A DNA stretch of 56,957 nt from a virus (taxonomy: Duplodnaviria; Caudoviricetes). The stretch is from the IMG/VR virus record IMGVR_UViG_3300010399_000043, positions 1 to 56,957 of that record. The stretch is one strand, 5' to 3'. Under the pieces are notes generated by a model. That model had not been told where the DNA came from, did not search any database, and saw nothing but the letters and a program-made list of their open reading frames with translations. Each line of letters starts with the position of its first letter. Positions within the stretch are counted from its first letter, which is position 1. Shown piece after piece: positions 1 through 56,957 of the stretch. The translations under genes and the position numbers were made by a program.

Positions 1-412
1 AGTGCTGCGTACGCAGCACTGGGAACACCTTCGCCTCGCTGCCGAGTCCGCAGGACTTCATCCAGGCGGCCGACACCTCGAACTGGGTCTTTTCTTTCAC
101 GTCAACGCCACGCTGGACCTGTTTCGACAGAAGAGCCTGAGCTTCACTCATTGTGTTGCATATGGCCCAGTCCGTGACGGTGCCGCTTCCTTCATTGGTC
201 ATGTCGGCCGGTCCGAGAGCGAACCGGCACGCCTCCTCGAGCCCGTCCCACAACTTGCGAAAACCGGGCATCGCCCTGCACTGGGACAGCGAGCGCCCGG
301 CGCGCGCCTGGAAGAGCTGCATCACTTCCTGCAGCCGCCGCGCCTGCTTTTCACCCAACTCCAGGTCGGCGACCGCGTCGGCAACCTCGTCCATCATCGT
401 TCGCGTTTGCAT
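1..412 (-). CDS. hypothetical protein, partial (runs off left edge; MQTRTMMDEVADAVADLELG...)
   Basis: Translated by hand: ATG at 412 preceded by AGGAGAGAACAG; no stop before position 1; directly downstream of hammerhead HH1. Confidence 0.75.
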   Translation of the reverse strand, partial: MQTRTMMDEVADAVADLELGEKQARRLQEVMQLFQARAGRSLSQCRAMPGFRKLWDGLEEACRFALGPADMTNEGSGTVTDWAICNTMSEAQALLSKQVQRGVDVKEKTQFEVSAAWMKSCGLGSEAKVFPVLRTQH

Positions 413-423
413 CTGTTCTCTCC

Positions 424-489
424 TGGCCTGTCATCATCAGGTGCGCGGGGCCACGTGTGCACGACGCCGCTACCCGCGGCGTTTCGACA
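424..489 (-). ncRNA. type II hammerhead ribozyme HH1
   Basis: Minus strand: UGUC-GAAA-CGCCGC(GGGUA)GCGGCG-UC^GUGCAC(ACGUGGCCCC)GCGCAC-CUGAUGA-U-GACA; tail GGCCA pairs with loop-I UGGCC; predicted cut between 463/462. Confidence 0.92.
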
Positions 490-492
490 TCT

Positions 493-909
493 TCAGAGGA
501 TCGCCACGATCGCCTTGTTTGTCTGGTAGACCTTCTCGGCGAGCGGCAACAAGTCCTCGGCTCCGATCAGCCGCAGGAACCTGACGTGCAGGTGGTGCAC
601 ATGCTCGGGCTTGTCATCACCGAGACCGATCCACGCCTCGTCCTGCGCCAATGCGTGGCGCTCTGCCATCGTAGCACCAGCGATCTGCGCGCTGCCTGCA
701 TACAGCAGGCGATCAAGGTTGAGGTTGATGAAGTAACCCTGCTTGGTTGACCGCCAGAACTCGTCGATCAGCTCGCGCGACTCGACATGCCCCATGCACG
801 CGTCGATGACCTCGCGCGCGTTACCAACGTTCCAGTCCGACAGGGCGACTCCCGCCAAGACGGACTTCGCCATAGCGCACAGTACGACGTCCCGTTGACA
901 CAATTTCAT
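493..909 (-). CDS. hypothetical protein (138 aa)
   Basis: ORF with RBS CCGGAGAGAACCAA-ATG; flanked by HH2 upstream and HH1 downstream. Confidence 0.8.
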   Translation of the reverse strand: MKLCQRDVVLCAMAKSVLAGVALSDWNVGNAREVIDACMGHVESRELIDEFWRSTKQGYFINLNLDRLLYAGSAQIAGATMAERHALAQDEAWIGLGDDKPEHVHHLHVRFLRLIGAEDLLPLAEKVYQTNKAIVAIL

Positions 910-930
910 TTGGTTCTCTCCGGTTCTTTT

Positions 931-994
931 TGATCAGCCTCGTCAGGCGCGGTCGATCAGCTCCGCGCGACCGGGCTCTATGCCCGGTTTCGGC
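931..994 (-). ncRNA. type II hammerhead ribozyme HH2
   Basis: GCC-GAAA-CCGGGC(AUAGA)GCCCGG-UC^GCGCGG(AGCUGAUCGA)CCGCGC-CUGACGA-GGC; tail UGAUCA pairs with loop UGAUCG; cut 969/968. Confidence 0.95.
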
Positions 995-996
995 CT

Positions 997-1167
997 TTAG
1001 ACCTCCAAAATGAGGCAAGCGTCGGTGAGCAGTTTACACACCTCGCGCAGGTCGCCGATGTTGTTCACGCCGGGACCGCAGCCCAAGGCGGTGGGGCGCT
1101 CCGCGGCCTTCTGCAGGCGTGCGAGCAACTGCTCGAACTCGGTCTTCTGCTTTTGTTTTACCGTCAT
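997..1167 (-). CDS. hypothetical protein (56 aa, MTVKQKQKTEFEQLL...)
   Basis: ATG at 1167 with RBS CCGGAGAGAACCAA identical to that of 493-909; lies between HH3 and HH2. Confidence 0.75.
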   Translation of the reverse strand: MTVKQKQKTEFEQLLARLQKAAERPTALGCGPGVNNIGDLREVCKLLTDACLILEV

Positions 1168-1186
1168 TTGGTTCTCTCCGGGGAAA

Positions 1187-1253
1187 CGAGCTGTCATCAT
1201 CAGGACCGGTAGCTCAACTCCGGCCGACAGTGCGCTAGGCGCACTGTTTCGAC
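1187..1253 (-). ncRNA. type II hammerhead ribozyme HH3
   Basis: GUC-GAAA-CAGUGCGC(CUA)GCGCACUG-UC^GGCCGG(AGUUGAGCUA)CCGGUC-CUGAUGA-U-GAC; tail AGCUCG pairs with loop UGAGCU; cut 1226/1225. Confidence 0.95.
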
Positions 1254-1549
1254 TCCTGCGGCAGCATGCGCACGATGTAGAGGGTCTTGCCGATCTCGGC
1301 GGAATATATGTCGGGACCGTCGTCGAGCAGCGGGCCGGCGGCCTGCACGCTCTGCACCAAGCGCAGCACACGCAGGACCATGCGGTCGTCGACGTCGTCG
1401 GGTGTCACCTCGTACCCGCGGTACTTGCTGGCGACCTCGACGTGCGCGGAGTTGTAGGAGTGCTTGCCAGCACATCCGCAGCAGCACTTGCCGGCCCGGC
1501 CAGCGTACACGCTCATGACCTGCTCGGTCTTGACGTCTTGGATGTTCAT
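1235..1549 (-). CDS. hypothetical protein (104 aa, CCCGC motif)
   Basis: ATG at 1549 with RBS AGGAGAGATCAAA; stop codon lies at the stem III loop of HH3. Confidence 0.8.
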   Translation of the reverse strand: MNIQDVKTEQVMSVYAGRAGKCCCGCAGKHSYNSAHVEVASKYRGYEVTPDDVDDRMVLRVLRLVQSVQAAGPLLDDGPDIYSAEIGKTLYIVRMLPQESKQCA

Positions 1550-1562
1550 TTTGATCTCTCCT

Positions 1563-1627
1563 TGACTTGTCATCATCAGGCGCGGCGGGTCAGGTCCGCG
1601 CGACGCCGCTACCCGCGGCGTTTCGAC
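1563..1627 (-). ncRNA. type II hammerhead ribozyme HH4
   Basis: GUC-GAAA-CGCCGC(GGGUA)GCGGCG-UC^GCGCGG(ACCUGACCCG)CCGCGC-CUGAUGA-U-GAC; tail GUCA pairs with loop UGAC; cut 1602/1601. Confidence 0.94.
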
Positions 1628-1797
1628 TTTTTCTCGATGCGGTAGTCGTACTTTTGCTGGAAGTCGAAGTCCTTCTCGTCGGGTACGCCGCCGATGCAGC
1701 GGGTGACAAGGAACCGATAGTTGGCGGAGTGCGCATTCTCAAAGGCTGCGCGCCTCTGCGCACCGGCGAGGGATTTGAAGACCTGCTTGAGAAGCAT
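1609..1797 (-). CDS. hypothetical protein (62 aa, MLLKQVFKSL...)
   Basis: ATG at 1797 after GGGGGAGG; stop at the stem III loop of HH4. Confidence 0.7.
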   Translation of the reverse strand: MLLKQVFKSLAGAQRRAAFENAHSANYRFLVTRCIGGVPDEKDFDFQQKYDYRIEKKSKRRG

Positions 1798-1810
1798 GTC
1801 CGCCTCCCCC

Positions 1811-2035
1811 TCAGTGTTTCGACTTAACGATTTGACGCAACGCATCAAACGCCGACTCACCACAGCTGAACGCCTCCAGGTAATGCCGCAACTCGACAGG
1901 CGTAGAACTGTACACCAAGCGGTCGTGCTCGGCGATGATATGCGTCAGCTCGGCGAGCGCCTGCCGCGGTGCATTGGCAAGGCATTGCGCCAACACGCGG
2001 CGCAGGTCCCTGGTCATTCTCTTTGAGATTGCCAT
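1811..2035 (-). CDS. hypothetical protein (74 aa)
   Basis: ORF in tight operon, GAGGGGG RBS. Confidence 0.7.
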   Translation of the reverse strand: MAISKRMTRDLRRVLAQCLANAPRQALAELTHIIAEHDRLVYSSTPVELRHYLEAFSCGESAFDALRQIVKSKH

Positions 2036-2045
2036 GTTTGCCCCC

Positions 2046-2234
2046 TCAGTGCATCGTGCGCATGGTCTGCTCGAACAGATCCAAGCGCACCTCGTTGCCG
2101 TAGACCTGCAGCAGGGTCCGCCCTTTCAGGTCGACCGTGCTGACGATCACGACGTCACCCCAGCGCTCGTGAACCTCGCGGTAAGCGTTGAGGCCAGCGC
2201 GGCGGAACTCGATGGTGGCGCGATCTGCGTTCAT
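2046..2234 (-). CDS. hypothetical protein (62 aa)
   Basis: RBS CCGGAGAGATCAAA-ATG, directly downstream of HH5. Confidence 0.75.
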   Translation of the reverse strand: MNADRATIEFRRAGLNAYREVHERWGDVVIVSTVDLKGRTLLQVYGNEVRLDLFEQTMRTMH

Positions 2235-2254
2235 TTTGATCTCTCCGGGACTTT

Positions 2255-2322
2255 TGTCCTGTCATCATCAGGCGTCGGGAGGACACCCCGACACGACGCC
2301 GCTTACTCTGCGGCGTTTCGAC
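2255..2322 (-). ncRNA. type II hammerhead ribozyme HH5
   Basis: GUC-GAAA-CGCCGC(AGAGUAA)GCGGCG-UC^GUGUCG(GGGUGUCCUCC)CGACGC-CUGAUGA-U-GAC; tail AGGACA pairs with loop UGUCCU; cut 2295/2294. Confidence 0.95.
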
Positions 2323-2577
2323 TCAGCCGAACCAAAAGACCTCGATCGTATTGAGCAGGGCCTTCGCGATGTCAGCGTGTGACGACGGATCGCAAGCAGC
2401 CGCGAACTCCGCGGCTTTGTCGATCGCCTTTGTGCAGTCTTTGCCACATTCCGAGTCGTGCGGCAACTCTTGGAGCGACTTGCGTTCGGTTCGAGGCAGG
2501 CTGTCGATCTGATGAATGACCGCCTTGCCGAAGGGGGTATCGGTCGTGTGTTTTTCGGTGTACTCGAGGATGTTCAT
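2323..2577 (-). CDS. hypothetical protein (84 aa), first gene of the ribozyme-punctuated operon
   Basis: RBS CGGAGAGATCAAA-ATG; stop abuts HH5. Confidence 0.75.
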   Translation of the reverse strand: MNILEYTEKHTTDTPFGKAVIHQIDSLPRTERKSLQELPHDSECGKDCTKAIDKAAEFAAACDPSSHADIAKALLNTIEVFWFG

Positions 2578-3142
2578 TTTGATCTCTCCGTCGTGCCATC
2601 ATTGCACGCTGATGCAGCGCGCAGGCATTTGCGCCGCACGTTGCATCGACTTGCAATGCGTAATTGGGAGAGAAATTTCGCGATCGGGATTCGCGCATGT
2701 CGCACACATGCGCTTGCCGCGGGGCCGGGTGCTGCCACCCACGGAGTCCTGTGCGCCTGTTTCAGGCATGCCTACAGATGAGGCAATGCGCGGGACTCCG
2801 CTTGTCCCTCGACCTGCCGGGGGTTCACTCCTGCTACCTCGGCCGCTGATGGGCGCTCGCAGGAGTTCTGCCGGTGGGGCTGCGGAGGCGGGATGTCCCA
2901 ATTTCGAGGCTGGGGCCCGCCACCGGGCCTTCGCTGTCGCACAGGGGGCTCCGGGGAGCGCGGCCCCTGTTAGGGGGCCGTTGCGGGGCGCTTGCCTGCG
3001 CGACAGGCAAAGTCATCATAACGCCAACTATACTAATGTAAATCGCCGATCGACAGGGTCATCCCTTACGGGATAGTACGTATGCCAGATCAGGACCCCC
3101 GCATGTCGGCACATGTCGGCGTCCGCAGGCACGCCTCGCTGT

Positions 3143-3450
3143 GCCTCGCCACGGCGCCCTGGGTGGGCAAGGGGTGGCGTGCCGTGCGCTGCATGCAATC
3201 ATCCATGGGGCCCCCGAAAACCCTCCCCAGGCCTCCCCCAGGTTGCGGTTTTTCCGGCGAAGGAGAGGCAAGGGGTGGCGTTACGCTCAGATCGGGCATT
3301 TTCCGCACATTTCCGCACACGCCACCCCTTGCCTCTCCTAGACGACCTCCGTAACGCCACCTGTTGCAAAAATGCAACATGCCTCGCCACGCCGCTAGGA
3401 GAGGCAAGGGGTGGCGTGTACTCCTCCAGGCGAAATCATCCATGGGCGTC
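3143..3450. repeat. cluster of direct and inverted GGCAAGGGGTGGCGT repeats in a non-coding region
   Basis: Copies at 3166-3180, 3261-3281, 3317-3341 (inverted) and 3395-3419; 21-bp and 25-bp perfect inverted pairs; palindrome TGTTGCA-N4-TGCAACA at 3362-3379. Confidence 0.85.
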
Positions 3451-3558
3451 CCGAATGACGCGTCAGGGAGGCCCCTAGAGGGACCGTTTTCGCCCGTAGG
3501 CGGTTGTCGCATGCAACTTTCCCGCCGGACGCCCGATTTTCCGTTTGAACAGACGTTT

Positions 3559-5139
3559 TTACAGTAGGTCCACTTTTCCGTTCACGATCGCACGAAACAA
3601 ATCTTCCGAAGATTTGTAGGAGTCCAAAATTTGTTGATCGACGGTGCCTTTAACAACAAAGTCGTAGATGAATACCCGGTCGTGCTTGGACTCCTGCCGC
3701 ACAACGCGCGCGCGCGACTGCTTGCGCTTTATCACCGACACCGGCGCTTCATAGTACATCACGTAGCGCGCCACCTGCAGGTTGAGGCCCATCGACCCCG
3801 CCTTGTTATTGATGATCTGCACCCTGCAGTTAGGGTCCTTGTCGAACCGCGCGAGCTCGGCACCCGCGTCCTTCGTCCCACCGTACAACCGCGCGTAGCC
3901 GATGTTCATGTCGTCGAGCGCTGCGGCGATCTTGTTTCCTGAGTACGTGTACTCGTGAAAGATCACGATCTTGTACTCGTGCGGGATCGTCTCGATCGTC
4001 GCCAGCATCAGGTCTAGCTTGGGTTGTGCGTCGAGCACCGTCAGCTGACGCTCGCGGGTCTCGACGTCGCGGAACCCGACGAAGCCCGAGGAGATCTGCC
4101 GCATGCGGAGAAACAGGTTCTTCGACTCCTGCCAGTCGCCGCGCGCGGCGATCAGCGCGTCGCGCGCCCTGTCGTATATGCCGCGTGCTGCACGAGGCAG
4201 CGTCACGTATTTGATGATCTCGGTGGCACGAGGCAGGTCGATGTCCTTCGCGCGATAGCGCAGCACCCGGTTCGCGAGCACCCGGTGCAGCTCCGCCTTC
4301 TTGCTGGTACGAAAGGTGTACTCATAGCCACCCCACCCGTTCTCCTTTTCCGAGAAGAACGCCGCGCGAAACAGTCCGAGAGTCTCACCTAACGTCTCAC
4401 CCAGGTCGATCAGGTACAACTGCGACCACAGATCCTCGGGGTCGTCGCCGAAGGGTGTTCCCGACATCCCGAGTACGACGTGGGCGCGCAGGGAGATCTG
4501 CCGGCAGATACGAAACGGCAGCGTCTTCTTGTTCTTGACCTCGGTCGACTCGTCGATGACAAGGCCGTCGACGGCCGCGACCAGCTTGCGCACCCGCGAC
4601 ACCACCGGGCGCAGCTTCATAACGACCTTGCCCCGGCGCATGACGACCTTGCGCTTCTTTTTGAGGGGCTTGAGCGCACTGACCATGCGGACAAGGCCGC
4701 CCACCGTCTCGACGATGAACAGGGCCTCGGTCGCGGCGAGCGCTGCCCACTTCTGCTCGGTCGTACCCTTCAGGACGAGGCACCCGGCCCGCGGACTGTG
4801 CTTCGCCACCTCGCGCGCCCATTCGAACTTGTTGGGCTTGTTTGGAACGATGATAAGCCAGCGCTTCGCCTTGCCCATCGCCTGAAAGTAGCGGCCGGCG
4901 GCGATCGCGAGCATCGTCTTGCCGGTGCCGGTGTCGGAGTGGACAGCGACGCGCAACAGCTCCGCGATCGCGATCAGTCCAGCGCGCTGGTGCCGGCGAA
5001 GACGCTTCCAGATGGGTGGGCGTGTAGGCAGGGCCTTGCGCCTCGACAGGAGCTGCCCCTCAGTCAAACGCAGGTACTCGCGGCAGTCACGCCGCGATCT
5101 CTCCAGGTAGCGACGCACCGCCGCCTTGGGTATCAGCAT
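3559..5139 (-). CDS. SNF2/SF2-family helicase
   Basis: Walker A DTGTGKT, VIDES, MSGTP, GSMGLNLQ and QSRARVVR motifs. Confidence 0.9.
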   Translation of the reverse strand: MLIPKAAVRRYLERSRRDCREYLRLTEGQLLSRRKALPTRPPIWKRLRRHQRAGLIAIAELLRVAVHSDTGTGKTMLAIAAGRYFQAMGKAKRWLIIVPNKPNKFEWAREVAKHSPRAGCLVLKGTTEQKWAALAATEALFIVETVGGLVRMVSALKPLKKKRKVVMRRGKVVMKLRPVVSRVRKLVAAVDGLVIDESTEVKNKKTLPFRICRQISLRAHVVLGMSGTPFGDDPEDLWSQLYLIDLGETLGETLGLFRAAFFSEKENGWGGYEYTFRTSKKAELHRVLANRVLRYRAKDIDLPRATEIIKYVTLPRAARGIYDRARDALIAARGDWQESKNLFLRMRQISSGFVGFRDVETRERQLTVLDAQPKLDLMLATIETIPHEYKIVIFHEYTYSGNKIAAALDDMNIGYARLYGGTKDAGAELARFDKDPNCRVQIINNKAGSMGLNLQVARYVMYYEAPVSVIKRKQSRARVVRQESKHDRVFIYDFVVKGTVDQQILDSYKSSEDLFRAIVNGKVDLL

Positions 5140-5152
5140 CCAGGCACCTGCC

Positions 5153-5452
5153 TCAGTCTGGTGACGGCGACCGCGCAGCGGCCCTCCTCCGCCTTCTCCT
5201 GCATACCGGGCAGATGCGCGAGGCCCCTCCGCGCTTCTTCAACCGCACCTCCAGGCCGAAGTCCGCCGCGGGCCAGATGCGCGTAAGGATCATCAGGCAG
5301 CCGGCACGCTTCGCATGCCTGGTGAGATTGGCACCCCGCCCTGTTAGATGGTCACGCAGGCGCCGGGCGAGGCTGTTGCGCGTAACGCCGATGTAGTGCT
5401 GCGCATGCTTGAACGGCGGGTCGAAGTGCAGCAGGTAGACGATTCGGCTCAC
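5153..5452 (-). CDS. GIY-YIG nuclease
   Basis: IVYLLHF...HYIGVT...RRLRDH motif. Confidence 0.8.
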   Translation of the reverse strand: MSRIVYLLHFDPPFKHAQHYIGVTRNSLARRLRDHLTGRGANLTRHAKRAGCLMILTRIWPAADFGLEVRLKKRGGASRICPVCRRRRRRAAARSPSPD

Positions 5453-5697
5453 AGCGGGACCTTCCTGCGCTTCTTCCCAGCACGCGCTATCTGCCCACGA
5501 AGTTTGAGCTGCCCCCGCTCGTGCAGAATCTTGACAGCCTGCATCCGCCTCTGCATCTCCGCAAAGAAGGCGTCGTCATCCTCCGACCTAAGCGAGGCAG
5601 GGAAGTCGAAGGTGAGCAGTCGTGTCGGTACGTTGGCCGAGGCGGCCAGCACCTCGATCACGTCGTCACGTGACCTACCCATTATCCTCGTCGCCAT
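5449..5697 (-). CDS. hypothetical protein
   Basis: ORF overlapping both neighbours in the operon. Confidence 0.6.
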   Translation of the reverse strand: MATRIMGRSRDDVIEVLAASANVPTRLLTFDFPASLRSEDDDAFFAEMQRRMQAVKILHERGQLKLRGQIARAGKKRRKVPL

Positions 5698-7126
5698 CGC
5701 TGCTCTCCTCTCCGTACTCCTCCCGTGCCTTGTCGAGGAAGTCGAAGTACTTTTTGGGCATCATGACAGAGTCGAGGCAGAACTGACCCATGGCGTAGTT
5801 CTGCGTGATCAGGGCTACCCAGTGGTCTTTCTCGTTGCGCGCCTTGTTGATAAACAGCCGTGCAAGGCCGAGCTGCGTCTCGGCGTCGGTTGCTGTGTAG
5901 GTCACCACTACCTCGGCCGTGTGGATCAGTGACCAGTCCTCAGCGACGTGGGTGCTGCGGGTCATCAAAGACGCGGCACCCTCACGCGACACCTGATGGG
6001 AGGCCCACAACGCGTGCGAACGCTCGATCGCCAGCCCGCAGATGTCCTCAAAGTTGCGGCCGAGGTCGATGCGATGTCGTGCCGGGTCCGTCTTCATCAG
6101 GCCGATGTTCTCGACGATGACCAGGTCCGGGATGAAATGCTCCACGACCTCCAGGTTGTCGAGGTAGGCTCGCAGCTTGGCGCCTGTCAATGTGCGCATA
6201 GGGAAGCGTACGATGATTAGGTTGTTCAGCCGCGTGCCGACCGCCTGCGCGTGTGCCTCCAGTTCGACGGCGAGATGGGGGGAAGCGAAGGTCCAGTCCG
6301 ACTGTACCTCGTCGCGCTGCAGTGTGTCGAGGCGACCCAACCTGTCGCGACCCAGGATCGTTATCCCGACTTTTTCCTCACGTTTGGATGCACCGAATAA
6401 GCGCTGGTAGTACCGCTGCGCGATCAACTCCGGTGCCATCTCTTGGCACACGTGCAGCACCTTCTTGCGATCCAGCACAGCCTGCGTCCCGACCTGCACC
6501 GCGGCGTGGGTCTTACCAGCACCGGCGGGCGCGATGAAGAGGAACGGCGAGCCGCGGTAGGGCACGATGAAGTTGTCGTCCAGGACCTTGATGCCTGTTG
6601 TAAACTCGGAGTACTGCACGTCCAGGTACTGCACGACCCGCGCTGTATCGGACAGGCGCAGTCCGGGCTCGTGGTCGATCTGGCGGGCCGACAGGATATC
6701 GTTCCAGATCTTCTCCACCTCCTCGATCGCCATCTCCTGATGGCCGGCGAACTTGGTCGACGACTCCATGATCGCCTGCTTGAGCCGCTGCATCCGGATG
6801 AACTTGCGGATCTCGCCCAGCACGTAGGTCGTGTTGACAGCCCCCGCGAGCTCGAGCATCTGCGCGAGGATGCGGTGGTAGGTGTGGGCCTTGCGATTGT
6901 TCGGGTCCTCCAGGATGTCGGCAACCAGGTCGACGACATGCGCCTTCGGCGCCTCTCGGCACTTCTCCCAAAAGTCGAGGCAACGTTCCGCGATCACGCG
7001 GTAATCACCCTCAAATAGTTCCGGTGAGACGAGCCCGGCGACGATCTTGCCGTTCACGTCGTCATGCGACAAAATTGTGAGCAAGTTTTCCTGAAGTGCT
7101 CCGGTCGGCCGTACTCCTGACACCAT
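5675..7126 (-). CDS. DnaB-like replicative helicase
   Basis: APAGAGKT Walker A, LHVCQEM, SHQVSR, VAED and KARN motifs. Confidence 0.85.
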   Translation of the reverse strand: MVSGVRPTGALQENLLTILSHDDVNGKIVAGLVSPELFEGDYRVIAERCLDFWEKCREAPKAHVVDLVADILEDPNNRKAHTYHRILAQMLELAGAVNTTYVLGEIRKFIRMQRLKQAIMESSTKFAGHQEMAIEEVEKIWNDILSARQIDHEPGLRLSDTARVVQYLDVQYSEFTTGIKVLDDNFIVPYRGSPFLFIAPAGAGKTHAAVQVGTQAVLDRKKVLHVCQEMAPELIAQRYYQRLFGASKREEKVGITILGRDRLGRLDTLQRDEVQSDWTFASPHLAVELEAHAQAVGTRLNNLIIVRFPMRTLTGAKLRAYLDNLEVVEHFIPDLVIVENIGLMKTDPARHRIDLGRNFEDICGLAIERSHALWASHQVSREGAASLMTRSTHVAEDWSLIHTAEVVVTYTATDAETQLGLARLFINKARNEKDHWVALITQNYAMGQFCLDSVMMPKKYFDFLDKAREEYGEESSDGDEDNG

Positions 7127-7129
7127 GTC

Positions 7130-7300
7130 TCAACACCCCGGGCAGCGGTGGGTCCACTCATCTGGACCGACCTTGCGCGCTGCCCAACCCTCTGCCCGAA
7201 GCTTCTCCTGCGCTACCGTGAAGTCCTCGGTGTTGGTCGCCAGAACCTCGTCGCAGCCGTCACACTGGAACACGATGTTACCGTACTCGCGTGTCAGCAC
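7130..7300 (-). CDS. small zinc-binding protein (CDGC...CPGC)
   Basis: GTG start at 7300 after GGAGAAGGAG; two CxxC pairs. Confidence 0.65.
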   Translation of the reverse strand: MLTREYGNIVFQCDGCDEVLATNTEDFTVAQEKLRAEGWAARKVGPDEWTHRCPGC

Positions 7301-7800
7301 TTTTTGTGCTCCTTCTCCCATCGCGCGACCAGCGCCCGACCGCGCGGGGTGTTCCACTCGGGCGCGATGTCCCGTTTGGACTGCCCGATGTTCGGTTTGC
7401 AGCCGAATGAGGTGCGGCACATGACGGGCTTGAACCCGCTGTCGTGGATCTCGCACCTGCCCTCGGTCGTCAGGTAGGTGCATACCATGGGGTTGACGTC
7501 GCCCATCATCATGGACAGGAAAGTGAGGCCTGCGGACAGCTCGGCGTTGTCAGGTGCGTCCTTCCCCTCACGCAGCACGTCCGCGGGGCACAGGACATAG
7601 ATGCGCTCTGTGTTGCCCACCTTGCGGTCGGGTTCGAGCCAGTCACGCATGAGCCTGCCCCCCGCGCCCGCGGCGATCGCGGCCTCCGCTTCCCCGACCG
7701 ACATCCAGCCCGGGTAGGTCCGGCAGCGCTCCACGCATCGGGAGCAGGTGCAGTCCTTTTTCTGGGTGGACCGCGGCTTCTTTGTTTTAGCGGTGGGCAT
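7294..7800 (-). CDS. YkgJ-like (CxxCxxCC) cysteine-cluster protein
   Basis: CTCSRCVERC and CTYLTTEGRCEIH...KPVMCRTSF motifs. Confidence 0.7.
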   Translation of the reverse strand: MPTAKTKKPRSTQKKDCTCSRCVERCRTYPGWMSVGEAEAAIAAGAGGRLMRDWLEPDRKVGNTERIYVLCPADVLREGKDAPDNAELSAGLTFLSMMMGDVNPMVCTYLTTEGRCEIHDSGFKPVMCRTSFGCKPNIGQSKRDIAPEWNTPRGRALVARWEKEHKKC

Positions 7801-8155
7801 GGGTGATCGCTGCCTCCGCGACCTGTAGGGCGCCGTCGAGAAGCGCCTGGTCGATCAGGTGCGTCCGGCTCGTTGGCATATAGAGCAGGGACAGGGCCAT
7901 GCCGAGCGCCTGGGTGGCGATCAGGCGCTTCTCGTTTGTTACAGCCCACTCCCGGTCACGCTTCTCCTTGTCGATGCCCATGCCGATACCGAGACAGGTC
8001 TGCATACCGGCCTCGGTCAACTGCGTCCAGCCGTTGTAGCGATAGGCGAGCCCGCGGTTGATCAGGTCGTCACGCTGCTGCTTGGACGGCATGTCGCCGC
8101 CCATCGTCGGCCCGTTGAGGAACAGGCATCGTAGGGTGTCGTTCTCGTGATCCAT
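7787..8155 (-). CDS. hypothetical protein
   Basis: ATG at 8155 after GGAGTGAGG; operon context. Confidence 0.65.
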   Translation of the reverse strand: MDHENDTLRCLFLNGPTMGGDMPSKQQRDDLINRGLAYRYNGWTQLTEAGMQTCLGIGMGIDKEKRDREWAVTNEKRLIATQALGMALSLLYMPTSRTHLIDQALLDGALQVAEAAITHAHR

Positions 8156-8162
8156 GAAACCC

Positions 8163-8981
8163 TCACTCCACCGCGGCGAATAGGTGCGTCTGCAGGGACA
8201 GGCGATAGCCGCGTTCCATCGCCAGTACGGCTGCGTACTCGTGGTTCTTTTGGCAGCGCTCCCAGTCAAACAGATCGTACTTATGGGGGTGCCGTGACCA
8301 GAACGAAGCGACCTCACCCTCCATCGGAGCGCGCAGGTAGTGGTTGATCGGCGACACGTAGACGGGTCGGCCCGTCGTCTGCGCGAAGTAGTCGGCAAAG
8401 TCCGGCACCTTGTGGTAGAGCGAGTCGGGATCGGCGTCGACCAGGATCTTGAGGCATGCGGCGGCCAGCAGAGCACGGCCCATCTTCGGGTATTTGCCGT
8501 CCTGTGCAACCTTCGGTGACAGCACGACTGTAAAGTCTTGCCTCCAGTGCGCGGCCAGCATCTCGAGATCTTCCGACCAGAAGTAGCCGTTGGTCTCGAC
8601 CTGCACCTGCCAGCGCTTCTCCAGAAAATAGTTGATCAGTATCGCGGCGCTAGGCTGCATCAAAGGCTCGCCGCCGGTCAGTACCATGAGTCGATCTGTC
8701 GGTGGGCAGTTGGGCCGCAGCTTGCAGCGAGCCCTGTACTCAACCTCATGGTCCAGCATTCGTTCGCCCTTACTGAGGGTGAAGGACGTATCACACCAGG
8801 GGCAGCTCTTCTTGGCACCCAGGTTGCAGCCAGCAAGCCGGACGAACACTGCGGACCGCCCGGCGAATGGTCCTTCGCCTTGAAGCGTCGGAAAGATGCT
8901 GGTGACAAGCACCTGCCCGTTGCCCAAGTGCCTGTAGTCCTTTCGCCGCGCGTTGACGTCGCGATTGATGACAACTGTCAT
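8163..8981 (-). CDS. queE: 7-carboxy-7-deazaguanine synthase (radical SAM)
   Basis: SIFPTLQGEG...FVRLAGCNL...CPWCDT, LTGGEP, VETNG, VLSPK and terminal LSLQTH motifs. Confidence 0.88.
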   Translation of the reverse strand: MTVVINRDVNARRKDYRHLGNGQVLVTSIFPTLQGEGPFAGRSAVFVRLAGCNLGAKKSCPWCDTSFTLSKGERMLDHEVEYRARCKLRPNCPPTDRLMVLTGGEPLMQPSAAILINYFLEKRWQVQVETNGYFWSEDLEMLAAHWRQDFTVVLSPKVAQDGKYPKMGRALLAAACLKILVDADPDSLYHKVPDFADYFAQTTGRPVYVSPINHYLRAPMEGEVASFWSRHPHKYDLFDWERCQKNHEYAAVLAMERGYRLSLQTHLFAAVE

Positions 8982-9205
8982 GACCAGAAAAGACCTTTCA
9001 TCAGCTTAGACACGGTTGTGCCGAGCGCGCCGGCGATCGTCGGCAGCTGGTGGATCATGATCCGCTGGCGACCCGCCTCGACGTTGGTGACAGTGACCCT
9101 GTGCAGGTTGAGCTTCGCGGCGAGATCAGCCTGGGTCATACAGATCTTCTCACGGCGCTTGCGGATCCGCGCGGCGAGCTCTAGGTAGATCGGTTCGATG
9201 CTCAT
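8978..9205 (-). CDS. XRE-family HTH regulator
   Basis: IRKRRE..MTQADLA...RVTVTNVEAGRQ. Confidence 0.9.
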   Translation of the reverse strand: MSIEPIYLELAARIRKRREKICMTQADLAAKLNLHRVTVTNVEAGRQRIMIHQLPTIAGALGTTVSKLMKGLFWS

Positions 9206-9420
9206 GACCCCTCCTTCGGCAGATGTCGCGGATCGCGGTACTCGACCACCGCCTCGCGCAGCTCCATTACGTTGTAAGCCAAACTAGATACGCGGACCAC
9301 AGCGAGAATCTGGTCGAAGAACGGGTTGGTGTCGTTGACCTCGTGTGTCTCGAAGGGCTTGAACTCGACACCGTTGCCCAGGTCAAATACCGGGCCGTAG
9401 ATGCGTAGGATCTTCTTCAC
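9202..9420 (-). CDS. hypothetical protein
   Basis: GTG start after GAAGGAGAG; 4-bp overlaps with neighbours. Confidence 0.6.
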   Translation of the reverse strand: MKKILRIYGPVFDLGNGVEFKPFETHEVNDTNPFFDQILAVVRVSSLAYNVMELREAVVEYRDPRHLPKEGS

Positions 9421-9803
9421 GGTCTCTCCTTCAGCCCGACCAGGATCGAGGGAGGCAGCGGGATGCTGCCGTCCGCGCGCGACCATAGGTGCAGACAGTT
9501 CGGATGATTGTTGACGTACTCGGATCGCGGCGGGTGGAACTGTACAACCAGCTCCTCCTCAGACCAGAACAGATTCTTGACCCAGCACATGTCGGCCCAG
9601 CTTGGGCAGGCGTGCTGCGCGCTGACCGAGACGTGTTCCCAGCCGGCAGACACCTCGGTTACAGCGAAGCCGGACGAGATAACATGCAGGAGGTGCTTCG
9701 GCCCGCGCAGCCGGAAGGTCCCGCACATGAGGCCCCGCGGGCTTGCTATCTCACCCGATCTGATCCGGCCTGCTTCCAGTAGCGCCGGCGGCTTGTCTCG
9801 CAT
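9417..9803 (-). CDS. conserved phage hypothetical protein
   Basis: GWEHVSVS...PSWADMCWVK...QFHPP..EYVNNHPNCLHLW motif that I recognise as common in phages. Confidence 0.75.
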   Translation of the reverse strand: MRDKPPALLEAGRIRSGEIASPRGLMCGTFRLRGPKHLLHVISSGFAVTEVSAGWEHVSVSAQHACPSWADMCWVKNLFWSEEELVVQFHPPRSEYVNNHPNCLHLWSRADGSIPLPPSILVGLKERP

Positions 9804-10119
9804 CTGGTAATCCCTTCTGACAATTCGACATACCGTCAGTTCGAGGGTGAGGTCGGTACCGCCGTCTTTGGTAGATGCGGAGTACCCGCGATCTTCGCTC
9901 GGTTGTTAACACCTGCAGTTCTGCCCGGATCTTGGCTATCCTGATCAGCAGGCCGCCGCGGTACTCTGCCTTGCGTATCGACCTGCGTAGGCATCTTTGT
10001 TTGTACTGCAGATCGGCCAGCAGCGCGCGCAGCTCGTCGATGTCCTTCTCGAGGACGCTCACCACCCGCAGCTCGCTGGGCGTTGCATGGCTCTTCCAGG
10101 TGGTCAGGTGGCGGGACAA
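9751..10119 (-). CDS. hypothetical coiled-coil protein
   Basis: ORF in operon; start uncertain. Confidence 0.5.
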   Translation of the reverse strand: MSRHLTTWKSHATPSELRVVSVLEKDIDELRALLADLQYKQRCLRRSIRKAEYRGGLLIRIAKIRAELQVLTTERRSRVLRIYQRRRYRPHPRTDGMSNCQKGLPDARQAAGATGSRPDQIG

Positions 10120-10122
10120 CCT

Positions 10123-10626
10123 TCAAGCACTCCTGTCCTGCGAGCGCGCGAGCTTGTGCAGCAGCCCGGCACCGATGTAGCCTGGAAATGATCGATCGAC
10201 AACACCAGGTATCCTGTGCACTTGCCGCATCATGGTGCGGGACCCGACAGGCAGGGACAGCTCCTCCATGTTCTGACGCAGGAGCCTGATACCGAGCGTC
10301 AGGACCACCTGAAACTGCGTGCGCGTCATGCCGGCCTGCGTATCGCGGAGCGCTGCGCAGACGTAGCGCACCTTGTTTGTGAACTCGCGGTACTCGCGGC
10401 CGGCCCGTAGGACAGAGGCCGGCGTCCTGTCGACGTCGCGGCACACGTCGACGATGCACGACAGGATCAGTGCGTCGTCGCCTGTGTCGACCTGCACCGC
10501 CGAGGCAACCGTAGTTCCAGGAACAGCACCGCCGAGCGCGGCGAGCGCTGCCGACCGCCGCCGCACGACCTCGCACTCGTCTGCTGTCAGCAGGGCCAGT
10601 GCGTCCAGCACCTGCTGCAGGTTCAC
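10123..10626 (-). CDS. hypothetical protein
   Basis: ORF with 4-bp overlap to the upstream gene. Confidence 0.7.
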   Translation of the reverse strand: MNLQQVLDALALLTADECEVVRRRSAALAALGGAVPGTTVASAVQVDTGDDALILSCIVDVCRDVDRTPASVLRAGREYREFTNKVRYVCAALRDTQAGMTRTQFQVVLTLGIRLLRQNMEELSLPVGSRTMMRQVHRIPGVVDRSFPGYIGAGLLHKLARSQDRSA

Positions 10627-11027
10627 GCCGACACCCCGGCGAGCTTCGCGGCGACGTCCCGGAGCGACGCGACAAGATCGTGGTCGTCGCGGATCGTGGC
10701 CAGATGCGCGAGAAGCTGACGCATGGCGGTACTGCTGGTCGCGAGGTCGACGATCCAGTCAGTGGGTGCAACCAGCCCACCGTTGCCCGGCACGTCAACG
10801 TCGGAGAACAGCTTGTTGACGTCGCACTTGAACACCTCGGCGATCTGGGTCAGTCGGGAGCCGGCGAGGCGGTTGGTGCCCTTCTCGTACTTCTGGATCT
10901 GCTGGAAGGTCACACCCAGCATCTCGCCGAGTGTCGTCTGTGACATGCTCGCCTGCTGCCGCATCAGTCGCACCCGCCTGCCGATCGCGACGTCGACCGG
11001 GCTAGGTTGCCTGCTCTTCTTTGTCAT
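10623..11027 (-). CDS. XRE-family HTH regulator (alphaproteobacterial type)
   Basis: PSPVDVAIGRRVRLMR...MSQTTLG..LGVTFQQIQKYEKGTNRL. Confidence 0.92.
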   Translation of the reverse strand: MTKKSRQPSPVDVAIGRRVRLMRQQASMSQTTLGEMLGVTFQQIQKYEKGTNRLAGSRLTQIAEVFKCDVNKLFSDVDVPGNGGLVAPTDWIVDLATSSTAMRQLLAHLATIRDDHDLVASLRDVAAKLAGVSA

Positions 11028-11033
11028 GGTCTT

Positions 11034-11774
11034 TCAACTCCTGTTGGATGTAATCTCAGATCGCATCGATGACATTACCACGGCGGATCGCGACGATCCC
11101 GCCCAGCCGCGTCTACGCTTGGACTTGGCCGCTGTTCTCCAATAACTTAAGTCAGGAAATCGTGCTGCCCGCCTAGTTGCAAGTTCGGGATTTGAGAAGT
11201 TGGGTAGACTCTTAAATCGGCTCCATGTACTGACTTGTGCACCGGCTTTTTGACGCCAGTCAGTCTCATCTCGGTTTAGTTTACCCATGTTGCAGGCTGC
11301 GCACAGAACCTGCACGTTCTCCGGGTCAAGGCGTAGTTCCCAGTACCTGGATACTGGTTTGATGTGATCGACCTGGATATGCTTTTTGGATCCGCAGGCT
11401 TGGCAGGATGGCCCGTATCGCACTAAAGTATCGTAGCGTAACTTTTTCCACGAAAGGCTGGCAAAAAAGCCGCGCTTATCCTCTGCGCGTGTTCGGGGCA
11501 AAACAGGGATCCCTTCTCGGATCCTTTTTGAAATTCTCGATAACGGTATCAAACGTAATGTAAGAGCAGCGACAATGACCCGAGTGCGCAGTGAGGAATA
11601 AGGAGTGCCTGGATCAGGTGGTGTGATCTTTGCCAAGGACTCTAGCGGCAGGACCATCTCTTGGTAGGAAGAGTTCTTGATTGATATACCTTTAGCCTGA
11701 AGATAGTCGTTGCAAGCAGTAGTTAGCATAGTTATGAATCGTTGGTGCCTTTGTCTTCTTGACTTCCTACTCAT
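11034..11774 (-). CDS. HNH endonuclease
   Basis: CQACG...VDHIKP...ENVQVLCAACNMGK; visibly lower GC than flanks. Confidence 0.88.
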   Translation of the reverse strand: MSRKSRRQRHQRFITMLTTACNDYLQAKGISIKNSSYQEMVLPLESLAKITPPDPGTPYSSLRTRVIVAALTLRLIPLSRISKRIREGIPVLPRTRAEDKRGFFASLSWKKLRYDTLVRYGPSCQACGSKKHIQVDHIKPVSRYWELRLDPENVQVLCAACNMGKLNRDETDWRQKAGAQVSTWSRFKSLPNFSNPELATRRAARFPDLSYWRTAAKSKRRRGWAGSSRSAVVMSSMRSEITSNRS

Positions 11775-11805
11775 GTTTGACCTTTCGGTTCTTGAGCTTG
11801 AGGTA

Positions 11806-11833
11806 CAAAACCCCCATTCGTGAGAATGGGGGG
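11806..11833 (-). terminator. terminator-like hairpin ~35 nt upstream of the HNH start
   Basis: CCCCCAUUC(UCAC)GAAUGGGGG followed by UUUUG; the U tract is short. Confidence 0.45.
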
Positions 11834-12120
11834 TTGACCTTTTCGGCCTGTCACTCTCGGTGAACTCGCGAAACTTTTAACAGCGCTTTGCTGTGCGTCA
11901 GGACCTTCCGCGTTCAACCGGTCCTAGGCTATCGACGCTCCCAACCTGTAGCCTTTTACTCGGGCAGAGCCAGCTGAGACCAATCGGGACTGTCAGGTCG
12001 GCCCGGTCCTCTCTCTTCTGCGCTCAGTCACTGAGGGTTTCGAGAGAAGAGACCGGTGCCCTCCGGCTTGTTCCCCCGCGGTCATGTTCCCGCGGCACGT
12101 CCCCTATGGTCGGGGCTGGC
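11806..12120 (-). ncRNA. candidate structured non-coding/leader RNA
   Basis: About nine consecutive hairpins in an ORF-poor gap, ending in the terminator-like stem; strand inferred from the downstream gene and U tract. Confidence 0.45.
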
Positions 12121-12234
12121 TATGTGATATTCTCGCAACCTATTGCATACCACGCTGGCGAGCACCGCGAAAATGTGTTATGCGGGGTATGTCAGGGCTA
12201 TGCGTTGCACTAGGCACAAGAGAGGTCGGCAAAG

Positions 12235-12468
12235 ATGCGGGGCAGCGCCACGCTGCAAAGGAAGACCCAGGAGCTGTGGACGACCAGGGATCTGGCCGTG
12301 CTCTTCAACCGTACTCCCATGACGATCTACCTGTGGCGGCGCGATCGCGGGTTGCCGGCCGTCGTGATCAAAGGTGCCGCGCGGCCGGCGGTGCGCTTCA
12401 TCCCCGCGGACGTCAGGGCCTGGGCCTCACGCAACGGTTACCGCATGCGCAAGGAGGCGATGGCGTGA
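12235..12468 (+). CDS. AlpA/excisionase-like HTH DNA-binding protein
   Basis: LWTTRDLAVLFNRTPMTIYLWRRDRGLP...VRF...VRAW. Confidence 0.75.
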   Translation: MRGSATLQRKTQELWTTRDLAVLFNRTPMTIYLWRRDRGLPAVVIKGAARPAVRFIPADVRAWASRNGYRMRKEAMA

Positions 12469-13754
12469 CGAACTCAGTTCTATTGCAGCGTGACCCGGGC
12501 TTTCCACCTGTTCAGGCCCGGCACGGTGGTGGGTCGTGGATCAACGGTACGTACTTCGACCTGTCCTCAGGTGCTGGCGTCGCCTGCCTGGGTCTAGGTC
12601 ACCCCGAGATCGCACGCAGCATGGCCTCGTGGTCGCGTGAGCTCGGTTATGCGCATGCTGCGCAGTGCTTCACCTCGGCCGCCGCGCTCTTGGCTGAGGA
12701 TCTGTTGTCCAATCTGGGTCCGGCCTTCGTCGGCGGTGGGGTCACTTTCTTTTCGGGTGGGGCGGAGGCCGTCGAGGCGGCCTGCAAGCTGGCAACCCAG
12801 TACCTGCACCTGACGATGTCGGGTATCGGGCGGGTTCGCTACGTCGGGCGTCAGTACTCCTATCACGGCGCGTCCTTGTTCACGCTAGCGCTCGGTGATC
12901 ACCCGCGCAAGTGGGCCGTCGCGGCCGAGATCTCCGGTATCGACGTCGGTCGGTTCATGGCCTATTCGCCGCACCCGGGTACGCCAGTTGGCGAGCGTGA
13001 TCTGTATCGAAGCTCTGCCCTAAATTCGCTGTCATACCAACTGCAGACTGGCCAGCGCTCGGTCGTGGTCGCTGAACCGGTCGGGGGAACAGCGATCGGC
13101 ATCTCTGCGCCGGACAAGAGGTACCTGGTTGGTCTTGCTGACACCTGCCGGGAGGCCGGGGCGGTGCTGATCTACGACGAGATCCTGTGCGGCAACTGGC
13201 GCACCGGCAGCATGTTCGCGCACCGTGCGCTCGGCGGTGACGAGGCGGACCCGGACATAGTGGTCACCGGCAAGGGTCTCACCGGCGGTTACTTCCCGCT
13301 CTCTGCTGTTTGCCTGTCAGAACGCCTCACCGCGGCCTTGCGCGACCATCGCCTGGGTCATACTAGTACCAATCAGAACCACCCGGTAGGCTGCGGGGTG
13401 GCGCTTACAACTCAGTCCCTTTATCGGCAGGCGAAGATGGGGGGCTGTATAGGCGCGTTGATGGATCATCTCGATCAGAAGGCGCCTGAGTTGCGCAAGG
13501 CAACCGGGATCAGCGCCGTTACCGGGCTCGGTCTACTGCGGGGCATCCATCTTGATCCGACGGTGCCCGGGTTGCATATGGTGGCGCGCGCCGCCCTGCG
13601 AAAGCGCGGGATCATGGCCTACACCGAGGGTGGTACGGTCGAGGGACAGGGTAACTTTATTTTGCTGGCGCCGCCGTATTGCACGATGGTTAGCGAGCTG
13701 GATTCAGTCCTCGATACGGTTACTGAGGTCATCTCCGAGCTCCCCGGGCTTTGA
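12465..13754 (+). CDS. class-III PLP-dependent aminotransferase
   Basis: YFDLSSG..VACLGLGHP, SGGAEAVEAA, SYHG, YDEILCG.WRTG, PDIVVTGKGLTGGYFPLSA; GTG start overlaps the upstream stop. Confidence 0.9.
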   Translation: MTNSVLLQRDPGFPPVQARHGGGSWINGTYFDLSSGAGVACLGLGHPEIARSMASWSRELGYAHAAQCFTSAAALLAEDLLSNLGPAFVGGGVTFFSGGAEAVEAACKLATQYLHLTMSGIGRVRYVGRQYSYHGASLFTLALGDHPRKWAVAAEISGIDVGRFMAYSPHPGTPVGERDLYRSSALNSLSYQLQTGQRSVVVAEPVGGTAIGISAPDKRYLVGLADTCREAGAVLIYDEILCGNWRTGSMFAHRALGGDEADPDIVVTGKGLTGGYFPLSAVCLSERLTAALRDHRLGHTSTNQNHPVGCGVALTTQSLYRQAKMGGCIGALMDHLDQKAPELRKATGISAVTGLGLLRGIHLDPTVPGLHMVARAALRKRGIMAYTEGGTVEGQGNFILLAPPYCTMVSELDSVLDTVTEVISELPGL

Positions 13755-13779
13755 CAAGCGGGATCTGTTGACCTAACAT
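13751..13779 (+). promoter_or_regulatory. sigma70-type promoter (probably leaderless mRNA for the NusG paralog)
   Basis: TTGACA (13751-13756), 17-nt spacer, TAACAT (13774-13779); ATG at 13788 with no RBS. Confidence 0.65.
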
Positions 13780-13787
13780 CCGCGCTC

Positions 13788-14264
13788 ATGGGTAGCACGG
13801 GTCAGTGGATTCTTGTACGGAGTCAGCCAAAGAGAGAGGCTTGGGCCGCCACCAACTGTGTGAGGCAGGGATACGAGGTCTACTTCCCTCGATGCCAGCG
13901 TATCCGCGGCACAAGGCCCCTGGGCCGACCGATCGCTCTCTTCCCCACCTACATTTTTGTTCGTACCCCCGGTCAGTGGTACTTTTTGCGCGGGACCTTC
14001 GGCGTCGCGGGGCCGGTGCTCTGCGGCGAGTCGCCGATCGTGGTTCCGGAGCACTTGGTGACCGAGCTTCGCTCGCGTGAGGGTGAAGACAAGATCATGT
14101 GGCTGCATATCGACCCGGTACCTGGTCAGGCCGTGCGCATCACCTCAGGTCCTATGAAGGATCAGGTTGGGGTTCATGCTGGCATGTCAGGTCGGCAGCG
14201 TGTACGTGTACTTTTTGATCGATTGGCGGTAACCGTCAATCGGGGAGATCTCGTGGCCGCCTGA
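13788..14264 (+). CDS. NusG/RfaH-family transcription antiterminator
   Basis: NGN domain WILVRSQPKRE...GYEVYFP...LFPTYIFV; KOW motif GQAVRITSGPM. Confidence 0.9.
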   Translation: MGSTGQWILVRSQPKREAWAATNCVRQGYEVYFPRCQRIRGTRPLGRPIALFPTYIFVRTPGQWYFLRGTFGVAGPVLCGESPIVVPEHLVTELRSREGEDKIMWLHIDPVPGQAVRITSGPMKDQVGVHAGMSGRQRVRVLFDRLAVTVNRGDLVAA

Positions 14265-14297
14265 GTACGGGCCGTCCCGAGGTATGTTCCTGTGAAG

Positions 14298-14330
14298 GCC
14301 GCCTCCCGGGTAACCGGGGGTGCGGTAGCA
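14298..14330 (+). promoter_or_regulatory. GNRA-tetraloop hairpin plus ops-like GCGGTAGC
   Basis: CTCCCGG(GTAA)CCGGGGG followed by GCGGTAGC at 14322-14329, between the nusG-like gene and the late operon. Confidence 0.55.
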
Positions 14331-14349
14331 CAAAAAGAGACCCTTTCAG

Positions 14350-14617
14350 ATGACACGCCTCCTTCGCAACCAGCGTGACGGCAAAGGCAAGTACCGCGTA
14401 TACGACAATCGCAAGGAGCGGTGGGTCGAGGGTGACGAGCCCGGTGGTCGCAACGAGCACTTCGTGATTATGCTCAAGGACAACTACGCGCGGGCTGCAC
14501 TGACGGCCTACGCCGCGGCCGGGGGCCGAGTCCGGAGATGCCGAGTACGCCAAGGACGTGCAGGAGCTGGCGAATCGCGCCGGCCCGCTGCACCCGGCCT
14601 GCAAGGTCCCCGATTGA
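14350..14617 (+). pseudogene. phage protein with apparent frameshift in a G5 run (or sequencing error)
   Basis: Removing one G at 14521-14525 joins ...AALTAYAAAG to AESGDAEYAKDVQELANRAGPLHPACKVPD*, whose stop overlaps the next ATG (TGATG). Confidence 0.6.
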
Positions 14618-14874
14618 TGGATTTCAAACGCAGGTCAGCACCCACTGCGCCGCCCGAGTCACGCATGACCTGGCGCTGCGTACCTTGCGAGGCATCGGTA
14701 CTAGCGCATCACGAGCATTGCCCTCGCTGCGGACGCGACAGACCGGTACAGCAGCAGGTCCCCCGGCACGGGTCGGTACCACCTCTTCGCACGACCCTGA
14801 TCGATCCGGTTCTGCTGGACATCCTGAGACCAGCACTTGGTGGTCCTCTTTTTCGTAGAAGGTTGTGGTGGTGA
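14617..14874 (+). CDS. RanBP2-like zinc finger protein
   Basis: WRCVPC...CPRCGRDRP; TGATG coupling. Confidence 0.55.
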   Translation: MDFKRRSAPTAPPESRMTWRCVPCEASVLAHHEHCPRCGRDRPVQQQVPRHGSVPPLRTTLIDPVLLDILRPALGGPLFRRRLWW

Positions 14875-15587
14875 ACCGCCGCGAGTTCATTGCTGGTTCC
14901 TCTGCCACCGCCCTGGTGGCTTTGTCGGTGGGTGGTGAGCCCCTCCTCCCCCATCTCCCTGCCCCCGACCACTTCCCACCACCCGGAACCGCGGCCGTCC
15001 CTACTGCCCGGCGATCCGGGTGGTGGGGTTTTGAGGGTGAGTCGTGCTGGCAGGGTCCTTTTGAGAGCCGCGAGGAGGCGCAGGCAGCGGCGCTGGAGGA
15101 GCTTGGTGAACCCGCCGCAACCGCCTGGTGCGTGCCGCGCGAGATGTGCATACCTGACGATATGGCTGACGACGTCGCTACCTGGCTCGCCGATGACAGT
15201 GCGCGATGCGGTCTTGACATGCACTTGGTCTGGGTGCTGGAGGGTGCGAACTCTGACAGCGATTTCGACGGTGAGGTTTTCGACGCGCTCTGGGTACAGG
15301 CCAGTTGCGCGCACATGGAAAAGTTGCTGTGCAAGGCTGTGGCCGAGGCCTGTCGTCGACACGGGCGCGACGATGTCGCGGTGCGGGTTTTCACCTGGTC
15401 GGCGCAGTCAGAGGCCCTGTGCCCGGACGATGCAGATGTTTCATTCCTCGATGCCCTCGGTGACGATGCCGATCTTTCGCAGCGCCTGCACGATATCGTC
15501 TCGGCTTGGGTGGTTGCGCAGGGTATCGCTGACGCTCCATGTGTAGTTGATCTTGAGGATCTGGAATCCCCACCCGCCGCGGTATGA
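14865..15587 (+). CDS. hypothetical protein with twin-arginine-like N-terminus
   Basis: NRREFIAGSSATALVALSVG. Confidence 0.65.
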   Translation: MVVNRREFIAGSSATALVALSVGGEPLLPHLPAPDHFPPPGTAAVPTARRSGWWGFEGESCWQGPFESREEAQAAALEELGEPAATAWCVPREMCIPDDMADDVATWLADDSARCGLDMHLVWVLEGANSDSDFDGEVFDALWVQASCAHMEKLLCKAVAEACRRHGRDDVAVRVFTWSAQSEALCPDDADVSFLDALGDDADLSQRLHDIVSAWVVAQGIADAPCVVDLEDLESPPAAV

Positions 15588-15639
15588 CAGCATCAAAGAG
15601 AGGCCCTGCTCTTGGGGTTCTCGTTTTTGGTGTTGGCGC

Positions 15640-16218
15640 ATGACTCCGGAACAGATCACCACGCTAATCTCTCAGTTGGCTATCTTGTCTGACGTAGTGT
15701 CGCGGGATTGCCACTCCGCCCTGAAGATCCAGAAAACACAGATGCAGATCCTGCAAGCACGCGCCCAGCTCAAGGAGGTTGAGGCGGCGGCCATGCAGGG
15801 CATCGCGGAGAAGGTCACCAACTTCGCGGCCAACCTGGTCTCGGTCATCAGGATGTACGAGGCTTGGGAGGCCTCCCTGGTTCTCGACGGGTCCGCCTGG
15901 GACACGAAGGACGGCAGGCCGCACCTGACCGAGCCGCTCTACGAGCACTGGATGCGGATCCAGAAAGAGCGCAACCAGGTGCTGTCGAACGCCGATAGCG
16001 TCCTGTATCGGCCTATGTCCGAGGCGCCGAAGGATGGTACCCCGGTGCTGCTCAAGCTCCGCGAGGGGGACGTCCCGGATCACTGGAAGGGCGTGGTGTT
16101 CGTCGGTCGCAACCCCGGCCTGATGGACGACGGCAAGGACCTCGGCTGGAACGTGGCGGCCCCTGTCGGTCACGGGGGCTTTCGCGACGATCAGTTTGTC
16201 GGCTGGAGGCCGGTCTGA
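15640..16218 (+). CDS. hypothetical protein, C-terminal DUF551-like motif
   Basis: YRPMSEAPKDGTPVLL...GWRP. Confidence 0.65.
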   Translation: MTPEQITTLISQLAILSDVVSRDCHSALKIQKTQMQILQARAQLKEVEAAAMQGIAEKVTNFAANLVSVIRMYEAWEASLVLDGSAWDTKDGRPHLTEPLYEHWMRIQKERNQVLSNADSVLYRPMSEAPKDGTPVLLKLREGDVPDHWKGVVFVGRNPGLMDDGKDLGWNVAAPVGHGGFRDDQFVGWRPV

Positions 16219-16637
16219 TGCGGTGGCACCTTTTTGCTGCCGCCGTCATCTTGTCGGCGTCACCAGTACTTGCGCACGATCAGCACACCATGCACGACTC
16301 TTGGTATCAGTCCTTGACGCGGCCGGGTGATAGCTCGCGGGGCTGCTGTAACAAGACCGACTGCCACACGACCGAGGCCGAGATCAGGGCCGGTGATTGG
16401 TGGGCGCGGGTCGGCAAGCCGAACGACACTTATGCCGCCGACGACGGTGGGCGGATCCAGGTCGTGAAGCGCTGGGATCTGCTCGGTTGGGTCAAGGTGC
16501 CTGATTCCACCATCCTTCGCGGCAAGAACAACCCGACCGGCGAGGCTGTGATCTGTCACGAGTTGCCGGGGGCGTCCGGGGGATTCTCGGCCGCGACGGC
16601 TGAGGTTTTCTGCTTCGTTCCTCCAAATGAGTATTGA
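16218..16637 (+). CDS. secreted Cys-containing hypothetical protein
   Basis: Signal peptide MRWHLFAAAVILSASPVLA; CCNKTDC...VIC...FCFVPP. Confidence 0.75.
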   Translation: MRWHLFAAAVILSASPVLAHDQHTMHDSWYQSLTRPGDSSRGCCNKTDCHTTEAEIRAGDWWARVGKPNDTYAADDGGRIQVVKRWDLLGWVKVPDSTILRGKNNPTGEAVICHELPGASGGFSAATAEVFCFVPPNEY

Positions 16638-16650
16638 GTCTAGCTGAAAG

Positions 16651-17073
16651 ATGAAGCGTGTTCTACCAAAGCGTGAACGCCGCCCGGATGGCAGTGCCAT
16701 CTGGGAGCCGGGGCATACTAAGCATCGCGGGCGGGAGCCCGGCGTGCCTAACAAGATGACCCGTCTTGTCCGCGACGCGATCGCCGAGGCCGCCGAGCTG
16801 GTCGGCGAGGACGGCAAGGGCGCCGGTGGGCTGGTCGGTTACATGGTCCGTCTCGCCAAGTTCGAGCCGAAGGTGTTCGGCATGCTACTCGGCAAGCTCC
16901 TGCCGCTGCAGATTCAGGCGAAGATCCTCGATCTGACGCCCATCACTCAGGCGATGACAGCGCAGGAGGCGGTTGCCGCCTACCGCGACACCCTGATGGC
17001 ACATCCCTCGGCCCTGCTGCCGCCGATTACTATCGACAACGAGCCCGCCTCGTCAGAGAGCGAGATCAACTGA
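16651..17073 (+). CDS. terminase small subunit (putative)
   Basis: WEPGH...GREPGVPNKMTR...AIAEAA...LLGKLLP motif; upstream of the large subunit. Confidence 0.65.
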   Translation: MKRVLPKRERRPDGSAIWEPGHTKHRGREPGVPNKMTRLVRDAIAEAAELVGEDGKGAGGLVGYMVRLAKFEPKVFGMLLGKLLPLQIQAKILDLTPITQAMTAQEAVAAYRDTLMAHPSALLPPITIDNEPASSESEIN

Positions 17074-17583
17074 TGGCCTGCGGTCGTGTTCACCTCGGTC
17101 CGGTTGTATGCTGCCGTGTGCGGGGATTTGCGTGTGATAGCTGCGGTAAGGCCATGACCGAGCAGCAGGCGGAGCTTTGCTGGCAGATGCACATTCGGAT
17201 CGCCGAGCTTGCCGCGGTGTGCGGCGTTACCCTCAGCTCTGCGAGGACGACAGCGTGAGCGATACGCACCAGCCTGAGGTGCGAGCCATCCCTGTTACTT
17301 GTTACTGCACGACCAAGGCGCGAAGGCGGGACCCGGATGATCTGCGGAGGCAGCGGTCAGGACTTGCGACCCGTCGTCGTGCGGTGCGCTACCAGGGCCT
17401 GTCCGAGATGGACCTCTACGACAGCATGCATCCGCGCAGTCGCGCGGCACTCGAGTCGTGCCCACTAAATTTTGATCTCAAGACCATGCCGGCTGTCGCG
17501 TTGTACTGGGCGACGGCGGCACCCACCCGCTTTCTCGCCTGGCTGGACGCCGAGGTCGAGCACGCCTTGAGCAAGGAATCTTC

Positions 17584-19329
17584 ATGACGGCCCGCGTGCT
17601 GCCCACCCAGGTTGCCTATCCGCTACCTCAGACCATCCGGCCGCCCTACAACTTGACCTGGCCGCCGGACTACGTGTCGGTCCTGGCTTGGCGGCAGCAG
17701 CAGATCCTTCGTCTGCGCTCTGATCCGTCCCTGATCGTGGGCGCGCTGGAGTACTACAAGGACCGCCCGGTCGACTTCATTAATCATTGGTGCACGACCT
17801 ACGACCCTCGACTCGCGATCTCGGGCCGGCCGCCGACGATGCCCTTCATTCTGTACCAGCGGCAGGAGGAGTTCATCGAGTTTGTTGTCGAGGCTTGCCT
17901 GCGCCCGCAGGAGAACGGTCTGTCAGAGAAGACGCGTGAGGTGGGCGCGACCTGGCTGTGTTGCGGCATATCAACCTGGCTGTGGCGTTACTGGCGGGGT
18001 GCTAGTATCGGCTGGGGCTCACGTGAGCAGGACCTGGTTGACAAGATCGGTGATCCTGATGCGATCTTCGAGAAGATGCGGATCATCATCCGCAACTGGC
18101 CGCCCGAGTTTCTGCCGCGGGGGTTCTCGGTGGCGAACGACATGTCGTTCATGCGCATCGTTAATCCGGAGAACGATGCTACGATCACTGGCGATATCGG
18201 TGATAACATCGGTCGTGGAGGGCGCAAGCTGATCTACTTCTTCGACGAGGCAGCGCACGTTACTCATCCCGAGATGGCCGAGGCTGCTCTATCGGAGACG
18301 ACCCGATGTCGCATCGACATCTCGTCGGTTGACAAGCCTGGTAACGTGTTTCATAGGCGGCGTGAGGCGGGGGTCGATTGGTACCCGGGTGCCGACATAC
18401 CGCGTGGTAAGACTCGGGTATTTGTGTTCGACTGGCGCGACCACCCGGAGAAGACCCAGGAGTGGTACGATCTCAAGAAGAAGCGGGCCGAGGAGGAGGG
18501 TCTTACGACCGTTTTCGCCCGTGAGATCGACCGTGACTACTTCGCGACCCAGGAAGGTGTCGTTATCAAACGCGCCTGGGTGCAGGCGGCGATTGACGCG
18601 CATATCAAGCTGGGGTTTGAGGAGACCGGTCGCTGGTGCACAGCGCTCGATGTCGCCGACGCCGAGGAGGGTGACACCAATGCCTGGACCGGACGGCAGG
18701 GTGTCATCCTGCGCGAGGCCGAGGAATGGGGGGCACGCGACCCGGGCGTGACGGCCCGCCGCGCCTTCCAGTTATCAGGTGCCCATCTGCCCTGCGAGCT
18801 GCGTTACGACGTGATCGGCTTGGGTACCAACGTGCGGTCAGAGGGCAACAGGTTGCAGGACGAGGAGGCGATGCCGCGTGGTCTGCGTTTGATCCCTTGG
18901 CACGCGGGAGCCTCGGTCGTGGATCCCAACAAGCCGATCGTGCAGTCGGACGGTCGCGACCCGCGCGAGAAGCTGCCGACCAACGAAGAGTTCTTCGCCA
19001 ACCTCAAGGCGCAGGCCTGGTTCAACGTGGCCCGGCGCTTCGAGAGGACGTGGCGCGCTGTCAACGACCCGAACTTTCGCTGGCAGGTCGAGGATCTGAT
19101 CTCGATCGACTCGCGCATCCCGCTCTTGCGCAAGATCGAGAAGGAGCTGTGCCAGGTGACGATGGGTCAGGGTGCGCGGCTCAAGCAGGTCGTGAACAAG
19201 AAGCCGGACGGCATGCCATCTCCTAACGTAGGAGACAGTGTGATCATGAACTACTTCCCGCTGTCGTTCCCCGGCGCCGTCAAGATCTCGCAGTCGGCGC
19301 TTGCCTGGTCGCGCGGGTTGGGTCGATGA
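17584..19329 (+). CDS. terL: terminase large subunit
   Basis: EKTREVGATW ATPase motif, FFDEAAH Walker B, ALDVAD, YDVIGLG, FANLKAQAW, SPNVGDS nuclease motifs. Confidence 0.92.
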   Translation: MTARVLPTQVAYPLPQTIRPPYNLTWPPDYVSVLAWRQQQILRLRSDPSLIVGALEYYKDRPVDFINHWCTTYDPRLAISGRPPTMPFILYQRQEEFIEFVVEACLRPQENGLSEKTREVGATWLCCGISTWLWRYWRGASIGWGSREQDLVDKIGDPDAIFEKMRIIIRNWPPEFLPRGFSVANDMSFMRIVNPENDATITGDIGDNIGRGGRKLIYFFDEAAHVTHPEMAEAALSETTRCRIDISSVDKPGNVFHRRREAGVDWYPGADIPRGKTRVFVFDWRDHPEKTQEWYDLKKKRAEEEGLTTVFAREIDRDYFATQEGVVIKRAWVQAAIDAHIKLGFEETGRWCTALDVADAEEGDTNAWTGRQGVILREAEEWGARDPGVTARRAFQLSGAHLPCELRYDVIGLGTNVRSEGNRLQDEEAMPRGLRLIPWHAGASVVDPNKPIVQSDGRDPREKLPTNEEFFANLKAQAWFNVARRFERTWRAVNDPNFRWQVEDLISIDSRIPLLRKIEKELCQVTMGQGARLKQVVNKKPDGMPSPNVGDSVIMNYFPLSFPGAVKISQSALAWSRGLGR

Positions 19330-19622
19330 GCCAACCGACTCATTGCTGCTCGGTGAAGGTCAGTCTGATCTCGGCTGACTATCTTGCGCTGCAGCGGTAC
19401 GCTGCTGCCGCCGGCGGCACCGTGTCGGACTGGGCGCGCGGCTGTATAGTCGACGCGTTGGCCGACGAGCGCGAGAAGCGGGTGCATCAGATCGCTGGGT
19501 CGGCAGGGGGTGCGGGCGCCACCCCCCTACAGGCCAGGCCCAAAAAACCGCCTCAGCAGCCCCCACAGCCGCGCTTTACGGCGTTCCAGCGCCTGTCGCG
19601 CGGACACCCGGAAACGGATTGA
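19326..19622 (+). CDS. hypothetical (RHH-like) protein
   Basis: ORF coupled to terL and portal; VKVSL...ALQRYAAAAGGTVSDWAR. Confidence 0.55.
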   Translation: MSQPTHCCSVKVSLISADYLALQRYAAAAGGTVSDWARGCIVDALADEREKRVHQIAGSAGGAGATPLQARPKKPPQQPPQPRFTAFQRLSRGHPETD

Positions 19623-22600
19623 TGGCATCAGCGAAGAAGTCAGGACCGCGCAAGCGGTCCCTGTCGCGCGTCCGTCCGCGTGGTCGCATACCTATGTCTG
19701 CCCGCATGTGGGCGGCGCAGAGGCGGCCGTCCGACGTGCTGCCCAATCCGTTCACCTTCCCGGAACATCCTTCGGAGGTGACCCCGTCAAGCGGCGGTCT
19801 GGCGCAGGACACCGAGCTTTCGGAGGTGCAGAGCTGGGCCGCCGGTTCGCTTGTCGCGACCGCGATGACCTCCTCGTTCGCGGAGGGGCTCACCTTCCTC
19901 GGATATGCGTACCTGTCGTTGCTGGCGCAACGCCCGGAGTACCGCCGCCTGTCCGAGGTGCTGGCGCTGGAGATGACACGCAAGTGGATCAGGCTCACCA
20001 CCGACGGGGAGCAGGACCCGCGTACCGCGGCGAAGATCAAGCAGCTCGGCGACGAGCTCGAGCGGCTTAAGGTGCAGGACGCTTTTCGCCGGCACGCTGA
20101 GTTCGACGGCTACATGGGTCGATCGCACTTGTACCTGGATACCGGCGACACCGACAATCCGGAAGAGCTGAAGACGAATCTGGGCACCGGGTCCGACGAC
20201 GCCTCGATCAACAAGATGAAGCGCGGCAAGCTGCGCCGGATCAAGGTGATCGAGGCTGTCTGGGTCTACCCGACCCAGTACAACAGCAACAACCCGCTGC
20301 GCGACGACTGGTACGTTCCGACCCGCTGGATCGTCATGGGCACCGAGGTCCACGCCTCGCGTCTGCTGACCCTGATCTCGCGGCCCGTCCCTGACATGCT
20401 CAAACCCGCCTACTCGTTCGGCGGGCTGTCCATGTCGCAGATGGCGAAGCCCTACGTTGACAACTGGCTTCGCATCCGGCAGGCGGTCGCCGAGACGATC
20501 GTTGGGTTCTCCACCTCCGGTGTCAAGACGAACCTGTCCACCCTGATGCAACCGGACGGGGACGACCTTCAGATCAGGGCCGAGTTTTTTGCTAACTGCC
20601 GAAACAACAAGGGGCTGATGCTCCTTGATATGGATACCGAGGACTTCTTTTCTAACGCGATCCCGCTTGGCACCTTGGACGCACTGCAGGCGCAGTCGCA
20701 GGAGCACATGGCGGCGGTCTCCGGTATCCCGATCGTCAAGCTGCTCGGTATCCAGCCGGCGGGTCTCAACGCTTCCAGCGAAGGCGAGATCAGGACCTTC
20801 TACGACACCATCCACGCGATGCAGCGCAACTTGTTCGATACCCCGCTTCGTACAGTGTTGGACTTCGCGCAGCTCTCCCTGTGGGGCGAGATCGACCCGA
20901 CGATCAAGCACGTCTGGGTCCCGCTCTACTCGCTGGACGAGCTGCAGGCGGCGACCAAGCGCAAGACCGACGCCGAGACGGACGTTGCTTTGATTGGCGC
21001 TGGTGTTATCACAAACGCCGAAGCGCGCAGGAAGCTCGCCGCCGATCCTGACACGCCCTATGCATCCCTCGATGAGGATGAGGTGCCTCTCAACGCCGAG
21101 GAGGTGCCGGAGGCGCCGGCCGAAGGTGAGGGCGATCCGACAGGTGGTCCCGACGATGATGAAGCCCCGGCGCTCTCCGAACTTGGTGAGGAACCCGATC
21201 CGCGCGAGGCGCGCAGAGACGGGCCTCGTCCGCGGGATCGCGGTGGTGATGGTGGGGGTCGGCAGGACCGACGCGCAGGCCGCGGCAGATCGCGCGGACG
21301 CGGCACGGAGGATGGGGACCGCGGCCCTTTTGACGGTGCGCGCGACAGCGCGGAGTTCAAGGAGTCTGATCACCCGCGCGACGACAGTGGTAAATTTTCC
21401 CACGTCGGTGGAAACGTTGTCAGGATGCACCCTGATGATTACCTGCAGTTGGCTGTTCCTTTCGGCCATCACGGTGGCCCTGTTGCGGATCCAGATAAGG
21501 TGGACAATCTGGCGGGTATCGGGCAAGCGGGCTGGACTAGTAAACCTATGCTCTCGGCAAAGGAGGGGCCTGGCGGTAAGCTTCAGGTGGGTTTGCATGA
21601 TGGTCGCCACCGGGCTTTGGCTGCAAAGAAGAATAAGGAGATGCTGGACGTTGCTATTGTTCGGGGTAAGAAGCTTGCGCGCGAAAACCCTGATTTGACC
21701 GATGAGCAGATTGCCAAGCGCGTTGCGAAAGAGGGTTTGCTGCCCGAGCTCCACGGTATGGATTCGGACTTCAAGGAGTCGGATCACCCGCGTGCGCCGG
21801 ACGGCAAGTTCGGGTCAGGTGGCGGCAGCAAGGCGAAGAGCCTGACACCACCTCAGCTGCGCTCAGAAAAGTCGACCCTTGACCGGTTGGCTAAGTACGC
21901 GCGTGGTCAGGACGTCACCTTGAATCTGGTGCAGCACCCGGACCACATCGAGCTTCGTGGCATCTTCGCCAAGAATCCCGGGAGCGGTGACGGTGCCACC
22001 ATCTTGAAGCAGTTGAACACGGTCGCGGATCAGACAGGGCGGGAGGTTCGCCTGATCGCAGCCTACCAGGGTCCTGAGACAGAGAAGGTGGAGCTCGACC
22101 CCAGTCCTGCGAACGAGGCGGCTTTTCGCAAGCAGCAGGACCGGCTGGTGGAGTTCTACAAACGGCACGGCTACGAGCCCAAAGGGGATCTGGACGAGGA
22201 AGATCTGGAGATCCCGATGGTCCGCAAGCCTCATGCTGGTGCGCAGGACTCGGACTTCAAGGAGTCGGAACACCCGCGCGACGACGATGGCAAGTTCAGC
22301 TCGTCAGGCGGCGGAGGTGGCGTGAAGGCCGCCGGTACGCAGACAGCGCACCAGGCAACCAAGGTCGAGGGTGGTAGGCGTGTCTCGGCAACCGGCGGCC
22401 CCCTTCCCCCGCACATCGCGGCCCTGCGGATCCCGCCGGCCTGGACCGATGTGACCTACAACCCCGATCCGAAGGCGAACCTGCTGGTGACCGGTAAGGA
22501 TGCCAAGGGTCGCCGGCAGGCCGTGTACTCGCTAGCGCACTCGGAGAAGCAGGCGGCCGCCAAGTTTGCGCGGATCGAGGAGTTGAACCGCAAGTTTGAC

Positions 22601-23179
22601 GGCGTCGTCGCCGAGAATGAGAAGGCGCGGCAGTCGAAGGACGCGAAGGTGCGGGCCGCCGCCGACTGCACTATGTTGATCATGCAGACAGGCATCAGGC
22701 CCGGCAGCGAGGACGACACCGGTGCCGAGAAGCGCGCCTACGGCGCGACGACGCTGGAAGGCCGCCACGTGGACGTCGCCCCCGACGGTTCAGTCACCCT
22801 GCGGTTCACCGGCAAGAAGGGCGTAGACCTCGCGATCCCGGTCGAGGACGCAGCTGTCAAGAAGATGCTGATCGCGCGCAAGAAGAAGGCTGGTGCCAGC
22901 GGGCAGTTGTTCCCGATCAGCGAGAAGAACCTGCTAGATCATGTCCACTCGTTCGACGGCGGCGGGTTCAAGACGAAGGACTTCCGCACCCTGCTGGGCA
23001 CGAAAGAGGCGATGCGGGCTGTCGCTGAGCGCAAGGCGCCTACCAGCGAAAAGGAGTACAAGAAGGCGGTCACCGAGGTGGCGCGCGAGGTCTCCCGCAA
23101 GCTGGGTAACACTCCTGTCGTGGCCCTGCAGTCCTACATCAACCCGTCCGTGTTTGCTGAGTGGAGGTCCGGTCTGTGA
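19619..23179 (+). CDS. portal protein (DUF1073) fused to ParB-like, GNAT and DNA topoisomerase IB modules
   Basis: N-terminal FLGYAYLSLLAQRPEYR, VHASRLL, GIPIVKLLGIQPAGLNASSEGE; C-terminal HDGRHRALAA, LVEFYKRHGY, IPPAW/IRPG/FTGKKG/KDFRT/LGNT/SYINP. Confidence 0.9.
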   Translation: MMASAKKSGPRKRSLSRVRPRGRIPMSARMWAAQRRPSDVLPNPFTFPEHPSEVTPSSGGLAQDTELSEVQSWAAGSLVATAMTSSFAEGLTFLGYAYLSLLAQRPEYRRLSEVLALEMTRKWIRLTTDGEQDPRTAAKIKQLGDELERLKVQDAFRRHAEFDGYMGRSHLYLDTGDTDNPEELKTNLGTGSDDASINKMKRGKLRRIKVIEAVWVYPTQYNSNNPLRDDWYVPTRWIVMGTEVHASRLLTLISRPVPDMLKPAYSFGGLSMSQMAKPYVDNWLRIRQAVAETIVGFSTSGVKTNLSTLMQPDGDDLQIRAEFFANCRNNKGLMLLDMDTEDFFSNAIPLGTLDALQAQSQEHMAAVSGIPIVKLLGIQPAGLNASSEGEIRTFYDTIHAMQRNLFDTPLRTVLDFAQLSLWGEIDPTIKHVWVPLYSLDELQAATKRKTDAETDVALIGAGVITNAEARRKLAADPDTPYASLDEDEVPLNAEEVPEAPAEGEGDPTGGPDDDEAPALSELGEEPDPREARRDGPRPRDRGGDGGGRQDRRAGRGRSRGRGTEDGDRGPFDGARDSAEFKESDHPRDDSGKFSHVGGNVVRMHPDDYLQLAVPFGHHGGPVADPDKVDNLAGIGQAGWTSKPMLSAKEGPGGKLQVGLHDGRHRALAAKKNKEMLDVAIVRGKKLARENPDLTDEQIAKRVAKEGLLPELHGMDSDFKESDHPRAPDGKFGSGGGSKAKSLTPPQLRSEKSTLDRLAKYARGQDVTLNLVQHPDHIELRGIFAKNPGSGDGATILKQLNTVADQTGREVRLIAAYQGPETEKVELDPSPANEAAFRKQQDRLVEFYKRHGYEPKGDLDEEDLEIPMVRKPHAGAQDSDFKESEHPRDDDGKFSSSGGGGGVKAAGTQTAHQATKVEGGRRVSATGGPLPPHIAALRIPPAWTDVTYNPDPKANLLVTGKDAKGRRQAVYSLAHSEKQAAAKFARIEELNRKFDGVVAENEKARQSKDAKVRAAADCTMLIMQTGIRPGSEDDTGAEKRAYGATTLEGRHVDVAPDGSVTLRFTGKKGVDLAIPVEDAAVKKMLIARKKKAGASGQLFPISEKNLLDHVHSFDGGGFKTKDFRTLLGTKEAMRAVAERKAPTSEKEYKKAVTEVAREVSRKLGNTPVVALQSYINPSVFAEWRSGL

Positions 23180-23532
23180 GCGACGATCTGGTGCAGGTGC
23201 GCTTCCGCAAGGCCGACACCACGATCCTGCCGAACTGGCGGGGCAGCGACGTGGGTGCCGACGACGATGCGCAGCTTGGTGAGAGCCCGGCGGATGTTGT
23301 TGCCATGCTGGGTTTTGACCCAGCAGATGCAGACGCGGATCAGGACGACAAGCAGTCGCAGGAGCAGGTCGGGTATGTGGGGCCAGGACGAGACAGGCCC
23401 CGCGGTCAGCGCTGCGAGAAGTGCACGATGTTCGTGCGCGCTGCCGAGGACGCCTCCGATCCGGGCACATGCACGGCCGTGCAGGACAAGATCGACCCCG
23501 CGGGCTGGTGCGAGATCTTCGAGGCGAAGTGA
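23176..23532 (+). CDS. protein with C-terminal HiPIP-like 4-Cys domain
   Basis: QRCEKCTMF...GTCTAV...IDPAGWCEIF; GTG start overlaps the portal stop. Confidence 0.65.
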   Translation: MSDDLVQVRFRKADTTILPNWRGSDVGADDDAQLGESPADVVAMLGFDPADADADQDDKQSQEQVGYVGPGRDRPRGQRCEKCTMFVRAAEDASDPGTCTAVQDKIDPAGWCEIFEAK

Positions 23533-23987
23533 TGGACAAGAAGGAAGACATCTCCTACCAGCGCTTGGGTGAGGCGCTGTTCCAGCGGTTCCGACAGCTC
23601 AGCACGCAGCGGATGGGTGCCGCGGAACTTTGGGAACAGCTCGCCGCTCACGCGGTGGAGCAGATCGACGCGCGTCGGGCTACGCTCGCTGCAGGCACCA
23701 TTCCTCCCGGTGCCCGCCCGGTTGGTCTGCCGGGCTCAACCAGTTCGCTGGTCGGCAAGACGATGGTTCTAACCGCGGATGTCAAGCTGAGTCACAGCGG
23801 TCTAACTTTGCCTAAGGGTACTAAGGTTACCGTCACCCGTTTGTTGAACCACAATTTTGTCGCGTTTGCCGCGGTAGACTTCGGCGGTGAGGAGGTTTGC
23901 ATTAAGGTCACCAATCTTGTCGAGGACGACAAGAACGACGATTACGGTGAGGACCCGCTCGGTCTGTCGCCCGGAGATCCTCGGTGA
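23532..23987 (+). CDS. hypothetical protein
   Basis: TGATG-coupled ORF. Confidence 0.6.
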   Translation: MDKKEDISYQRLGEALFQRFRQLSTQRMGAAELWEQLAAHAVEQIDARRATLAAGTIPPGARPVGLPGSTSSLVGKTMVLTADVKLSHSGLTLPKGTKVTVTRLLNHNFVAFAAVDFGGEEVCIKVTNLVEDDKNDDYGEDPLGLSPGDPR

Positions 23988-24481
23988 TTATCCGTACGGC
24001 CGACATCTCGGACTGCGGGCGGTATCGCTACACGCTGACCCGCCGGTGGTCGATCGGATCACTCATGACGTTTATCATGCTGAACCCCTCGACAGCCGAC
24101 GCTGCGGAGGACGACGCGACGATCCGTCGCTGCATCGGCTTCGCCCGGCGCGAGGGCGCTGCCGGCCTGCTTGTCGTCAATCTGTTCGGGCTGCGCGCTA
24201 CCAACCCCAAGGCCTTGCTGTGCGCCACCGATCCCTTCGGGCCTGGTAACGATAAGGCGCTGCGCTACGCCGCACGTCAGCGGCAGGCGTATCCTACTGT
24301 CTGCGCGTGGGGCACCCGCGGTGAGCTCCTGGATGCGGACGCACGCGCTCTCGCGATCCTGCGCGACGAGTGTGCAGCACTGGTGTGCCTGGGCAGGACA
24401 GAGCGGGGTCACCCGCGCCATCCTCTCTACGTTCGGGCTAATCAGCAGTTCGAGTCATTGGATCATGCTCGCGCGGCCTGA
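23984..24481 (+). CDS. DUF1643 family protein
   Basis: SDCGRYRYTL.R.W...FIMLNPSTAD...DDATIRRC...VNLF..RATNP...HPRHPLY. Confidence 0.88.
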   Translation: MIIRTADISDCGRYRYTLTRRWSIGSLMTFIMLNPSTADAAEDDATIRRCIGFARREGAAGLLVVNLFGLRATNPKALLCATDPFGPGNDKALRYAARQRQAYPTVCAWGTRGELLDADARALAILRDECAALVCLGRTERGHPRHPLYVRANQQFESLDHARAA

Positions 24482-25253
24482 GGTTATCTGTCGGCCGCAG
24501 CACGCCAGCGCCGCGCTAGAGGCCTGGTACCGCAAGAAGCTCAAGTGTCTGATCCGCGAGATGCATTGCAGCGTGATCTGGTGGCTGCGAGCCGCCTACC
24601 GGGCCGATACCCCTGTACTCGCGCAGGACGCCTCGCCGGCGCACGCGCTGTCGGCCGCGATCAGGAAGCTGGTGCGGCGATGGCAGAAGCGCTTCAACGC
24701 CGCGGCCCCGCAGCTGGCGCGCTACTTCGCGACGGATATCATGCAGCGGTCCGACAAGCATCTGCACAAGATCTTGAAGGACTCGGGGTTTACAGTCGAG
24801 TTTAAGATGACCCCCGCGATGCGGGACGTGTTCGCGGCGACCGTGCGGGAGAACGTGTCCCTGATCAGGTCGATCCCGCAGCAGCACTTCGCCAAGATCG
24901 AGGGCCTGGTCATGCGATCCGTGCAGACGGGCCGCGATCTGCAGCAGTTGACGAAAGATCTGCAGAAGAACTTCGCTGTGACCCGGCGCCGCGCGGAGCT
25001 GATCGCGCGCGACCAGAACAACAAGGCGACCGGTGCCCTGCAGCGCGCGCGCCAGATCGGCCTCGGTATGGCGGAGGCGATCTGGATCCACTCCGGTGGC
25101 GGCCGACACCCGCGCCCGGCGCATGTGCGGATGTCGGGCAAGCGGTACAAACTTTCGCAGGGTATGTGGGACAGCACAGAGAAGCGATATGTGTTCCCGG
25201 GCGAGCTGATCGAGTGCAAATGCACCAGCCGCCCCGTCATACCCGGGATGTGA
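24465..25253 (+). CDS. head morphogenesis protein (MuF / SPP1 gp7 family)
   Basis: ENVSLIRSIP, RRAELIARDQ, WIHS...RPAH, PGELIECKC. Confidence 0.88.
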   Translation: MLARPEVICRPQHASAALEAWYRKKLKCLIREMHCSVIWWLRAAYRADTPVLAQDASPAHALSAAIRKLVRRWQKRFNAAAPQLARYFATDIMQRSDKHLHKILKDSGFTVEFKMTPAMRDVFAATVRENVSLIRSIPQQHFAKIEGLVMRSVQTGRDLQQLTKDLQKNFAVTRRRAELIARDQNNKATGALQRARQIGLGMAEAIWIHSGGGRHPRPAHVRMSGKRYKLSQGMWDSTEKRYVFPGELIECKCTSRPVIPGM

Positions 25254-25476
25254 TCATGATGCAGGACGACCCATCAGTCCGTCGAAAGATGTCATCCGGC
25301 AAGACTGTATCTCTGGTCGAACTGGAGACCCTTCTCAAGGCCCCAGACGGTTATTACCGGACGGTCGATCGTGGTGCTGACGGGCTGCACTCCGAGGAGC
25401 CACCTTGGTACAGTCGCTGGACCTGGGGTTTCTTCTGGCGTTTGCTGGCGACACGCTGGTTCAGGACGTGATCGAT

Positions 25477-25752
25477 ATGGATCAGATGGCTGCTATGAAC
25501 GAGACCGTCGCTCTGTACGAGCGCCGCCGCGCTGAGCGGTGGTCAGACGAGAACCCAGCGGCGACTGATCAGGAACCGGGTGACCCGTGTGGTGCCGTTC
25601 ATCTGCGCGAGATGCGCATGCAGATGGCGGTGGGCGGGATGTCCCCGGCGAAGATGGGCCGCTGGCTGGGCTGGGCCCAGTGCTCGGTCCTCGCGCGAGG
25701 GTACGCGACTCTGGACGAGATGAAGGAGATCAACCGGAGGCATGCGGGGTGA
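25477..25752 (+). CDS. hypothetical protein
   Basis: HLREM...KMGRWLGWAQ motif; operon context. Confidence 0.65.
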   Translation: MDQMAAMNETVALYERRRAERWSDENPAATDQEPGDPCGAVHLREMRMQMAVGGMSPAKMGRWLGWAQCSVLARGYATLDEMKEINRRHAG

Positions 25753-26684
25753 CAACCGGTTTGTCAGCAGAAACCCTTCTCGCGCAGCTCGACTCCTGCG
25801 TGACCGAAACGCCCGCGATCTTCGACGTTACCGGACCGTGCTCGGCGGGTGGGCTGCGGCAGGTGCTTCACGCCTCACGTGAACTTTCGTTTGAGGTCGG
25901 TCGTCGCCTGGGTTTTGTCGAGGGGGTGTTGGCTGCGCGTATGGGTGACGTCGTTGCGCCTGTCGAGGAATCTGCCCCGGCACCTGCAGAGGAACCTGCG
26001 CCCTCGCCGCCGGTTGAGCAGGAATGTTCACTCGACGAATCTACAGAGTTGTCAGACAAGGTCGTGCGCACCGCGATCGTCAGGGCTGCGCACGAGACGG
26101 GTGAGTCGGCTGCCTTGTGCTTCGACAAGAACGCAGCGGTTCGCTGTCGGCACTATGCGCACCACGCGTTGACCATCTGCTTTCCGCTGGTGCCCGTTGA
26201 GCAGGTCGCGGCGGCCGTGCACGCGCGGCGGCCGGAGATCTTTCACCTGCAGTCAACCCACAACCACATCCGCAAGGCCGCCTCTCGCTGGTGGGACGAG
26301 GCCGTGTTGGAGCGGGTGGTCAGGGCTGTTAAGGACGTCTGCGGCTTGCCCGACGCAAGGGAGCCACCTCTCCCTGTCTTGGGTCGCACTGTCGAGGTCG
26401 TGCCTGCTGCGCCACCGAGGCCCGCACCTTACCGTCCTGTCGCCGGCCCGCCTGTTGGTCGATCAACCAGCACGCCGCGGGTACCGAGTATGCGAGCAGC
26501 ACCACCCATGCCTCCCCCGCGTAAGGACCCGCTGGCGGACCGCATGTCGGAGAAGAAACGGCTCGAGGACATGCTGGCTGGCGCCATCGCGAACACGCCC
26601 GGCGCCCGGCCGGTGTTACATGGAGCAGCTGATGACCCCGCGAATGTTTCCGATCCTGTACTCAGGGCACAGCCTGAAGGATGA
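25749..26684 (+). CDS. hypothetical Pro-rich protein
   Basis: Long ORF, GTG start overlapping the previous stop. Confidence 0.6.
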   Translation: MTTGLSAETLLAQLDSCVTETPAIFDVTGPCSAGGLRQVLHASRELSFEVGRRLGFVEGVLAARMGDVVAPVEESAPAPAEEPAPSPPVEQECSLDESTELSDKVVRTAIVRAAHETGESAALCFDKNAAVRCRHYAHHALTICFPLVPVEQVAAAVHARRPEIFHLQSTHNHIRKAASRWWDEAVLERVVRAVKDVCGLPDAREPPLPVLGRTVEVVPAAPPRPAPYRPVAGPPVGRSTSTPRVPSMRAAPPMPPPRKDPLADRMSEKKRLEDMLAGAIANTPGARPVLHGAADDPANVSDPVLRAQPEG

Positions 26685-26964
26685 CGCGTCTTCCTTGTGC
26701 CGCGCTGGGCACGCTGTTCTTCTGATCGGCTTCCCCTGGGATCTGGTCGCCGCGCACGAGGCGCAGGCGGTCAAGAACCACAGTCAGTCGCTGCAGGTTC
26801 TTGCTGATCGCGGAGGCCTCGACCCGATCGAGCTCCTGGCCGTGATGCAGGACCGCTCGGTGTGGTCCAGGGGCGTTTCCTCGGCAGACGCGCAGGTGGC
26901 TCTCCTGCGGATCCTGGAGCAGGCTGGCCTGTTCCCCGGCATCCTCACGCCTGCCACCCACTGA
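26632..26964 (+). CDS. hypothetical phage protein
   Basis: FPWDLVAAHEAQAVKNHSQSL..LADRGGL motif; GGAG RBS. Confidence 0.6.
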   Translation: MTPRMFPILYSGHSLKDDASSLCRAGHAVLLIGFPWDLVAAHEAQAVKNHSQSLQVLADRGGLDPIELLAVMQDRSVWSRGVSSADAQVALLRILEQAGLFPGILTPATH

Positions 26965-27045
26965 TCGCCTCCTGGCGATCTCGCACTCAGCCAAAAATCG
27001 AACGTTCTACCGTGGGTGGGGCCCTCTGTAGAGGAGACTGACACC

Positions 27046-27477
27046 ATGGCGGCCGGACTTATGGACTTCATCATCGCGATCGTTGGGCTGGGCATCCTGG
27101 TCGGGCTGATCTGGATCGCGCTCGACAAGATCGCGGGCTTCGACCCGTTCTTCGTGCAGATCGGGAGGTACGCCGTCGGCGGTGCTGCGCTTATTATTCT
27201 GCTGCTGGCGGTCAAGGCTGTGCTGTTCGGTGGTGGCGGCGGGATTGCAGTCACCCCCGGCGGTATCTTGGAGTTCGGTATCGGGCTGGTCGTTGTTTGT
27301 TTGGTTGTCTACCTGTTGTTCATGCTGGTCGACAACATCGCGCCCGATCCCTGGAAGGCTGCCATCCGTTATGTGATCGGTGCGCTTGCCCTGATCGCCA
27401 TTCTAGTCGTCGCCGAACGGGTGCTCGTCGGAGGCGGGTTTGGCTTCGTTCCGCAGACCTTTCGACTCAGTCGCTGA
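27046..27477 (+). CDS. 4-TM membrane protein with internal duplication (holin candidate)
   Basis: Four hydrophobic helices; repeated D.IA..DP..RY..G..ALI; GAGGAG RBS. Confidence 0.7.
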   Translation: MAAGLMDFIIAIVGLGILVGLIWIALDKIAGFDPFFVQIGRYAVGGAALIILLLAVKAVLFGGGGGIAVTPGGILEFGIGLVVVCLVVYLLFMLVDNIAPDPWKAAIRYVIGALALIAILVVAERVLVGGGFGFVPQTFRLSR

Positions 27478-27510
27478 TCCGGCACCGCCGAGCATCTGCC
27501 TCGGCTGCTG

Positions 27511-27726
27511 ATGTACTGCACCTACTGCGGATCTCGTCGGCACAGCGAGCGGCTGTGCCCTAAAACGCACGGCGGGTCCGCGTCTCGCCTGCACCTCTGC
27601 TGCACCTACTGCGGCCGCCGCGATCATGAGATCGAGGCCTGTCCGAAGACCTGGTCAGGCAACGCGGCGCGTGCCTGGGATCCCGACAGCGTCGCCGATC
27701 ACTTCGTCCTGGATAGAAGGGGATAG
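27511..27726 (+). CDS. double CCHC zinc-knuckle protein
   Basis: CTYCGSRRHSERLC and CTYCGRRDHEIEAC, both CX2CX4HX4C and both followed by PKT. Confidence 0.75.
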   Translation: MYCTYCGSRRHSERLCPKTHGGSASRLHLCCTYCGRRDHEIEACPKTWSGNAARAWDPDSVADHFVLDRRG

Positions 27727-27730
27727 AACC

Positions 27731-27976
27731 TTGGCAAACGTCAACATCCGCTGCTCTCATCCGCAAGGTGTGGTGCTCAATGTGCACACGATCGTGACCC
27801 ATACCGAGGTCAGGGGTGTGCTGACCCGCAGGGCGGCGGTTCCGCAGTACACACCAGTCCGCCTCGCCGGCAACGGCGCTATCACTCCGGTCGACTCTGC
27901 TTTCTGGTCTGCATGGCTGGCGGAGAACGCGGGTTCGGACCTGGTCAGAAAAAGTATCGTGCACCAGGCGGCTTGA
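27731..27976 (+). CDS. short paralog of the head-associated protein at 33295
   Basis: CSHPQGVVL...ITPVDSAFWSAWLAEN..SDLVRKSIV aligns with CRLPQGLQL...LTPGIDAEFWAQWLEQN.ETDLVKNRIV. Confidence 0.65.
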   Translation: MANVNIRCSHPQGVVLNVHTIVTHTEVRGVLTRRAAVPQYTPVRLAGNGAITPVDSAFWSAWLAENAGSDLVRKSIVHQAA

Positions 27977-27981
27977 ACTTT

Positions 27982-28356
27982 ATGTCCAGCAGTACGATTG
28001 GAAAGTTTGCAATCGGTGTGTCACCTATCGGGCTGCCGGATAGCTATGACAAGGAGAACTGCGTGACCGCGGTATACGTGAACGCGACTGTGATGACTGT
28101 AGTCACGCTTTCGTCGGGTACTGCATCAGGGGTTGTTTTGAACGCCTCGGGCACGATCGCGGGTGATACCCTGGTTCAGGCGTTCGATTTGACCACCGGC
28201 GCAAACGTGCTGATCCTGCTCGCACCGCGGGTACCTACGGACGGCGTGATCCTGCAGATGGCGATCGACGGATACGCTGCCGGTCATCTGGCCCTTGTTC
28301 TGCTTCGGCGTACGGTGCTTGTTGAGCAGGCGGTCGAGCTTGTTCCTGTGACCTGA
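27982..28356 (+). CDS. hypothetical protein (possibly structural)
   Basis: ORF in the head operon. Confidence 0.55.
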   Translation: MSSSTIGKFAIGVSPIGLPDSYDKENCVTAVYVNATVMTVVTLSSGTASGVVLNASGTIAGDTLVQAFDLTTGANVLILLAPRVPTDGVILQMAIDGYAAGHLALVLLRRTVLVEQAVELVPVT

Positions 28357-28371
28357 GAAGGTTTTTGGACG

Positions 28372-30915
28372 ATGAAAGCCGCCGGTCTCGGACTCGTCAC
28401 TCCTGACGGGCTCGCACTGTTCCTCAAGCGCGGACCTGACAAGGTGTACAATGGGGGAACCTGGTGCTTCCCTGGTGGCAAGCTCGACGGTGCGGAGAGT
28501 GCGCTCGAAGCCGCCATCCGCGAGACCCGCGAGGAGATCGGCTGGATCGCGCCTGAGGGGGCGGCCCCTCCCGAGGAGGTGGCTGTCACCCAGTATTACG
28601 AGGCGGAGTACACGACCTTCCGCCAGCAGGTCACCAATCAGTTCATCCCTGATCTCGGCGACGGTGAGCACGTCGGCTACGCGTGGGCGCCCTTGAACGA
28701 TCCGCCGCAGCCCTTGCACCCCGGCATGGTCGAGGTGCTGCCACGCATGGTCGCGGCGCCCGTCATTGTCGGAGATTCACGGGCGGAGCCTGAGCATCGG
28801 CTAGTGCTGGAGTACGACGGCGACTTCGATGCCGCTGCCTTGACGCGCACGCTGCAGATTCTTGGCTCGTGGGGGGCTTCCCGTAACGTTGAGGTTGCTG
28901 GCGAGGATTCGGAAACTCAACGCGAGCTCGAGAAGAAGGGTTATCGTGTTAAATTCAATTGGGACGGTGACGGTGCCGATAAAATCTGGTCGGCGGTGAT
29001 CGACGGGGTTGACGTGCTCGTCGTGAAGCCCCCGGCCGAGGACGTGCAGCCGGTCACCGTCACCACGCCGAATACCGCGACCCCGGTCGCCGACCCGACG
29101 CCGCGCAAGCCGAAGCCGCGGGTCGGTGAGGACGAGTGCGGCCTGCCGGCGATGGACGGGTGGGGCCCGTTCGCACGCGACGCCGACTTTAAGGAGCAGA
29201 CGATGGCTTCGATGGACTCATGGGGCCCGTTTGCTGCGCGCCACGAGAACCCGGTGATGGCCGCCGACCGCGCGCTGCTGGAGGCGCGCGCCAGCATGCC
29301 GGAGGCGCTGGCGCTCGACGAGGCCTCGGTGCGGTCCTACGACGAGGACGGCAGGCTGCACGTCGCTGAGTCAAACATCAGCAAGGCCTGCGTCAACCCC
29401 TACCTCGGTCGGGAGATCCCGGGATGGTCGGAGCTCGGACTCGATCCGCAGAAGATCTACTACCTGCTGCGCGATCCCGAGGAGCTCGCAAAAGCCGTCC
29501 CGACGTTCAACAACCTGCAGGTGCTGTCGAAGCACATCCCGGTGACGGCTTCGGCACCCAGCAAGGAGCTGGTTGAGGGTTCACTCGGCAGCAACGCCCG
29601 CTGGGATCCACCCTACATCAAGAACGACCTGGTCGTTTGGACGCAGGAAGGCATCGACGGGGTCGACTCCTCCTCGAAGAAGGAGCTGTCGGCCGCCTAC
29701 CGCTACGATCCCGACATGACCCCCGGTGTATTCGGCGGCCAGAGCTACGATGGGGTCATGCGCAATATCAGGGGCAATCACGTAGCGCTCGTCGAGCGCG
29801 GTCGCGCAGGTGCCGACGTTGTCGTCGGCGACTCAGCAGAGGAGCTCACGAGGATGAGCAAGAAGGACGTCAAGAAGGAAGTGAAGGAAGTCAAGCCGGC
29901 GACCCGCGGTGCGGCACTGCTGGCCTCCGCGCTCGCCTACAACGCCCTGCCCGTGATGGCGCAGGACGCGAAGCCGCTGACCTCGCTCGAGGTTCTTCCG
30001 CTGTTCGCCGATCTGCGGGCCGGCAACTGGAAGGACAAGCGTGAGGGTGTGGTCACCGGGCTCGCCGCCCTCCTCAAGGATCGCATCGCGATGGACGAGG
30101 GTGCCACGCCTGACGATGTGGCACTTCGTTTGATCGAGATGATCGCCGGATCGGCGGAGACGGATGGCGCGTCGGCCGAAGGTTCCGAGTCTTGGGACGA
30201 CCCGGTCTCTCCTGATCAGAACAAGGTCATGGAGGCGGCGGCCGAGGGTCACTCTGATCTCGGCGTTCCGAAGAAGGACGGCGAGGGGGAGGCACCTCCC
30301 GGCGAGGTCAAGAAGGGGAACGACGAGGGTGGCGTTCACGCCAAGATCCTCGAGTTCCTGACCGGCAAGCTGTCACCCGAGGATATGGAGGCCTTCCAGC
30401 AGCTGATGGCTCACGAGGACGAGGCCGAGGAGGCGGTCGCGGGTGACGAGAAGGAAGACGAGGTGGTTGGCGACGATCCGCCGCCGTTCAAGGGCAAACC
30501 TAACCCCGGAGGCAGCATGGACGAGAACAAGGAGAAGGAGAACACAGCCATGGACAACAAAGACATGGTGACGAAGACGGCGATGGACTCCGCGATCAAT
30601 GCGGCGGTTGAGGCTGTCGAGAAGAAGGCCCGCGAGACGGCACGCGCCATCCGCGCGGCCGAGAAGGCGGTTCGCCCGTACGTCGGCGAGCTCGAGATCG
30701 CGGCGGATTCCGCCGACGATGTCTATCGCGCGGCTTTCAAGTCGATGGGCGTCAAGGTCGACGGTGTGCATCCGTCCGCCTTCCCGGTGATCTTGGCGGC
30801 GCAGCAGCCGGCGGGTGCCAAGAAGTCGCGGAAGGACACGGTCGCGATGGACGAGGCCTCGGTCAACTCCTTCACGACCCGCTACCCCGACGCCTCGCGT
30901 ATCGGGTCCGCCTGA
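28372..30915 (+). CDS. NUDIX-domain / DUF2213 prohead protease-scaffold protein
   Basis: Nudix box [70 protein letters not shown]. Confidence 0.88.
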
Positions 30916-31016
30916 ACTACGCCTGCCTGCCTGCCGGCGGGGAATAGATTCCCAGGAGCCTTCTACCTCTTCCGGCAATTTCCTGAATTTTTCAACAAAC
31001 GAGAGGAGATCCGCAT

Positions 31017-31982
31017 ATGACCGGCGGAGGGTTCCAGACCCAGGTTACGGTGCAGCCGGCACCGGCAGTCGAGGGTGATTGCGCGTCGACCAATCCCAGG
31101 TTCACCGTCAACGCGGGCGCCGGCGCGCTCGTTGCTGGCGCGCTCGGCTGCATCGTCGGCCGGGCGGCCTGGATCACGGCTCCGGTCGATCCCGACGGCA
31201 CCGCAAGCATCGTCAACAACTTCGGTTCCGGTTCGATCGCGGGTATCGTGCACCGCGAGCAGCAGGGGCTGATCACGACCTATCTCGCCGGCTCGTCCAT
31301 GACGGTGCCGCAGGGATTCGCGGTGACCCTGTTCTCGGGCGGTGATCTGTGGGTGAAGAACAACGGATCGGCCCAGGCCCTGCCCGGTATGAAGGCGTAC
31401 GCCAATTATGCCGACGGCAAGTTCTCCTTCGCCGCGGCTGGTTCGGTCACCAACGCGACGGTGACCGGCTCCATCGGCCCGCAGACGGCCTCGGTGACCG
31501 GTTCGATCTCGGGTGACCTGCTGACGGTAACGGCCGTCGGTTCCGGCACGCTTGTTGCCGGTGCGACCCTGTCGGGCACCTCGAGCACCGGCAACATCAC
31601 GACCGGCACCAAGATCGTCTCGCAGGTGTCGGGTACGGTCGGCGGCGTCGGTACCTATCGGGTCGACAAGCCCGAGCAGACCGTGGGCTCCACGACGATC
31701 AGCGTGACCTATGGTTTGATGAACGTCACCGGCGTCTCGTCTGGTACCCTCGGTGTCGGCGACCTGCTGTCGGGAACCGGCGGCGGCGGCATCACGTCGG
31801 GCACGCGCATCTCCCAGCTCGGCACGGGCGCGGGTGGCACCGGCACCTACTACGTGGATACGACCCAGACCGTGTCCAGCACCTCCATCACCGCTGGCGT
31901 CAACGTGGAGACGAAGTTCATCGCGATGTCGTCGGGGCTTGCTGGCGAGCTCGTGAAGATCAGCGATCACGCACTCGGGTAA
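31017..31982 (+). CDS. head decoration/cement protein with inserted Gly/Thr-rich repeats
   Basis: [32 protein letters not shown]; position between scaffold and capsid genes. Confidence 0.78.
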
Positions 31983-32080
31983 GGTCACCCGGGCTGAGAA
32001 AAAGCAGGAGCTCCCCTTCTCAACCCCCGCGCTCGGTGGACCTCCCCCGACCGGCATTTTTGTTTCGAGGAAGAACGATC

Positions 32081-33202
32081 ATGAATCTGCAGGAAGCAAT
32101 GGCCGCCCTGCGCGCAGACCGGTCGCAGCTGGAGGCGCGTGGAATCTACATCCTCCCGGGAACCCGGGCCTACATGCCGGCCGGTTGGCGGGCAAACTAC
32201 AACCTTGCCATGGACGCCATGCCCGAGCTCGGTGTCGACGCCATGCCGACCCTGTCGACCGATCCGAACTCGGCCGTCCCGGCGATGCTGACGACCCTGA
32301 TCGACCCGCAGGTCTTCAAGATCCTGTTCGCACCCAACAACGCGGCCAAGATCTTCGGCGAGGTCCGCAAGGGTACGTGGCTGGACGAGACCGCCATGTT
32401 CCCGGCGGTCGAGCACACCGGCGAGGTTTCCTCGTACGGTGATTTCAGCAACAACGGGCGGGCCGGTGCCAACACCAACTGGCCTCAGCGTCAGGCCTAC
32501 CTATTCCAGACGATCAAGGAGTACGGCGAGCGTGAACTCGAGCGCGCCGGCCTCGCGAAGCTCGACTGGGTGTCGCAGATCGACACGGCCGCGGCGACGG
32601 TGCTGGACAAGTTCAGCAACCTGTCGTACTTCTTCGGCGTGCAGGGCCTTCAGAACTACGGGCTGCTCAACGACCCGAACCTGACGGCCTCCCTGACCCC
32701 CGCGACCAAGGCCGCCACCCCTGGTTCCGGCAAGTGGGTCACCAACGGTGTGATCACCGCGACCGCGAACGAGATCTACACCGATATCCAGTCCATGTTC
32801 TACGCGATGCAGGTGCAGACCTTGGGCCTGGTCAAGGCCCAGGACAAGATCGTCCTGGCGATGGACCCGGCGACGTCGATCGCGCTCACCGCGACCAACT
32901 CGTTCAACGTCAACGTCTACGACCTCCTGAAGAAGAACTTTCCCAACATCAGGTTCGAGGAGGCAGTCCAGTACGGCGTGACCACCGCCTCGAACCCGCA
33001 GGGGATCGCCGCGGGGAACATGGTTCAGATGTTCGCCGAGACGGTCGAGGGTCAGCAGACTGGGTACTGCTCATTCAACGAGAAGATGCGGGCGCATCCG
33101 ATCATCCGTCAGCTGTCCTCCTTCCAGCAGAAGGTGACGGCCGGTACGTGGGGGACGATCATCCGGATGCCCTTCACGATCGTGTCCATGCTGGGAGTTT
33201 GA
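32081..33202 (+). CDS. major capsid protein (DUF2184-like)
   Basis: LTTLIDP...GEVRKGTW, E.TGEVSSYGD, YGERELE, YFFGV.GLQNYGLLNDP, FNEKMRAH, GTWG.IIR.P. Confidence 0.9.
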   Translation: MNLQEAMAALRADRSQLEARGIYILPGTRAYMPAGWRANYNLAMDAMPELGVDAMPTLSTDPNSAVPAMLTTLIDPQVFKILFAPNNAAKIFGEVRKGTWLDETAMFPAVEHTGEVSSYGDFSNNGRAGANTNWPQRQAYLFQTIKEYGERELERAGLAKLDWVSQIDTAAATVLDKFSNLSYFFGVQGLQNYGLLNDPNLTASLTPATKAATPGSGKWVTNGVITATANEIYTDIQSMFYAMQVQTLGLVKAQDKIVLAMDPATSIALTATNSFNVNVYDLLKKNFPNIRFEEAVQYGVTTASNPQGIAAGNMVQMFAETVEGQQTGYCSFNEKMRAHPIIRQLSSFQQKVTAGTWGTIIRMPFTIVSMLGV

Positions 33203-33294
33203 TCCAAGCAGGACCGCCAAGCGGCGGCGGCAGGTTTCCGGCCCGCTGCCCCGCTTAATACCCCCATTCCCTGTTCAAGTAGAAAGGACCTGAC

Positions 33295-33798
33295 ATGGTC
33301 TCCCGCGTCTCCACCGCCGCCAAGAACGACACCCCAACCTCGACACGCGCCCGCGGTCAGGTCACCGTCGCCTGCCGTCTGCCGCAGGGTCTGCAGCTGC
33401 GGCTCTTCCGCATGGTCGACAAGCCGGAGCAGTCACCCCTCGGTCTGCGGACCGTCAAGCAGGCGGAGCAGTACGGCGAGCCCGTGCGCATCCGCGGCTA
33501 CTACGCTGACCTGATGCCAGCCTACGCGGCCAATATGCCGATCCCGGCGGCCCCCGGCGGTTACGCCCTGACCCCTGGTATCGATGCCGAGTTCTGGGCC
33601 CAGTGGCTCGAGCAGAACCGCGAGACCGACCTCGTCAAGAACCGCATCGTCTACGCGCACGACACCACCGACGCTGTCATGGGCGAGATGCGGGACAACA
33701 AGGACGTCCGCTCCGGTCTCGAACCGCTCGATCCGGCGAACCTGCCGCGCGACGTGCGCGGGATCAAGCCGGCAGACGAGATGCGCAAGCGGGCCTAG
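33295..33798 (+). CDS. head-associated structural protein
   Basis: VACRLPQGL...GGYALT...FWAQWL...SGLEPLDP; follows the capsid gene. Confidence 0.75.
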   Translation: MVSRVSTAAKNDTPTSTRARGQVTVACRLPQGLQLRLFRMVDKPEQSPLGLRTVKQAEQYGEPVRIRGYYADLMPAYAANMPIPAAPGGYALTPGIDAEFWAQWLEQNRETDLVKNRIVYAHDTTDAVMGEMRDNKDVRSGLEPLDPANLPRDVRGIKPADEMRKRA

Positions 33799-33839
33799 AC
33801 CCGCTTCTTCGGTGTTTGATCGTCATAAGGGAGGTTCGG

Positions 33840-34271
33840 GTGGGAGTCATCTATAACTTCGACTACGCGGCCTTCATCGCGCAGTTCCCGAACTTCGTGT
33901 ACCTGCCTGAGCCTCAGGTGCAGGCGCAGTTCACGGCAGCGACGACCCTGATCCGCAACGACGGCGGTGGTCCTGTTAGGGATGCCACAGTGCAGTCGCA
34001 GTGCCTGCTCTATGCGACGGCGCACTTCTGTGCTCTGTTCGCCGCCCGGCCTGACGGCACCTACCCAGACGGGCCTGTCGGCCGCATCTCCAGCGCGTCG
34101 GAGGGTTCGGTGTCAGTGTCGACCGAGTACGGGCCCTTGACCCAGCAGGGTAAGGACTTCTGGGTGCAGACGCGCTACGGTGCGTTTGTCTGGCAGATGA
34201 CAGCACCCTACCGCACCTTTCGATGGCACCCGGGTTTCGTCCGACGGTTCGACCCGTGGCCCTTCCGGTGA
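33840..34271 (+). CDS. head-tail connector (DUF4054)
   Basis: FDYAAF.AQFP.F, LYATAH, VGRISSASEGSVSVS, W.QTRYGA..W. Confidence 0.85.
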   Translation: MGVIYNFDYAAFIAQFPNFVYLPEPQVQAQFTAATTLIRNDGGGPVRDATVQSQCLLYATAHFCALFAARPDGTYPDGPVGRISSASEGSVSVSTEYGPLTQQGKDFWVQTRYGAFVWQMTAPYRTFRWHPGFVRRFDPWPFR

Positions 34272-34311
34272 GCAGCCGGCGCGGTATGTCAGGATTGAAG
34301 AGATCAGAGCG

Positions 34312-35154
34312 ATGACCTGGGACGCGAACGACGTGCCTCCGCAGCGAGCAGAAAATGACGGTGTAGCCGTGACCTATGAAGCAGACGGTAACGGCAAGAT
34401 CCACGAGGTCCGCCTGGGCCTGTCGCGCGAGGACATGGCGCGTGCCAACGATGCGGCGCGCTGCGTCCCTCGTTTCGGAGTGAGCCCCGATGTCGTCACC
34501 ATCAGCGGGGCGATGCCTCGACTGGATGAGGATAAGGAGCGACAGTACTTCGCGGAGATGTTCGGTGGGGGTGGTGCCCGCCCGTGGGCGTCACTATCGG
34601 GAAGTCCCAGCCAGGACGTCCTTGCGGTACCATCCGTCGGTGGTGTCAGGGTTGAAGGCAGTTACGACAGTCTTCCGGCCGGTGAACCACAGTACGTTGC
34701 TGTTGCTGGTACGATGCCAGCACAGCGTCGCTACCTACCAACCCTCGCCGAACTGATCGACCGCATGTCGATCGTGCAGTTGAAGGCGATCTTCATCCTT
34801 GATAACCGGGCTGAGTACGAGCGCGAGATCGAGGACATCATCCACGACATCGATCTGATCCTGTCAGAAAAGCAGCAGCAGCTCGGTGCTGAGGACATCC
34901 GCGCGATCCAGGTTATCATGCTGGCCAATCGCTACATCTGGGAGAACGAGGGTCGAGCGCGCGCCGCTGCCGGCAACGATCAGGACAAGCTGCTGAAGCT
35001 GACCCACTCCGTCAACGGGGTGCGCAACACAGCGAAGAACGTGCTGTCGCGCAGCATGGGTGATCGGGTCGACCTCAAGGTCGACTGCTTCGCCGCAGAA
35101 CTCGTCGAAGAGTTTGGTAACTGGCAGATTTTTGACGCAACAGGAGCCGCGTAG
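34312..35154 (+). CDS. hypothetical protein with C-terminal helical DUF6165-like domain
   Basis: LAELIDRMSIVQLK...NRYIWENE...NGVRNTAK, similar to the C-terminus of 46039-47379. Confidence 0.6.
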   Translation: MTWDANDVPPQRAENDGVAVTYEADGNGKIHEVRLGLSREDMARANDAARCVPRFGVSPDVVTISGAMPRLDEDKERQYFAEMFGGGGARPWASLSGSPSQDVLAVPSVGGVRVEGSYDSLPAGEPQYVAVAGTMPAQRRYLPTLAELIDRMSIVQLKAIFILDNRAEYEREIEDIIHDIDLILSEKQQQLGAEDIRAIQVIMLANRYIWENEGRARAAAGNDQDKLLKLTHSVNGVRNTAKNVLSRSMGDRVDLKVDCFAAELVEEFGNWQIFDATGAA

Positions 35155-35158
35155 GGAG

Positions 35159-35539
35159 ATGCTGAACAGGGACGACAGGCAGGTGGAGTTCGGTAACTGG
35201 GTTGAGGCAGTGTTCGGGCGGAACTGCGCGCTCGACGTCAAGGAGCGCGCGACCCGGGTGCTGGAAGAGGCCTGCGAGCTCGCGCAGGCGTCGAACGTCG
35301 GTTTGGACAAGGTGCTGGATCTGGTTCAGCATGTGTACGAGAAGCCGGCCGGTAAGGTCGGGCAGGAGGCCGGCGGGCTCGGTGTGTGCCTGCTCGCTTT
35401 CTGCGAGGCCATCGGTGTGTCGGCGGACGAGCTGGAGCAGCGCGAGTTCGATCGGGTGACGGCCCATCCGCTCGAGCACTTCCGGGTGCGCCAAAACACC
35501 AAGGCCGACGCCGGCGTCGTGCTGCGGGTGCCGGCCTGA
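35159..35539 (+). CDS. MazG-like nucleotide pyrophosphohydrolase (putative)
   Basis: ERATRVLEEACELAQA...VYEKPAG..GQEAGG all-helical EExxE motif. Confidence 0.6.
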   Translation: MLNRDDRQVEFGNWVEAVFGRNCALDVKERATRVLEEACELAQASNVGLDKVLDLVQHVYEKPAGKVGQEAGGLGVCLLAFCEAIGVSADELEQREFDRVTAHPLEHFRVRQNTKADAGVVLRVPA

Positions 35540-35543
35540 GGGT

Positions 35544-35921
35544 ATGCAGAGTTCGGGGTCACCGGGACTGCCCACCATGAACCTGGGTCCAATGATCGGG
35601 GAAAGGTGCGAGAACGCGCTGCTTGGGCACACGCCATCGGTGACCCCGATCCTCCCCTTGCCTACGCATATGACTGTGCACCTGATCCACAACGAGCACA
35701 AGATGAGCTACGGAACCGTAGCGGATTCGGTAGCTATGCAGGAGCACGGTTACGCGGACGACGCGTGGGTCAGTCTGGAGCAGCGCCAGAAAGCGATCGA
35801 TACCAACGAGTGCTGGTCGCTTCAGTGGTATCCGCAAACACCGGTGGGTTTTTATATCTTGAGCGCGGCTGATTTGGACGCGTTGTTGTCGGCCGCGTCG
35901 GAAATGCAGCAGAACACATGA
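35544..35921 (+). CDS. hypothetical protein
   Basis: ORF coupled to the next gene; WSLQWYPQTPVGFY. Confidence 0.6.
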   Translation: MQSSGSPGLPTMNLGPMIGERCENALLGHTPSVTPILPLPTHMTVHLIHNEHKMSYGTVADSVAMQEHGYADDAWVSLEQRQKAIDTNECWSLQWYPQTPVGFYILSAADLDALLSAASEMQQNT

Positions 35922-36544
35922 TCACCGACCACACCGCCGAGTCGCTGCGCGCCTTCGAGGCAAATGTCGCCGAGCTGTTCAACGCCGGCAAGATCCGCGC
36001 GCCTGTCCACCTCGCTGGCGGCAACGAGGACGCGCTGATCGACATCTTCGAGGACGTGCGGGATCAGGACTGGGTGTGCTGCTCTTGGCGCTCCCACTAT
36101 CATTGCCTGCTCAAGGGTGTGCCGGAGGAGCTGCTGCTCGACGCGATCTGCGCCGGCCGGTCGATCACTCTTTGCTTCCCTGAGTACAAGATCGTGTCGT
36201 CGGCGATCGTCGGCGGTATCCTGCCGATCGCTGTCGGCCTCGCCTGGGCCGCCAAGTATCGTCTGCGCGACGAGCGGGTGTGGGCCTTCTGCGGGGACAT
36301 GGCCGCGCGCTCGGGTATCTACCATGAGTGCGTGCAGTACGCCGCGGGGCACGACCTACCGATCCGCTTCATCACCGAGGACAACGGCATCTCGGTGTGC
36401 ACGCCGACCGAGGAGGCGTGGGGCCACCCATCCCGTGCGGCGATCGTCGATGCGGAGGGCCGACCGACCTCTGACCGGCAGGAGTGGTACTCCTACAAGC
36501 TTCCGTGGCCGCACGCGGGGGCCGGCAAACGTGTTCAGTTCTGA
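35918..36544 (+). CDS. TPP-dependent enzyme, E1 alpha-like subunit
   Basis: PVHLAGGNE, WRSHYHCL.KG, SAIVGG, GDMAA..G.YHE...EDNG TPP-binding motif. Confidence 0.88.
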   Translation: MITDHTAESLRAFEANVAELFNAGKIRAPVHLAGGNEDALIDIFEDVRDQDWVCCSWRSHYHCLLKGVPEELLLDAICAGRSITLCFPEYKIVSSAIVGGILPIAVGLAWAAKYRLRDERVWAFCGDMAARSGIYHECVQYAAGHDLPIRFITEDNGISVCTPTEEAWGHPSRAAIVDAEGRPTSDRQEWYSYKLPWPHAGAGKRVQF

Positions 36545-36736
36545 TCACCGCGTTCACCCGCTGCTTCGAACGCGGCGGATGCCCTGGCCGCGCTGGCTGC
36601 TGGTGGCGGTGTGGCTGCTGTCGAGCCTCCTCGACGCGCTCCTGCCTCTGCCGCGTAGCGGGATCGCCGGTTGGAGCAGCGGTCTGGTGTCCGTCGGGTA
36701 TGTCGTCGACAGGACGCACAAGGGTAACAGGTTGAG

Positions 36737-37249
36737 ATGAGCCGGTACGTCGACGAGCTGTGCAAGGCGATGCGCCTTCTCGAGGAGGCGGGGGCCATCT
36801 TCATGGGCCAGGCCGTCGAGTACCCTGGCACTGGCATGTCGCGCACGCTGGAGCATTTGGGTAACCGCCGCCTTGAGCTGCCCGTCGCCGAGGACATGCA
36901 GATGGGCATGGCGATCGGTATGTCGCTCGCCGGACTGCTTCCTGTCTGCATCTACCCGCGCTGGAACTTCCTGCTGCTGGCGACCAATCAGCTGGTGCTA
37001 CATCTCGACAAGCTGCCCCTGTACTCCGAGTACAGGCCGAAGGTGATCGTGCGGGTCGCGGTGGCGACCGACGAACCCCTCGATCCCGGTCCGCAGCACC
37101 TCGGTGACTTCTCGCAGGCGTTCCGCGACATGCTCCGCACGGTCGTCGTCGTGCCACTGCACACGGCCGAGGGTATCATGACCTCCTATCGCGCAGCACT
37201 AGCGCGCGCCGAGTCGACGATCCTCGTCGAGTACTCGAAGGCGTACTGA
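36737..37249 (+). CDS. TPP-dependent enzyme, E1 beta/transketolase pyrimidine-binding subunit
   Basis: FMGQAV, ELPVAEDMQMGMAIG, FLLLA.NQL, GPQH. Confidence 0.85.
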   Translation: MSRYVDELCKAMRLLEEAGAIFMGQAVEYPGTGMSRTLEHLGNRRLELPVAEDMQMGMAIGMSLAGLLPVCIYPRWNFLLLATNQLVLHLDKLPLYSEYRPKVIVRVAVATDEPLDPGPQHLGDFSQAFRDMLRTVVVVPLHTAEGIMTSYRAALARAESTILVEYSKAY

Positions 37250-37252
37250 GCG

Positions 37253-37459
37253 ATGACCCTGACCGATCTGGTGGTGCTATTGTTCGTCGCTGGGTTGTAT
37301 CTGCTGCCCACCATCGTCGCGGTGGTGCGCCTGCACCATCAAACGCTGGCGATCTTTTTGCTCAACATGTTTTTGGGCTGGTCGGCGCTCGGTTGGGTTG
37401 TGGCGCTGATCTGGTCCGCGACGCGGGTTGAACCACGACGGCGGTTCCGGGAACACTGA
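37253..37459 (+). CDS. superinfection immunity protein (T4 Imm-like)
   Basis: LYLLPTIVA..R.H....IFLLN.FLGWS.LGWVVALIWS. Confidence 0.85.
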   Translation: MTLTDLVVLLFVAGLYLLPTIVAVVRLHHQTLAIFLLNMFLGWSALGWVVALIWSATRVEPRRRFREH

Positions 37460-37468
37460 AGGGGTTTC

Positions 37469-38608
37469 ATGTCGCAGCGTACTGATTGGATCTACCCGAC
37501 AGCCTTCCCGTGCTGGGGCCCGGAGGAGAAGGCGGCGATTATGCGGGTCGTCGACTCCGGTAACTTCACGATGGGGGTTGAGGTCGAGGCGCTCGAGTGC
37601 GAGTTTGCGGCCTACCACGATCGCCGGTACGCGATCGCTGTCAACTCCGGCTCTTCTGCCAACCTGATCGCTGTTGCGGCCTTGGTCAACAGCAAGCGGC
37701 TCCAACCCGCCGTCTCGGCGGCGCTGGTACCAGCACTCGCCTGGGCCACGACCTACGCACCGCTGGTGCAGCACGGCCTTGGACTATTGCTCGCTGACTG
37801 CGACGCGACCTGGAACGCGCACCCGCAGCGGCGTCCGTCCTACGTTGACCCTGATCTGATCGTCACCTGCCCTGTCCTGGGCAATCCAGCCCATCAAGCG
37901 GCTTGGCTCGATCTGGCGGCTAGTGCTGATTTGCCGGTGCTGGAGGATTGCTGCGAGTCACTGGGTGCTCGAACCGACGACGGGGAGCTCTGCGGCACCT
38001 TCGGGCTGTTGTCCACCTTCTCGTTCTACCACTCGCATCAGATCGGGGCGGTGGAGGGCGGGATGATCCTCACCGACGATCACGAGCTCGCAGTGCTCTG
38101 TCGCATGCTGCGTTCGCACGGTTGGACCCGTGGCAGTGTTGAGATCGCCTCGTTCGAGGAGGAGTACGACTTCCGCCTGTTCGGGTACAACGTGCGGCCG
38201 ACCGAGATCTATGCCGCGGTGGCGCGCGAGCAGTTGAAGAAGCTGGATGCCTCGATCACGGCTCGCCGCAAGAACGCGATCTACTTTGCGGGACGGGTGC
38301 AAGAGCTGCACCTTCCGATCGATCTGCCGTATGTCGTCGGTCACCCCTCGCCGTTCGGCATGGCCTTCACGCTGCGTCAGCCGGAAAGGCGCCTGGATCT
38401 GGTCGCCGCCCTGCGCAAGGCCGGTATCGACTGCCGTCTGCCGACTGGCGGTTCCTTCCGGCTGCACGCCTACGGTTCGTACTGGGCCGAGCAGCAGACA
38501 CCTTTCGCCGACAGCATCCACAGGGCTGGTATGTTCATAGGGAATGCGCCGTTCGATATCTCCGATTTGATCGATCGCGCGATCTCTGTGATGCGGGAGG
38601 TTCTGTGA
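37469..38608 (+). CDS. DegT/DnrJ/EryC1/StrS family PLP enzyme, ColD/RfbH-like NDP-sugar 3-dehydratase
   Basis: VNSGSSANL, EDCCESLGA, FSFYHSHQIGAVEGG (His where aminotransferases have Lys), GYNVRP. Confidence 0.88.
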   Translation: MSQRTDWIYPTAFPCWGPEEKAAIMRVVDSGNFTMGVEVEALECEFAAYHDRRYAIAVNSGSSANLIAVAALVNSKRLQPAVSAALVPALAWATTYAPLVQHGLGLLLADCDATWNAHPQRRPSYVDPDLIVTCPVLGNPAHQAAWLDLAASADLPVLEDCCESLGARTDDGELCGTFGLLSTFSFYHSHQIGAVEGGMILTDDHELAVLCRMLRSHGWTRGSVEIASFEEEYDFRLFGYNVRPTEIYAAVAREQLKKLDASITARRKNAIYFAGRVQELHLPIDLPYVVGHPSPFGMAFTLRQPERRLDLVAALRKAGIDCRLPTGGSFRLHAYGSYWAEQQTPFADSIHRAGMFIGNAPFDISDLIDRAISVMREVL

Positions 38609-38609
38609 G

Positions 38610-38837
38610 ATGCACATCACCGGTGGTAGGGTCGTGTTCTCGCGTTCGGTTCAGCCGGCGCAGTTCGAGAACAAGAAGGCCGAGGTCGAGCTGACGTTCA
38701 CCCTGCACGAGGGTGAGGAGCTCGGCGACGCGCTGGACGAGGTCGGACGGCTGGTCGAGCACAAGGCCCTCGAGATGGTCGGCCTGAACCGTGAGGACGA
38801 GGACGACGACCCGCCGGTTCGAAAGAAGCGACGATGA
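38610..38837 (+). CDS. hypothetical protein
   Basis: ORF with GGAGG RBS. Confidence 0.6.
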   Translation: MHITGGRVVFSRSVQPAQFENKKAEVELTFTLHEGEELGDALDEVGRLVEHKALEMVGLNREDEDDDPPVRKKRR

Positions 38838-39018
38838 CCGCGCTGCTCTTCCTGGCCGAGGCCTGGTGCGCGCTCGGTGTCGCCGCCTGGTTTATCGGTA
38901 TGTGGATGGGTGGTCTGTGGAACATCGACCGGGACGACGTCAGGATGCTCGGTCTCAGTGTACTCGGTGGGCCGATCGCTTTCTACATCGTCGTGCGCGT
39001 TCTCAGGAGGACGCCATC

Positions 39019-39258
39019 ATGACCGATAAGGCTGCGACCGATGCTGTTGTGGATCGACTCAAGTACCGAGTTGACCTGGTGGTCGTGTTTTTTGTGCTGG
39101 CGACCATCGCGTGCCTGATCGCCTGGATCTGGACGGCGGACTGGCGCCCCTTCGCGACCAGCACAGTACTGCTTGTTGTCACGCTGGCCGTGCGGCATCT
39201 GTGGGTCGATACGGTGGACCGTGTTGCGGACGAGGTTCGTAAGGAGCTGGGCTTGTGA
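39019..39258 (+). CDS. small membrane protein
   Basis: AGGAGG RBS, two hydrophobic segments. Confidence 0.6.
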   Translation: MTDKAATDAVVDRLKYRVDLVVVFFVLATIACLIAWIWTADWRPFATSTVLLVVTLAVRHLWVDTVDRVADEVRKELGL

Positions 39259-40190
39259 AGATCCTTGTTACAGGTGGTGCAGGTTACATCGGCAGCGTGC
39301 TGACCCAGTATCTGCTGGCGCGCGGTTGGTCGGTAACGGTGCTGGACAACTTCTCCCACGGGGTGCCGTCCCTGGCCCATATCGCCCAAGACAGGAACCT
39401 GCGGATCGTGCGCGGAGACGCTCGTGACAAGGCTCTGATGCGAGAGGAGCTGAGGAAGCACGACGTCCTGATCCCGCTGGCCGCTGTCGTTGGTGCCCCA
39501 GCGTGCCGGGCCGATCCGATGGGTGCCACGACAACCAACCTCGACGCCATAGAGATGGCAGTGGGCCTGATGTCTCCGGAGCAGTGGGTCGTGTACCCGA
39601 ACACTAACAGTGGGTATGGTACGACGGCCCCTGGCGTCGTGTGCGACGAGACGACCCCGCTGGTGCCCATCAGCCTGTACGGCAAGCTGAAGTGCGCGGC
39701 GGAGGTTCATGTGGTGATGGCGCGTGAAAATTCTATCACGCTGCGGCTGGCGACCGTCTTCGGCTGGTCGCCGCGCATGCGGTTGGACCTGATGGTCAAC
39801 GACTTCACCTACCGGGCCGTCACCGACAGGACGCTTGTTCTGTTCGAGGGCGGCTTTCGGCGCAACTTCGTCCACGTGCGCGACGTCGCGCGGGCCTTTG
39901 TCTGGGCCCTGTCGAAGCGGCCGTACCCTGCCGGTCACGTGTTCAACGTCGGCGACGACGCGGCCAACATGACGAAGGCCGAACTGTGCGCGCGTATCTC
40001 GCGGGTTACCGACTTCCGCTGGATCGAGCATCCCTCCTATCAGGATCCCGACAAGCGCGACTATGTGGTTTCGACAGCCAAGATCACGGCCATGGGCTGG
40101 AAACCCACCCACGACTTCGACGAGGGCATCGCCGAACTCGTCCAGGGGTATGCCATGCTCGGCGGGTCGGGGGGCCTCCGCAATGCCTGA
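39255..40190 (+). CDS. NAD-dependent epimerase/dehydratase/reductase (extended SDR)
   Basis: ILVTGGAGYIG, LAAVVG.P.C, YGKLK, LRLATVFG, RNFVHVRD. Confidence 0.92.
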   Translation: MKILVTGGAGYIGSVLTQYLLARGWSVTVLDNFSHGVPSLAHIAQDRNLRIVRGDARDKALMREELRKHDVLIPLAAVVGAPACRADPMGATTTNLDAIEMAVGLMSPEQWVVYPNTNSGYGTTAPGVVCDETTPLVPISLYGKLKCAAEVHVVMARENSITLRLATVFGWSPRMRLDLMVNDFTYRAVTDRTLVLFEGGFRRNFVHVRDVARAFVWALSKRPYPAGHVFNVGDDAANMTKAELCARISRVTDFRWIEHPSYQDPDKRDYVVSTAKITAMGWKPTHDFDEGIAELVQGYAMLGGSGGLRNA

Positions 40191-40382
40191 GCGCAGGACG
40201 TTCACTGTCATCGGTGGTGCGCGGGGCGGCGATGTAGTCACGCTCAACGTTGAACTGCACGATATGTGGGTGCAGCTCGCGCACCTACCGGAGATGGCTT
40301 ATCCGGATGGCCTGTTCCCGCGAGTGTCGCACGATCTCTATCGGATCTGTGGTGATCGTCTTCTGTTTGAGAAGACCTTGTC

Positions 40383-40742
40383 ATGATCGATCAGGATGTT
40401 GAGGTCGCGACCGCCTACCGCTTCCCCTCCGGTGACACCATGGGCGCCTCGGTGACGGGTCGCGCGCTGGACGCGCTGTCGGCCCAGGTGGTGGACGCTG
40501 CCAAGAACGCGCGGGTGATCCTCATGGGCCGTCACTGTGTCCTGAAGAGGGGCCAGTACTACAAGGGCCGCACGGCCATCATCAAAGGTGTAACTGTCGA
40601 CTCGGAGTGCGGGCTGATGGCGCTCGCCGCGGTTCAGCGCGTTGACGGCAAGGGCAATCTCAACACCGGTGGCATGTACGATAGGAACGAGGCCATGCAG
40701 TATTGGCCGCTCAAGGACCTGCAGATCGAGGGTGTGCCGTGA
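40383..40742 (+). CDS. hypothetical protein (KOW-like motif)
   Basis: VLKRGQYYKGRTAII; 4-bp overlaps with neighbours. Confidence 0.55.
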   Translation: MIDQDVEVATAYRFPSGDTMGASVTGRALDALSAQVVDAAKNARVILMGRHCVLKRGQYYKGRTAIIKGVTVDSECGLMALAAVQRVDGKGNLNTGGMYDRNEAMQYWPLKDLQIEGVP

Positions 40743-42286
40743 CCGACGTCATCTTCATCAACCCGCGGTCGTCGCGCGCGATCTACGGCGGTGCCCTGTA
40801 CGAGGCGGAGCTGCCGGCGATCGAGCCGCCGCTGTGGTGCCGCATCCTCGCGGGCTGCGCTGTCGGCGACGGCTATCAGGCGCAGATCCTCGACGCCGAC
40901 GCGCTGTCCCTGTCGGCGGAGCAGGTCGCCGAGTGGGTGGTGGCGATCAGCCCGGACCTGGTCGTGGTCGTCGCGCAGGGTCACCAGCCATCAGCCTCGA
41001 CCCAGTCCATGCCTGCGGCCTACGAGGTCTGTCGGCAGATCAAACGGCAGGCAGTCGGGAAGCTGCACACACAGATACCGACGGCGATCGCCGGTGGCCA
41101 CGTGTCGGCCCTGCCTGAGCAGACTCTGAAGGATTGTTGGGCCGTCGACTACGCCATCGTGGGCGAGGGTCCGGACACGATCCGCGGTATCCTGGATCGA
41201 TCCCGCACCCAGGAGAAAACCCCTGGCCTCGCGTCCCGTTGGGACGGTGCTGTGCTCAGGGGCCCACCCGCGGGCCTGCGTCCGATCGGCGACCTCGGTG
41301 GCGAGTACGGCTGGTCACTGCTGCCGCCCCTGACCTCGTACCGCGCGCACAACTGGCAGTGCCTCGGTGGCAGGCCGCGGACGCCCTACGCCAGCGTGCA
41401 GACCTCTCTCGGTTGCCCGTACACGTGCTCCTTCTGCTGCATCAACTCGCCGTTCGGCAGTAACCACTATCGCATGCGCGACCCGTACGCGGTCATCAAC
41501 GAGATCTACTTTCTGTATCACTACCACAACGTGCGCACGTTCAAGATCAGCGACGAGATGTTCGTGCTGAACCCGCGGCACTACGGCGTGATCTGCGGCG
41601 AGATCGTCAAACGCGGCCTCAACGACGACGACGACCTCAACATCTGGGCCTACGCGCGCGTCGACACCGTGCGGGCCGACAAGCTGGCGCTCCTGCGCCG
41701 GGCCGGCGTCCGCTGGCTGGCGCTCGGGATCGAATCCGCCTCGGCCTATGTGCGGGACGGCGCGCAGAAGCGGTTGAAGAACGACGACGTCCTCGGGGTC
41801 GTCCGCGCGATCCAGGCGGCCGGCATCAACGTGATCGGCAACTTCATCTTCGGCCTGCCCGACGACGACGTCGCCTCCATGAACCAGACGCTTGAACTCG
41901 CGCTGGATCTGCGCTGTGAGTACGCCAACTTCTACTGCGCCATGGCCTACCCTGGTTCGCCGCTGTACTCCGAGGCTGTGCGCGAGGGCTGGTCGCTGCC
42001 CGAGACCTGGGACGGGTATTCGCAGCACGGCTGGACGACCCGACCGCTCGACACCCAGCACGTCAAGGCCGCCACGGTCCTGAGCTGGCGTGACCTAGCC
42101 TTCTCGCGCTACTTCAGTGACCCCGCCTACCTCGACATGATCACGAAGAAGTTTGGTTCCGACGACGCGCAGCGTCTGCTGGCGATGTCGGGCCACAGGA
42201 TCCCCCGACTGCTGCTCGACGGTGATACCTCTCCGGGCACCGCTGCCGAGAATACAGGGGGTGCCGCGCCGTGCGTCACTTCGTAA
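40739..42286 (+). CDS. cobalamin-binding radical SAM protein
   Basis: EPPLW, GGHVSALPE, VGEG, TSLGCPYTCSFC, DEMF, LGIES, FIFGLP, AYPGSPLY. Confidence 0.92.
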   Translation: MTDVIFINPRSSRAIYGGALYEAELPAIEPPLWCRILAGCAVGDGYQAQILDADALSLSAEQVAEWVVAISPDLVVVVAQGHQPSASTQSMPAAYEVCRQIKRQAVGKLHTQIPTAIAGGHVSALPEQTLKDCWAVDYAIVGEGPDTIRGILDRSRTQEKTPGLASRWDGAVLRGPPAGLRPIGDLGGEYGWSLLPPLTSYRAHNWQCLGGRPRTPYASVQTSLGCPYTCSFCCINSPFGSNHYRMRDPYAVINEIYFLYHYHNVRTFKISDEMFVLNPRHYGVICGEIVKRGLNDDDDLNIWAYARVDTVRADKLALLRRAGVRWLALGIESASAYVRDGAQKRLKNDDVLGVVRAIQAAGINVIGNFIFGLPDDDVASMNQTLELALDLRCEYANFYCAMAYPGSPLYSEAVREGWSLPETWDGYSQHGWTTRPLDTQHVKAATVLSWRDLAFSRYFSDPAYLDMITKKFGSDDAQRLLAMSGHRIPRLLLDGDTSPGTAAENTGGAAPCVTS

Positions 42287-42621
42287 AGGAGTGGTCTCAG
42301 GCGCCCGACGCGGCAGATCGCTGGGTCCGTTCTCCCTTTGGTGCCCCTACTCCTCCCGTGGGCCACCCTGGAAACGGACCCAGCGATCTAACACTACCGG
42401 TTTTAGCGGGGTTACAGCATGGGCGACGCTGCGGATGACGCATATGCGGCTGCGCTGCGGGCCCATGAGCTGCGCGAGCTTATGGCCGACGCTGGCTGCA
42501 GACCTTGTCCGCGTCGGCATCTGCATGACGGCGACGAGTGCCCGATCTGCCACGATCTGGGTTGGTTAGACTGCAACGGGAACCCGGTGGAACCGTGATC
42601 AAAAGGAGGATTTGATAAACG

Positions 42622-42957
42622 ATGTTCGGACCGGCACAGAACGACTGTCCCAACCCGCGCGCGGGTGCTGCCTACCAGGTCGTGTACGAGATGCTCAATC
42701 CGTCGGGTGTGACTCCGCGGGACCTGCCGCAGCTGCGCGTACGCGCGCTGTCACTCGCGACCTGGGCCGCCACCCAGCCACCTGAGGTCGCCAATGCCTA
42801 CGGTTGGGCGTTGACGCGTATCATGGCTGACATCGAGCAGCGCATCCTGCTCGCCGGTAGGGCCGCGTCGATCAGGGAAGCACTCGAGACGCTGCCTCGG
42901 CCGCCCAAGCCTGACGCGCTGTCGGACTGGCCGACTCGCCGGCTGGAGCAAGGTTGA
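42622..42957 (+). CDS. hypothetical protein
   Basis: ORF with GGAGG upstream. Confidence 0.55.
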   Translation: MFGPAQNDCPNPRAGAAYQVVYEMLNPSGVTPRDLPQLRVRALSLATWAATQPPEVANAYGWALTRIMADIEQRILLAGRAASIREALETLPRPPKPDALSDWPTRRLEQG

Positions 42958-43352
42958 GGATGGCTTCTCGGTTGCTGTACGCGCTTCTTGTAGCGGTGTC
43001 GCTGGCTACACCTGCCATCGCGGATGCTGTTGCACCTCCGTCTGTTCAGCATGCCCGTGTAGAGCTGTACATGCGGAAGCGTGCTAACTTTTTGGTGCTC
43101 GTTCACGACCTGTACAACGCGCTCGCCTGCGGTGTGTTCAGGTCGGAGATCGAGTTCATCGGCCTGTACCGCGTAGCGGTGGGTGAGCTCGCCGCGATCA
43201 ACAGGCCCGGTACCGCGTGGCCACCGGATGACATCCGCCTCGGAAAAGACGTGATCGCGATGGCCGAACTCGGCAGATCCGAACCGTGCGATCGCTGGTC
43301 TGATCCGCGACGTGCGCTTGCCCTGCAGCTAGCGGCGGAGGCCCTGCGTTGA
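42954..43352 (+). CDS. hypothetical secreted protein
   Basis: Signal-peptide-like SRLLYALLVAVSLATPAIA. Confidence 0.6.
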   Translation: MRMASRLLYALLVAVSLATPAIADAVAPPSVQHARVELYMRKRANFLVLVHDLYNALACGVFRSEIEFIGLYRVAVGELAAINRPGTAWPPDDIRLGKDVIAMAELGRSEPCDRWSDPRRALALQLAAEALR

Positions 43353-44251
43353 ACTGGCTATTTAACATGCTCAATCACAACCCGCAGGGGCAGCGGTCGC
43401 TCGAGGATGTGATCGGCATCATCGGGCATCAGCTACGCGAGCTTGGTCACACCGCTGTCTGGGACAAGAAGAACGATCAGTTTCTCGCGCGTGACACCGG
43501 CATCAACATCATTGTGGAGGGCTTCACCCCGCCGGTGATCGAGATCATGGCTGGGGCGCACGCACGCGGCTGCCGGTTCGTCATCCTCGCGACCGAGGAA
43601 CCGACCGAGAAGGGCTTCAACCACGGCGTCGATCCTGAGATGATCATGCGCCAGCGGATGTTCCCTGAGGCGGCGCGCTACTGCGAAGGTATCATCCATC
43701 TCGTCCCCGGGAAGCGTGTGACCGACTGGTATGGGCAGTTTGCACCAGCAGCATACACCGAGCTTGGCTTCGCGCGCACCTTGGTGCGGCTGTCACCGCA
43801 GGAACCGGTTTACGACTTCGGGTTCTTTGGATCGGTGAGCCGCCGCCGTATGGGCATCCTAAACAAGCTGGCTAAGCGCTCCGGACGGAAGGACGCTGTC
43901 CGCTACATCGGAGACTTCCCCGATCAGGAGACGCGCGACAGACAGATCAGGGAGGCGCGGGTGGTGGTGCAGCTGCGCAAGGTCGAGGCCATGGGCCTCG
44001 TCTCCTCCTCGCGCTGCAACACAGCTTTGTGCGTCGGTCGCCCGGTGATCGCCGAGCCTCACGAGCTGTCGGCACCATGGGATCAGATTGTGTCGTTCGC
44101 CTCATCGACCGACCATTTCTACAACCTGGCTGTCATGGCTAGGATGAACTGGCAGTCGCTGTGGTATGATCAGTTCAAGCGCTTCCGCGAAATGCTTCCG
44201 GCAGACGCCTGCATCGGCAAGGCTCTGCGCGATATCGGTGTGATGCGATGA
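43349..44251 (+). CDS. putative glycosyltransferase (GT-B-like), paralog 1
   Basis: YDFGFFGSVSRRR...RDRQIREARVVVQL...SSRC..AL..GRPVIAE resembles a GT-B C-terminal domain. Confidence 0.6.
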   Translation: MNWLFNMLNHNPQGQRSLEDVIGIIGHQLRELGHTAVWDKKNDQFLARDTGINIIVEGFTPPVIEIMAGAHARGCRFVILATEEPTEKGFNHGVDPEMIMRQRMFPEAARYCEGIIHLVPGKRVTDWYGQFAPAAYTELGFARTLVRLSPQEPVYDFGFFGSVSRRRMGILNKLAKRSGRKDAVRYIGDFPDQETRDRQIREARVVVQLRKVEAMGLVSSSRCNTALCVGRPVIAEPHELSAPWDQIVSFASSTDHFYNLAVMARMNWQSLWYDQFKRFREMLPADACIGKALRDIGVMR

Positions 44252-44886
44252 GCTTCGACGGCCTCTGCGACAAGCTGGTCAACGACAGCATCTGGCGGCC
44301 CTACCGCGGTTGGCACGACGACCACCGCGACAGGGACGGTACATCAGAGTACCGACCCGCGGCGCAGCAGGTGCGCGCCGAGTGGTTGGAGTTCGTGGAT
44401 ATGCTGCATGGTCACGGGTTGCCACGATCTACCTGCCTGCAACTGGGACTCGGGACACCAGGTGCGACCCACAGCCTGCTGGCGCTCCTGTTTCGTGAGG
44501 TGCACACGGTCGAGCGCGAGTTCCCTGTTGTCGGGGAATGGAACAGGCGCTTCCCGGCGGGTGATACAGGAACCCTACACAACGGTTCCGGCATTATCCA
44601 GGGTGATACCAACAGCGCCGGTACCTTCACCCGATGCAGTGCACTGAAACCGCTCGACCTCCTCTTCATCGACGCTGGTCACAGGTACGAGGAGGTCCTT
44701 CTCGACCACACCATGTACTCGCCGCTGGTCAGGCCCGGCGGGATCGTCGCCTTCCACGACGCCGTCCACAGGCCGCAGTTCGGCGACGGCATCGGTGTGT
44801 GGCTCCTGCTCGCCGAGCTGAAACGTGAGGGTACTCCGATCGCGACGATCGGCGACGAGGTGGGGATCGCCTACTATGTCAGATGA
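44248..44886 (+). CDS. class I SAM-dependent methyltransferase (Methyltransf_24-like)
   Basis: LQLGLG.PG, DLLFIDAGH.YE....D...Y..LVRPGGIVAFHD. Confidence 0.88.
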   Translation: MSFDGLCDKLVNDSIWRPYRGWHDDHRDRDGTSEYRPAAQQVRAEWLEFVDMLHGHGLPRSTCLQLGLGTPGATHSLLALLFREVHTVEREFPVVGEWNRRFPAGDTGTLHNGSGIIQGDTNSAGTFTRCSALKPLDLLFIDAGHRYEEVLLDHTMYSPLVRPGGIVAFHDAVHRPQFGDGIGVWLLLAELKREGTPIATIGDEVGIAYYVR

Positions 44887-45076
44887 CGATCATCAGGAGA
44901 GCATCGCGGTTCACGCGACTAACATGCAGCAGATCATGAACAAGGTCACGGTGACCTTCACAGCCGCCAGCGACGAGGAAGCGCGTCGGTTCTTCAACCT
45001 TGTACTTGACGGCCTAAACCAGGGTCGGCCGGTGGAGATCATCATTGAGGGATCCGCATTGAAGGTCACCCACTGA

Positions 45077-46036
45077 ATGGCCTGGTTCAACTTCAACACG
45101 TTCAATCACTGCCGACAGGGCCGGATCATCGTCGAGGACATCACCCGCACGATGGGCCTGCAGATGCGAGCGCTCGGTCATCACGTGACCTGGTCGGACA
45201 GCCTGATATTCAGGGCGTCTGAGAAGACACCTCCGTATCGACCGATCCCGGTCTATAACGTGCTACTCGAGTCGTTCGCTGACGACCCCGCGACCTTAAG
45301 GACGATCGCTGCGGAGCACGCGCACGGATGCAAGTTTATCTACGTGGCGACCGAGGAGCCGTCCGACGCCGGCTTCAACCACGGTCTCGATCCAGCGATG
45401 ATCGACCGACAGAACGTCTACGCCGAGGCCATGAAGTACGCTGTCGGCACGCTGCACCTGATCCCCGGTCAGCACGTCACCGACTGGTACGCGCAGTTCG
45501 GGCCCGCCGCCTACGCGGAGCTTGGTTGGGCACCGGGCCTCGACGGGGATGACATCGGCGAGCGCACCTATACGATGCCTGTTACTGTTGACCATGACGT
45601 CGGATTCTTCGGCAAGATGACGTGGCGCCGCGGCCAGATTCTCGACACCATGGTGGCGATGGGGCTCAAGGTGCTGCGGCTGACCGGACTTGAGACACCG
45701 CGCGCAGAGCGCGATGCCATCATGCGGCGTGCGAAGGTGATCGTGCAGATCAGGGGCAACGACGAGTGGACGACTGTGTCCTCGACCCGCTGCGTTGCCG
45801 CGCTTGCCATGGGCCGCCCGCTGATCGCCGAGCCGCACCCAGCACCTGCGCCGTGGGACGAGATCGTGCACTTCGCGCCTACGATGGATCTATTTTACAG
45901 TCAGGTCCGCGCGGTGACGAGCGCAGGTCAATTCGATCGCGAGCAGTTGTATCTGATGCAGTACGATGATTTCAGGAAGAAGCTGACACCGGAGCACTGC
46001 ATCGGCGACGCGCTGCGCACGCTGGGGGTCGCCTGA
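45077..46036 (+). CDS. putative glycosyltransferase (GT-B-like), paralog 2
   Basis: Colinear with 43349-44251 (ATEEP...GFNHG.DP.MI, VTDWY.QF.PAAY.ELG, GFFG, GRP.IAEPH, CIG.ALR..GV). Confidence 0.6.
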   Translation: MAWFNFNTFNHCRQGRIIVEDITRTMGLQMRALGHHVTWSDSLIFRASEKTPPYRPIPVYNVLLESFADDPATLRTIAAEHAHGCKFIYVATEEPSDAGFNHGLDPAMIDRQNVYAEAMKYAVGTLHLIPGQHVTDWYAQFGPAAYAELGWAPGLDGDDIGERTYTMPVTVDHDVGFFGKMTWRRGQILDTMVAMGLKVLRLTGLETPRAERDAIMRRAKVIVQIRGNDEWTTVSSTRCVAALAMGRPLIAEPHPAPAPWDEIVHFAPTMDLFYSQVRAVTSAGQFDREQLYLMQYDDFRKKLTPEHCIGDALRTLGVA

Positions 46037-46038
46037 AC

Positions 46039-47379
46039 ATGCTGACAGCGGCGCATCTGGGTATCGCACCACACGAGTTCGCGATCGCCTCCCTGTTCGG
46101 GATCGGGGACACGTGCCTTGTCGCCGGCCACATGAAGGTGTTCTCCAACACTCACCAGCAGCCTGTCGTGCTGGCCGTGCGGCAGGGGCATCAGGAAGTC
46201 GCCGCGATGTTCCCGGGGGTGTCGCGCACCGTCATCGTGCCGGAGTACGAGATCGCGCCGTTGACCAACACCGTCACGGTCGGCGTACCGCAGCCCGGTC
46301 ACCTGTTCGTCGCGCACCCGTCCACCGTCCCCGCGCGGCTTGATCACTGCGTCGCCCATGGCCGTATGTCAGACGCGGCGATGTACGCGCTGATCCTGGG
46401 ACTGCCGCCGCAGAGCCGTCTCGCGCTGCCCGCGATCCCGCCCGACAAACGTGAGCTCGCGCAGGCGATCGCTTCGGCCCACGCGATCGCACCCGGCAGG
46501 ACGGTGGTGCTGGTGCCGCGCGCGAACTCCTGGCCGCCGATCGACAATCACTTCTGGGACCTGCTGCAGGCACGGCTCGCGTCAAACGGTTGGCACGTGT
46601 GGGTCAACGATCCAGGCAACCTGCCGCTGCCCTGCGCGTTACCGTTCCTCGAGATCGCCGGCTGGGTGATCGGTGCCAACTGCGGGTTCATGCAGATGGC
46701 CGTGCAGTCAGGCATCCACTGCCGCAAGACGATCCTGTCGCGCGCTCTCTACCCGGACGAACTACACGGGGAGCGCCACCCGCTGCCGATCACCCGTGTC
46801 TGGCCGGACTACAGCATGTTTCGCAAGGTCGACGGTTGTCAGTACGACATAGAGGAGTTCCGCGTGGACGGTCCAACCTCGTGGCCTGGAGCGATCGCTG
46901 CCGTCACCCAGGGTCGCAACGCGCAGGGTCCGGTACCCGATCCGGGCCCGCTGCTATTCATGGACGTGCAGATTTCCCCAGGTGAACTGTGCGACCGCCT
47001 CTCCATCATGGAGATCAAGCAGGCGCGACTGCCGTCCAAGGCGCAGTATCTGGCGACCGAGGTCACCCGGTTGACTCCTCTGCGCGAGCACCTGCTGCGC
47101 GCGCATCCCGAGATCGTCGCGTTCGCGCAGGAACTGCGCAACCTCAACGAGCAGGCGTGGACCCTCAACGAGGTGCTGATCGGAGACTATCAGCGCGGCG
47201 TCGGCGGTCCTGGCTGGCAGGTCGTCGAGGACAGTACGGTTGACGGGCTGAGCCGCGTCGAACGCCACGTGCGGGCAGCGTACGAGGCCCATCACTGCAA
47301 CAGGAGGAGGGTCGAGGTACGTAATGACATAGACGCCCACTGCAGGGCGGGCCATGTGGAGGTGAAGTCCTACAGATGA
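46039..47379 (+). CDS. putative GT9-like glycosyltransferase with C-terminal DUF6165-like domain
   Basis: FGIGDTCL, VVLVP.A, WVIGANCGFMQMA; C-terminal ISPGELCDRLSIMEIK...EVKSY. Confidence 0.55.
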   Translation: MLTAAHLGIAPHEFAIASLFGIGDTCLVAGHMKVFSNTHQQPVVLAVRQGHQEVAAMFPGVSRTVIVPEYEIAPLTNTVTVGVPQPGHLFVAHPSTVPARLDHCVAHGRMSDAAMYALILGLPPQSRLALPAIPPDKRELAQAIASAHAIAPGRTVVLVPRANSWPPIDNHFWDLLQARLASNGWHVWVNDPGNLPLPCALPFLEIAGWVIGANCGFMQMAVQSGIHCRKTILSRALYPDELHGERHPLPITRVWPDYSMFRKVDGCQYDIEEFRVDGPTSWPGAIAAVTQGRNAQGPVPDPGPLLFMDVQISPGELCDRLSIMEIKQARLPSKAQYLATEVTRLTPLREHLLRAHPEIVAFAQELRNLNEQAWTLNEVLIGDYQRGVGGPGWQVVEDSTVDGLSRVERHVRAAYEAHHCNRRRVEVRNDIDAHCRAGHVEVKSYR

Positions 47380-47719
47380 CGAGGCATAGGTTGGCGCACC
47401 TTTTGGTGCCCCTTTTGGTGCTGTCTGTGCTGGTCGCGTGCGTGCTGGCTGAAGTTGCTGCGCTAGTGTGGTATGTGTGGTTCACATGGAAAACAGGCGT
47501 ATGAAGACGAGCAACAACGCAGGGCGGATCGCGCTCGCACTCCTGTCGATCCCGGCGGTCGGATGCCTCGCTGTCTACCTGGCGATCTCTCAGAAGCAGC
47601 AGACGGTGCAGGTCCGCCGGGGAGTCGACTTCTGCAAGAACGTGGTCGTTGTGCCCAACCCGGCGGTACCCGGCGCGTGGCAGACGGTCGTGTTCTCCTC
47701 GTGCCCAGGGTCACAGTCG

Positions 47720-47921
47720 TCAGGGAGCGCTGCGCCGTGAACTCTGTCGTAAGACTGCTGCTGGCACTCTCTGCCGCGGGCTTCTTCTACACAGCGTTCA
47801 TGGCCGGCACCGGCCTCGTCAGGCTCCATCGCGGGTTACCGGAGGTGAGGTGCATCCCGGCGGGTGCGGTCGTCGCCAGCCAGTACATCCCCTGTCCCGC
47901 CCGCTCAGGGAGCGCTGCGCC
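47720..47921 (+). repeat. 17-bp direct repeat TCAGGGAGCGCTGCGCC at two successive gene junctions
   Basis: Identical at 47720-47736 and 47905-47921, each followed by RTGA start/stop overlap. Confidence 0.85.
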
Positions 47922-48531
47922 ATGAGCCGCAGCAAGAATCGCCTGACACCGGAGCAGCGCGAGGCCGTCGATCGCGCCGATCGCATGGAGGCGCAGGCCG
48001 CCCACCTCGCGACCCCTGTCACCCGCGAGGAACTGATCAACCTGCTGCGCGAGATCGCGGATGAGTACGAGGTGTCGCTCCGCCGCAACATCTACACCAA
48101 GGAACCCCACGATCTGTTTCGTGAACTGGCGGAAAGGCTGTGCTTCAGATGACCGAGGAACTGAGCAGGCTCCGCGAGAAGAGCGCCGTGGTGCTGACGG
48201 TCGACACGTCCGAGCTGCAGCGGTTCGTCGCTGAGTCGATCGCCGCGATCGACAAGGCGCGGCAGTTCACCTGCAAGGCGCGTCATCCCGCGGGCCCTGA
48301 CCCGCAGGACTGCGGGTGGCCGACCTGCGGCTGCGACCCGTACGCCGACAAGGTGATCACCGCGCTCGCCGAGTCGTTTCCCGTCGACACCGAGACGGCG
48401 GTGCTGAGAATCACCCTCGCTTGGTACGCTGACCCGAAGAACTGGGACAGGGGCGCGGATGCTGGTGGCGTTTGGCGCGACTCCCACGCTATGCAAGACG
48501 CAGGTGCGCATGCGAGAAGGGTGTTGGGAAT

Positions 48532-49260
48532 ATGAACGTCACCGAGCAACTCCGCCGAGACGGGATCGCGGTCCTGCCGCGCAGGTTCGAGAACGTGGCA
48601 GGCATGGTACGCCATCTCGACTCCTGCCCAGAGTACGCGAACCACGTCAGGCAGAGGAAGCCGCCGGTACAGGGTGGACTGGGTACACACCCGTGGATGT
48701 GTAGGGACATGCACGACGTGCTGCGCGCACCGGGTTGGCTGGAAACAGCGCTGTCGACCTACGGGATCGCCAAGGAGTACCTGGGGCAGAAGCCGCTCCT
48801 TTACAGCGTCAACGTGTTCTACACAGAGCCGCAGCCCCCGGCACCGAAGGCCGACATCCAGGGGTGGCACAGGGACGCGGACGACGAGGCATTCCTCGCG
48901 CTGTTTGCCTACCTGACGGATGTCCATCAGCCTGAGGACGGCGCGCACGAGTACGTGCTGGGGTCGCAGGGGGACGAGATCAAGAACGACAGGGACCAGC
49001 CTGCGGCATCCTCGCGCATACGTCAGGTCCTCGGTGATGCCGGCAGGATGTTCCTGTCCGATCCGCGCGGGATGCACAGGGGCCTTGTTCCGCAGCACAG
49101 GCGCAGGGCCATAGCGTGGGCGCGATGGGGTGTCAGCGATCCGCCACCCAGCTATATCTGGGACATGCTTGAACCCATTCCGGCAGAGCAACTGGGTTAC
49201 GGCAGATACCCGGACGAGCAGGAGTTACGCGACGCGATAAGACTGGTGGTTACTGCGTGA
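48532..49260 (+). CDS. 2OG-Fe(II) dioxygenase (PhyH-like)
   Basis: QGWHRD, FAYLTDV..EDGAHEYVLGS, GMHRG...RR. Confidence 0.82.
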   Translation: MNVTEQLRRDGIAVLPRRFENVAGMVRHLDSCPEYANHVRQRKPPVQGGLGTHPWMCRDMHDVLRAPGWLETALSTYGIAKEYLGQKPLLYSVNVFYTEPQPPAPKADIQGWHRDADDEAFLALFAYLTDVHQPEDGAHEYVLGSQGDEIKNDRDQPAASSRIRQVLGDAGRMFLSDPRGMHRGLVPQHRRRAIAWARWGVSDPPPSYIWDMLEPIPAEQLGYGRYPDEQELRDAIRLVVTA

Positions 49261-49436
49261 GCGATCCGGGTGACAAAAAGAGGACGACGCGGGTTCAGCT
49301 CGAGCTGCCCGAGGCAGCGATGGATCGGCTGCGGTCGCTGCGTGATAGAACAGAGGCCGCCTCGTACTCGGAGGTCGTCAGACGCGCTCTGCAGCTGTAT
49401 GAGGCGACGTTGAACGAGACGAGGATCATCCCATGA
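49257..49436 (+). CDS. ribbon-helix-helix protein (59 aa; absent from the ORF track)
   Basis: Translated by hand: TTRVQLELPEAAMDRLRSLRDRTEAASYSEVVRRALQLYE; GTGA/ATGA overlaps at both ends. Confidence 0.7.
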   Translation: MSDPGDKKRTTRVQLELPEAAMDRLRSLRDRTEAASYSEVVRRALQLYEATLNETRIIP

Positions 49437-49855
49437 GCCAGGACGTGGCCAAGCTGCGGGAAGAGATGGAGCGGTCCATCCTGAAGATCCTGGGTGAGGA
49501 GATCAGGCTGGTCGCTAGACAGGAATACAACTGCGAGACCTGCGGCGAACCCACCGTGTGGATGGTCAAGCCGGGAACCTTGGAGCGCGCTGTGTCGCGC
49601 ATCGTTGCCAGCATCGAGGCCGGTGCCGAGCTCGCGGCGAAGAGAGTCGCCTACCGCGCGGTCGGTGTCGATGCTGATCCGAAGGGCAGGAACCCGGACG
49701 GGTCCGACTACCATCTGATGGCTGCGATCGACGAGCGCCTTGCAGAGAAGAGCACCGAGATCGATCAGCTCAAGGCCCGACTGGCGGTCCTGGAGGAATA
49801 CCCGGACACCTACGGCCCGGGCCTCGACTCCTGGACGACGGAGGTAGGCTCATGA
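49433..49855 (+). CDS. hypothetical protein
   Basis: Coupled ORF with CETC motif. Confidence 0.6.
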   Translation: MSQDVAKLREEMERSILKILGEEIRLVARQEYNCETCGEPTVWMVKPGTLERAVSRIVASIEAGAELAAKRVAYRAVGVDADPKGRNPDGSDYHLMAAIDERLAEKSTEIDQLKARLAVLEEYPDTYGPGLDSWTTEVGS

Positions 49856-50153
49856 CGAGGCGGGATGCCGCTGTGTTCGGTGGTGCCTTGGTCGCAGGGA
49901 TCCTGCTCGCCGGGCTCGCTGTCACCGGGGGCAACAGCGGTCGGGCCTTTCCGACCATCATGATAGGCACAGAGGAGGACGCGCTCAGCATCCTGCATGA
50001 GGGCGTCAACTGGGGCTATCAATGCGTCGCGTTCCGCAACACCCGCGAGGAGTGCCACGCGCGGGTCGACAAGGCGATGAAGCATTAAGTACACGCCGGG
50101 CTCGCGGTATGACAGGGGTGCAGACCTCAACCCCCGGAGCAGGAGCAGTCAGC

Positions 50154-50570
50154 ATGACCATCGAGTTCACCCCGCGGCCGTCGCGCGGCATCTGTCTGTC
50201 GTCGCCTGACGGTGCTTACCTGGACGTGCGCATCGACAGGATGCAGGTCATCGTCGTCGGTCCCATGCGCCACGCGCCTGTCGAGTACCTGAGAGCCTTG
50301 TGCGAGGCCTTCGACAACGACAGCATCGAGCTGGTCAGCGCTGAGTTCATGACCATGAAAAATGATGACCTGGCCGATCAATCGCCTGAGGTGCGGGCCG
50401 AGCGCGACAGGATCGCTATGCTGCGCGGCTTTGTCTCCATGGAGTTCGAGCAGCACGGTGTGCTCGACGAGCAGGTCGCCGTGCAGACTACCGAGGACAC
50501 GGTGCGGGATGACGATCTCACTCTTTCCCGACGCCGGCCCGAGGATCCGCCGTTGGCGCAGTCCAACTGA
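50154..50570 (+). CDS. hypothetical protein
   Basis: AGGAG RBS before ATG at 50154. Confidence 0.55.
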   Translation: MTIEFTPRPSRGICLSSPDGAYLDVRIDRMQVIVVGPMRHAPVEYLRALCEAFDNDSIELVSAEFMTMKNDDLADQSPEVRAERDRIAMLRGFVSMEFEQHGVLDEQVAVQTTEDTVRDDDLTLSRRRPEDPPLAQSN

Positions 50571-51005
50571 GGACGGGGAGATCGATGACCCTGCCTGAGG
50601 TTGCGGTCATCGGCTTGTTCGTCGCGGTCATGGTCATCGGCCTGGTGCTGGTGCTCACCGGAAGGAGGCGTTGATGGGCTGGGACATGGTCATGGTGCTG
50701 GTCGTGCTCGCCCTGATCCTGTTCCTTCTGTCGCGTTGAGGAAAAAAGGGAAAGGTCATGACCAAGCTGTCCCGTCACTGCATCTACTGCAGGATCGTCC
50801 CCGACGCCGAACCATTCGAGATCGCGGACGTTTTGACTGAGCCCTTCGATGATGAAAGCCCGCGTGGGGTTGTGCAGGTGATCGGCTGTCGGCAGCCGCA
50901 CTGCGTCAAGAGGCCCATGGTCAAGGTCAGGGACGGCAACGTCGCGGCAGCGGACGAGGCCTGGCATGGGCAGCTGTACGACTACCAGCTGACGAGTACC
51001 AGCAC

Positions 51006-51380
51006 ATGAACCTGCACGGCATCGTCCGCGCGGCGATCGGCATGGTCAACCCGCACCAGCCGGTCGTGCTGCGCCGATCCGCGGGCTACACGACCAGCCC
51101 TGCCGGCCGCCAGATCCCGGCCTACGAGGCGCCGGTGACGGTGCAGGGCCAGGTGCAGTCGATGACGACAAAGGACCTGCGCCAGCTCGAGGCGCTCAAC
51201 ATCCAGAACTCCGAGGTGGCGATCTATCTGGATGGGTTCCTGGACGGCGTCGTTCGCATGTCGCAGAAGGGAGGCGACCTGATCACGACCGCGGACGGCA
51301 AGGTGTGGCTGACGACCAACGTGCTCGAGCAGTGGCCGGATTGGGTGAAGGTCGCGGTCACGCTGCAGAACGGGAGCTGA
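51006..51380 (+). CDS. head closure / head-tail adaptor protein
   Basis: MNLHGIV..AI..VNP...GQVQ....DL.QLE.LNIQ...GGDL...LEQWPDW.KV.V.LQ, typical of this myovirus neck module. Confidence 0.75.
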   Translation: MNLHGIVRAAIGMVNPHQPVVLRRSAGYTTSPAGRQIPAYEAPVTVQGQVQSMTTKDLRQLEALNIQNSEVAIYLDGFLDGVVRMSQKGGDLITTADGKVWLTTNVLEQWPDWVKVAVTLQNGS

Positions 51381-51872
51381 TCAAGATGTTCGACTTCTGC
51401 TCGGTCTGCGTGACACCTGAGATCTGCCGCACCCACAGGCGCTGCGATCTGCCCTCCGCTGAGATCGTCGATCTCGGCGCCTACCGCGAGGATCGCATCA
51501 AGAAGGCAGTCCTCGCGGGTGCGAACAGGTACCTGGCGCGGCGCGGTGAGCCCCTTTTGGAGATGGGCACAACAGGCGATCTTTTGTGCGATCTCCGCGA
51601 GGCGAACGCGCATGATCGATCGGCGACCGACGCGCCGTCTCCGAACGAGTGCGTGGATCCATGATCAAGATCATCGCGGTTCACATCGATCGCGCCGACT
51701 ACGCCGAGCGGGTGCGTGTGCAGACCCTGCGCTGGGCCGAGGGTTACCCGTATCACAACTCGGTCGACAACGAGTGCTGCCCCGACTTCTCCTGCTGCCA
51801 GCCGCGCCTGTTCGAGAGCGATGCGGGCGAGCGCTGGAAGCACTACCACGACAAGCACGGAAGGCGCAACTG

Positions 51873-52298
51873 ATGACCGAGTCCGACAGCGTCGTGTACC
51901 TGGCGCTGATCGCGGCGGCCTCTGGATTCCTGTCGCCGATCTTTCTCTCTGTCCTGCACAACCGGCAGCTGAAGGCGAAGGAAGCGCGCGACTACAAGCG
52001 GCAGGATGAGGTCGCGTCGAGGGTCGCGGCGTTGCAGGTGCAGACCGAGAAGTCGGCGGGCGAGGTGCAGAAGCAGCTGGTCGTGATCCACACCCTTGTG
52101 AACTCCAAGTTCACGTTGGTCAACGCCAAGCTGACCCAAGAGATGCAGGAGCGGTTGGTCGCGTTGGACGCATTGCTGGCCCTCAACGTGGTGGCAGGCA
52201 CCGACAGCACCGAGGCCGGTCTGGAGACCCTGCGCAAGCTGGAGCAATCGGCGGAGGCCTTGCGGCGCGAGATCTCCGAGCGGACACCAGAGGTTTGA
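51873..52298 (+). CDS. membrane-anchored coiled-coil protein
   Basis: N-terminal TM helix, IHTLVNS motif, coiled-coil C-terminus. Confidence 0.55.
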   Translation: MTESDSVVYLALIAAASGFLSPIFLSVLHNRQLKAKEARDYKRQDEVASRVAALQVQTEKSAGEVQKQLVVIHTLVNSKFTLVNAKLTQEMQERLVALDALLALNVVAGTDSTEAGLETLRKLEQSAEALRREISERTPEV

Positions 52299-52305
52299 CT
52301 GGGGG

Positions 52306-52845
52306 ATGGCCGGCACCGTTACAGGGGGCAGGAAGCTCGGCGTGTATCTGGCGAAGCTGGCGAAGTCCGTCGAGAAGCGCGAGCTCAAGGTGGGCTTCCT
52401 GTCGGGTGCTACCTACCCTGACGGGACGTCGGTCGCCATGGTCGCCGCGATCCAGGAGTTCGGCGCACCGGCGGCCGGCATCCCGCCCCGCCCCTTCATG
52501 CGGACAACGGTCGCCCAGCACTCGCGTGATTGGGGGCGGGTGCTGGCTGCGGCGATGAGGGCAACCGGTGGCGACGCCTCGGCCGCCTGGAACATGCTGG
52601 GTGAGCACGTCGCCGGGCAGGTGCGCGAGGCGATCGCCGGGCTGCAGTCGCCGCCCCTGTCGCAGGTCACCCTCATGCTGCGCATGATGCGGGTGGAGCA
52701 GCCCGGCCTGCGCGTGACGGGTCGGGTCGTGGGTGAGGCAGCAGCGCGGGTCGCCGCGGGTGAACGCGCCTCGGGTGTGGCCACAAAGCCGCTTGTCGAC
52801 CGAGGCATTCTGATAGGTGCTGTCGACTACGAGGTGGAGGGGTGA
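52306..52845 (+). CDS. neck/tail completion protein
   Basis: LKVGFL.GATYPDGT.VA.VAAIQEFGAP..GIPPRPFMR...KPLVD.G. Confidence 0.8.
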   Translation: MAGTVTGGRKLGVYLAKLAKSVEKRELKVGFLSGATYPDGTSVAMVAAIQEFGAPAAGIPPRPFMRTTVAQHSRDWGRVLAAAMRATGGDASAAWNMLGEHVAGQVREAIAGLQSPPLSQVTLMLRMMRVEQPGLRVTGRVVGEAAARVAAGERASGVATKPLVDRGILIGAVDYEVEG

Positions 52846-52864
52846 TCATGGAGGCTGAGCGCAC

Positions 52865-53248
52865 ATGGACCTTGACTCGGAACTGAACAAGATGCGGCGT
52901 GACGTGGCGGAGCTGCGTGAGGCGATGGTCACCATCCGACCTTTGCAGAGCTACACCCCCGGCATCGGCAACGCGCCGCCTCCCACCCCGATCTTGGACG
53001 ACCTGATACCTCGACTCGAGGTTCGCATCTCGACGATCGGCACCGCTGTGGACGCGCTGGTGTCACAGGTCGACGCCCTGACCCGCCGCATGGCAACGGC
53101 CGAGGCTGCGCACGAACGCCACGTGCACGAGGTCGAGGACAAGACCTCGATCCTGCAGACCGACTCGATGCGCACCGGTGAGGCACCCGCTGCCCCGCCG
53201 CACACCAGCCACCCCCGCGTCCACAAAAAGAAGAAGGGGCACGAGTGA
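52865..53248 (+). CDS. hypothetical coiled-coil protein
   Basis: ORF in the late operon. Confidence 0.55.
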   Translation: MDLDSELNKMRRDVAELREAMVTIRPLQSYTPGIGNAPPPTPILDDLIPRLEVRISTIGTAVDALVSQVDALTRRMATAEAAHERHVHEVEDKTSILQTDSMRTGEAPAAPPHTSHPRVHKKKKGHE

Positions 53249-53487
53249 CGACCCCTGTCATCGTAAAGCTCTCGATGCCTTGGACCAGCTACTCGCACGA
53301 CTACCGCTACTTCGTGGTCACCCAAGCCGAGCGCATCGAGTTCTCTGACGGCACCGTCGCGCAGCTGCTCGGCGACGTGTGGCTCGACGTGTGGGTTGAC
53401 CGCCCGGCAGGCCCGAGCGAGGCCCACCGCTTCGTCGCGGCGACGATCGGGGTGTAGCACACCGCCCTGACGTGCCTGCTCCCGCCG

Positions 53488-53593
53488 CTGTGGGGGATCG
53501 CTGGGAGGTTTTTCCGGCGCCCCCGCGTGATGACAGCGCGCCACCCCTTGAACCGCCCCTAGCCTCCCCCACAGATGTTGCAATTCTGCAACA
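53488..53593. promoter_or_regulatory. intergenic element homologous to 3247-3379
   Basis: Shares GGTTTTTCCGGCG, CGCCACCCCTTG and TGTTGCA-N4-TGCAACA in the same order; bounded by a CTGTGGGGGA/TCCCCCACAG inverted repeat. Confidence 0.55.
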
Positions 53594-53610
53594 GTCCTGA
53601 CAGGTAGTGC

Positions 53611-54333
53611 ATGACCATCACGCTGGCGCCCGATGAGGACGCGGCGCTTACAGCGCTGCGGTCGTTCATACTCGCTGTCCTGCCTGGAGGGACGGAGTGC
53701 ATAGTCGGTCAGGTCAACAGGGTGCCGGAACCCGCTGCCCTTGACTTTGTCGTCATGACCCCGATCCTCGCGCAGCGTCAGGCGACCAACGTGATCACCT
53801 ACGCTGACTGCCGCTGTGTCGGCTCGATCGCCGGCACCGTGATGACGATCACCCAGGTCGACTTCGGGACGATCAGCGTCGGCTCTGTCATCTTCGGTGT
53901 GGACGTCGACGACAGCACGGTCGTCACCGGGACGCTTGGCGGGACGGGTGGTGTCGGCGACTACAGCGTGTCCCCCGCGCAGGTCGTATCCGGCACCCTG
54001 TCGGCGGGTGTCATGAACGCCGACAAGTCGACACGGGTCGTGATCCAGCTGGACGTCCACGGTCCGACCTCCTACAGCAACGCCCAACGCCTGTCGACCC
54101 TGATACGCGACGACTACTGCGCGCTGTTCTTCCAGCGCGCAGGCTACCTGGCGATCTCGCCGATCGACGCCGACGATCCGAGGCAGATCCCATTCATCAA
54201 CGCCGAGTCGCAGTACGAGACGCGGTGGATCGTCGACGCCTCCCTTGACGTTGAGTTCAGGGTGGCCGACATCCCGCAGGAGTTCGCCGACACGGTGGAG
54301 GTCACCACAGTTCTGGCCGACGTCCTTCCCTGA
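53611..54333 (+). CDS. tail terminator / neck protein
   Basis: ALRSFIL.VLP...GQVNRVPEP...FVVMTP...QLDVHGP...DDPRQ.PFINAE.QYE.RW; precedes the sheath gene. Confidence 0.75.
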   Translation: MTITLAPDEDAALTALRSFILAVLPGGTECIVGQVNRVPEPAALDFVVMTPILAQRQATNVITYADCRCVGSIAGTVMTITQVDFGTISVGSVIFGVDVDDSTVVTGTLGGTGGVGDYSVSPAQVVSGTLSAGVMNADKSTRVVIQLDVHGPTSYSNAQRLSTLIRDDYCALFFQRAGYLAISPIDADDPRQIPFINAESQYETRWIVDASLDVEFRVADIPQEFADTVEVTTVLADVLP

Positions 54334-54347
54334 GGAGAGCGCACACC

Positions 54348-56333
54348 ATGTCCACGATTCCTGCAAGTGAGATCGTCCAGGTCAACCCGGCCGTGCTGCC
54401 CGCGGGCGGCAGGGCGCTTGACATCAACGGGGTGATCCTCACCCACTCCACCCGGGTTCCTGTCGGGGCCGTCCAGCCGTTCGCGACCGCGGACGACGTC
54501 TCCGACTACTTCGGCGGTTCCTCCCAGGAGGCGGACCTCGCCGACAACTACTTCAACGGCTTCGAGAACAGCTCGATCAAGCCGGCGCAGCTGTTCTTCA
54601 CGCAGTTCAATCCTACCGCCGTCCCCGCCTACCTGCGCGGCGGCACGATCTCGGGCATCACCCTGCAGCAGCTGCAGCTCCTGTCCGGTACCCTGATCCT
54701 GACGGTCGACGGATACCTGCGCACGTCGGCCTCGATCAGCCTCGCCGCGGCGACCTCGTTCTCGTCGGCTGCTGCCCTGATCCAGGCGGGCTTCGTCGGC
54801 ACCGAGCCGACTGCGGCGACTGTCACGGGTTCCATCGGCCCGGGCACCGCATCCCTCAACGGGTACATCGACGGCAACATCCTGACGGCGACGACCGTCA
54901 CCGGCACCCTGCGCGTCGGCGGATCGGTCGGCGGTTCAGGCGTCGCCGCAGGCACGCGCATCACCGGGCAGCTGTCGGGTGTTGACGGGGCGGCCGGCAC
55001 CTACGCTGTGTCGATCTCGCAGACCGTCGCCGCGACCGCGATGACCCTGACCTTCGGCATCCTGACGGTCGCGTCTGTCGCCTCGGGCTTCGTCGACACC
55101 GGGCAGACGGTGACCGGGACCGGCGGCGGCGGTGTGACGGCCGGCACCATCATCACGGCCGGCCTGTCGGGAACCGGCGGCACCGGCACCTACATCGTCG
55201 CACCCTCGGGCACGGTGTCGAGCACGACCCTTGTCCTGAAGGCGACCTCGCTGACGGTGACCTACGACAGCACCAGCAACTCCTTCCTGCTGACCTCGGG
55301 TGTGTCGGGCGCCGCCTCGACCGTGACCTTCGCGACAGGGACGCTCGCCGCAGCGATCAACTTCACGCAAGCCGAGGCCGCCGTCCTGTCCCAGGGTGCC
55401 AACCCGGCGATCCCCGGCACGTTCATGGACGCGATAACCGACGTCACCCAGAACTGGGCGACCTTCATGACGGCCTTCGACCCTGACAGCGCCTCCGGCT
55501 TCAACACCCAGAAGCTGCTGTTCGCGCAGTGGACCGCTGAGTCCAACAATCGCTATGCCTACGTGTGCTGGGATCCGGACGAGGGCCCGACAGGGACCAA
55601 TCCCGACGTCGCCTCCCTCGGCTGGCTGCTCAATCAGTCGAACTCGTCGGGCACCTTCCTGTTCGGTCAGGGGGTCGGGGCCAGCAACGGTGCGGGTGAC
55701 GCCGTTCCCGTCACCGCGAACTACGCGGCCTTCATCTGCGGTGCTGCCGCCTCCATCAACTTCGAGCAGTTCAACGGCCGCACGACCTTCGCCTTCCGCA
55801 TCCAGTCCGGCCTGTTCCCGACGGTCACCGATGCGACCAGCGCGAACAACCTGCTGCAGAACGGGTACAACTACTACGGCGCCTATGCCACCGCGAACGA
55901 CGACTTCATCTGGGTATACAACGGGCAGATCTCGGGCGAGTTCCTGTGGATGGACTCGTACATCAACCAGATCTGGATGAACAACGCCTTCCAGCTGGCA
56001 CTGATGGTCCTGCTCAAGTCGGCGAAGTCGATCCCGTACAACACGGCTGGCTACTCGCTGATCTCGGCTGCCCTTCTCGACCCGATCCTTGCCGCTGTCA
56101 ACTTCGGCGCGATCAGGCCGGGCATCACTTTGTCCGAGTCGCAGGCGGCGCAGGTCAACAGCCAGGCGGGTGTGAAGATCGACGATATCCTGAACAGGCA
56201 GGGCTGGTACCTGCAGGTCCGCGACGCCAGCCCGCAGGTCCGGCAGGCCCGCGGCACCCCGCCCTGCACTTTCTGGTATATGGACGGGCAATCGGTTCAG
56301 AGGATAGTCTTGGCGTCCATTGAATTGACTTGA
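54348..56333 (+). CDS. tail sheath protein (DUF3383)
   Basis: IPAS.IV.V.P.VL..GG, YF.GF.NS..KP..L.F, TQNWATF, YN.YGAYA, W.DSY.NQIW, IPYN..G, FWY.DG.S. Confidence 0.88.
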   Translation: MSTIPASEIVQVNPAVLPAGGRALDINGVILTHSTRVPVGAVQPFATADDVSDYFGGSSQEADLADNYFNGFENSSIKPAQLFFTQFNPTAVPAYLRGGTISGITLQQLQLLSGTLILTVDGYLRTSASISLAAATSFSSAAALIQAGFVGTEPTAATVTGSIGPGTASLNGYIDGNILTATTVTGTLRVGGSVGGSGVAAGTRITGQLSGVDGAAGTYAVSISQTVAATAMTLTFGILTVASVASGFVDTGQTVTGTGGGGVTAGTIITAGLSGTGGTGTYIVAPSGTVSSTTLVLKATSLTVTYDSTSNSFLLTSGVSGAASTVTFATGTLAAAINFTQAEAAVLSQGANPAIPGTFMDAITDVTQNWATFMTAFDPDSASGFNTQKLLFAQWTAESNNRYAYVCWDPDEGPTGTNPDVASLGWLLNQSNSSGTFLFGQGVGASNGAGDAVPVTANYAAFICGAAASINFEQFNGRTTFAFRIQSGLFPTVTDATSANNLLQNGYNYYGAYATANDDFIWVYNGQISGEFLWMDSYINQIWMNNAFQLALMVLLKSAKSIPYNTAGYSLISAALLDPILAAVNFGAIRPGITLSESQAAQVNSQAGVKIDDILNRQGWYLQVRDASPQVRQARGTPPCTFWYMDGQSVQRIVLASIELT

Positions 56334-56347
56334 CCGATCCTGGCGAC

Positions 56348-56376
56348 ACGGTCCTCGGTTGATAGCCGAGGACCGT
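56348..56376 (+). other. 11-bp perfect hairpin between sheath and tube genes
   Basis: ACGGTCCTCGG-TTGATAG-CCGAGGACCGT, no U tract. Confidence 0.7.
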
Positions 56377-56420
56377 AACTACACCCGCAGCAAATAACCT
56401 CCTAAGGGAGTCACACGGCA

Positions 56421-56870
56421 ATGGCTGGTAGCATCACGTCTGTCAACTCGGTGATCTCTATGTCGGTCACCAACCTGTTCGCGGCGCCGCAGGTTCTGCA
56501 GGGCTACTCCGCGGACGATATCTTCACCAACGAGGCGATCGACGCGGCCGAGACGATGATGGGCCTCGACGGCAAGCTGGCGGCGGGATTCGTTCCGTCG
56601 GCCGTCACCCAGAACTACGTTCTGATGGCGAACAGCCCGTCCCTTCCCTTCTTCGACGAGTGGTACCGCGCGATGAAGGAGACGAAAGACGTGTTCTTCG
56701 CGCAGGCCGTTATCGTGCTTCCCTCGGTGTTCATGAAGTACACGATGATCAACGGCGTGCTGCGCAACTACCCACCGCTGCCCAACGCCTCGCGCACCCT
56801 GCGCCCGCGCACCTTCACCATACAGTGGGAATCTGCCGATCCGCAGGTGATCGCGGCAGGGGCTGCGTGA
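56421..56870 (+). CDS. tail tube protein
   Basis: SITS.NS......LF..PQ.LQGYSADD.F...E..MG.DGKL.AGFV; directly after the sheath gene. Confidence 0.8.
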   Translation: MAGSITSVNSVISMSVTNLFAAPQVLQGYSADDIFTNEAIDAAETMMGLDGKLAAGFVPSAVTQNYVLMANSPSLPFFDEWYRAMKETKDVFFAQAVIVLPSVFMKYTMINGVLRNYPPLPNASRTLRPRTFTIQWESADPQVIAAGAA

Positions 56871-56874
56871 TCTC

Positions 56875-56957
56875 ATGCGCAAGGCCGAGATCGTACAGAT
56901 CGACGAGGGGTCGCGGGAGACGAACCGCGACTTCGGAAAGAAGTTCCTCCTCACCGA
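56875..56957 (+). CDS. tail assembly chaperone, partial
   Basis: MRKAEIVQIDEG...NRDFGKKFLLT after the tube gene; runs off the right edge. Confidence 0.55.
   Translation, partial: MRKAEIVQIDEGSRETNRDFGKKFLLT

Follow-up and report, generated by a model that had tools for sequence, protein, structure and literature searches.

Predicted type II hammerhead ribozymes punctuating a small-gene array in an uncultured phage contig

Genes and elements at the locus

The window, by which we mean the whole 56,957-base stretch of DNA analyzed here, is a linear record with a CheckV completeness of 59%, and was identified as phage DNA from matches to a terminase, a head protease, a tail sheath, DnaB, and further proteins. 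Its source is an uncultured, myovirus-like contig rather than a named prophage, and is apparently non-integrated. No close cultured-phage relative was found by megablast with positions 1–8000 against the phage collection, and the best tblastn match of its SNF2 helicase had only 31.5% identity. The minus strand is the coding strand for every gene from 11774 to 1. An array of eight small genes at the end of this run is interspersed with hammerhead elements, as listed here in the direction of the minus strand.

3015..3042, minus strand: promoter-like site, two sigma-70-type hexamers with a 16-nt spacer, matching at 10 of 12 positions; the array transcription unit may start here
2578..3014, minus strand: leader before array gene 1, GC-rich and ORF-poor
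2323..2577, minus strand: array gene 1, 84 aa, orphan; GC3 0.75
2251..2323, minus strand: hammerhead 1 (Rfam match 2253–2323), 44.5 bits; predicted cut after C2295; pseudoknot of 5 bp
2046..2234, minus strand: array gene 2, 62 aa, orphan; GC3 0.87
1811..2035, minus strand: array gene 3, 74 aa, orphan; no hammerhead ahead, 10-nt junction
1609..1797, minus strand: array gene 4, 62 aa, orphan; no hammerhead ahead
1559..1628, minus strand: hammerhead 2 (Rfam match 1561–1628), 35.1 bits, E = 0.002; predicted cut after C1602; pseudoknot of 4 bp
1235..1549, minus strand: array gene 5, 104 aa, Cys-rich; phrog_24766 (function unknown)
1183..1254, minus strand: hammerhead 3 (Rfam match 1185–1254), 41.3 bits; predicted cut after C1226; pseudoknot of 6 bp, including one G-U
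997..1167, minus strand: array gene 6, 56 aa, orphan
926..995, minus strand: hammerhead 4 (Rfam match 929–995), 43.0 bits; predicted cut after C969; pseudoknot of 5 bp
493..909, minus strand: array gene 7, 138 aa, orphan
420..489, minus strand: hammerhead 5 (Rfam match 422–489), 39.8 bits; predicted cut after C463; pseudoknot of 5 bp
2..412, minus strand: array gene 8, at least 137 aa, running off the contig end

The five hammerheads delimit blocks of three, one, one, and one genes, and the array may continue, because gene 8 runs off the contig end. None of the eight array genes had a significant Pfam match, and only one matched PHROGs, in a single family of unknown function. The ESM Atlas gave no usable match for the two array genes tried, and gene 7 (138 aa) had no relative in a search of viral contigs. 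A homologue of gene 5 with 41% identity was found in another phage locus (L020), where that copy is also preceded by a hammerhead. Gene 1 has a ribosome-binding site (RBS) of the GGAGAGA type, like the genes located behind hammerheads.

The promoter-like site at 3015..3042 is a weak candidate for the start of the array transcription unit: two sigma-70-type sites were found in positions 1–3600 against 0.7 expected, and these are matches only to a consensus that may not apply in the host. The leader at 2578..3014 had no Rfam match at E ≤ 1, and the minus-strand fold of positions 2745–3075 had a z-score of −3.23. No terminator-like site was found on the minus strand within positions 1–2577. A search of sequencing runs for the window sequence identified no matching run that is registered as RNA. 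A wastewater run with the label RNA-Seq, which is probably DNA and is kept as contigs, contained 0.05 of the words; against positions 1–3100 it yielded five pieces of 34–49 nt over the hammerhead cores, from other organisms, and one 330-nt contig over positions 2745–3075, none of them informative about transcript ends.

Catalytic cores and covarying structure

The whole window was scanned on both strands using cmscan with Rfam gathering thresholds, which for the type II hammerhead model RF02276 is 37 bits. Four of the five copies scored above this value (39.8–44.5 bits), and hammerhead 2, seen with E ≤ 1, fell 1.9 bits short at 35.1; in all five, the alignment spanned model positions 1–66 of 66. 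The five minus-strand type II hammerheads proposed in the initial annotation from the letters alone were all recovered by the covariance model. There were no further hammerheads elsewhere in the 56,957 bases, the sole other match at E ≤ 1 being to an unrelated snoRNA model (E = 0.22). When a model was built from the five copies and run over positions 1–12000 with filters off, its own copies scored 74–88 bits and the next best match only 10 bits, which led us to reject the presence of degenerate or half hammerheads in the window. An 8-nt match to the 5′ part of the hammerhead at the end of gene 3 (family D7) was also rejected, with no stem III or core behind it.

All five copies are intergenic, lie on the same strand, and fall within approximately 1.9–2.3 kb. 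Their cores are intact, consisting of GAAA, GUC, and CUGAUGA in four copies and CUGACGA in hammerhead 4, where the change is at a free N position. The topology is type II throughout, with stems I and III closed by loops and stem II open. Judged from their sequences, these elements are type II hammerhead ribozymes. The predicted cuts at the GUC sites (2295/2294, 1602/1601, 1226/1225, 969/968, and 463/462) are the same as those initially annotated, as is the extra U after CUGAUGA, which directly follows the core, ahead of the 3′ strand of stem II, in four of the five copies and is lacking in hammerhead 4, whose stem II has 4 bp. Stem II is identical (GUC/GAC) in four of the five window copies, and stem I of hammerhead 5 is weak, with 4 bp followed by a mismatch. 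Among 45 unique copies, the catalytic core was intact in all 45, and it was followed by an extra U in 40, by an extra C in 3, and by no extra base in 2. A viroid hammerhead tolerates an additional base at this site.

Covariation was assessed in 49 distinct copies drawn from this and other phage contigs. Paired cells accounted for 95.1%, compared with 62.3% in shuffles and a maximum of 45.9% in slid controls; changes on both sides occurred at 18 of 21 pairs, and the covariation score was 0.766 against 0.178 in shuffles, a value reached by none of 500 shuffles. Pairing in stems I, II, and III reached 98–99%, and 14 of 16 pairs had changed on both sides, in agreement with the earlier remark that stem sequences vary while pairing is kept: stems I and III covary across copies. 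A further helix between loop I and the 3′ tail, which the initial annotation had not mentioned, is present and covarying in all five window copies, where it forms a pseudoknot of 5, 4, 6, 5, and 5 contiguous pairs in five different sequences. In the 49 copies, this helix was 82% paired, with both-side changes at four of five pairs, although it is absent from the model that made the alignment. When each copy's loop was paired with its own tail, at least 4 bp formed in 87% of 45 copies, compared with 55% of 1906 cross pairs, a weak control because many copies have similar loops and tails. A MAFFT alignment of 45 copies, in which stem III was placed incorrectly, was excluded from the counts.

Energy folding was less informative. 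The minimum-energy fold contained all three stems in only two of the five copies (hammerheads 1 and 4), and the folder is restricted to nested structures and cannot draw the pseudoknot. The z-scores of the five copies were −3.51, −0.97, −2.12, −2.36, and +0.11, of which two, −0.97 and +0.11, show no gain over shuffles. Because only two of the five folds match, energy folding was dropped as proof of structure, and the structural case rests on the covariance model and the covariation. The two poorly folding copies, together with the score of hammerhead 2 below the Rfam cut-off, might suggest relics that have lost their activity or resemblances that arose by chance. This seems extremely improbable, given that five elements occur on one strand, all intergenic and with none elsewhere in 57 kb, and that their cores are intact and their stems and pseudoknots show compensatory changes.

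Placement between genes and recurrence in other phages

Each hammerhead sits between the upstream stop codon and a strong common RBS. The placement originally described, at the upstream stop and shortly before the next ATG, holds for every copy: the stop codon abuts stem II in hammerhead 1, precedes it by 1 nt in hammerhead 4 and by 4 nt in hammerhead 5, and lies inside the stem III hairpin in hammerheads 2 (stop of gene 4) and 3 (stop of gene 5), 7 and 9 nt before the cut, respectively, and the distances from the last core A to the next ATG are 30, 23, 29, 30, and 21 nt. In the 45 unique copies, the stop was located just before stem II in 36 and within stem III in 7, and the core-to-ATG distance was 20–36 nt in the 39 of these copies for which an ATG was found. 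The GGAGAGA motif is not enriched overall in the window (10 occurrences versus 9.65 expected); only its placement is special.

With the stop abutting or within stem II, or within stem III, in all five window copies and 43 of the 45 unique copies, cleavage might be conditional on translation. Terminating ribosomes, whose footprint, considering its generally known size, would cover the 5′ half of the ribozyme, would unfold stems II and III, and the fraction cut would follow upstream translation, tuning the output or decay of the neighboring genes. We regard such coupling as quite unlikely. Tight packing is normal in phage genomes and needs no regulatory meaning, and the ribozyme is complete only once its tail has been transcribed, so that it can cut before or between ribosomes. 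Moreover, cleavage is not predicted to change how accessible the RBS is: the unpaired probabilities in the uncleaved RNA and the 3′ product were 0.63 and 0.46, 0.50 and 0.50, 0.74 and 0.78, 0.55 and 0.54, and 0.82 and 0.78 for hammerheads 1–5, respectively. Unmasking of the RBS by cleavage was also dropped, because GGAGAGA was predicted to be about equally accessible in either state.

The hammerhead-plus-RBS module was found in at least five other uncultured phage contigs, with up to 15 copies per contig. These loci were found with a pattern requiring both the core and GGAGAGA, so the sharing of the module is in part a consequence of the sampling. In one of them (L010), an SNF2 helicase (50% identity), DnaB (46%), and QueE (29%) occur in the same order just upstream of the array, and in another (L013), the C-terminus of an SNF2 helicase lies upstream. 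None of the eight array ORFs had a match in L006–L019 at E ≤ 1e-5. A blastn comparison of window positions 1–3600 with the other loci gave 13 matches, 12 within hammerhead/RBS modules and one in a coding homologue. Of 990 pairwise comparisons of unique copies, eight showed exact agreement in the stem I hairpin alone, four in the stem III hairpin alone, and four in both; hammerhead 2 has a stem I hairpin identical to that of a copy in the otherwise unrelated L018, and a stem III hairpin identical to that of hammerhead 5. In the window, L010, G001, and G004, the array is located at the start of the contig.

The punctuation has thus been kept across distantly related phages and the genes between have not, suggesting a general device for expression or shuffling, not a gene-specific regulator. 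We raise, as a rather unlikely reading, the idea that the hammerhead-plus-RBS block may be the conserved joint of a cassette system across a lineage of uncultured phages, in which a hypervariable array of small genes lies behind an SNF2 helicase and the ribozyme halves recombine separately, stem III traveling with the upstream gene and stem I, the pseudoknot, and the RBS with the downstream gene. If this is true, a single RNA element would both cut the message and act as a DNA joint for the swapping of accessory genes. The regulatory cassettes of T4-type phages act much like that.

In a stronger version of this idea, the modules would be mainly DNA junctions for gene cassettes, with the 70–100-bp repeats between unrelated small genes providing homology for recombination or gene conversion and accessory genes thereby moving within and between phages, and RNA cleavage would be secondary or an added benefit. 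The confinement of 12 of the 13 blastn matches to the modules fits this scenario, as do the lack of matches to any of the eight array ORFs in L006–L019 alongside the upstream SNF2 (L010 and L013), DnaB, and QueE (L010) matches, the hairpin-level mosaics, including the stem I hairpin common to the window and L018, and the arrays at contig starts, which are expected if repeats or population variants break assemblies. However, plain recombination repeats need neither an intact core (45 of 45) nor compensatory changes in the stems and pseudoknot, the mosaics could also arise by gene conversion among functional copies, and the shared module is in part a product of the search pattern. We therefore consider a mainly DNA-level role unlikely, and it would in any case be compatible with RNA processing rather than opposed to it.

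Predicted transcript processing and comparison with known systems

The five elements are probably active cis-cleaving type II hammerheads that cut one minus-strand polycistronic transcript into separate mRNAs. The analysis establishes the sequence, structure, covariation, and placement of the elements and the conservation of their module in other phages; cleavage in this phage, a single transcript over the array, and any influence on stability or translation are inferred. This transcript would probably start upstream of 2577, and each hammerhead would fold as RNA polymerase passes and be cut after the C of GUC. Folding would require the 3-bp open stem II, the stem III and stem I hairpins, and the loop I/tail pseudoknot of 4–6 bp; after the cut, the short stem II alone would join the products, which would separate immediately. 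The predicted internal products comprise one RNA of 693 nt with genes 2–4 and three single-gene RNAs of 376, 257, and 506 nt for genes 5, 6, and 7, respectively, flanked by a 5′ fragment carrying gene 1 and a 3′ fragment carrying gene 8. The product upstream of each cut would retain its stop codon and end in the stem III hairpin with a 2′,3′-cyclic phosphate, and the product downstream of it would start with a 5′-OH on the stem I hairpin, followed by a uniform 5′ UTR and RBS (GGAGAGA, 6–8 nt, ATG). The likely benefit would be processing without reliance on the host, giving messages whose translation and stability are separate and whose standardized translation starts are insulated from their context. 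The 5′-OH ends may stabilize the products, depending on the RNases of the host. In Bacillus, the 5′-OH RNA left by glmS ribozyme cleavage is a specific substrate for degradation by RNase J1, which means that a 5′-OH is not protective everywhere.

Cuts at neighboring ribozymes could instead free gene-length RNAs that are rejoined into circular or spliced RNAs, either through reversal of the hammerhead reaction on a chimeric ribozyme assembled from the two end halves or through an RtcB-type ligase of the host. As set out in a review (PMC6765202), 5′-OH and 2′,3′-cyclic-phosphate chemistry suits ligation; stem II is the same in four of the five copies, which would allow the 3′ half of one hammerhead to pair with the 5′ half of its successor in three of the four internal units, and the pseudoknot lies entirely within the 3′ product. 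Rejoining is nevertheless very improbable in our view. Perreault et al. report having sought spliced or circular array products and detected neither (data not shown there; PMC3088659), a 3-bp stem II would be a weak clamp over 250–700 nt, constraints on the core also explain the sameness of stem II, and neither RtcB (PF01139) nor RNA ligase (PF09414) had a match in this 59%-complete record.

Cutting of the transcript into separate mRNAs, which the initial annotation also put forward, stands as the best-supported explanation but is not new, as the same processing was proposed in PMC3088659. The 2019 review states that the purpose of such ribozymes still lacks a concrete definition (PMC6765202). 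Regular arrays are well suited to settling the role of bacterial and phage hammerheads. The present array offers test material in the form of five ribozymes, six predicted products of known size, and a uniform RBS behind each cut, and its two junctions without a ribozyme provide internal controls within the operon.

Compared with RF02276, the elements have the same core, order of parts, and short open stem II, with the 4–6-bp pseudoknot directly behind stem II, but depart from its consensus behind the core, where four of the five carry two additional nucleotides that give an unpaired U and one further stem II pair. The early polycistronic mRNA of phage T7 is processed by RNase III at five signals into individual messages (as cited in PMC3867540). 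The window resembles it in having five processing signals in one long phage transcript, but the T7 signals are unrelated to the hammerheads in sequence or structure: in T7, a host protein enzyme cuts double-stranded hairpins, whereas the RNA here would cut itself and leave 5′-OH and cyclic-phosphate ends. A synthetic hammerhead insulator placed before an RBS in E. coli was described as raising protein 2–10 fold and transcript about 2 fold (PMC6206723). As in this RiboJ design, a hammerhead directly upstream of the RBS would strip away the upstream context and leave a 5′ UTR started by a hairpin; RiboJ is single and engineered from a plant satellite RNA hammerhead, whereas the window version is natural, repeated, and type II. 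In Desulfovibrio vulgaris, three type II hammerheads near phage-like genes are reported to cleave in vivo, with their ends captured by sequencing (PMC8782182). The ribozyme type and the phage-like context are the same as here, but that account describes only three copies, two of them adjacent, and no regular gene-by-gene array.

The closest parallel is provided by the arrays of Perreault et al. (2011; PMC3088659), in which multiple hammerheads flank single genes or short gene blocks in prophages. According to that study, tandem arrays from three bacteria cleave in vitro as polycistronic RNAs of approximately 2 kb, and one cleaves in vivo in E. coli. Both there and here, several hammerheads occur within a few kilobases of one phage transcription unit with varying genes between them; in contrast to those arrays, the present one lies in an uncultured contig, is known from sequence, and comprises five elements that are all type II, with a uniform RBS block behind each. 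The window is a regular further example of a layout known in phages since 2011, and as such a sound annotation rather than a discovery.

Gene layout of the phage record

PHROGs matches identify the window as a tailed phage, in a linear IMG/VR record of 56,957 bases that is ~59% complete according to CheckV. Every gene from position 11774 down to 1 lies on the minus strand. Downstream of the SNF2-type helicase gene, ~1 kb without a convincing gene precedes an array of small ORFs, in whose junctions the hammerheads are found.

Features of the window (coordinates, strand, description)
8163–8981, minus, QueE-like radical SAM protein (PHROGs)
5675–7126, minus, DnaB-like helicase (PHROGs)
3559–5139, minus, SNF2-type helicase (PHROGs)
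HNH endonuclease, minus (PHROGs)
Large terminase, head protease, and tail sheath, plus (PHROGs)
2577 to the contig end, minus, eight small ORFs (array genes 1–8)
2253–2323, minus, hammerhead HH1
1561–1628, minus, hammerhead HH2
1185–1254, minus, hammerhead HH3
929–995, minus, hammerhead HH4
422–489, minus, hammerhead HH5

All eight array ORFs show the codon-position GC pattern of real phage genes, and their GC3 values are 0.73–0.89 versus 0.82–0.83 in the two helicases. None had a significant match in Pfam, and one matched a PHROGs family of unknown function. The predicted promoter and terminator sites are consensus matches.

Upstream of the array, between the SNF2 helicase gene and a promoter-like site, a 20-nt repeat occurs four times at 3161–3417 (one copy is inverted relative to the three on the minus strand; one has three mismatches and the others are exact; chance expectation, 0.03), overlapped by longer repeats with a spacing of ~237 nt. 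The 20-nt repeats could be origin iterons or operator sites. The leader at 2745–3075, whose minus-strand fold is more stable than those of shuffled sequences (z = −3.23) and which has no Rfam match, was matched almost end to end by a 330-nt contig (seven mismatches and two small indels) from a wastewater run labelled RNA-Seq but probably representing DNA. The rest of 1–3100 had no coverage in this run, except for short hammerhead cores from other organisms. The QueE-like gene adjoins the replication genes, an order also found in another viral contig (L010), and its placement suggests that the phage DNA may carry 7-deazaguanine modifications. An 847-aa ORF (28372–30915) combines a MutT/NUDIX-like N-terminal region (residues ~2–125) with a head maturation protease region (~310–844). 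A Nudix domain within a head protein is unusual, and any tie to RNA 5′-end chemistry is pure speculation.

Structure and covariation of the hammerheads

The five minus-strand type II hammerheads proposed in the initial annotation were confirmed with the Rfam Hammerhead_II model, by reading the sequence, and by a script parse. Four copies exceeded the gathering score and the fifth reached 35.1 against 37 bits (E = 0.002), with no further hammerhead found in the entire window at E ≤ 1. A model constructed from the five copies and run on positions 1–12000 with filters off scored its own copies at 74–88 bits and detected nothing else above 10 bits. In all five, the parts occur in the order stem II 5′ strand, GAAA, stem III hairpin (7–9 pairs), GUC, stem I hairpin, core, and stem II 3′ strand. 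The core is CUGAUGA in four copies and CUGACGA in HH4. The extra U reported after the core is present in the other four copies and absent from HH4, in which stem II has 4 bp. The sequence reading and the script parse also placed the cuts where they had been predicted (2295/2294, 1602/1601, 1226/1225, 969/968, and 463/462).

In every window copy, the stem I loop can pair with the tail behind stem II, forming 5, 4, 6, 5, and 5 contiguous pairs in HH1–HH5, respectively, with a different sequence in each copy. This pairing was missing from the initial annotation. It is the tertiary pseudoknot described by Perreault et al. (2011; PMC3088659) in most type II hammerheads and shown there to be required for fast cutting. 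With regard to membership of RF02276, the core, topology, and pseudoknot are all present, and four of the five copies pass the score threshold. Minimum-energy folds contained all three stems in only two of the five copies, and two z-scores were unremarkable; the energy folder cannot draw a pseudoknot, and folding alone is the weaker support.

Relatives were sought in viral contigs with a pattern consisting of the core and the ribosome-binding word GGAGAGA, so that the hammerhead–RBS module is built into the sample of 11 loci obtained. Rfam placed 23 additional type II hammerheads above the threshold in these loci, whereas our own model gave 51 matches overall, including the window, and the script retained 45 unique copies. 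Among the latter, the cleavage triplet was GUC in 44 and CUC in one, and the base after the core was U in 40, C in three, and absent in two. In a model-made alignment of 49 distinct copies, 95.1% of cells were paired versus 62.3% in shuffles and at most 45.9% in slid controls, 18 of 21 pairs had changed on both sides, and the covariation score was 0.766 versus 0.178, a value reached by none of 500 shuffles, although these stem counts lean on the model-fitted alignment. The pseudoknot helix was 82% paired, with changes on both sides at four of its five pairs, and this count is more independent because the pseudoknot is absent from the alignment model. The five elements are very probably catalytically competent, and it is extremely improbable that they are relics or chance patterns.

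Placement of the modules and arrays in other contigs

The hammerheads are closely fitted to the gene boundaries. In HH1, the upstream stop codon directly adjoins stem II; in HH4 and HH5, it precedes stem II by 1 and 4 nt, respectively; and in HH2 and HH3, it falls within the stem III hairpin, 7 or 9 nt ahead of the cut site. Of the 45 unique copies, 36 had the stop just before stem II and seven had it within stem III, with no call in two. This placement is the sole suggestion that cutting is translation-dependent and regulatory, which seems quite unlikely. The distance from the core to the next ATG is 21–30 nt in the window and 20–36 nt in the 39 of 45 unique copies with an ATG found. Downstream of every window hammerhead, GGAGAGA stands 6–8 nt before the ATG, and an identical block precedes gene 1 without a hammerhead. 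Across 39 gene starts inspected, the exact word occurred upstream of six of the eight array genes and none of the 31 others, and it was not enriched window-wide (10 observed versus 9.65 expected). Cutting produced no predicted change in RBS accessibility. The two array junctions lacking a hammerhead are 10–13 nt long and have in common a different, G-rich RBS; both contain a short shared block (1797–1825 and 2035–2056) that extends over the stop codon and this RBS. At the end of gene 3 (1811–2035) stands the 8-nt word that opens other hammerheads (stem II 5′ strand and GAAAC), and neither a stem III nor a core follows; the word may be left over from a ribozyme since lost, or may be there by chance.

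Other uncultured phages also carry module arrays: our own model gave ~9 copies for L010 (contig positions 1–8858), and there are 15 in the L013/L019 contig, nine in the L018 contig, and five in the L012/L015 contig. A whole-record search at E ≤ 0.001 returned 15 copies in a 50.8-kb contig, nine in another, five in each of two more, and none in one record. The window and three other records have their array right where the contig begins, which would be the pattern if assembly tended to stop at arrays. The window array, which runs off position 1, is probably truncated by the contig end, and it is smaller than many others.

The genes between the modules differ among these loci. Blastn similarity between the array and other loci was limited to the hammerhead–RBS modules in 12 of 13 matches, the loci having been selected by a pattern that contains the module, and loci L006–L019 contain no relative of any of the eight array ORFs. 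By comparison, the region immediately upstream of the L010 array encodes SNF2 (50% identity), DnaB (46%), and QueE (29%) proteins in an unchanged order, and an SNF2 C-terminus lies upstream of the L013 array. Furthermore, among 990 pairs of copies, eight had only the stem I hairpin and four only the stem III hairpin identical. These patterns would suit modules that serve mainly as cassette junctions, but such a role leaves the intact cores and compensatory changes unexplained and is unlikely to be the principal one; we treat it as an addition to RNA processing. A cassette system is also the boldest interpretation compatible with the data.

HH2 (1559–1628) and HH5 (420–489) have an identical stem III hairpin and different stem I hairpins, and HH2 has the same 22-nt stem I hairpin as a copy in L018 (4328–4399), a stretch without protein similarity to the window. 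Such mosaics are what recombination at the ribozymes, or gene conversion there, would leave behind. Gene 5 of the array (1235–1549; 104 aa, Cys-rich) has a 41%-identical homologue in L020 (1385–1785), with a hammerhead directly before it and two more upstream, and a second homologue in L021, a 2-kb locus with no hammerheads.

Probable transcript processing and comparison with known systems

Ribozyme processing is the likely function of the array, and this published interpretation is also the simplest. According to PMC3088659, phage hammerhead arrays imply that long phage transcripts are processed to mRNAs the length of an operon or a gene; three of these arrays cleaved in vitro as RNAs of ~2 kb, and one cleaved in vivo in E. 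coli. In Desulfovibrio vulgaris, type II hammerheads located close to phage-like genes are also described as cutting in vivo (PMC8782182). Cutting of the array transcript would yield internal products of 693, 376, 257, and 506 nt. The type II topology leaves both hairpins whole; therefore, the upstream product would keep its stop codon and have the stem III hairpin, bearing a cyclic phosphate, at its 3′ end, and the downstream product would carry a 5′-OH on the stem I hairpin, after which come a uniform leader and a strong RBS. Release would presumably be immediate, since the products would be held only by the 3-bp stem II. Any protective effect of the 5′-OH would depend on the host, and RNase J1 attacks the glmS 5′-OH product in Bacillus. 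Circular or spliced RNA products, which the chemistry of the ends and the common stem II would allow, are very improbable: none were detected in the experiments of PMC3088659, and a match to RtcB or an RNA ligase is absent from this incomplete record.

Processing of the transcript into separate mRNAs would resemble that of the T7 early transcript, for which five RNase III sites are described (PMC3867540), except that the window array would need no host enzyme. The modules would also work like RiboJ, a synthetic insulator that is reported to have increased the abundance of both transcript and protein in E. coli (PMC6206723). The arrangement in the window matches that of the clustered phage hammerheads of Perreault et al. 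(2011), and the array belongs to an already known type of organization.

What the first reader, a model, noticed from the sequence alone, without database searches (positions are those of the whole stretch)
19619..23179. Portal polyprotein carrying three tagged enzyme cargoes, including a full topoisomerase IB
Seen: after the DUF1073 portal (~490 aa) and a charged linker come three modules, each introduced by a repeated tag: ARDSAEFKESDHPRDDSGKF (~21340), GMDSDFKESDHPRAPDGKF (~21755) and AQDSDFKESEHPRDDDGKF (~22240). The cargoes are ParB/Srx-like (HDGRHR), GNAT-like (GSGDG...LVEFYKRHGY) and topoisomerase IB with all five catalytic positions recognisable (IRPG, GKKG, KDFRT, LGNT, SYINP). The first cargo has visibly more A/T-ending codons, suggesting separate acquisition. 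Inference: a modular delivery system in which cargo enters the prohead with the portal, is released by the prohead protease at xxD sites and is ejected with the DNA. Alternatively the topoisomerase relieves torsion during packaging.
Basis: partly seen in the sequence, partly recalled or inferred. Interest (0 to 1): 0.87.

Follow-up and report, generated by a model that had tools for sequence, protein, structure and literature searches.

The report
Phage portal carrying three tagged enzymes
An uncultured tailed phage makes its head-entry ring (the portal) as one long protein that also carries three enzymes, including an apparently intact DNA-relaxing topoisomerase, each headed by the same short peptide, so the phage probably loads these enzymes into its head and delivers them with its DNA.

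Summary
ORF 19619-23179 (1186 aa) is a PF06381 portal followed by a charged linker and three modules, each headed by [A/G]xD..FKES[D/E]HPRxxxGKF. These three copies are the only ones in six frames. Module 3 is a bacterial/poxvirus-type topoisomerase IB with R-K-R-N-Y in place. Module 1 folds confidently as ParB/sulfiredoxin-like. Module 2 is a short GNAT, with moderate support. Module 1 has GC3 0.585 against about 0.85 for portal and TopoIB, and the nearest portal-tag-TopoIB relative lacks residues 518-873, so modules 1 and 2 look like a later insertion. A second assembly encodes the same fusion with one substitution, so it is not an artefact. The tag is a widespread header of effector modules on head proteins. 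Cleavage at A-x-D by the DUF2213 prohead protease is plausible: LAMD|A is conserved in the capsid protein and [AS]MD is enriched in the scaffold. It is not shown. I also found an acidic "LGFDP" element just after TopoIB in 52 of 60 loci; here it is ORF 23161-23532. This is a new variant of the known polyvalent, portal- or MuF-anchored effector proteins. The scan has reported the TopoIB cargo, the tag and the acidic partner before on other DNA. My searches found no paper describing them.

The parts
19619..23179 (+). Portal polyprotein ORF, 1186 aa from TTG 19619; database gene calls start at Met30, nt 19706, giving 1157 aa
19907..20983 (+). Portal domain, Pfam PF06381 (Phage_portal_3 / DUF1073), aa 97-455; PHROG portal match extends over aa 84-516
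21086..21337 (+). Charged low-complexity linker (acidic, then Arg/Gly-rich), aa 490-573; GC 0.725 but GC3 0.624; the ORF frame was the only one of the two frames translated there that is free of stops
21338..21397 (+). Tag 1, ARDSAEFKESDHPRDDSGKF (aa 574-593)
21398..21754 (+). Cargo module 1, ParB/sulfiredoxin-fold domain with near-invariant HDGRHRA (aa 594-712); low GC3
21755..21811 (+). Tag 2, GMDSDFKESDHPRAPDGKF (aa 713-731), followed by a Gly/Ser spacer
21812..22240 (+). Cargo module 2, short GNAT-like acetyltransferase domain (aa 732-874)
22241..22297 (+). Tag 3, AQDSDFKESEHPRDDDGKF (aa 875-893), followed by a Gly/Ser spacer
22298..23176 (+). Cargo module 3, bacterial/poxvirus-type topoisomerase IB (aa 894-1186); catalytic positions R1027, K1066, R1123, N1164, Y1173
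23161..23532 (+). Small acidic ORF (123 aa, 26 D+E against 14 K+R) with the TopoIB-linked DVVAMLGFDP element at aa 46 and a Cys-rich HiPIP-like C-terminus; overlaps the polyprotein stop
24171..25253 (+). MuF-family head protein (PF04233); in other phages a carrier for the same cargo types
28372..30915 (+). NUDIX + DUF2213 prohead protease + scaffold-like tail (847 aa); a second carrier-cargo fusion; seven [AS]MD sites and a half tag (ARDADFKEQ) between cargo and protease
32036..33202 (+). Major capsid protein; conserved LAMD|A at aa 57-61, just before the capsid-family match starts (aa 65); candidate maturation site
17584..19329 (+). Large terminase, directly upstream of the portal gene

Best explanation
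This is a phage-type polyvalent protein anchored on the portal. The N-terminal PF06381 domain builds the dodecameric portal. Its C-terminus points into the head in all solved portals (established knowledge, not tested here), so up to twelve copies of the arm [ParB/Srx-like enzyme - GNAT - topoisomerase IB] would be built into each prohead (inferred). Each module is headed by a conserved, probably disordered peptide, [A/G]-x-D-x-[D/E]-F-x-E-x-x-H-P-R-x(3-8)-G-[K/Q]-F, followed by a Gly/Ser spacer. I read this header as the handling signal for head cargo. The most likely use is that the DUF2213 prohead protease cuts at the A-x-D just before it and frees three separate enzymes (inferred, about even odds). 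The freed enzymes would leave with the DNA and act early in infection. TopoIB would relax phage or host DNA without ATP. The ParB/Srx-like NTPase/nuclease and the GNAT would act on host or defence targets (speculative). The small acidic LGFDP protein encoded right behind TopoIB is its conserved companion, most likely an inhibitor or handler of the enzyme (inferred). Modules 1 and 2 were inserted later into an older portal-tag-TopoIB gene. The confidence given is for the core claim, a head-loaded, portal-anchored multi-enzyme cargo protein; the cleavage and ejection steps are less certain.
For: Domain identities: portal; TopoIB with R-K-R-N-Y aligned to 2f4q and 2h7f; module 1 pLDDT 89.2, pTM 0.80; the best-ranked neighbours are Noc, sulfiredoxin, ParB, KorB and, lower down, SbnI, serine kinase, Osa; module 2 homologues P0204 and P0165 pass Pfam GNAT cut-offs; most listed fold neighbours are GNATs, with a few unrelated chains among them. 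Not an artefact: a Logan/ENA contig of 112,040 bp encodes the same 1157-aa protein with one substitution. In one search, 258 proteins matched and most of the 120 listed combine PF06381 with TopoIB. Cargo behaviour: the same TopoIB is a solo tag-headed gene between MuF and the protease in sister phages L015, L018 and L023. It also occurs fused to Mu- and lambda-type portals, MuF, DUF2213 and NUDIX. Module 1 relatives end a C39-peptidase-MuF protein (P0126) and sit inside an LPD38 polyvalent protein (P0123). A module 2 relative sits between NUDIX and DUF2213 in P0147. Header rule: 184 of 244 held proteins carry the tag; at least 74 aa follow the last tag in 182 of 184; inter-tag gaps are 71 aa or more (n=120); a Gly/Ser spacer follows. 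Cargo set in 59 of the 75 eligible multi-tag proteins: ART 16, TopoIB 10, NUDIX 8, plus InPase, Zeta, RelA/SpoT and deamidase. Cleavage: LAMD|A is conserved in the capsid protein of four phages. [AS]MD occurs 7 times against 0.4 expected in the protease/scaffold (0 of 500 shuffles), 2 times against 0.11 in the capsid protein, and 0 times in 15 other proteins. L015's scaffold has six A-[RKLM]-D-A sites (0 of 500). DUF2213 is present in 10 of 14 tagged against 6 of 20 untagged TopoIB records (Fisher p=0.035). Insertion. Partner: 52 of 60 loci.
Against: No virion, cleavage or activity data exist, because the phage is uncultured. The portal polyprotein has no [AS]MD; its sites are ARD, GMD and AQD, so P2 differs from the capsid and scaffold sites. 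Two of four sister protease/scaffold proteins (L023, L030) show no A-x-D enrichment. The tag also occurs with an S78 protease and with other portal families, and 4 of 14 tagged records lack a DUF2213 match above cut-off, two of them under 45% complete. The association is weak and not corrected for relatedness. BcepNY3's portal-NUDIX fusion has no tag. The D at -3 is present in only 49% of tags. In that logo E, H, P, R, G and F were fixed by my search pattern. Module 2's model is moderate (pLDDT 67) and its fold E-values are marginal. Module 1 hits no Pfam ParB model.
Confidence: 0.65

Rival explanations
1. The cargo arm is never cut off. The enzymes stay tethered to the portal inside the head, and TopoIB acts there on the phage's own DNA, relieving torsion during packaging or ejection.
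For: The fusion places TopoIB next to the DNA channel (portal topology, established knowledge). The portal polyprotein lacks the strict [AS]MD motif seen in the capsid and scaffold proteins. Portal-TopoIB is the commonest architecture among the relatives listed.
Against: Sister phages with the same head module encode TopoIB as a separate gene (L015, L018, L023). Elsewhere it sits on MuF, the protease or NUDIX, so a fixed position at the portal is not required. The same tag heads ART, NUDIX, Zeta and RelA/SpoT modules, which have no role in packaging. A tag before every module is hard to explain if nothing is separated.
Confidence: 0.17
2. The tag is not a processing or loading signal. It is a conserved in-frame junction, comparable to the pre-toxin motifs of polymorphic toxins, and it mainly serves recombinational swapping of cargo cassettes, or is just a linker.
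For: Modules behind tags are swapped freely between carriers. The window protein differs from P0003 by a cassette insertion bounded by tags. Tags 2 and 3 share 45 of 60 nucleotides. The tag and spacer are predicted disordered.
Against: Tags within one gene share only 34-45 of 60 nucleotides while keeping the peptide, which points to selection on the peptide. A strongly conserved H-P-R...G-K-F with two aromatic anchors is more than a linker needs. Solo proteins carry the tag 7-60 aa from their own N-terminus (47 proteins), where no junction is needed. The two roles do not exclude each other.
Confidence: 0.15
3. The fusion is an assembly or gene-calling artefact that joins a portal gene to separate downstream genes.
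For: The linker has odd composition, with GC3 0.62.
Against: The ORF frame runs without a stop across the linker, while the other frame translated there is full of stops. An independent Logan/ENA assembly gives the same protein with one substitution. Most of the 120 listed relatives are portal-TopoIB fusions from other samples.
Confidence: 0.01

Closest known systems
Phage-type polyvalent proteins and portal- or MuF-fused effectors (Iyer, Burroughs, Anand, de Souza, Aravind 2017, PMC5512222; passages read)
   Same: Several effector domains in one polypeptide, encoded among virion genes of a portal-terminase phage. Fusion to portal or MuF is described there for PBECR and 2H domains. ParB/Srx-like and GNAT domains are listed as polyvalent-protein cargo. 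An assemblin-like protease at the C-terminus of some polyvalent proteins is described, comparable to the window's NUDIX-DUF2213 protein.
   Different: In the passages I read, topoisomerase appears only in a reference title. No FxExxHPR...GKF header and no LGFDP partner are mentioned. Module 1 does not match their DdrB-like ParB Pfam model, PF18763. Processing there is attributed mainly to zincin-like MPTase domains, which this protein lacks.
Bacterial/poxvirus-type topoisomerase IB (D. radiodurans TopIB 2f4q/3m4a; variola TopIB 2h7f)
   Same: Two-domain layout (PF21338 + PF01028). Aligned R, K, R, N/H, Y positions, with Asn as in the Deinococcus enzyme. Poxviruses also carry their TopIB in the virion (recalled, not from a call).
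   Different: Only about 25-30% identical by eye in the alignment. It is the C-terminal module of a portal polyprotein, is headed by the tag and is followed by an acidic partner gene. No cellular TopIB context was seen in the two bacterial-MAG hits, both of which look like phage.
T4 capsid targeting sequence on internal proteins (IPI-III, Alt), removed by the gp21 prohead protease (recalled; reviews listed were not read)
   Same: A short peptide at the head of unrelated proteins that end up inside the capsid, linked to prohead-protease processing.
   Different: A different sequence. The tag is internal and repeated before each module, and it would stay on the cargo if cutting is at the upstream A-x-D. 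The candidate cleavage rule is A-x-D, not L/I-x-E. The protease family is different (DUF2213).
MuF polymorphic toxins of temperate phages (Jamet et al. 2017, PMC5576092; passages read)
   Same: A head protein carrying variable C-terminal toxic or enzymatic domains, with a small companion gene directly downstream (immunity).
   Different: The carrier here is the portal, there are three cargoes, and the phage is an uncultured myovirus. No matching pre-cargo motif was found by term search in that paper.
AcrVA5, a mini-GNAT anti-CRISPR (PDB 6iuf)
   Same: Best structural neighbour of module 2 (E 1.2e-3, TM 0.67 on the target). It is also a phage-borne short GNAT.
   Different: 18% identity, marginal E-value and a moderate model. 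There is no evidence that module 2 targets Cas12a.

Membership tests
Phage portal, PF06381 (Phage_portal_3 / DUF1073 / TIGR01555) | Match to the family profile above the curated cut-off | tested here: met
   PF06381 at 249.1 bits against a cut-off of 33.8, aa 97-455. PHROG 146 portal, E 7.3e-98. TIGR01555 gives only 48.2 bits against a cut-off of 196.
Phage portal, PF06381 | Position directly after the large terminase in a head module | tested here: met
   TerL at 17584-19329, then the portal, MuF, protease/scaffold, and minor and major capsid genes.
Type IB topoisomerase (bacterial/poxvirus type) | N-terminal beta domain plus catalytic domain above Pfam cut-offs | tested here: met
   PF21338 at 31.7 bits (cut-off 27) and PF01028 at 76 bits (cut-off 23.7). 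2f4q E 6.5e-21 and 2h7f E 1.3e-9.
Type IB topoisomerase (bacterial/poxvirus type) | Catalytic pentad Arg-Lys-Arg-His/Asn-Tyr | tested here: met
   R1027, K1066, R1123, N1164 and Y1173 align with chain positions 130, 167, 223, 265 and 274 of variola TopIB and with the GNTP/SY motifs of the Deinococcus enzyme. That these positions are the pentad is recalled from the literature.
Type IB topoisomerase (bacterial/poxvirus type) | ATP- and Mg-independent relaxation through a 3'-phosphotyrosyl intermediate | not testable with these tools
   Needs an enzyme assay.
ParB/sulfiredoxin superfamily (module 1) | ParB/Srx alpha+beta fold | tested here: met
   AF2 model with pLDDT 89.2 and pTM 0.80 from 17 sequences. 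Foldseek neighbours are Noc, sulfiredoxin, ParB, KorB, SbnI, serine kinase and Osa, with E from 5e-4 and TM about 0.5.
ParB/sulfiredoxin superfamily (module 1) | Conserved active-site Arg motif (DGxHR / GxxR type) | tested here: met
   H66 D67 G68 R69 H70 R71 A72 are invariant or at least 90% conserved in 17 sequences. That this corresponds to the superfamily motif is recalled.
ParB/sulfiredoxin superfamily (module 1) | Match to a curated ParB profile (PF02195 or PF18763) | tested here: not met
   No Pfam hit at E up to 10 except a sub-threshold Rv0078B match. It is therefore filed at fold level only.
GNAT acetyltransferases (module 2) | Match to GNAT profiles | tested here: inconclusive
   Module 2 itself has no Pfam hit. 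Homologues P0204 (Acetyltransf_1 31.2 bits, cut-off 20.7) and P0165 (25.3 bits) pass over the aligned stretch.
GNAT acetyltransferases (module 2) | GNAT fold with an acetyl-CoA-binding loop | tested here: inconclusive
   Model pLDDT 67 and pTM 0.55 from 5 sequences. Most listed neighbours are GNATs, a few are not, and all have E of 1.2e-3 or weaker. GSGDG lies at the expected loop.
Polyvalent proteins (Iyer et al. 2017) | Two or more effector-type domains in one polypeptide of a phage or conjugative element, encoded with virion or transfer genes | tested here: met
   Three enzyme modules on a portal within the head module. The definition was taken from passages of PMC5512222.
Polyvalent proteins (Iyer et al. 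2017) | Packaging into the virion and injection into the host | not testable with these tools
   Needs virion proteomics and infection assays.
T4-type capsid targeting sequence | N-terminal leader removed by the prohead protease at its consensus site | not testable with these tools
   Only indirect: A-x-D precedes the tags and recurs in the capsid and scaffold proteins. The sequence is unrelated, so this is not a member.

The most novel reading that the evidence does not exclude
Many uncultured tailed phages share one sequence-addressed cargo system for the virus head. The FxExxHPR...GKF header marks each enzyme module, on any head carrier or alone, for loading and for release by an Asp-specific prohead protease. 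One standard cargo is a type IB topoisomerase kept silent by its own acidic LGFDP partner until it is injected, which would be a phage counterpart of the poxvirus virion topoisomerase. These phage enzymes could also be the 'viral Topo IB group with no known member' that Forterre and Gadelle (2009, PMC2647321) proposed as the source of bacterial TopIB.
Probability: 0.3. Interest if true: 0.85.

Novelty: new variant of a known kind. Interest (0 to 1): 0.68.

Why it matters
If the reading is right, three things follow. First, phages, like poxviruses, bring a ready-made DNA-relaxing enzyme into the cell. That would open the question of what DNA topology has to do with the first minutes of infection or with defence evasion. 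Second, a roughly 20-residue header common to hundreds of protein families would be a simple, testable rule for how enzymes are handled inside phage heads. It could also serve as a practical handle for loading chosen proteins into phage particles. Third, the acidic LGFDP partner would be a natural TopoIB-binding peptide. This three-cargo portal also shows the system growing by cassette insertion. All of these points can be tested with recombinant proteins, even though the phage is uncultured.

Tried and rejected
Pfam scans of modules 1 and 2 and of the linker alone gave nothing usable. The only match was a sub-threshold Rv0078B hit on the last helix of module 1, which I rejected as chance.

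A word-index homologue search with module 2 alone found nothing.

The protein-atlas look-ups gave only leads: ParB_N/sulfiredoxin at 0.92 and GNAT at 0.88-0.89. I used them as pointers only.

No isolated phage in the 50,697-record collection covers more than the portal part; 0 records reach 80% coverage. The post-portal part hits only two records, through TopoIB.

BcepNY3 gp16, a portal-NUDIX fusion, has no tag, so the tag is not needed for every portal fusion.

The genome-contig scan gave only two MAG contigs, both of phage type. It gave no host clue and no cellular TopIB for comparison, so I did not build a tree to test the origin of bacterial TopIB.

No tRNA genes were found.

Complex prediction of the DUF2213 protease domain with a 40-residue tag peptide gave no verdict (score 0.02, mark 0.32). 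It counts neither for nor against binding.

Literature. No paper in the library holds 'topoisomerase IB' + 'portal protein' + 'phage'. 'Type IB topoisomerase' + bacteriophage + virion gave five papers, none on phage virion TopoIB judging by their listed titles and abstract openings. Seven papers mention DUF2213; judging by their listed titles and abstract openings none is about cleavage specificity, and I opened none of them. I read passages only of PMC5512222, PMC2647321, PMC7824862 and PMC5576092.

I ran no further search on counting tag-bearing proteins.

Full report
WHAT IS THERE. The window is a whole IMG/VR viral contig of 56,957 bp, linear, with a CheckV completeness estimate of 59%. 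It is a myovirus: a tail sheath gene lies at 54348-56333. ORF 19619-23179 (+) is open for 1186 aa. Database gene calls start at Met30 and give 1157 aa.

Pfam places a PF06381 portal at aa 97-455 (E 6.9e-74). It places a bacterial-type topoisomerase IB at aa 933-961 (PF21338) and 977-1168 (PF01028), both above their cut-offs. PHROGs agree on the portal.

The gene sits in a complete head module:
- TerL, 17584-19329
- the portal polyprotein
- a small acidic ORF, 23161-23532
- DUF1643, 23984-24481
- MuF, 24171-25253
- a NUDIX + DUF2213 prohead protease/scaffold fusion, 28372-30915
- the minor capsid protein, from 31017
- the major capsid protein, from 32036

THE TAGS. Three copies of [A/G]xD(S)x[D/E]FKES[D/E]HPRxxxGKF lie at aa 574-593, 713-731 and 875-893. 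They are the only such motifs in six frames. They share 34-45 of 60 nucleotides, so the peptide is conserved, not the DNA.

THE MODULES.
- Module 3 aligns with D. radiodurans TopIB (2f4q, E 6.5e-21) and variola TopIB (2h7f, E 1.3e-9). R1027, K1066, R1123, N1164 and Y1173 fall on the catalytic columns, with Asn as in the Deinococcus enzyme.
- Module 1 has no Pfam hit. It belongs to a small family of about 20 relatives, some solo proteins and some modules of giant proteins, with a near-invariant HDGRHRA motif.
- The module 1 model is confident: pLDDT 89.2 and pTM 0.80. The best-ranked listed neighbours in the PDB are of the ParB/sulfiredoxin superfamily: Noc, sulfiredoxin, ParB, KorB, SbnI, serine kinase and Osa.
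- Module 2 has few relatives. Two of them, P0204 and P0165, pass Pfam GNAT cut-offs over the aligned stretch.
- The module 2 model is moderate: pLDDT 67. Most of its listed neighbours are GNATs, and the best is the mini-GNAT anti-CRISPR AcrVA5 (E 1.2e-3). I accept GNAT fold with moderate confidence.

NOT AN ARTEFACT, AND HOW IT AROSE. The ORF frame has no stop across the linker, and the other frame translated there is full of stops. A Logan/ENA contig of 112,040 bp encodes the same protein with one substitution, V902G.

GC3 differs sharply along the gene:
- portal 0.850
- TopoIB 0.846
- linker 0.624
- module 1 0.585
- module 2 0.739
- eight other genes of the window 0.79-0.89

The nearest relative, P0003 (901 aa), aligns over the portal (43% identity) and over tag 3 plus TopoIB (67%). 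It lacks aa 518-873. So linker-tag1-module1-tag2-module2 is a later insertion into a portal-tag-TopoIB gene.

HOW GENERAL IT IS. Searching with the post-portal part gave 258 proteins. Most of the 120 listed combine PF06381 with TopoIB. Others join TopoIB to Mu-type (PF06074) or lambda-type (PF05136) portals, MuF, DUF2213, NUDIX, ART or InPase.

In 55 TopoIB reading frames from 58 viral loci, 14 are on a portal like the window's. Many are solo genes with the tag 20-40 aa from the N-terminus. Three sister phages share the window's head module, with capsid protein 53-58% identical. They encode TopoIB as a separate tag-headed gene between MuF and the protease.

The tag rule is that of a header:
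- 184 of 244 held proteins carry it.
- At least 74 aa follow the last tag in 182 of 184.
- Gaps between tags are 71 aa or more, with a median of 236 (n=120).
- A Gly/Ser spacer follows the tag.
- The fixed letters of my pattern (E, H, P, R, G, F) are 100% by construction.

In 59 of the 75 eligible multi-tag proteins retrieved through the tag, the recognisable cargo is ART (16), TopoIB (10), NUDIX (8), InPase, Zeta toxin, RelA/SpoT and deamidase. The carriers are three portal families, MuF, DUF2213 and one S78 protease. The tag and spacer are predicted disordered.

CLEAVAGE. The capsid proteins of the window and its three sisters share (L/M)AMD|A about 55-60 residues in, just before the capsid-family match begins. 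[AS]MD occurs 7 times in the window's protease/scaffold protein against 0.4 expected (0 of 500 shuffles). It occurs twice in the capsid protein against 0.11 expected (3 of 500), and never in 15 other proteins. L015's scaffold has six A-[RKLM]-D-A sites (0 of 500). L018 is weaker (43 of 500). L023 and L030 show none.

Residues before tags follow A-x-D-x-[D/E]. D is at -3 in 49% and A at -2 in 48%. The window's protease protein has a half tag, ARDADFKEQ, flanked by two MD sites between its cargo and its protease domain. DUF2213 is found in 10 of 14 tagged and 6 of 20 untagged TopoIB records (p=0.035). That test is confounded by incomplete contigs and by relatedness.

This makes an A-x-D-specific maturation protease that also cuts before each tag plausible. 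The portal polyprotein itself has ARD, GMD and AQD, not [AS]MD, and nothing is shown. I put cleavage before the tags at about even odds.

THE ACIDIC PARTNER. The ORF after the polyprotein (23161-23532, 123 aa) contains DVVAMLGFDP. In 52 of 60 loci, 58 of which have at least 600 nt downstream, one copy of DDDEEL.ETP.DV[VI].MLGFDP lies mostly 105-205 nt past the end of TopoIB. It takes three forms:
- a mini-protein of 46-123 aa, in 33 loci
- the N-terminal leader of the next head protein (DUF2213, NUDIX or tagged cargo)
- an extension fused to TopoIB's own C-terminus

In the protein sets, 7 of 8 occurrences lie about 75 aa after the TopoIB end signature. Only 2 of 124 tag-selected proteins have it. 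So it is a companion of TopoIB, not a general leader. It may be an inhibitor, a DNA mimic, or a loading adaptor where it heads the protease/scaffold. That is inference. The window's version adds a Cys-rich HiPIP-like end (PF01355, 24.1 bits against a cut-off of 22).

KNOWN OR NEW. Polyvalent proteins, portal- and MuF-fused effectors, and ParB/Srx and GNAT cargo are all described by Iyer et al. 2017 (passages). In those passages topoisomerase occurs only in a reference. Forterre and Gadelle 2009 list viral Topo IB only for poxviruses and Mimivirus, and they postulate an undiscovered viral group as the source of the bacterial enzymes (passages). Iyer et al. 2021 mention a phage-specific tyrosine-recombinase-fold topoisomerase I in a few jumbo phages, listed among DNA-manipulation genes (passages). 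My searches found no paper on portal-borne or virion TopoIB in phages, nor on the tag. Supplements were closed.

Earlier notes of this scan report the portal-TopoIB fusion, the tag and the acidic partner on other genomes, and an A-x-D 'protease code' on this genome. They agree with what I tested here.

VERDICT. This is a new variant of a known kind: a portal-anchored, three-cargo polyvalent protein with a TopoIB cassette, a conserved module header and a TopoIB-specific acidic partner. Processing, packaging, ejection and activity remain to be shown.

Noticed in passing
window 23161-23532 (+); L003-L062, just downstream of TopoIB: A small acidic ORF with a DDDxxL.ETP.DVV.MLGFDP element follows TopoIB in 52 of 60 loci. 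It occurs as a mini-protein, as the leader of the next head protein, or fused to TopoIB's C-terminus. The window's copy also has a Cys-rich HiPIP-like C-terminus (PF01355, 24.1 bits).
   Followed up: partly
window 28372-30915 (+): The prohead protease/scaffold protein is itself a carrier-cargo fusion: NUDIX (aa 8-125), an unassigned stretch, DUF2213 (aa 321-488) and a scaffold-like tail. It has seven [AS]MD sites and a repeated MD[GS]WGPFA flanking a half tag (ARDADFKEQ).
   Followed up: partly
window 32036-33202 (+), aa 57-75: The capsid protein has a duplicated AMDAMPELGVDAMPTL around the conserved LAMD|A candidate maturation site. The sister phages have a single copy.
   Followed up: no
window 8163-8981 (-), 12084-13754 (+), 37469-38608 (+): A QueE-like radical-SAM gene (PHROG 2076, E 4e-44) and two aminotransferase-like genes. 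This may point to 7-deazaguanine or other DNA or sugar modification by this phage.
   Followed up: no
window 23984-24481 (+): A DUF1643 protein (PF07799, E 3.6e-40) sits between the portal polyprotein and MuF. Its reading frame overlaps the long open frame that contains MuF (24171-25253), so the MuF start is probably further downstream.
   Followed up: no
proteins P0068 and P0086: NCBI names two portal(PF06381)-TopoIB fusion proteins 'anti-CBASS Acb1 family protein'. The window protein hits no such NCBIfam model, so this looks like a naming carry-over from portal fusions.
   Followed up: partly
proteins, e.g. P0157, P0166, P0215; P0131, P0151, P0168: Leaders in front of N-terminal tags fall into recurring types: a His-Ile repeat (..HIHIHIH..) and helix-like leaders ending ..RADAE|F. 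These may be separate address peptides.
   Followed up: no
protein P0190 (3228 aa): A giant protein holds more than ten tandem ~143-aa repeats, each weakly similar to the N-terminal half of module 1.
   Followed up: no
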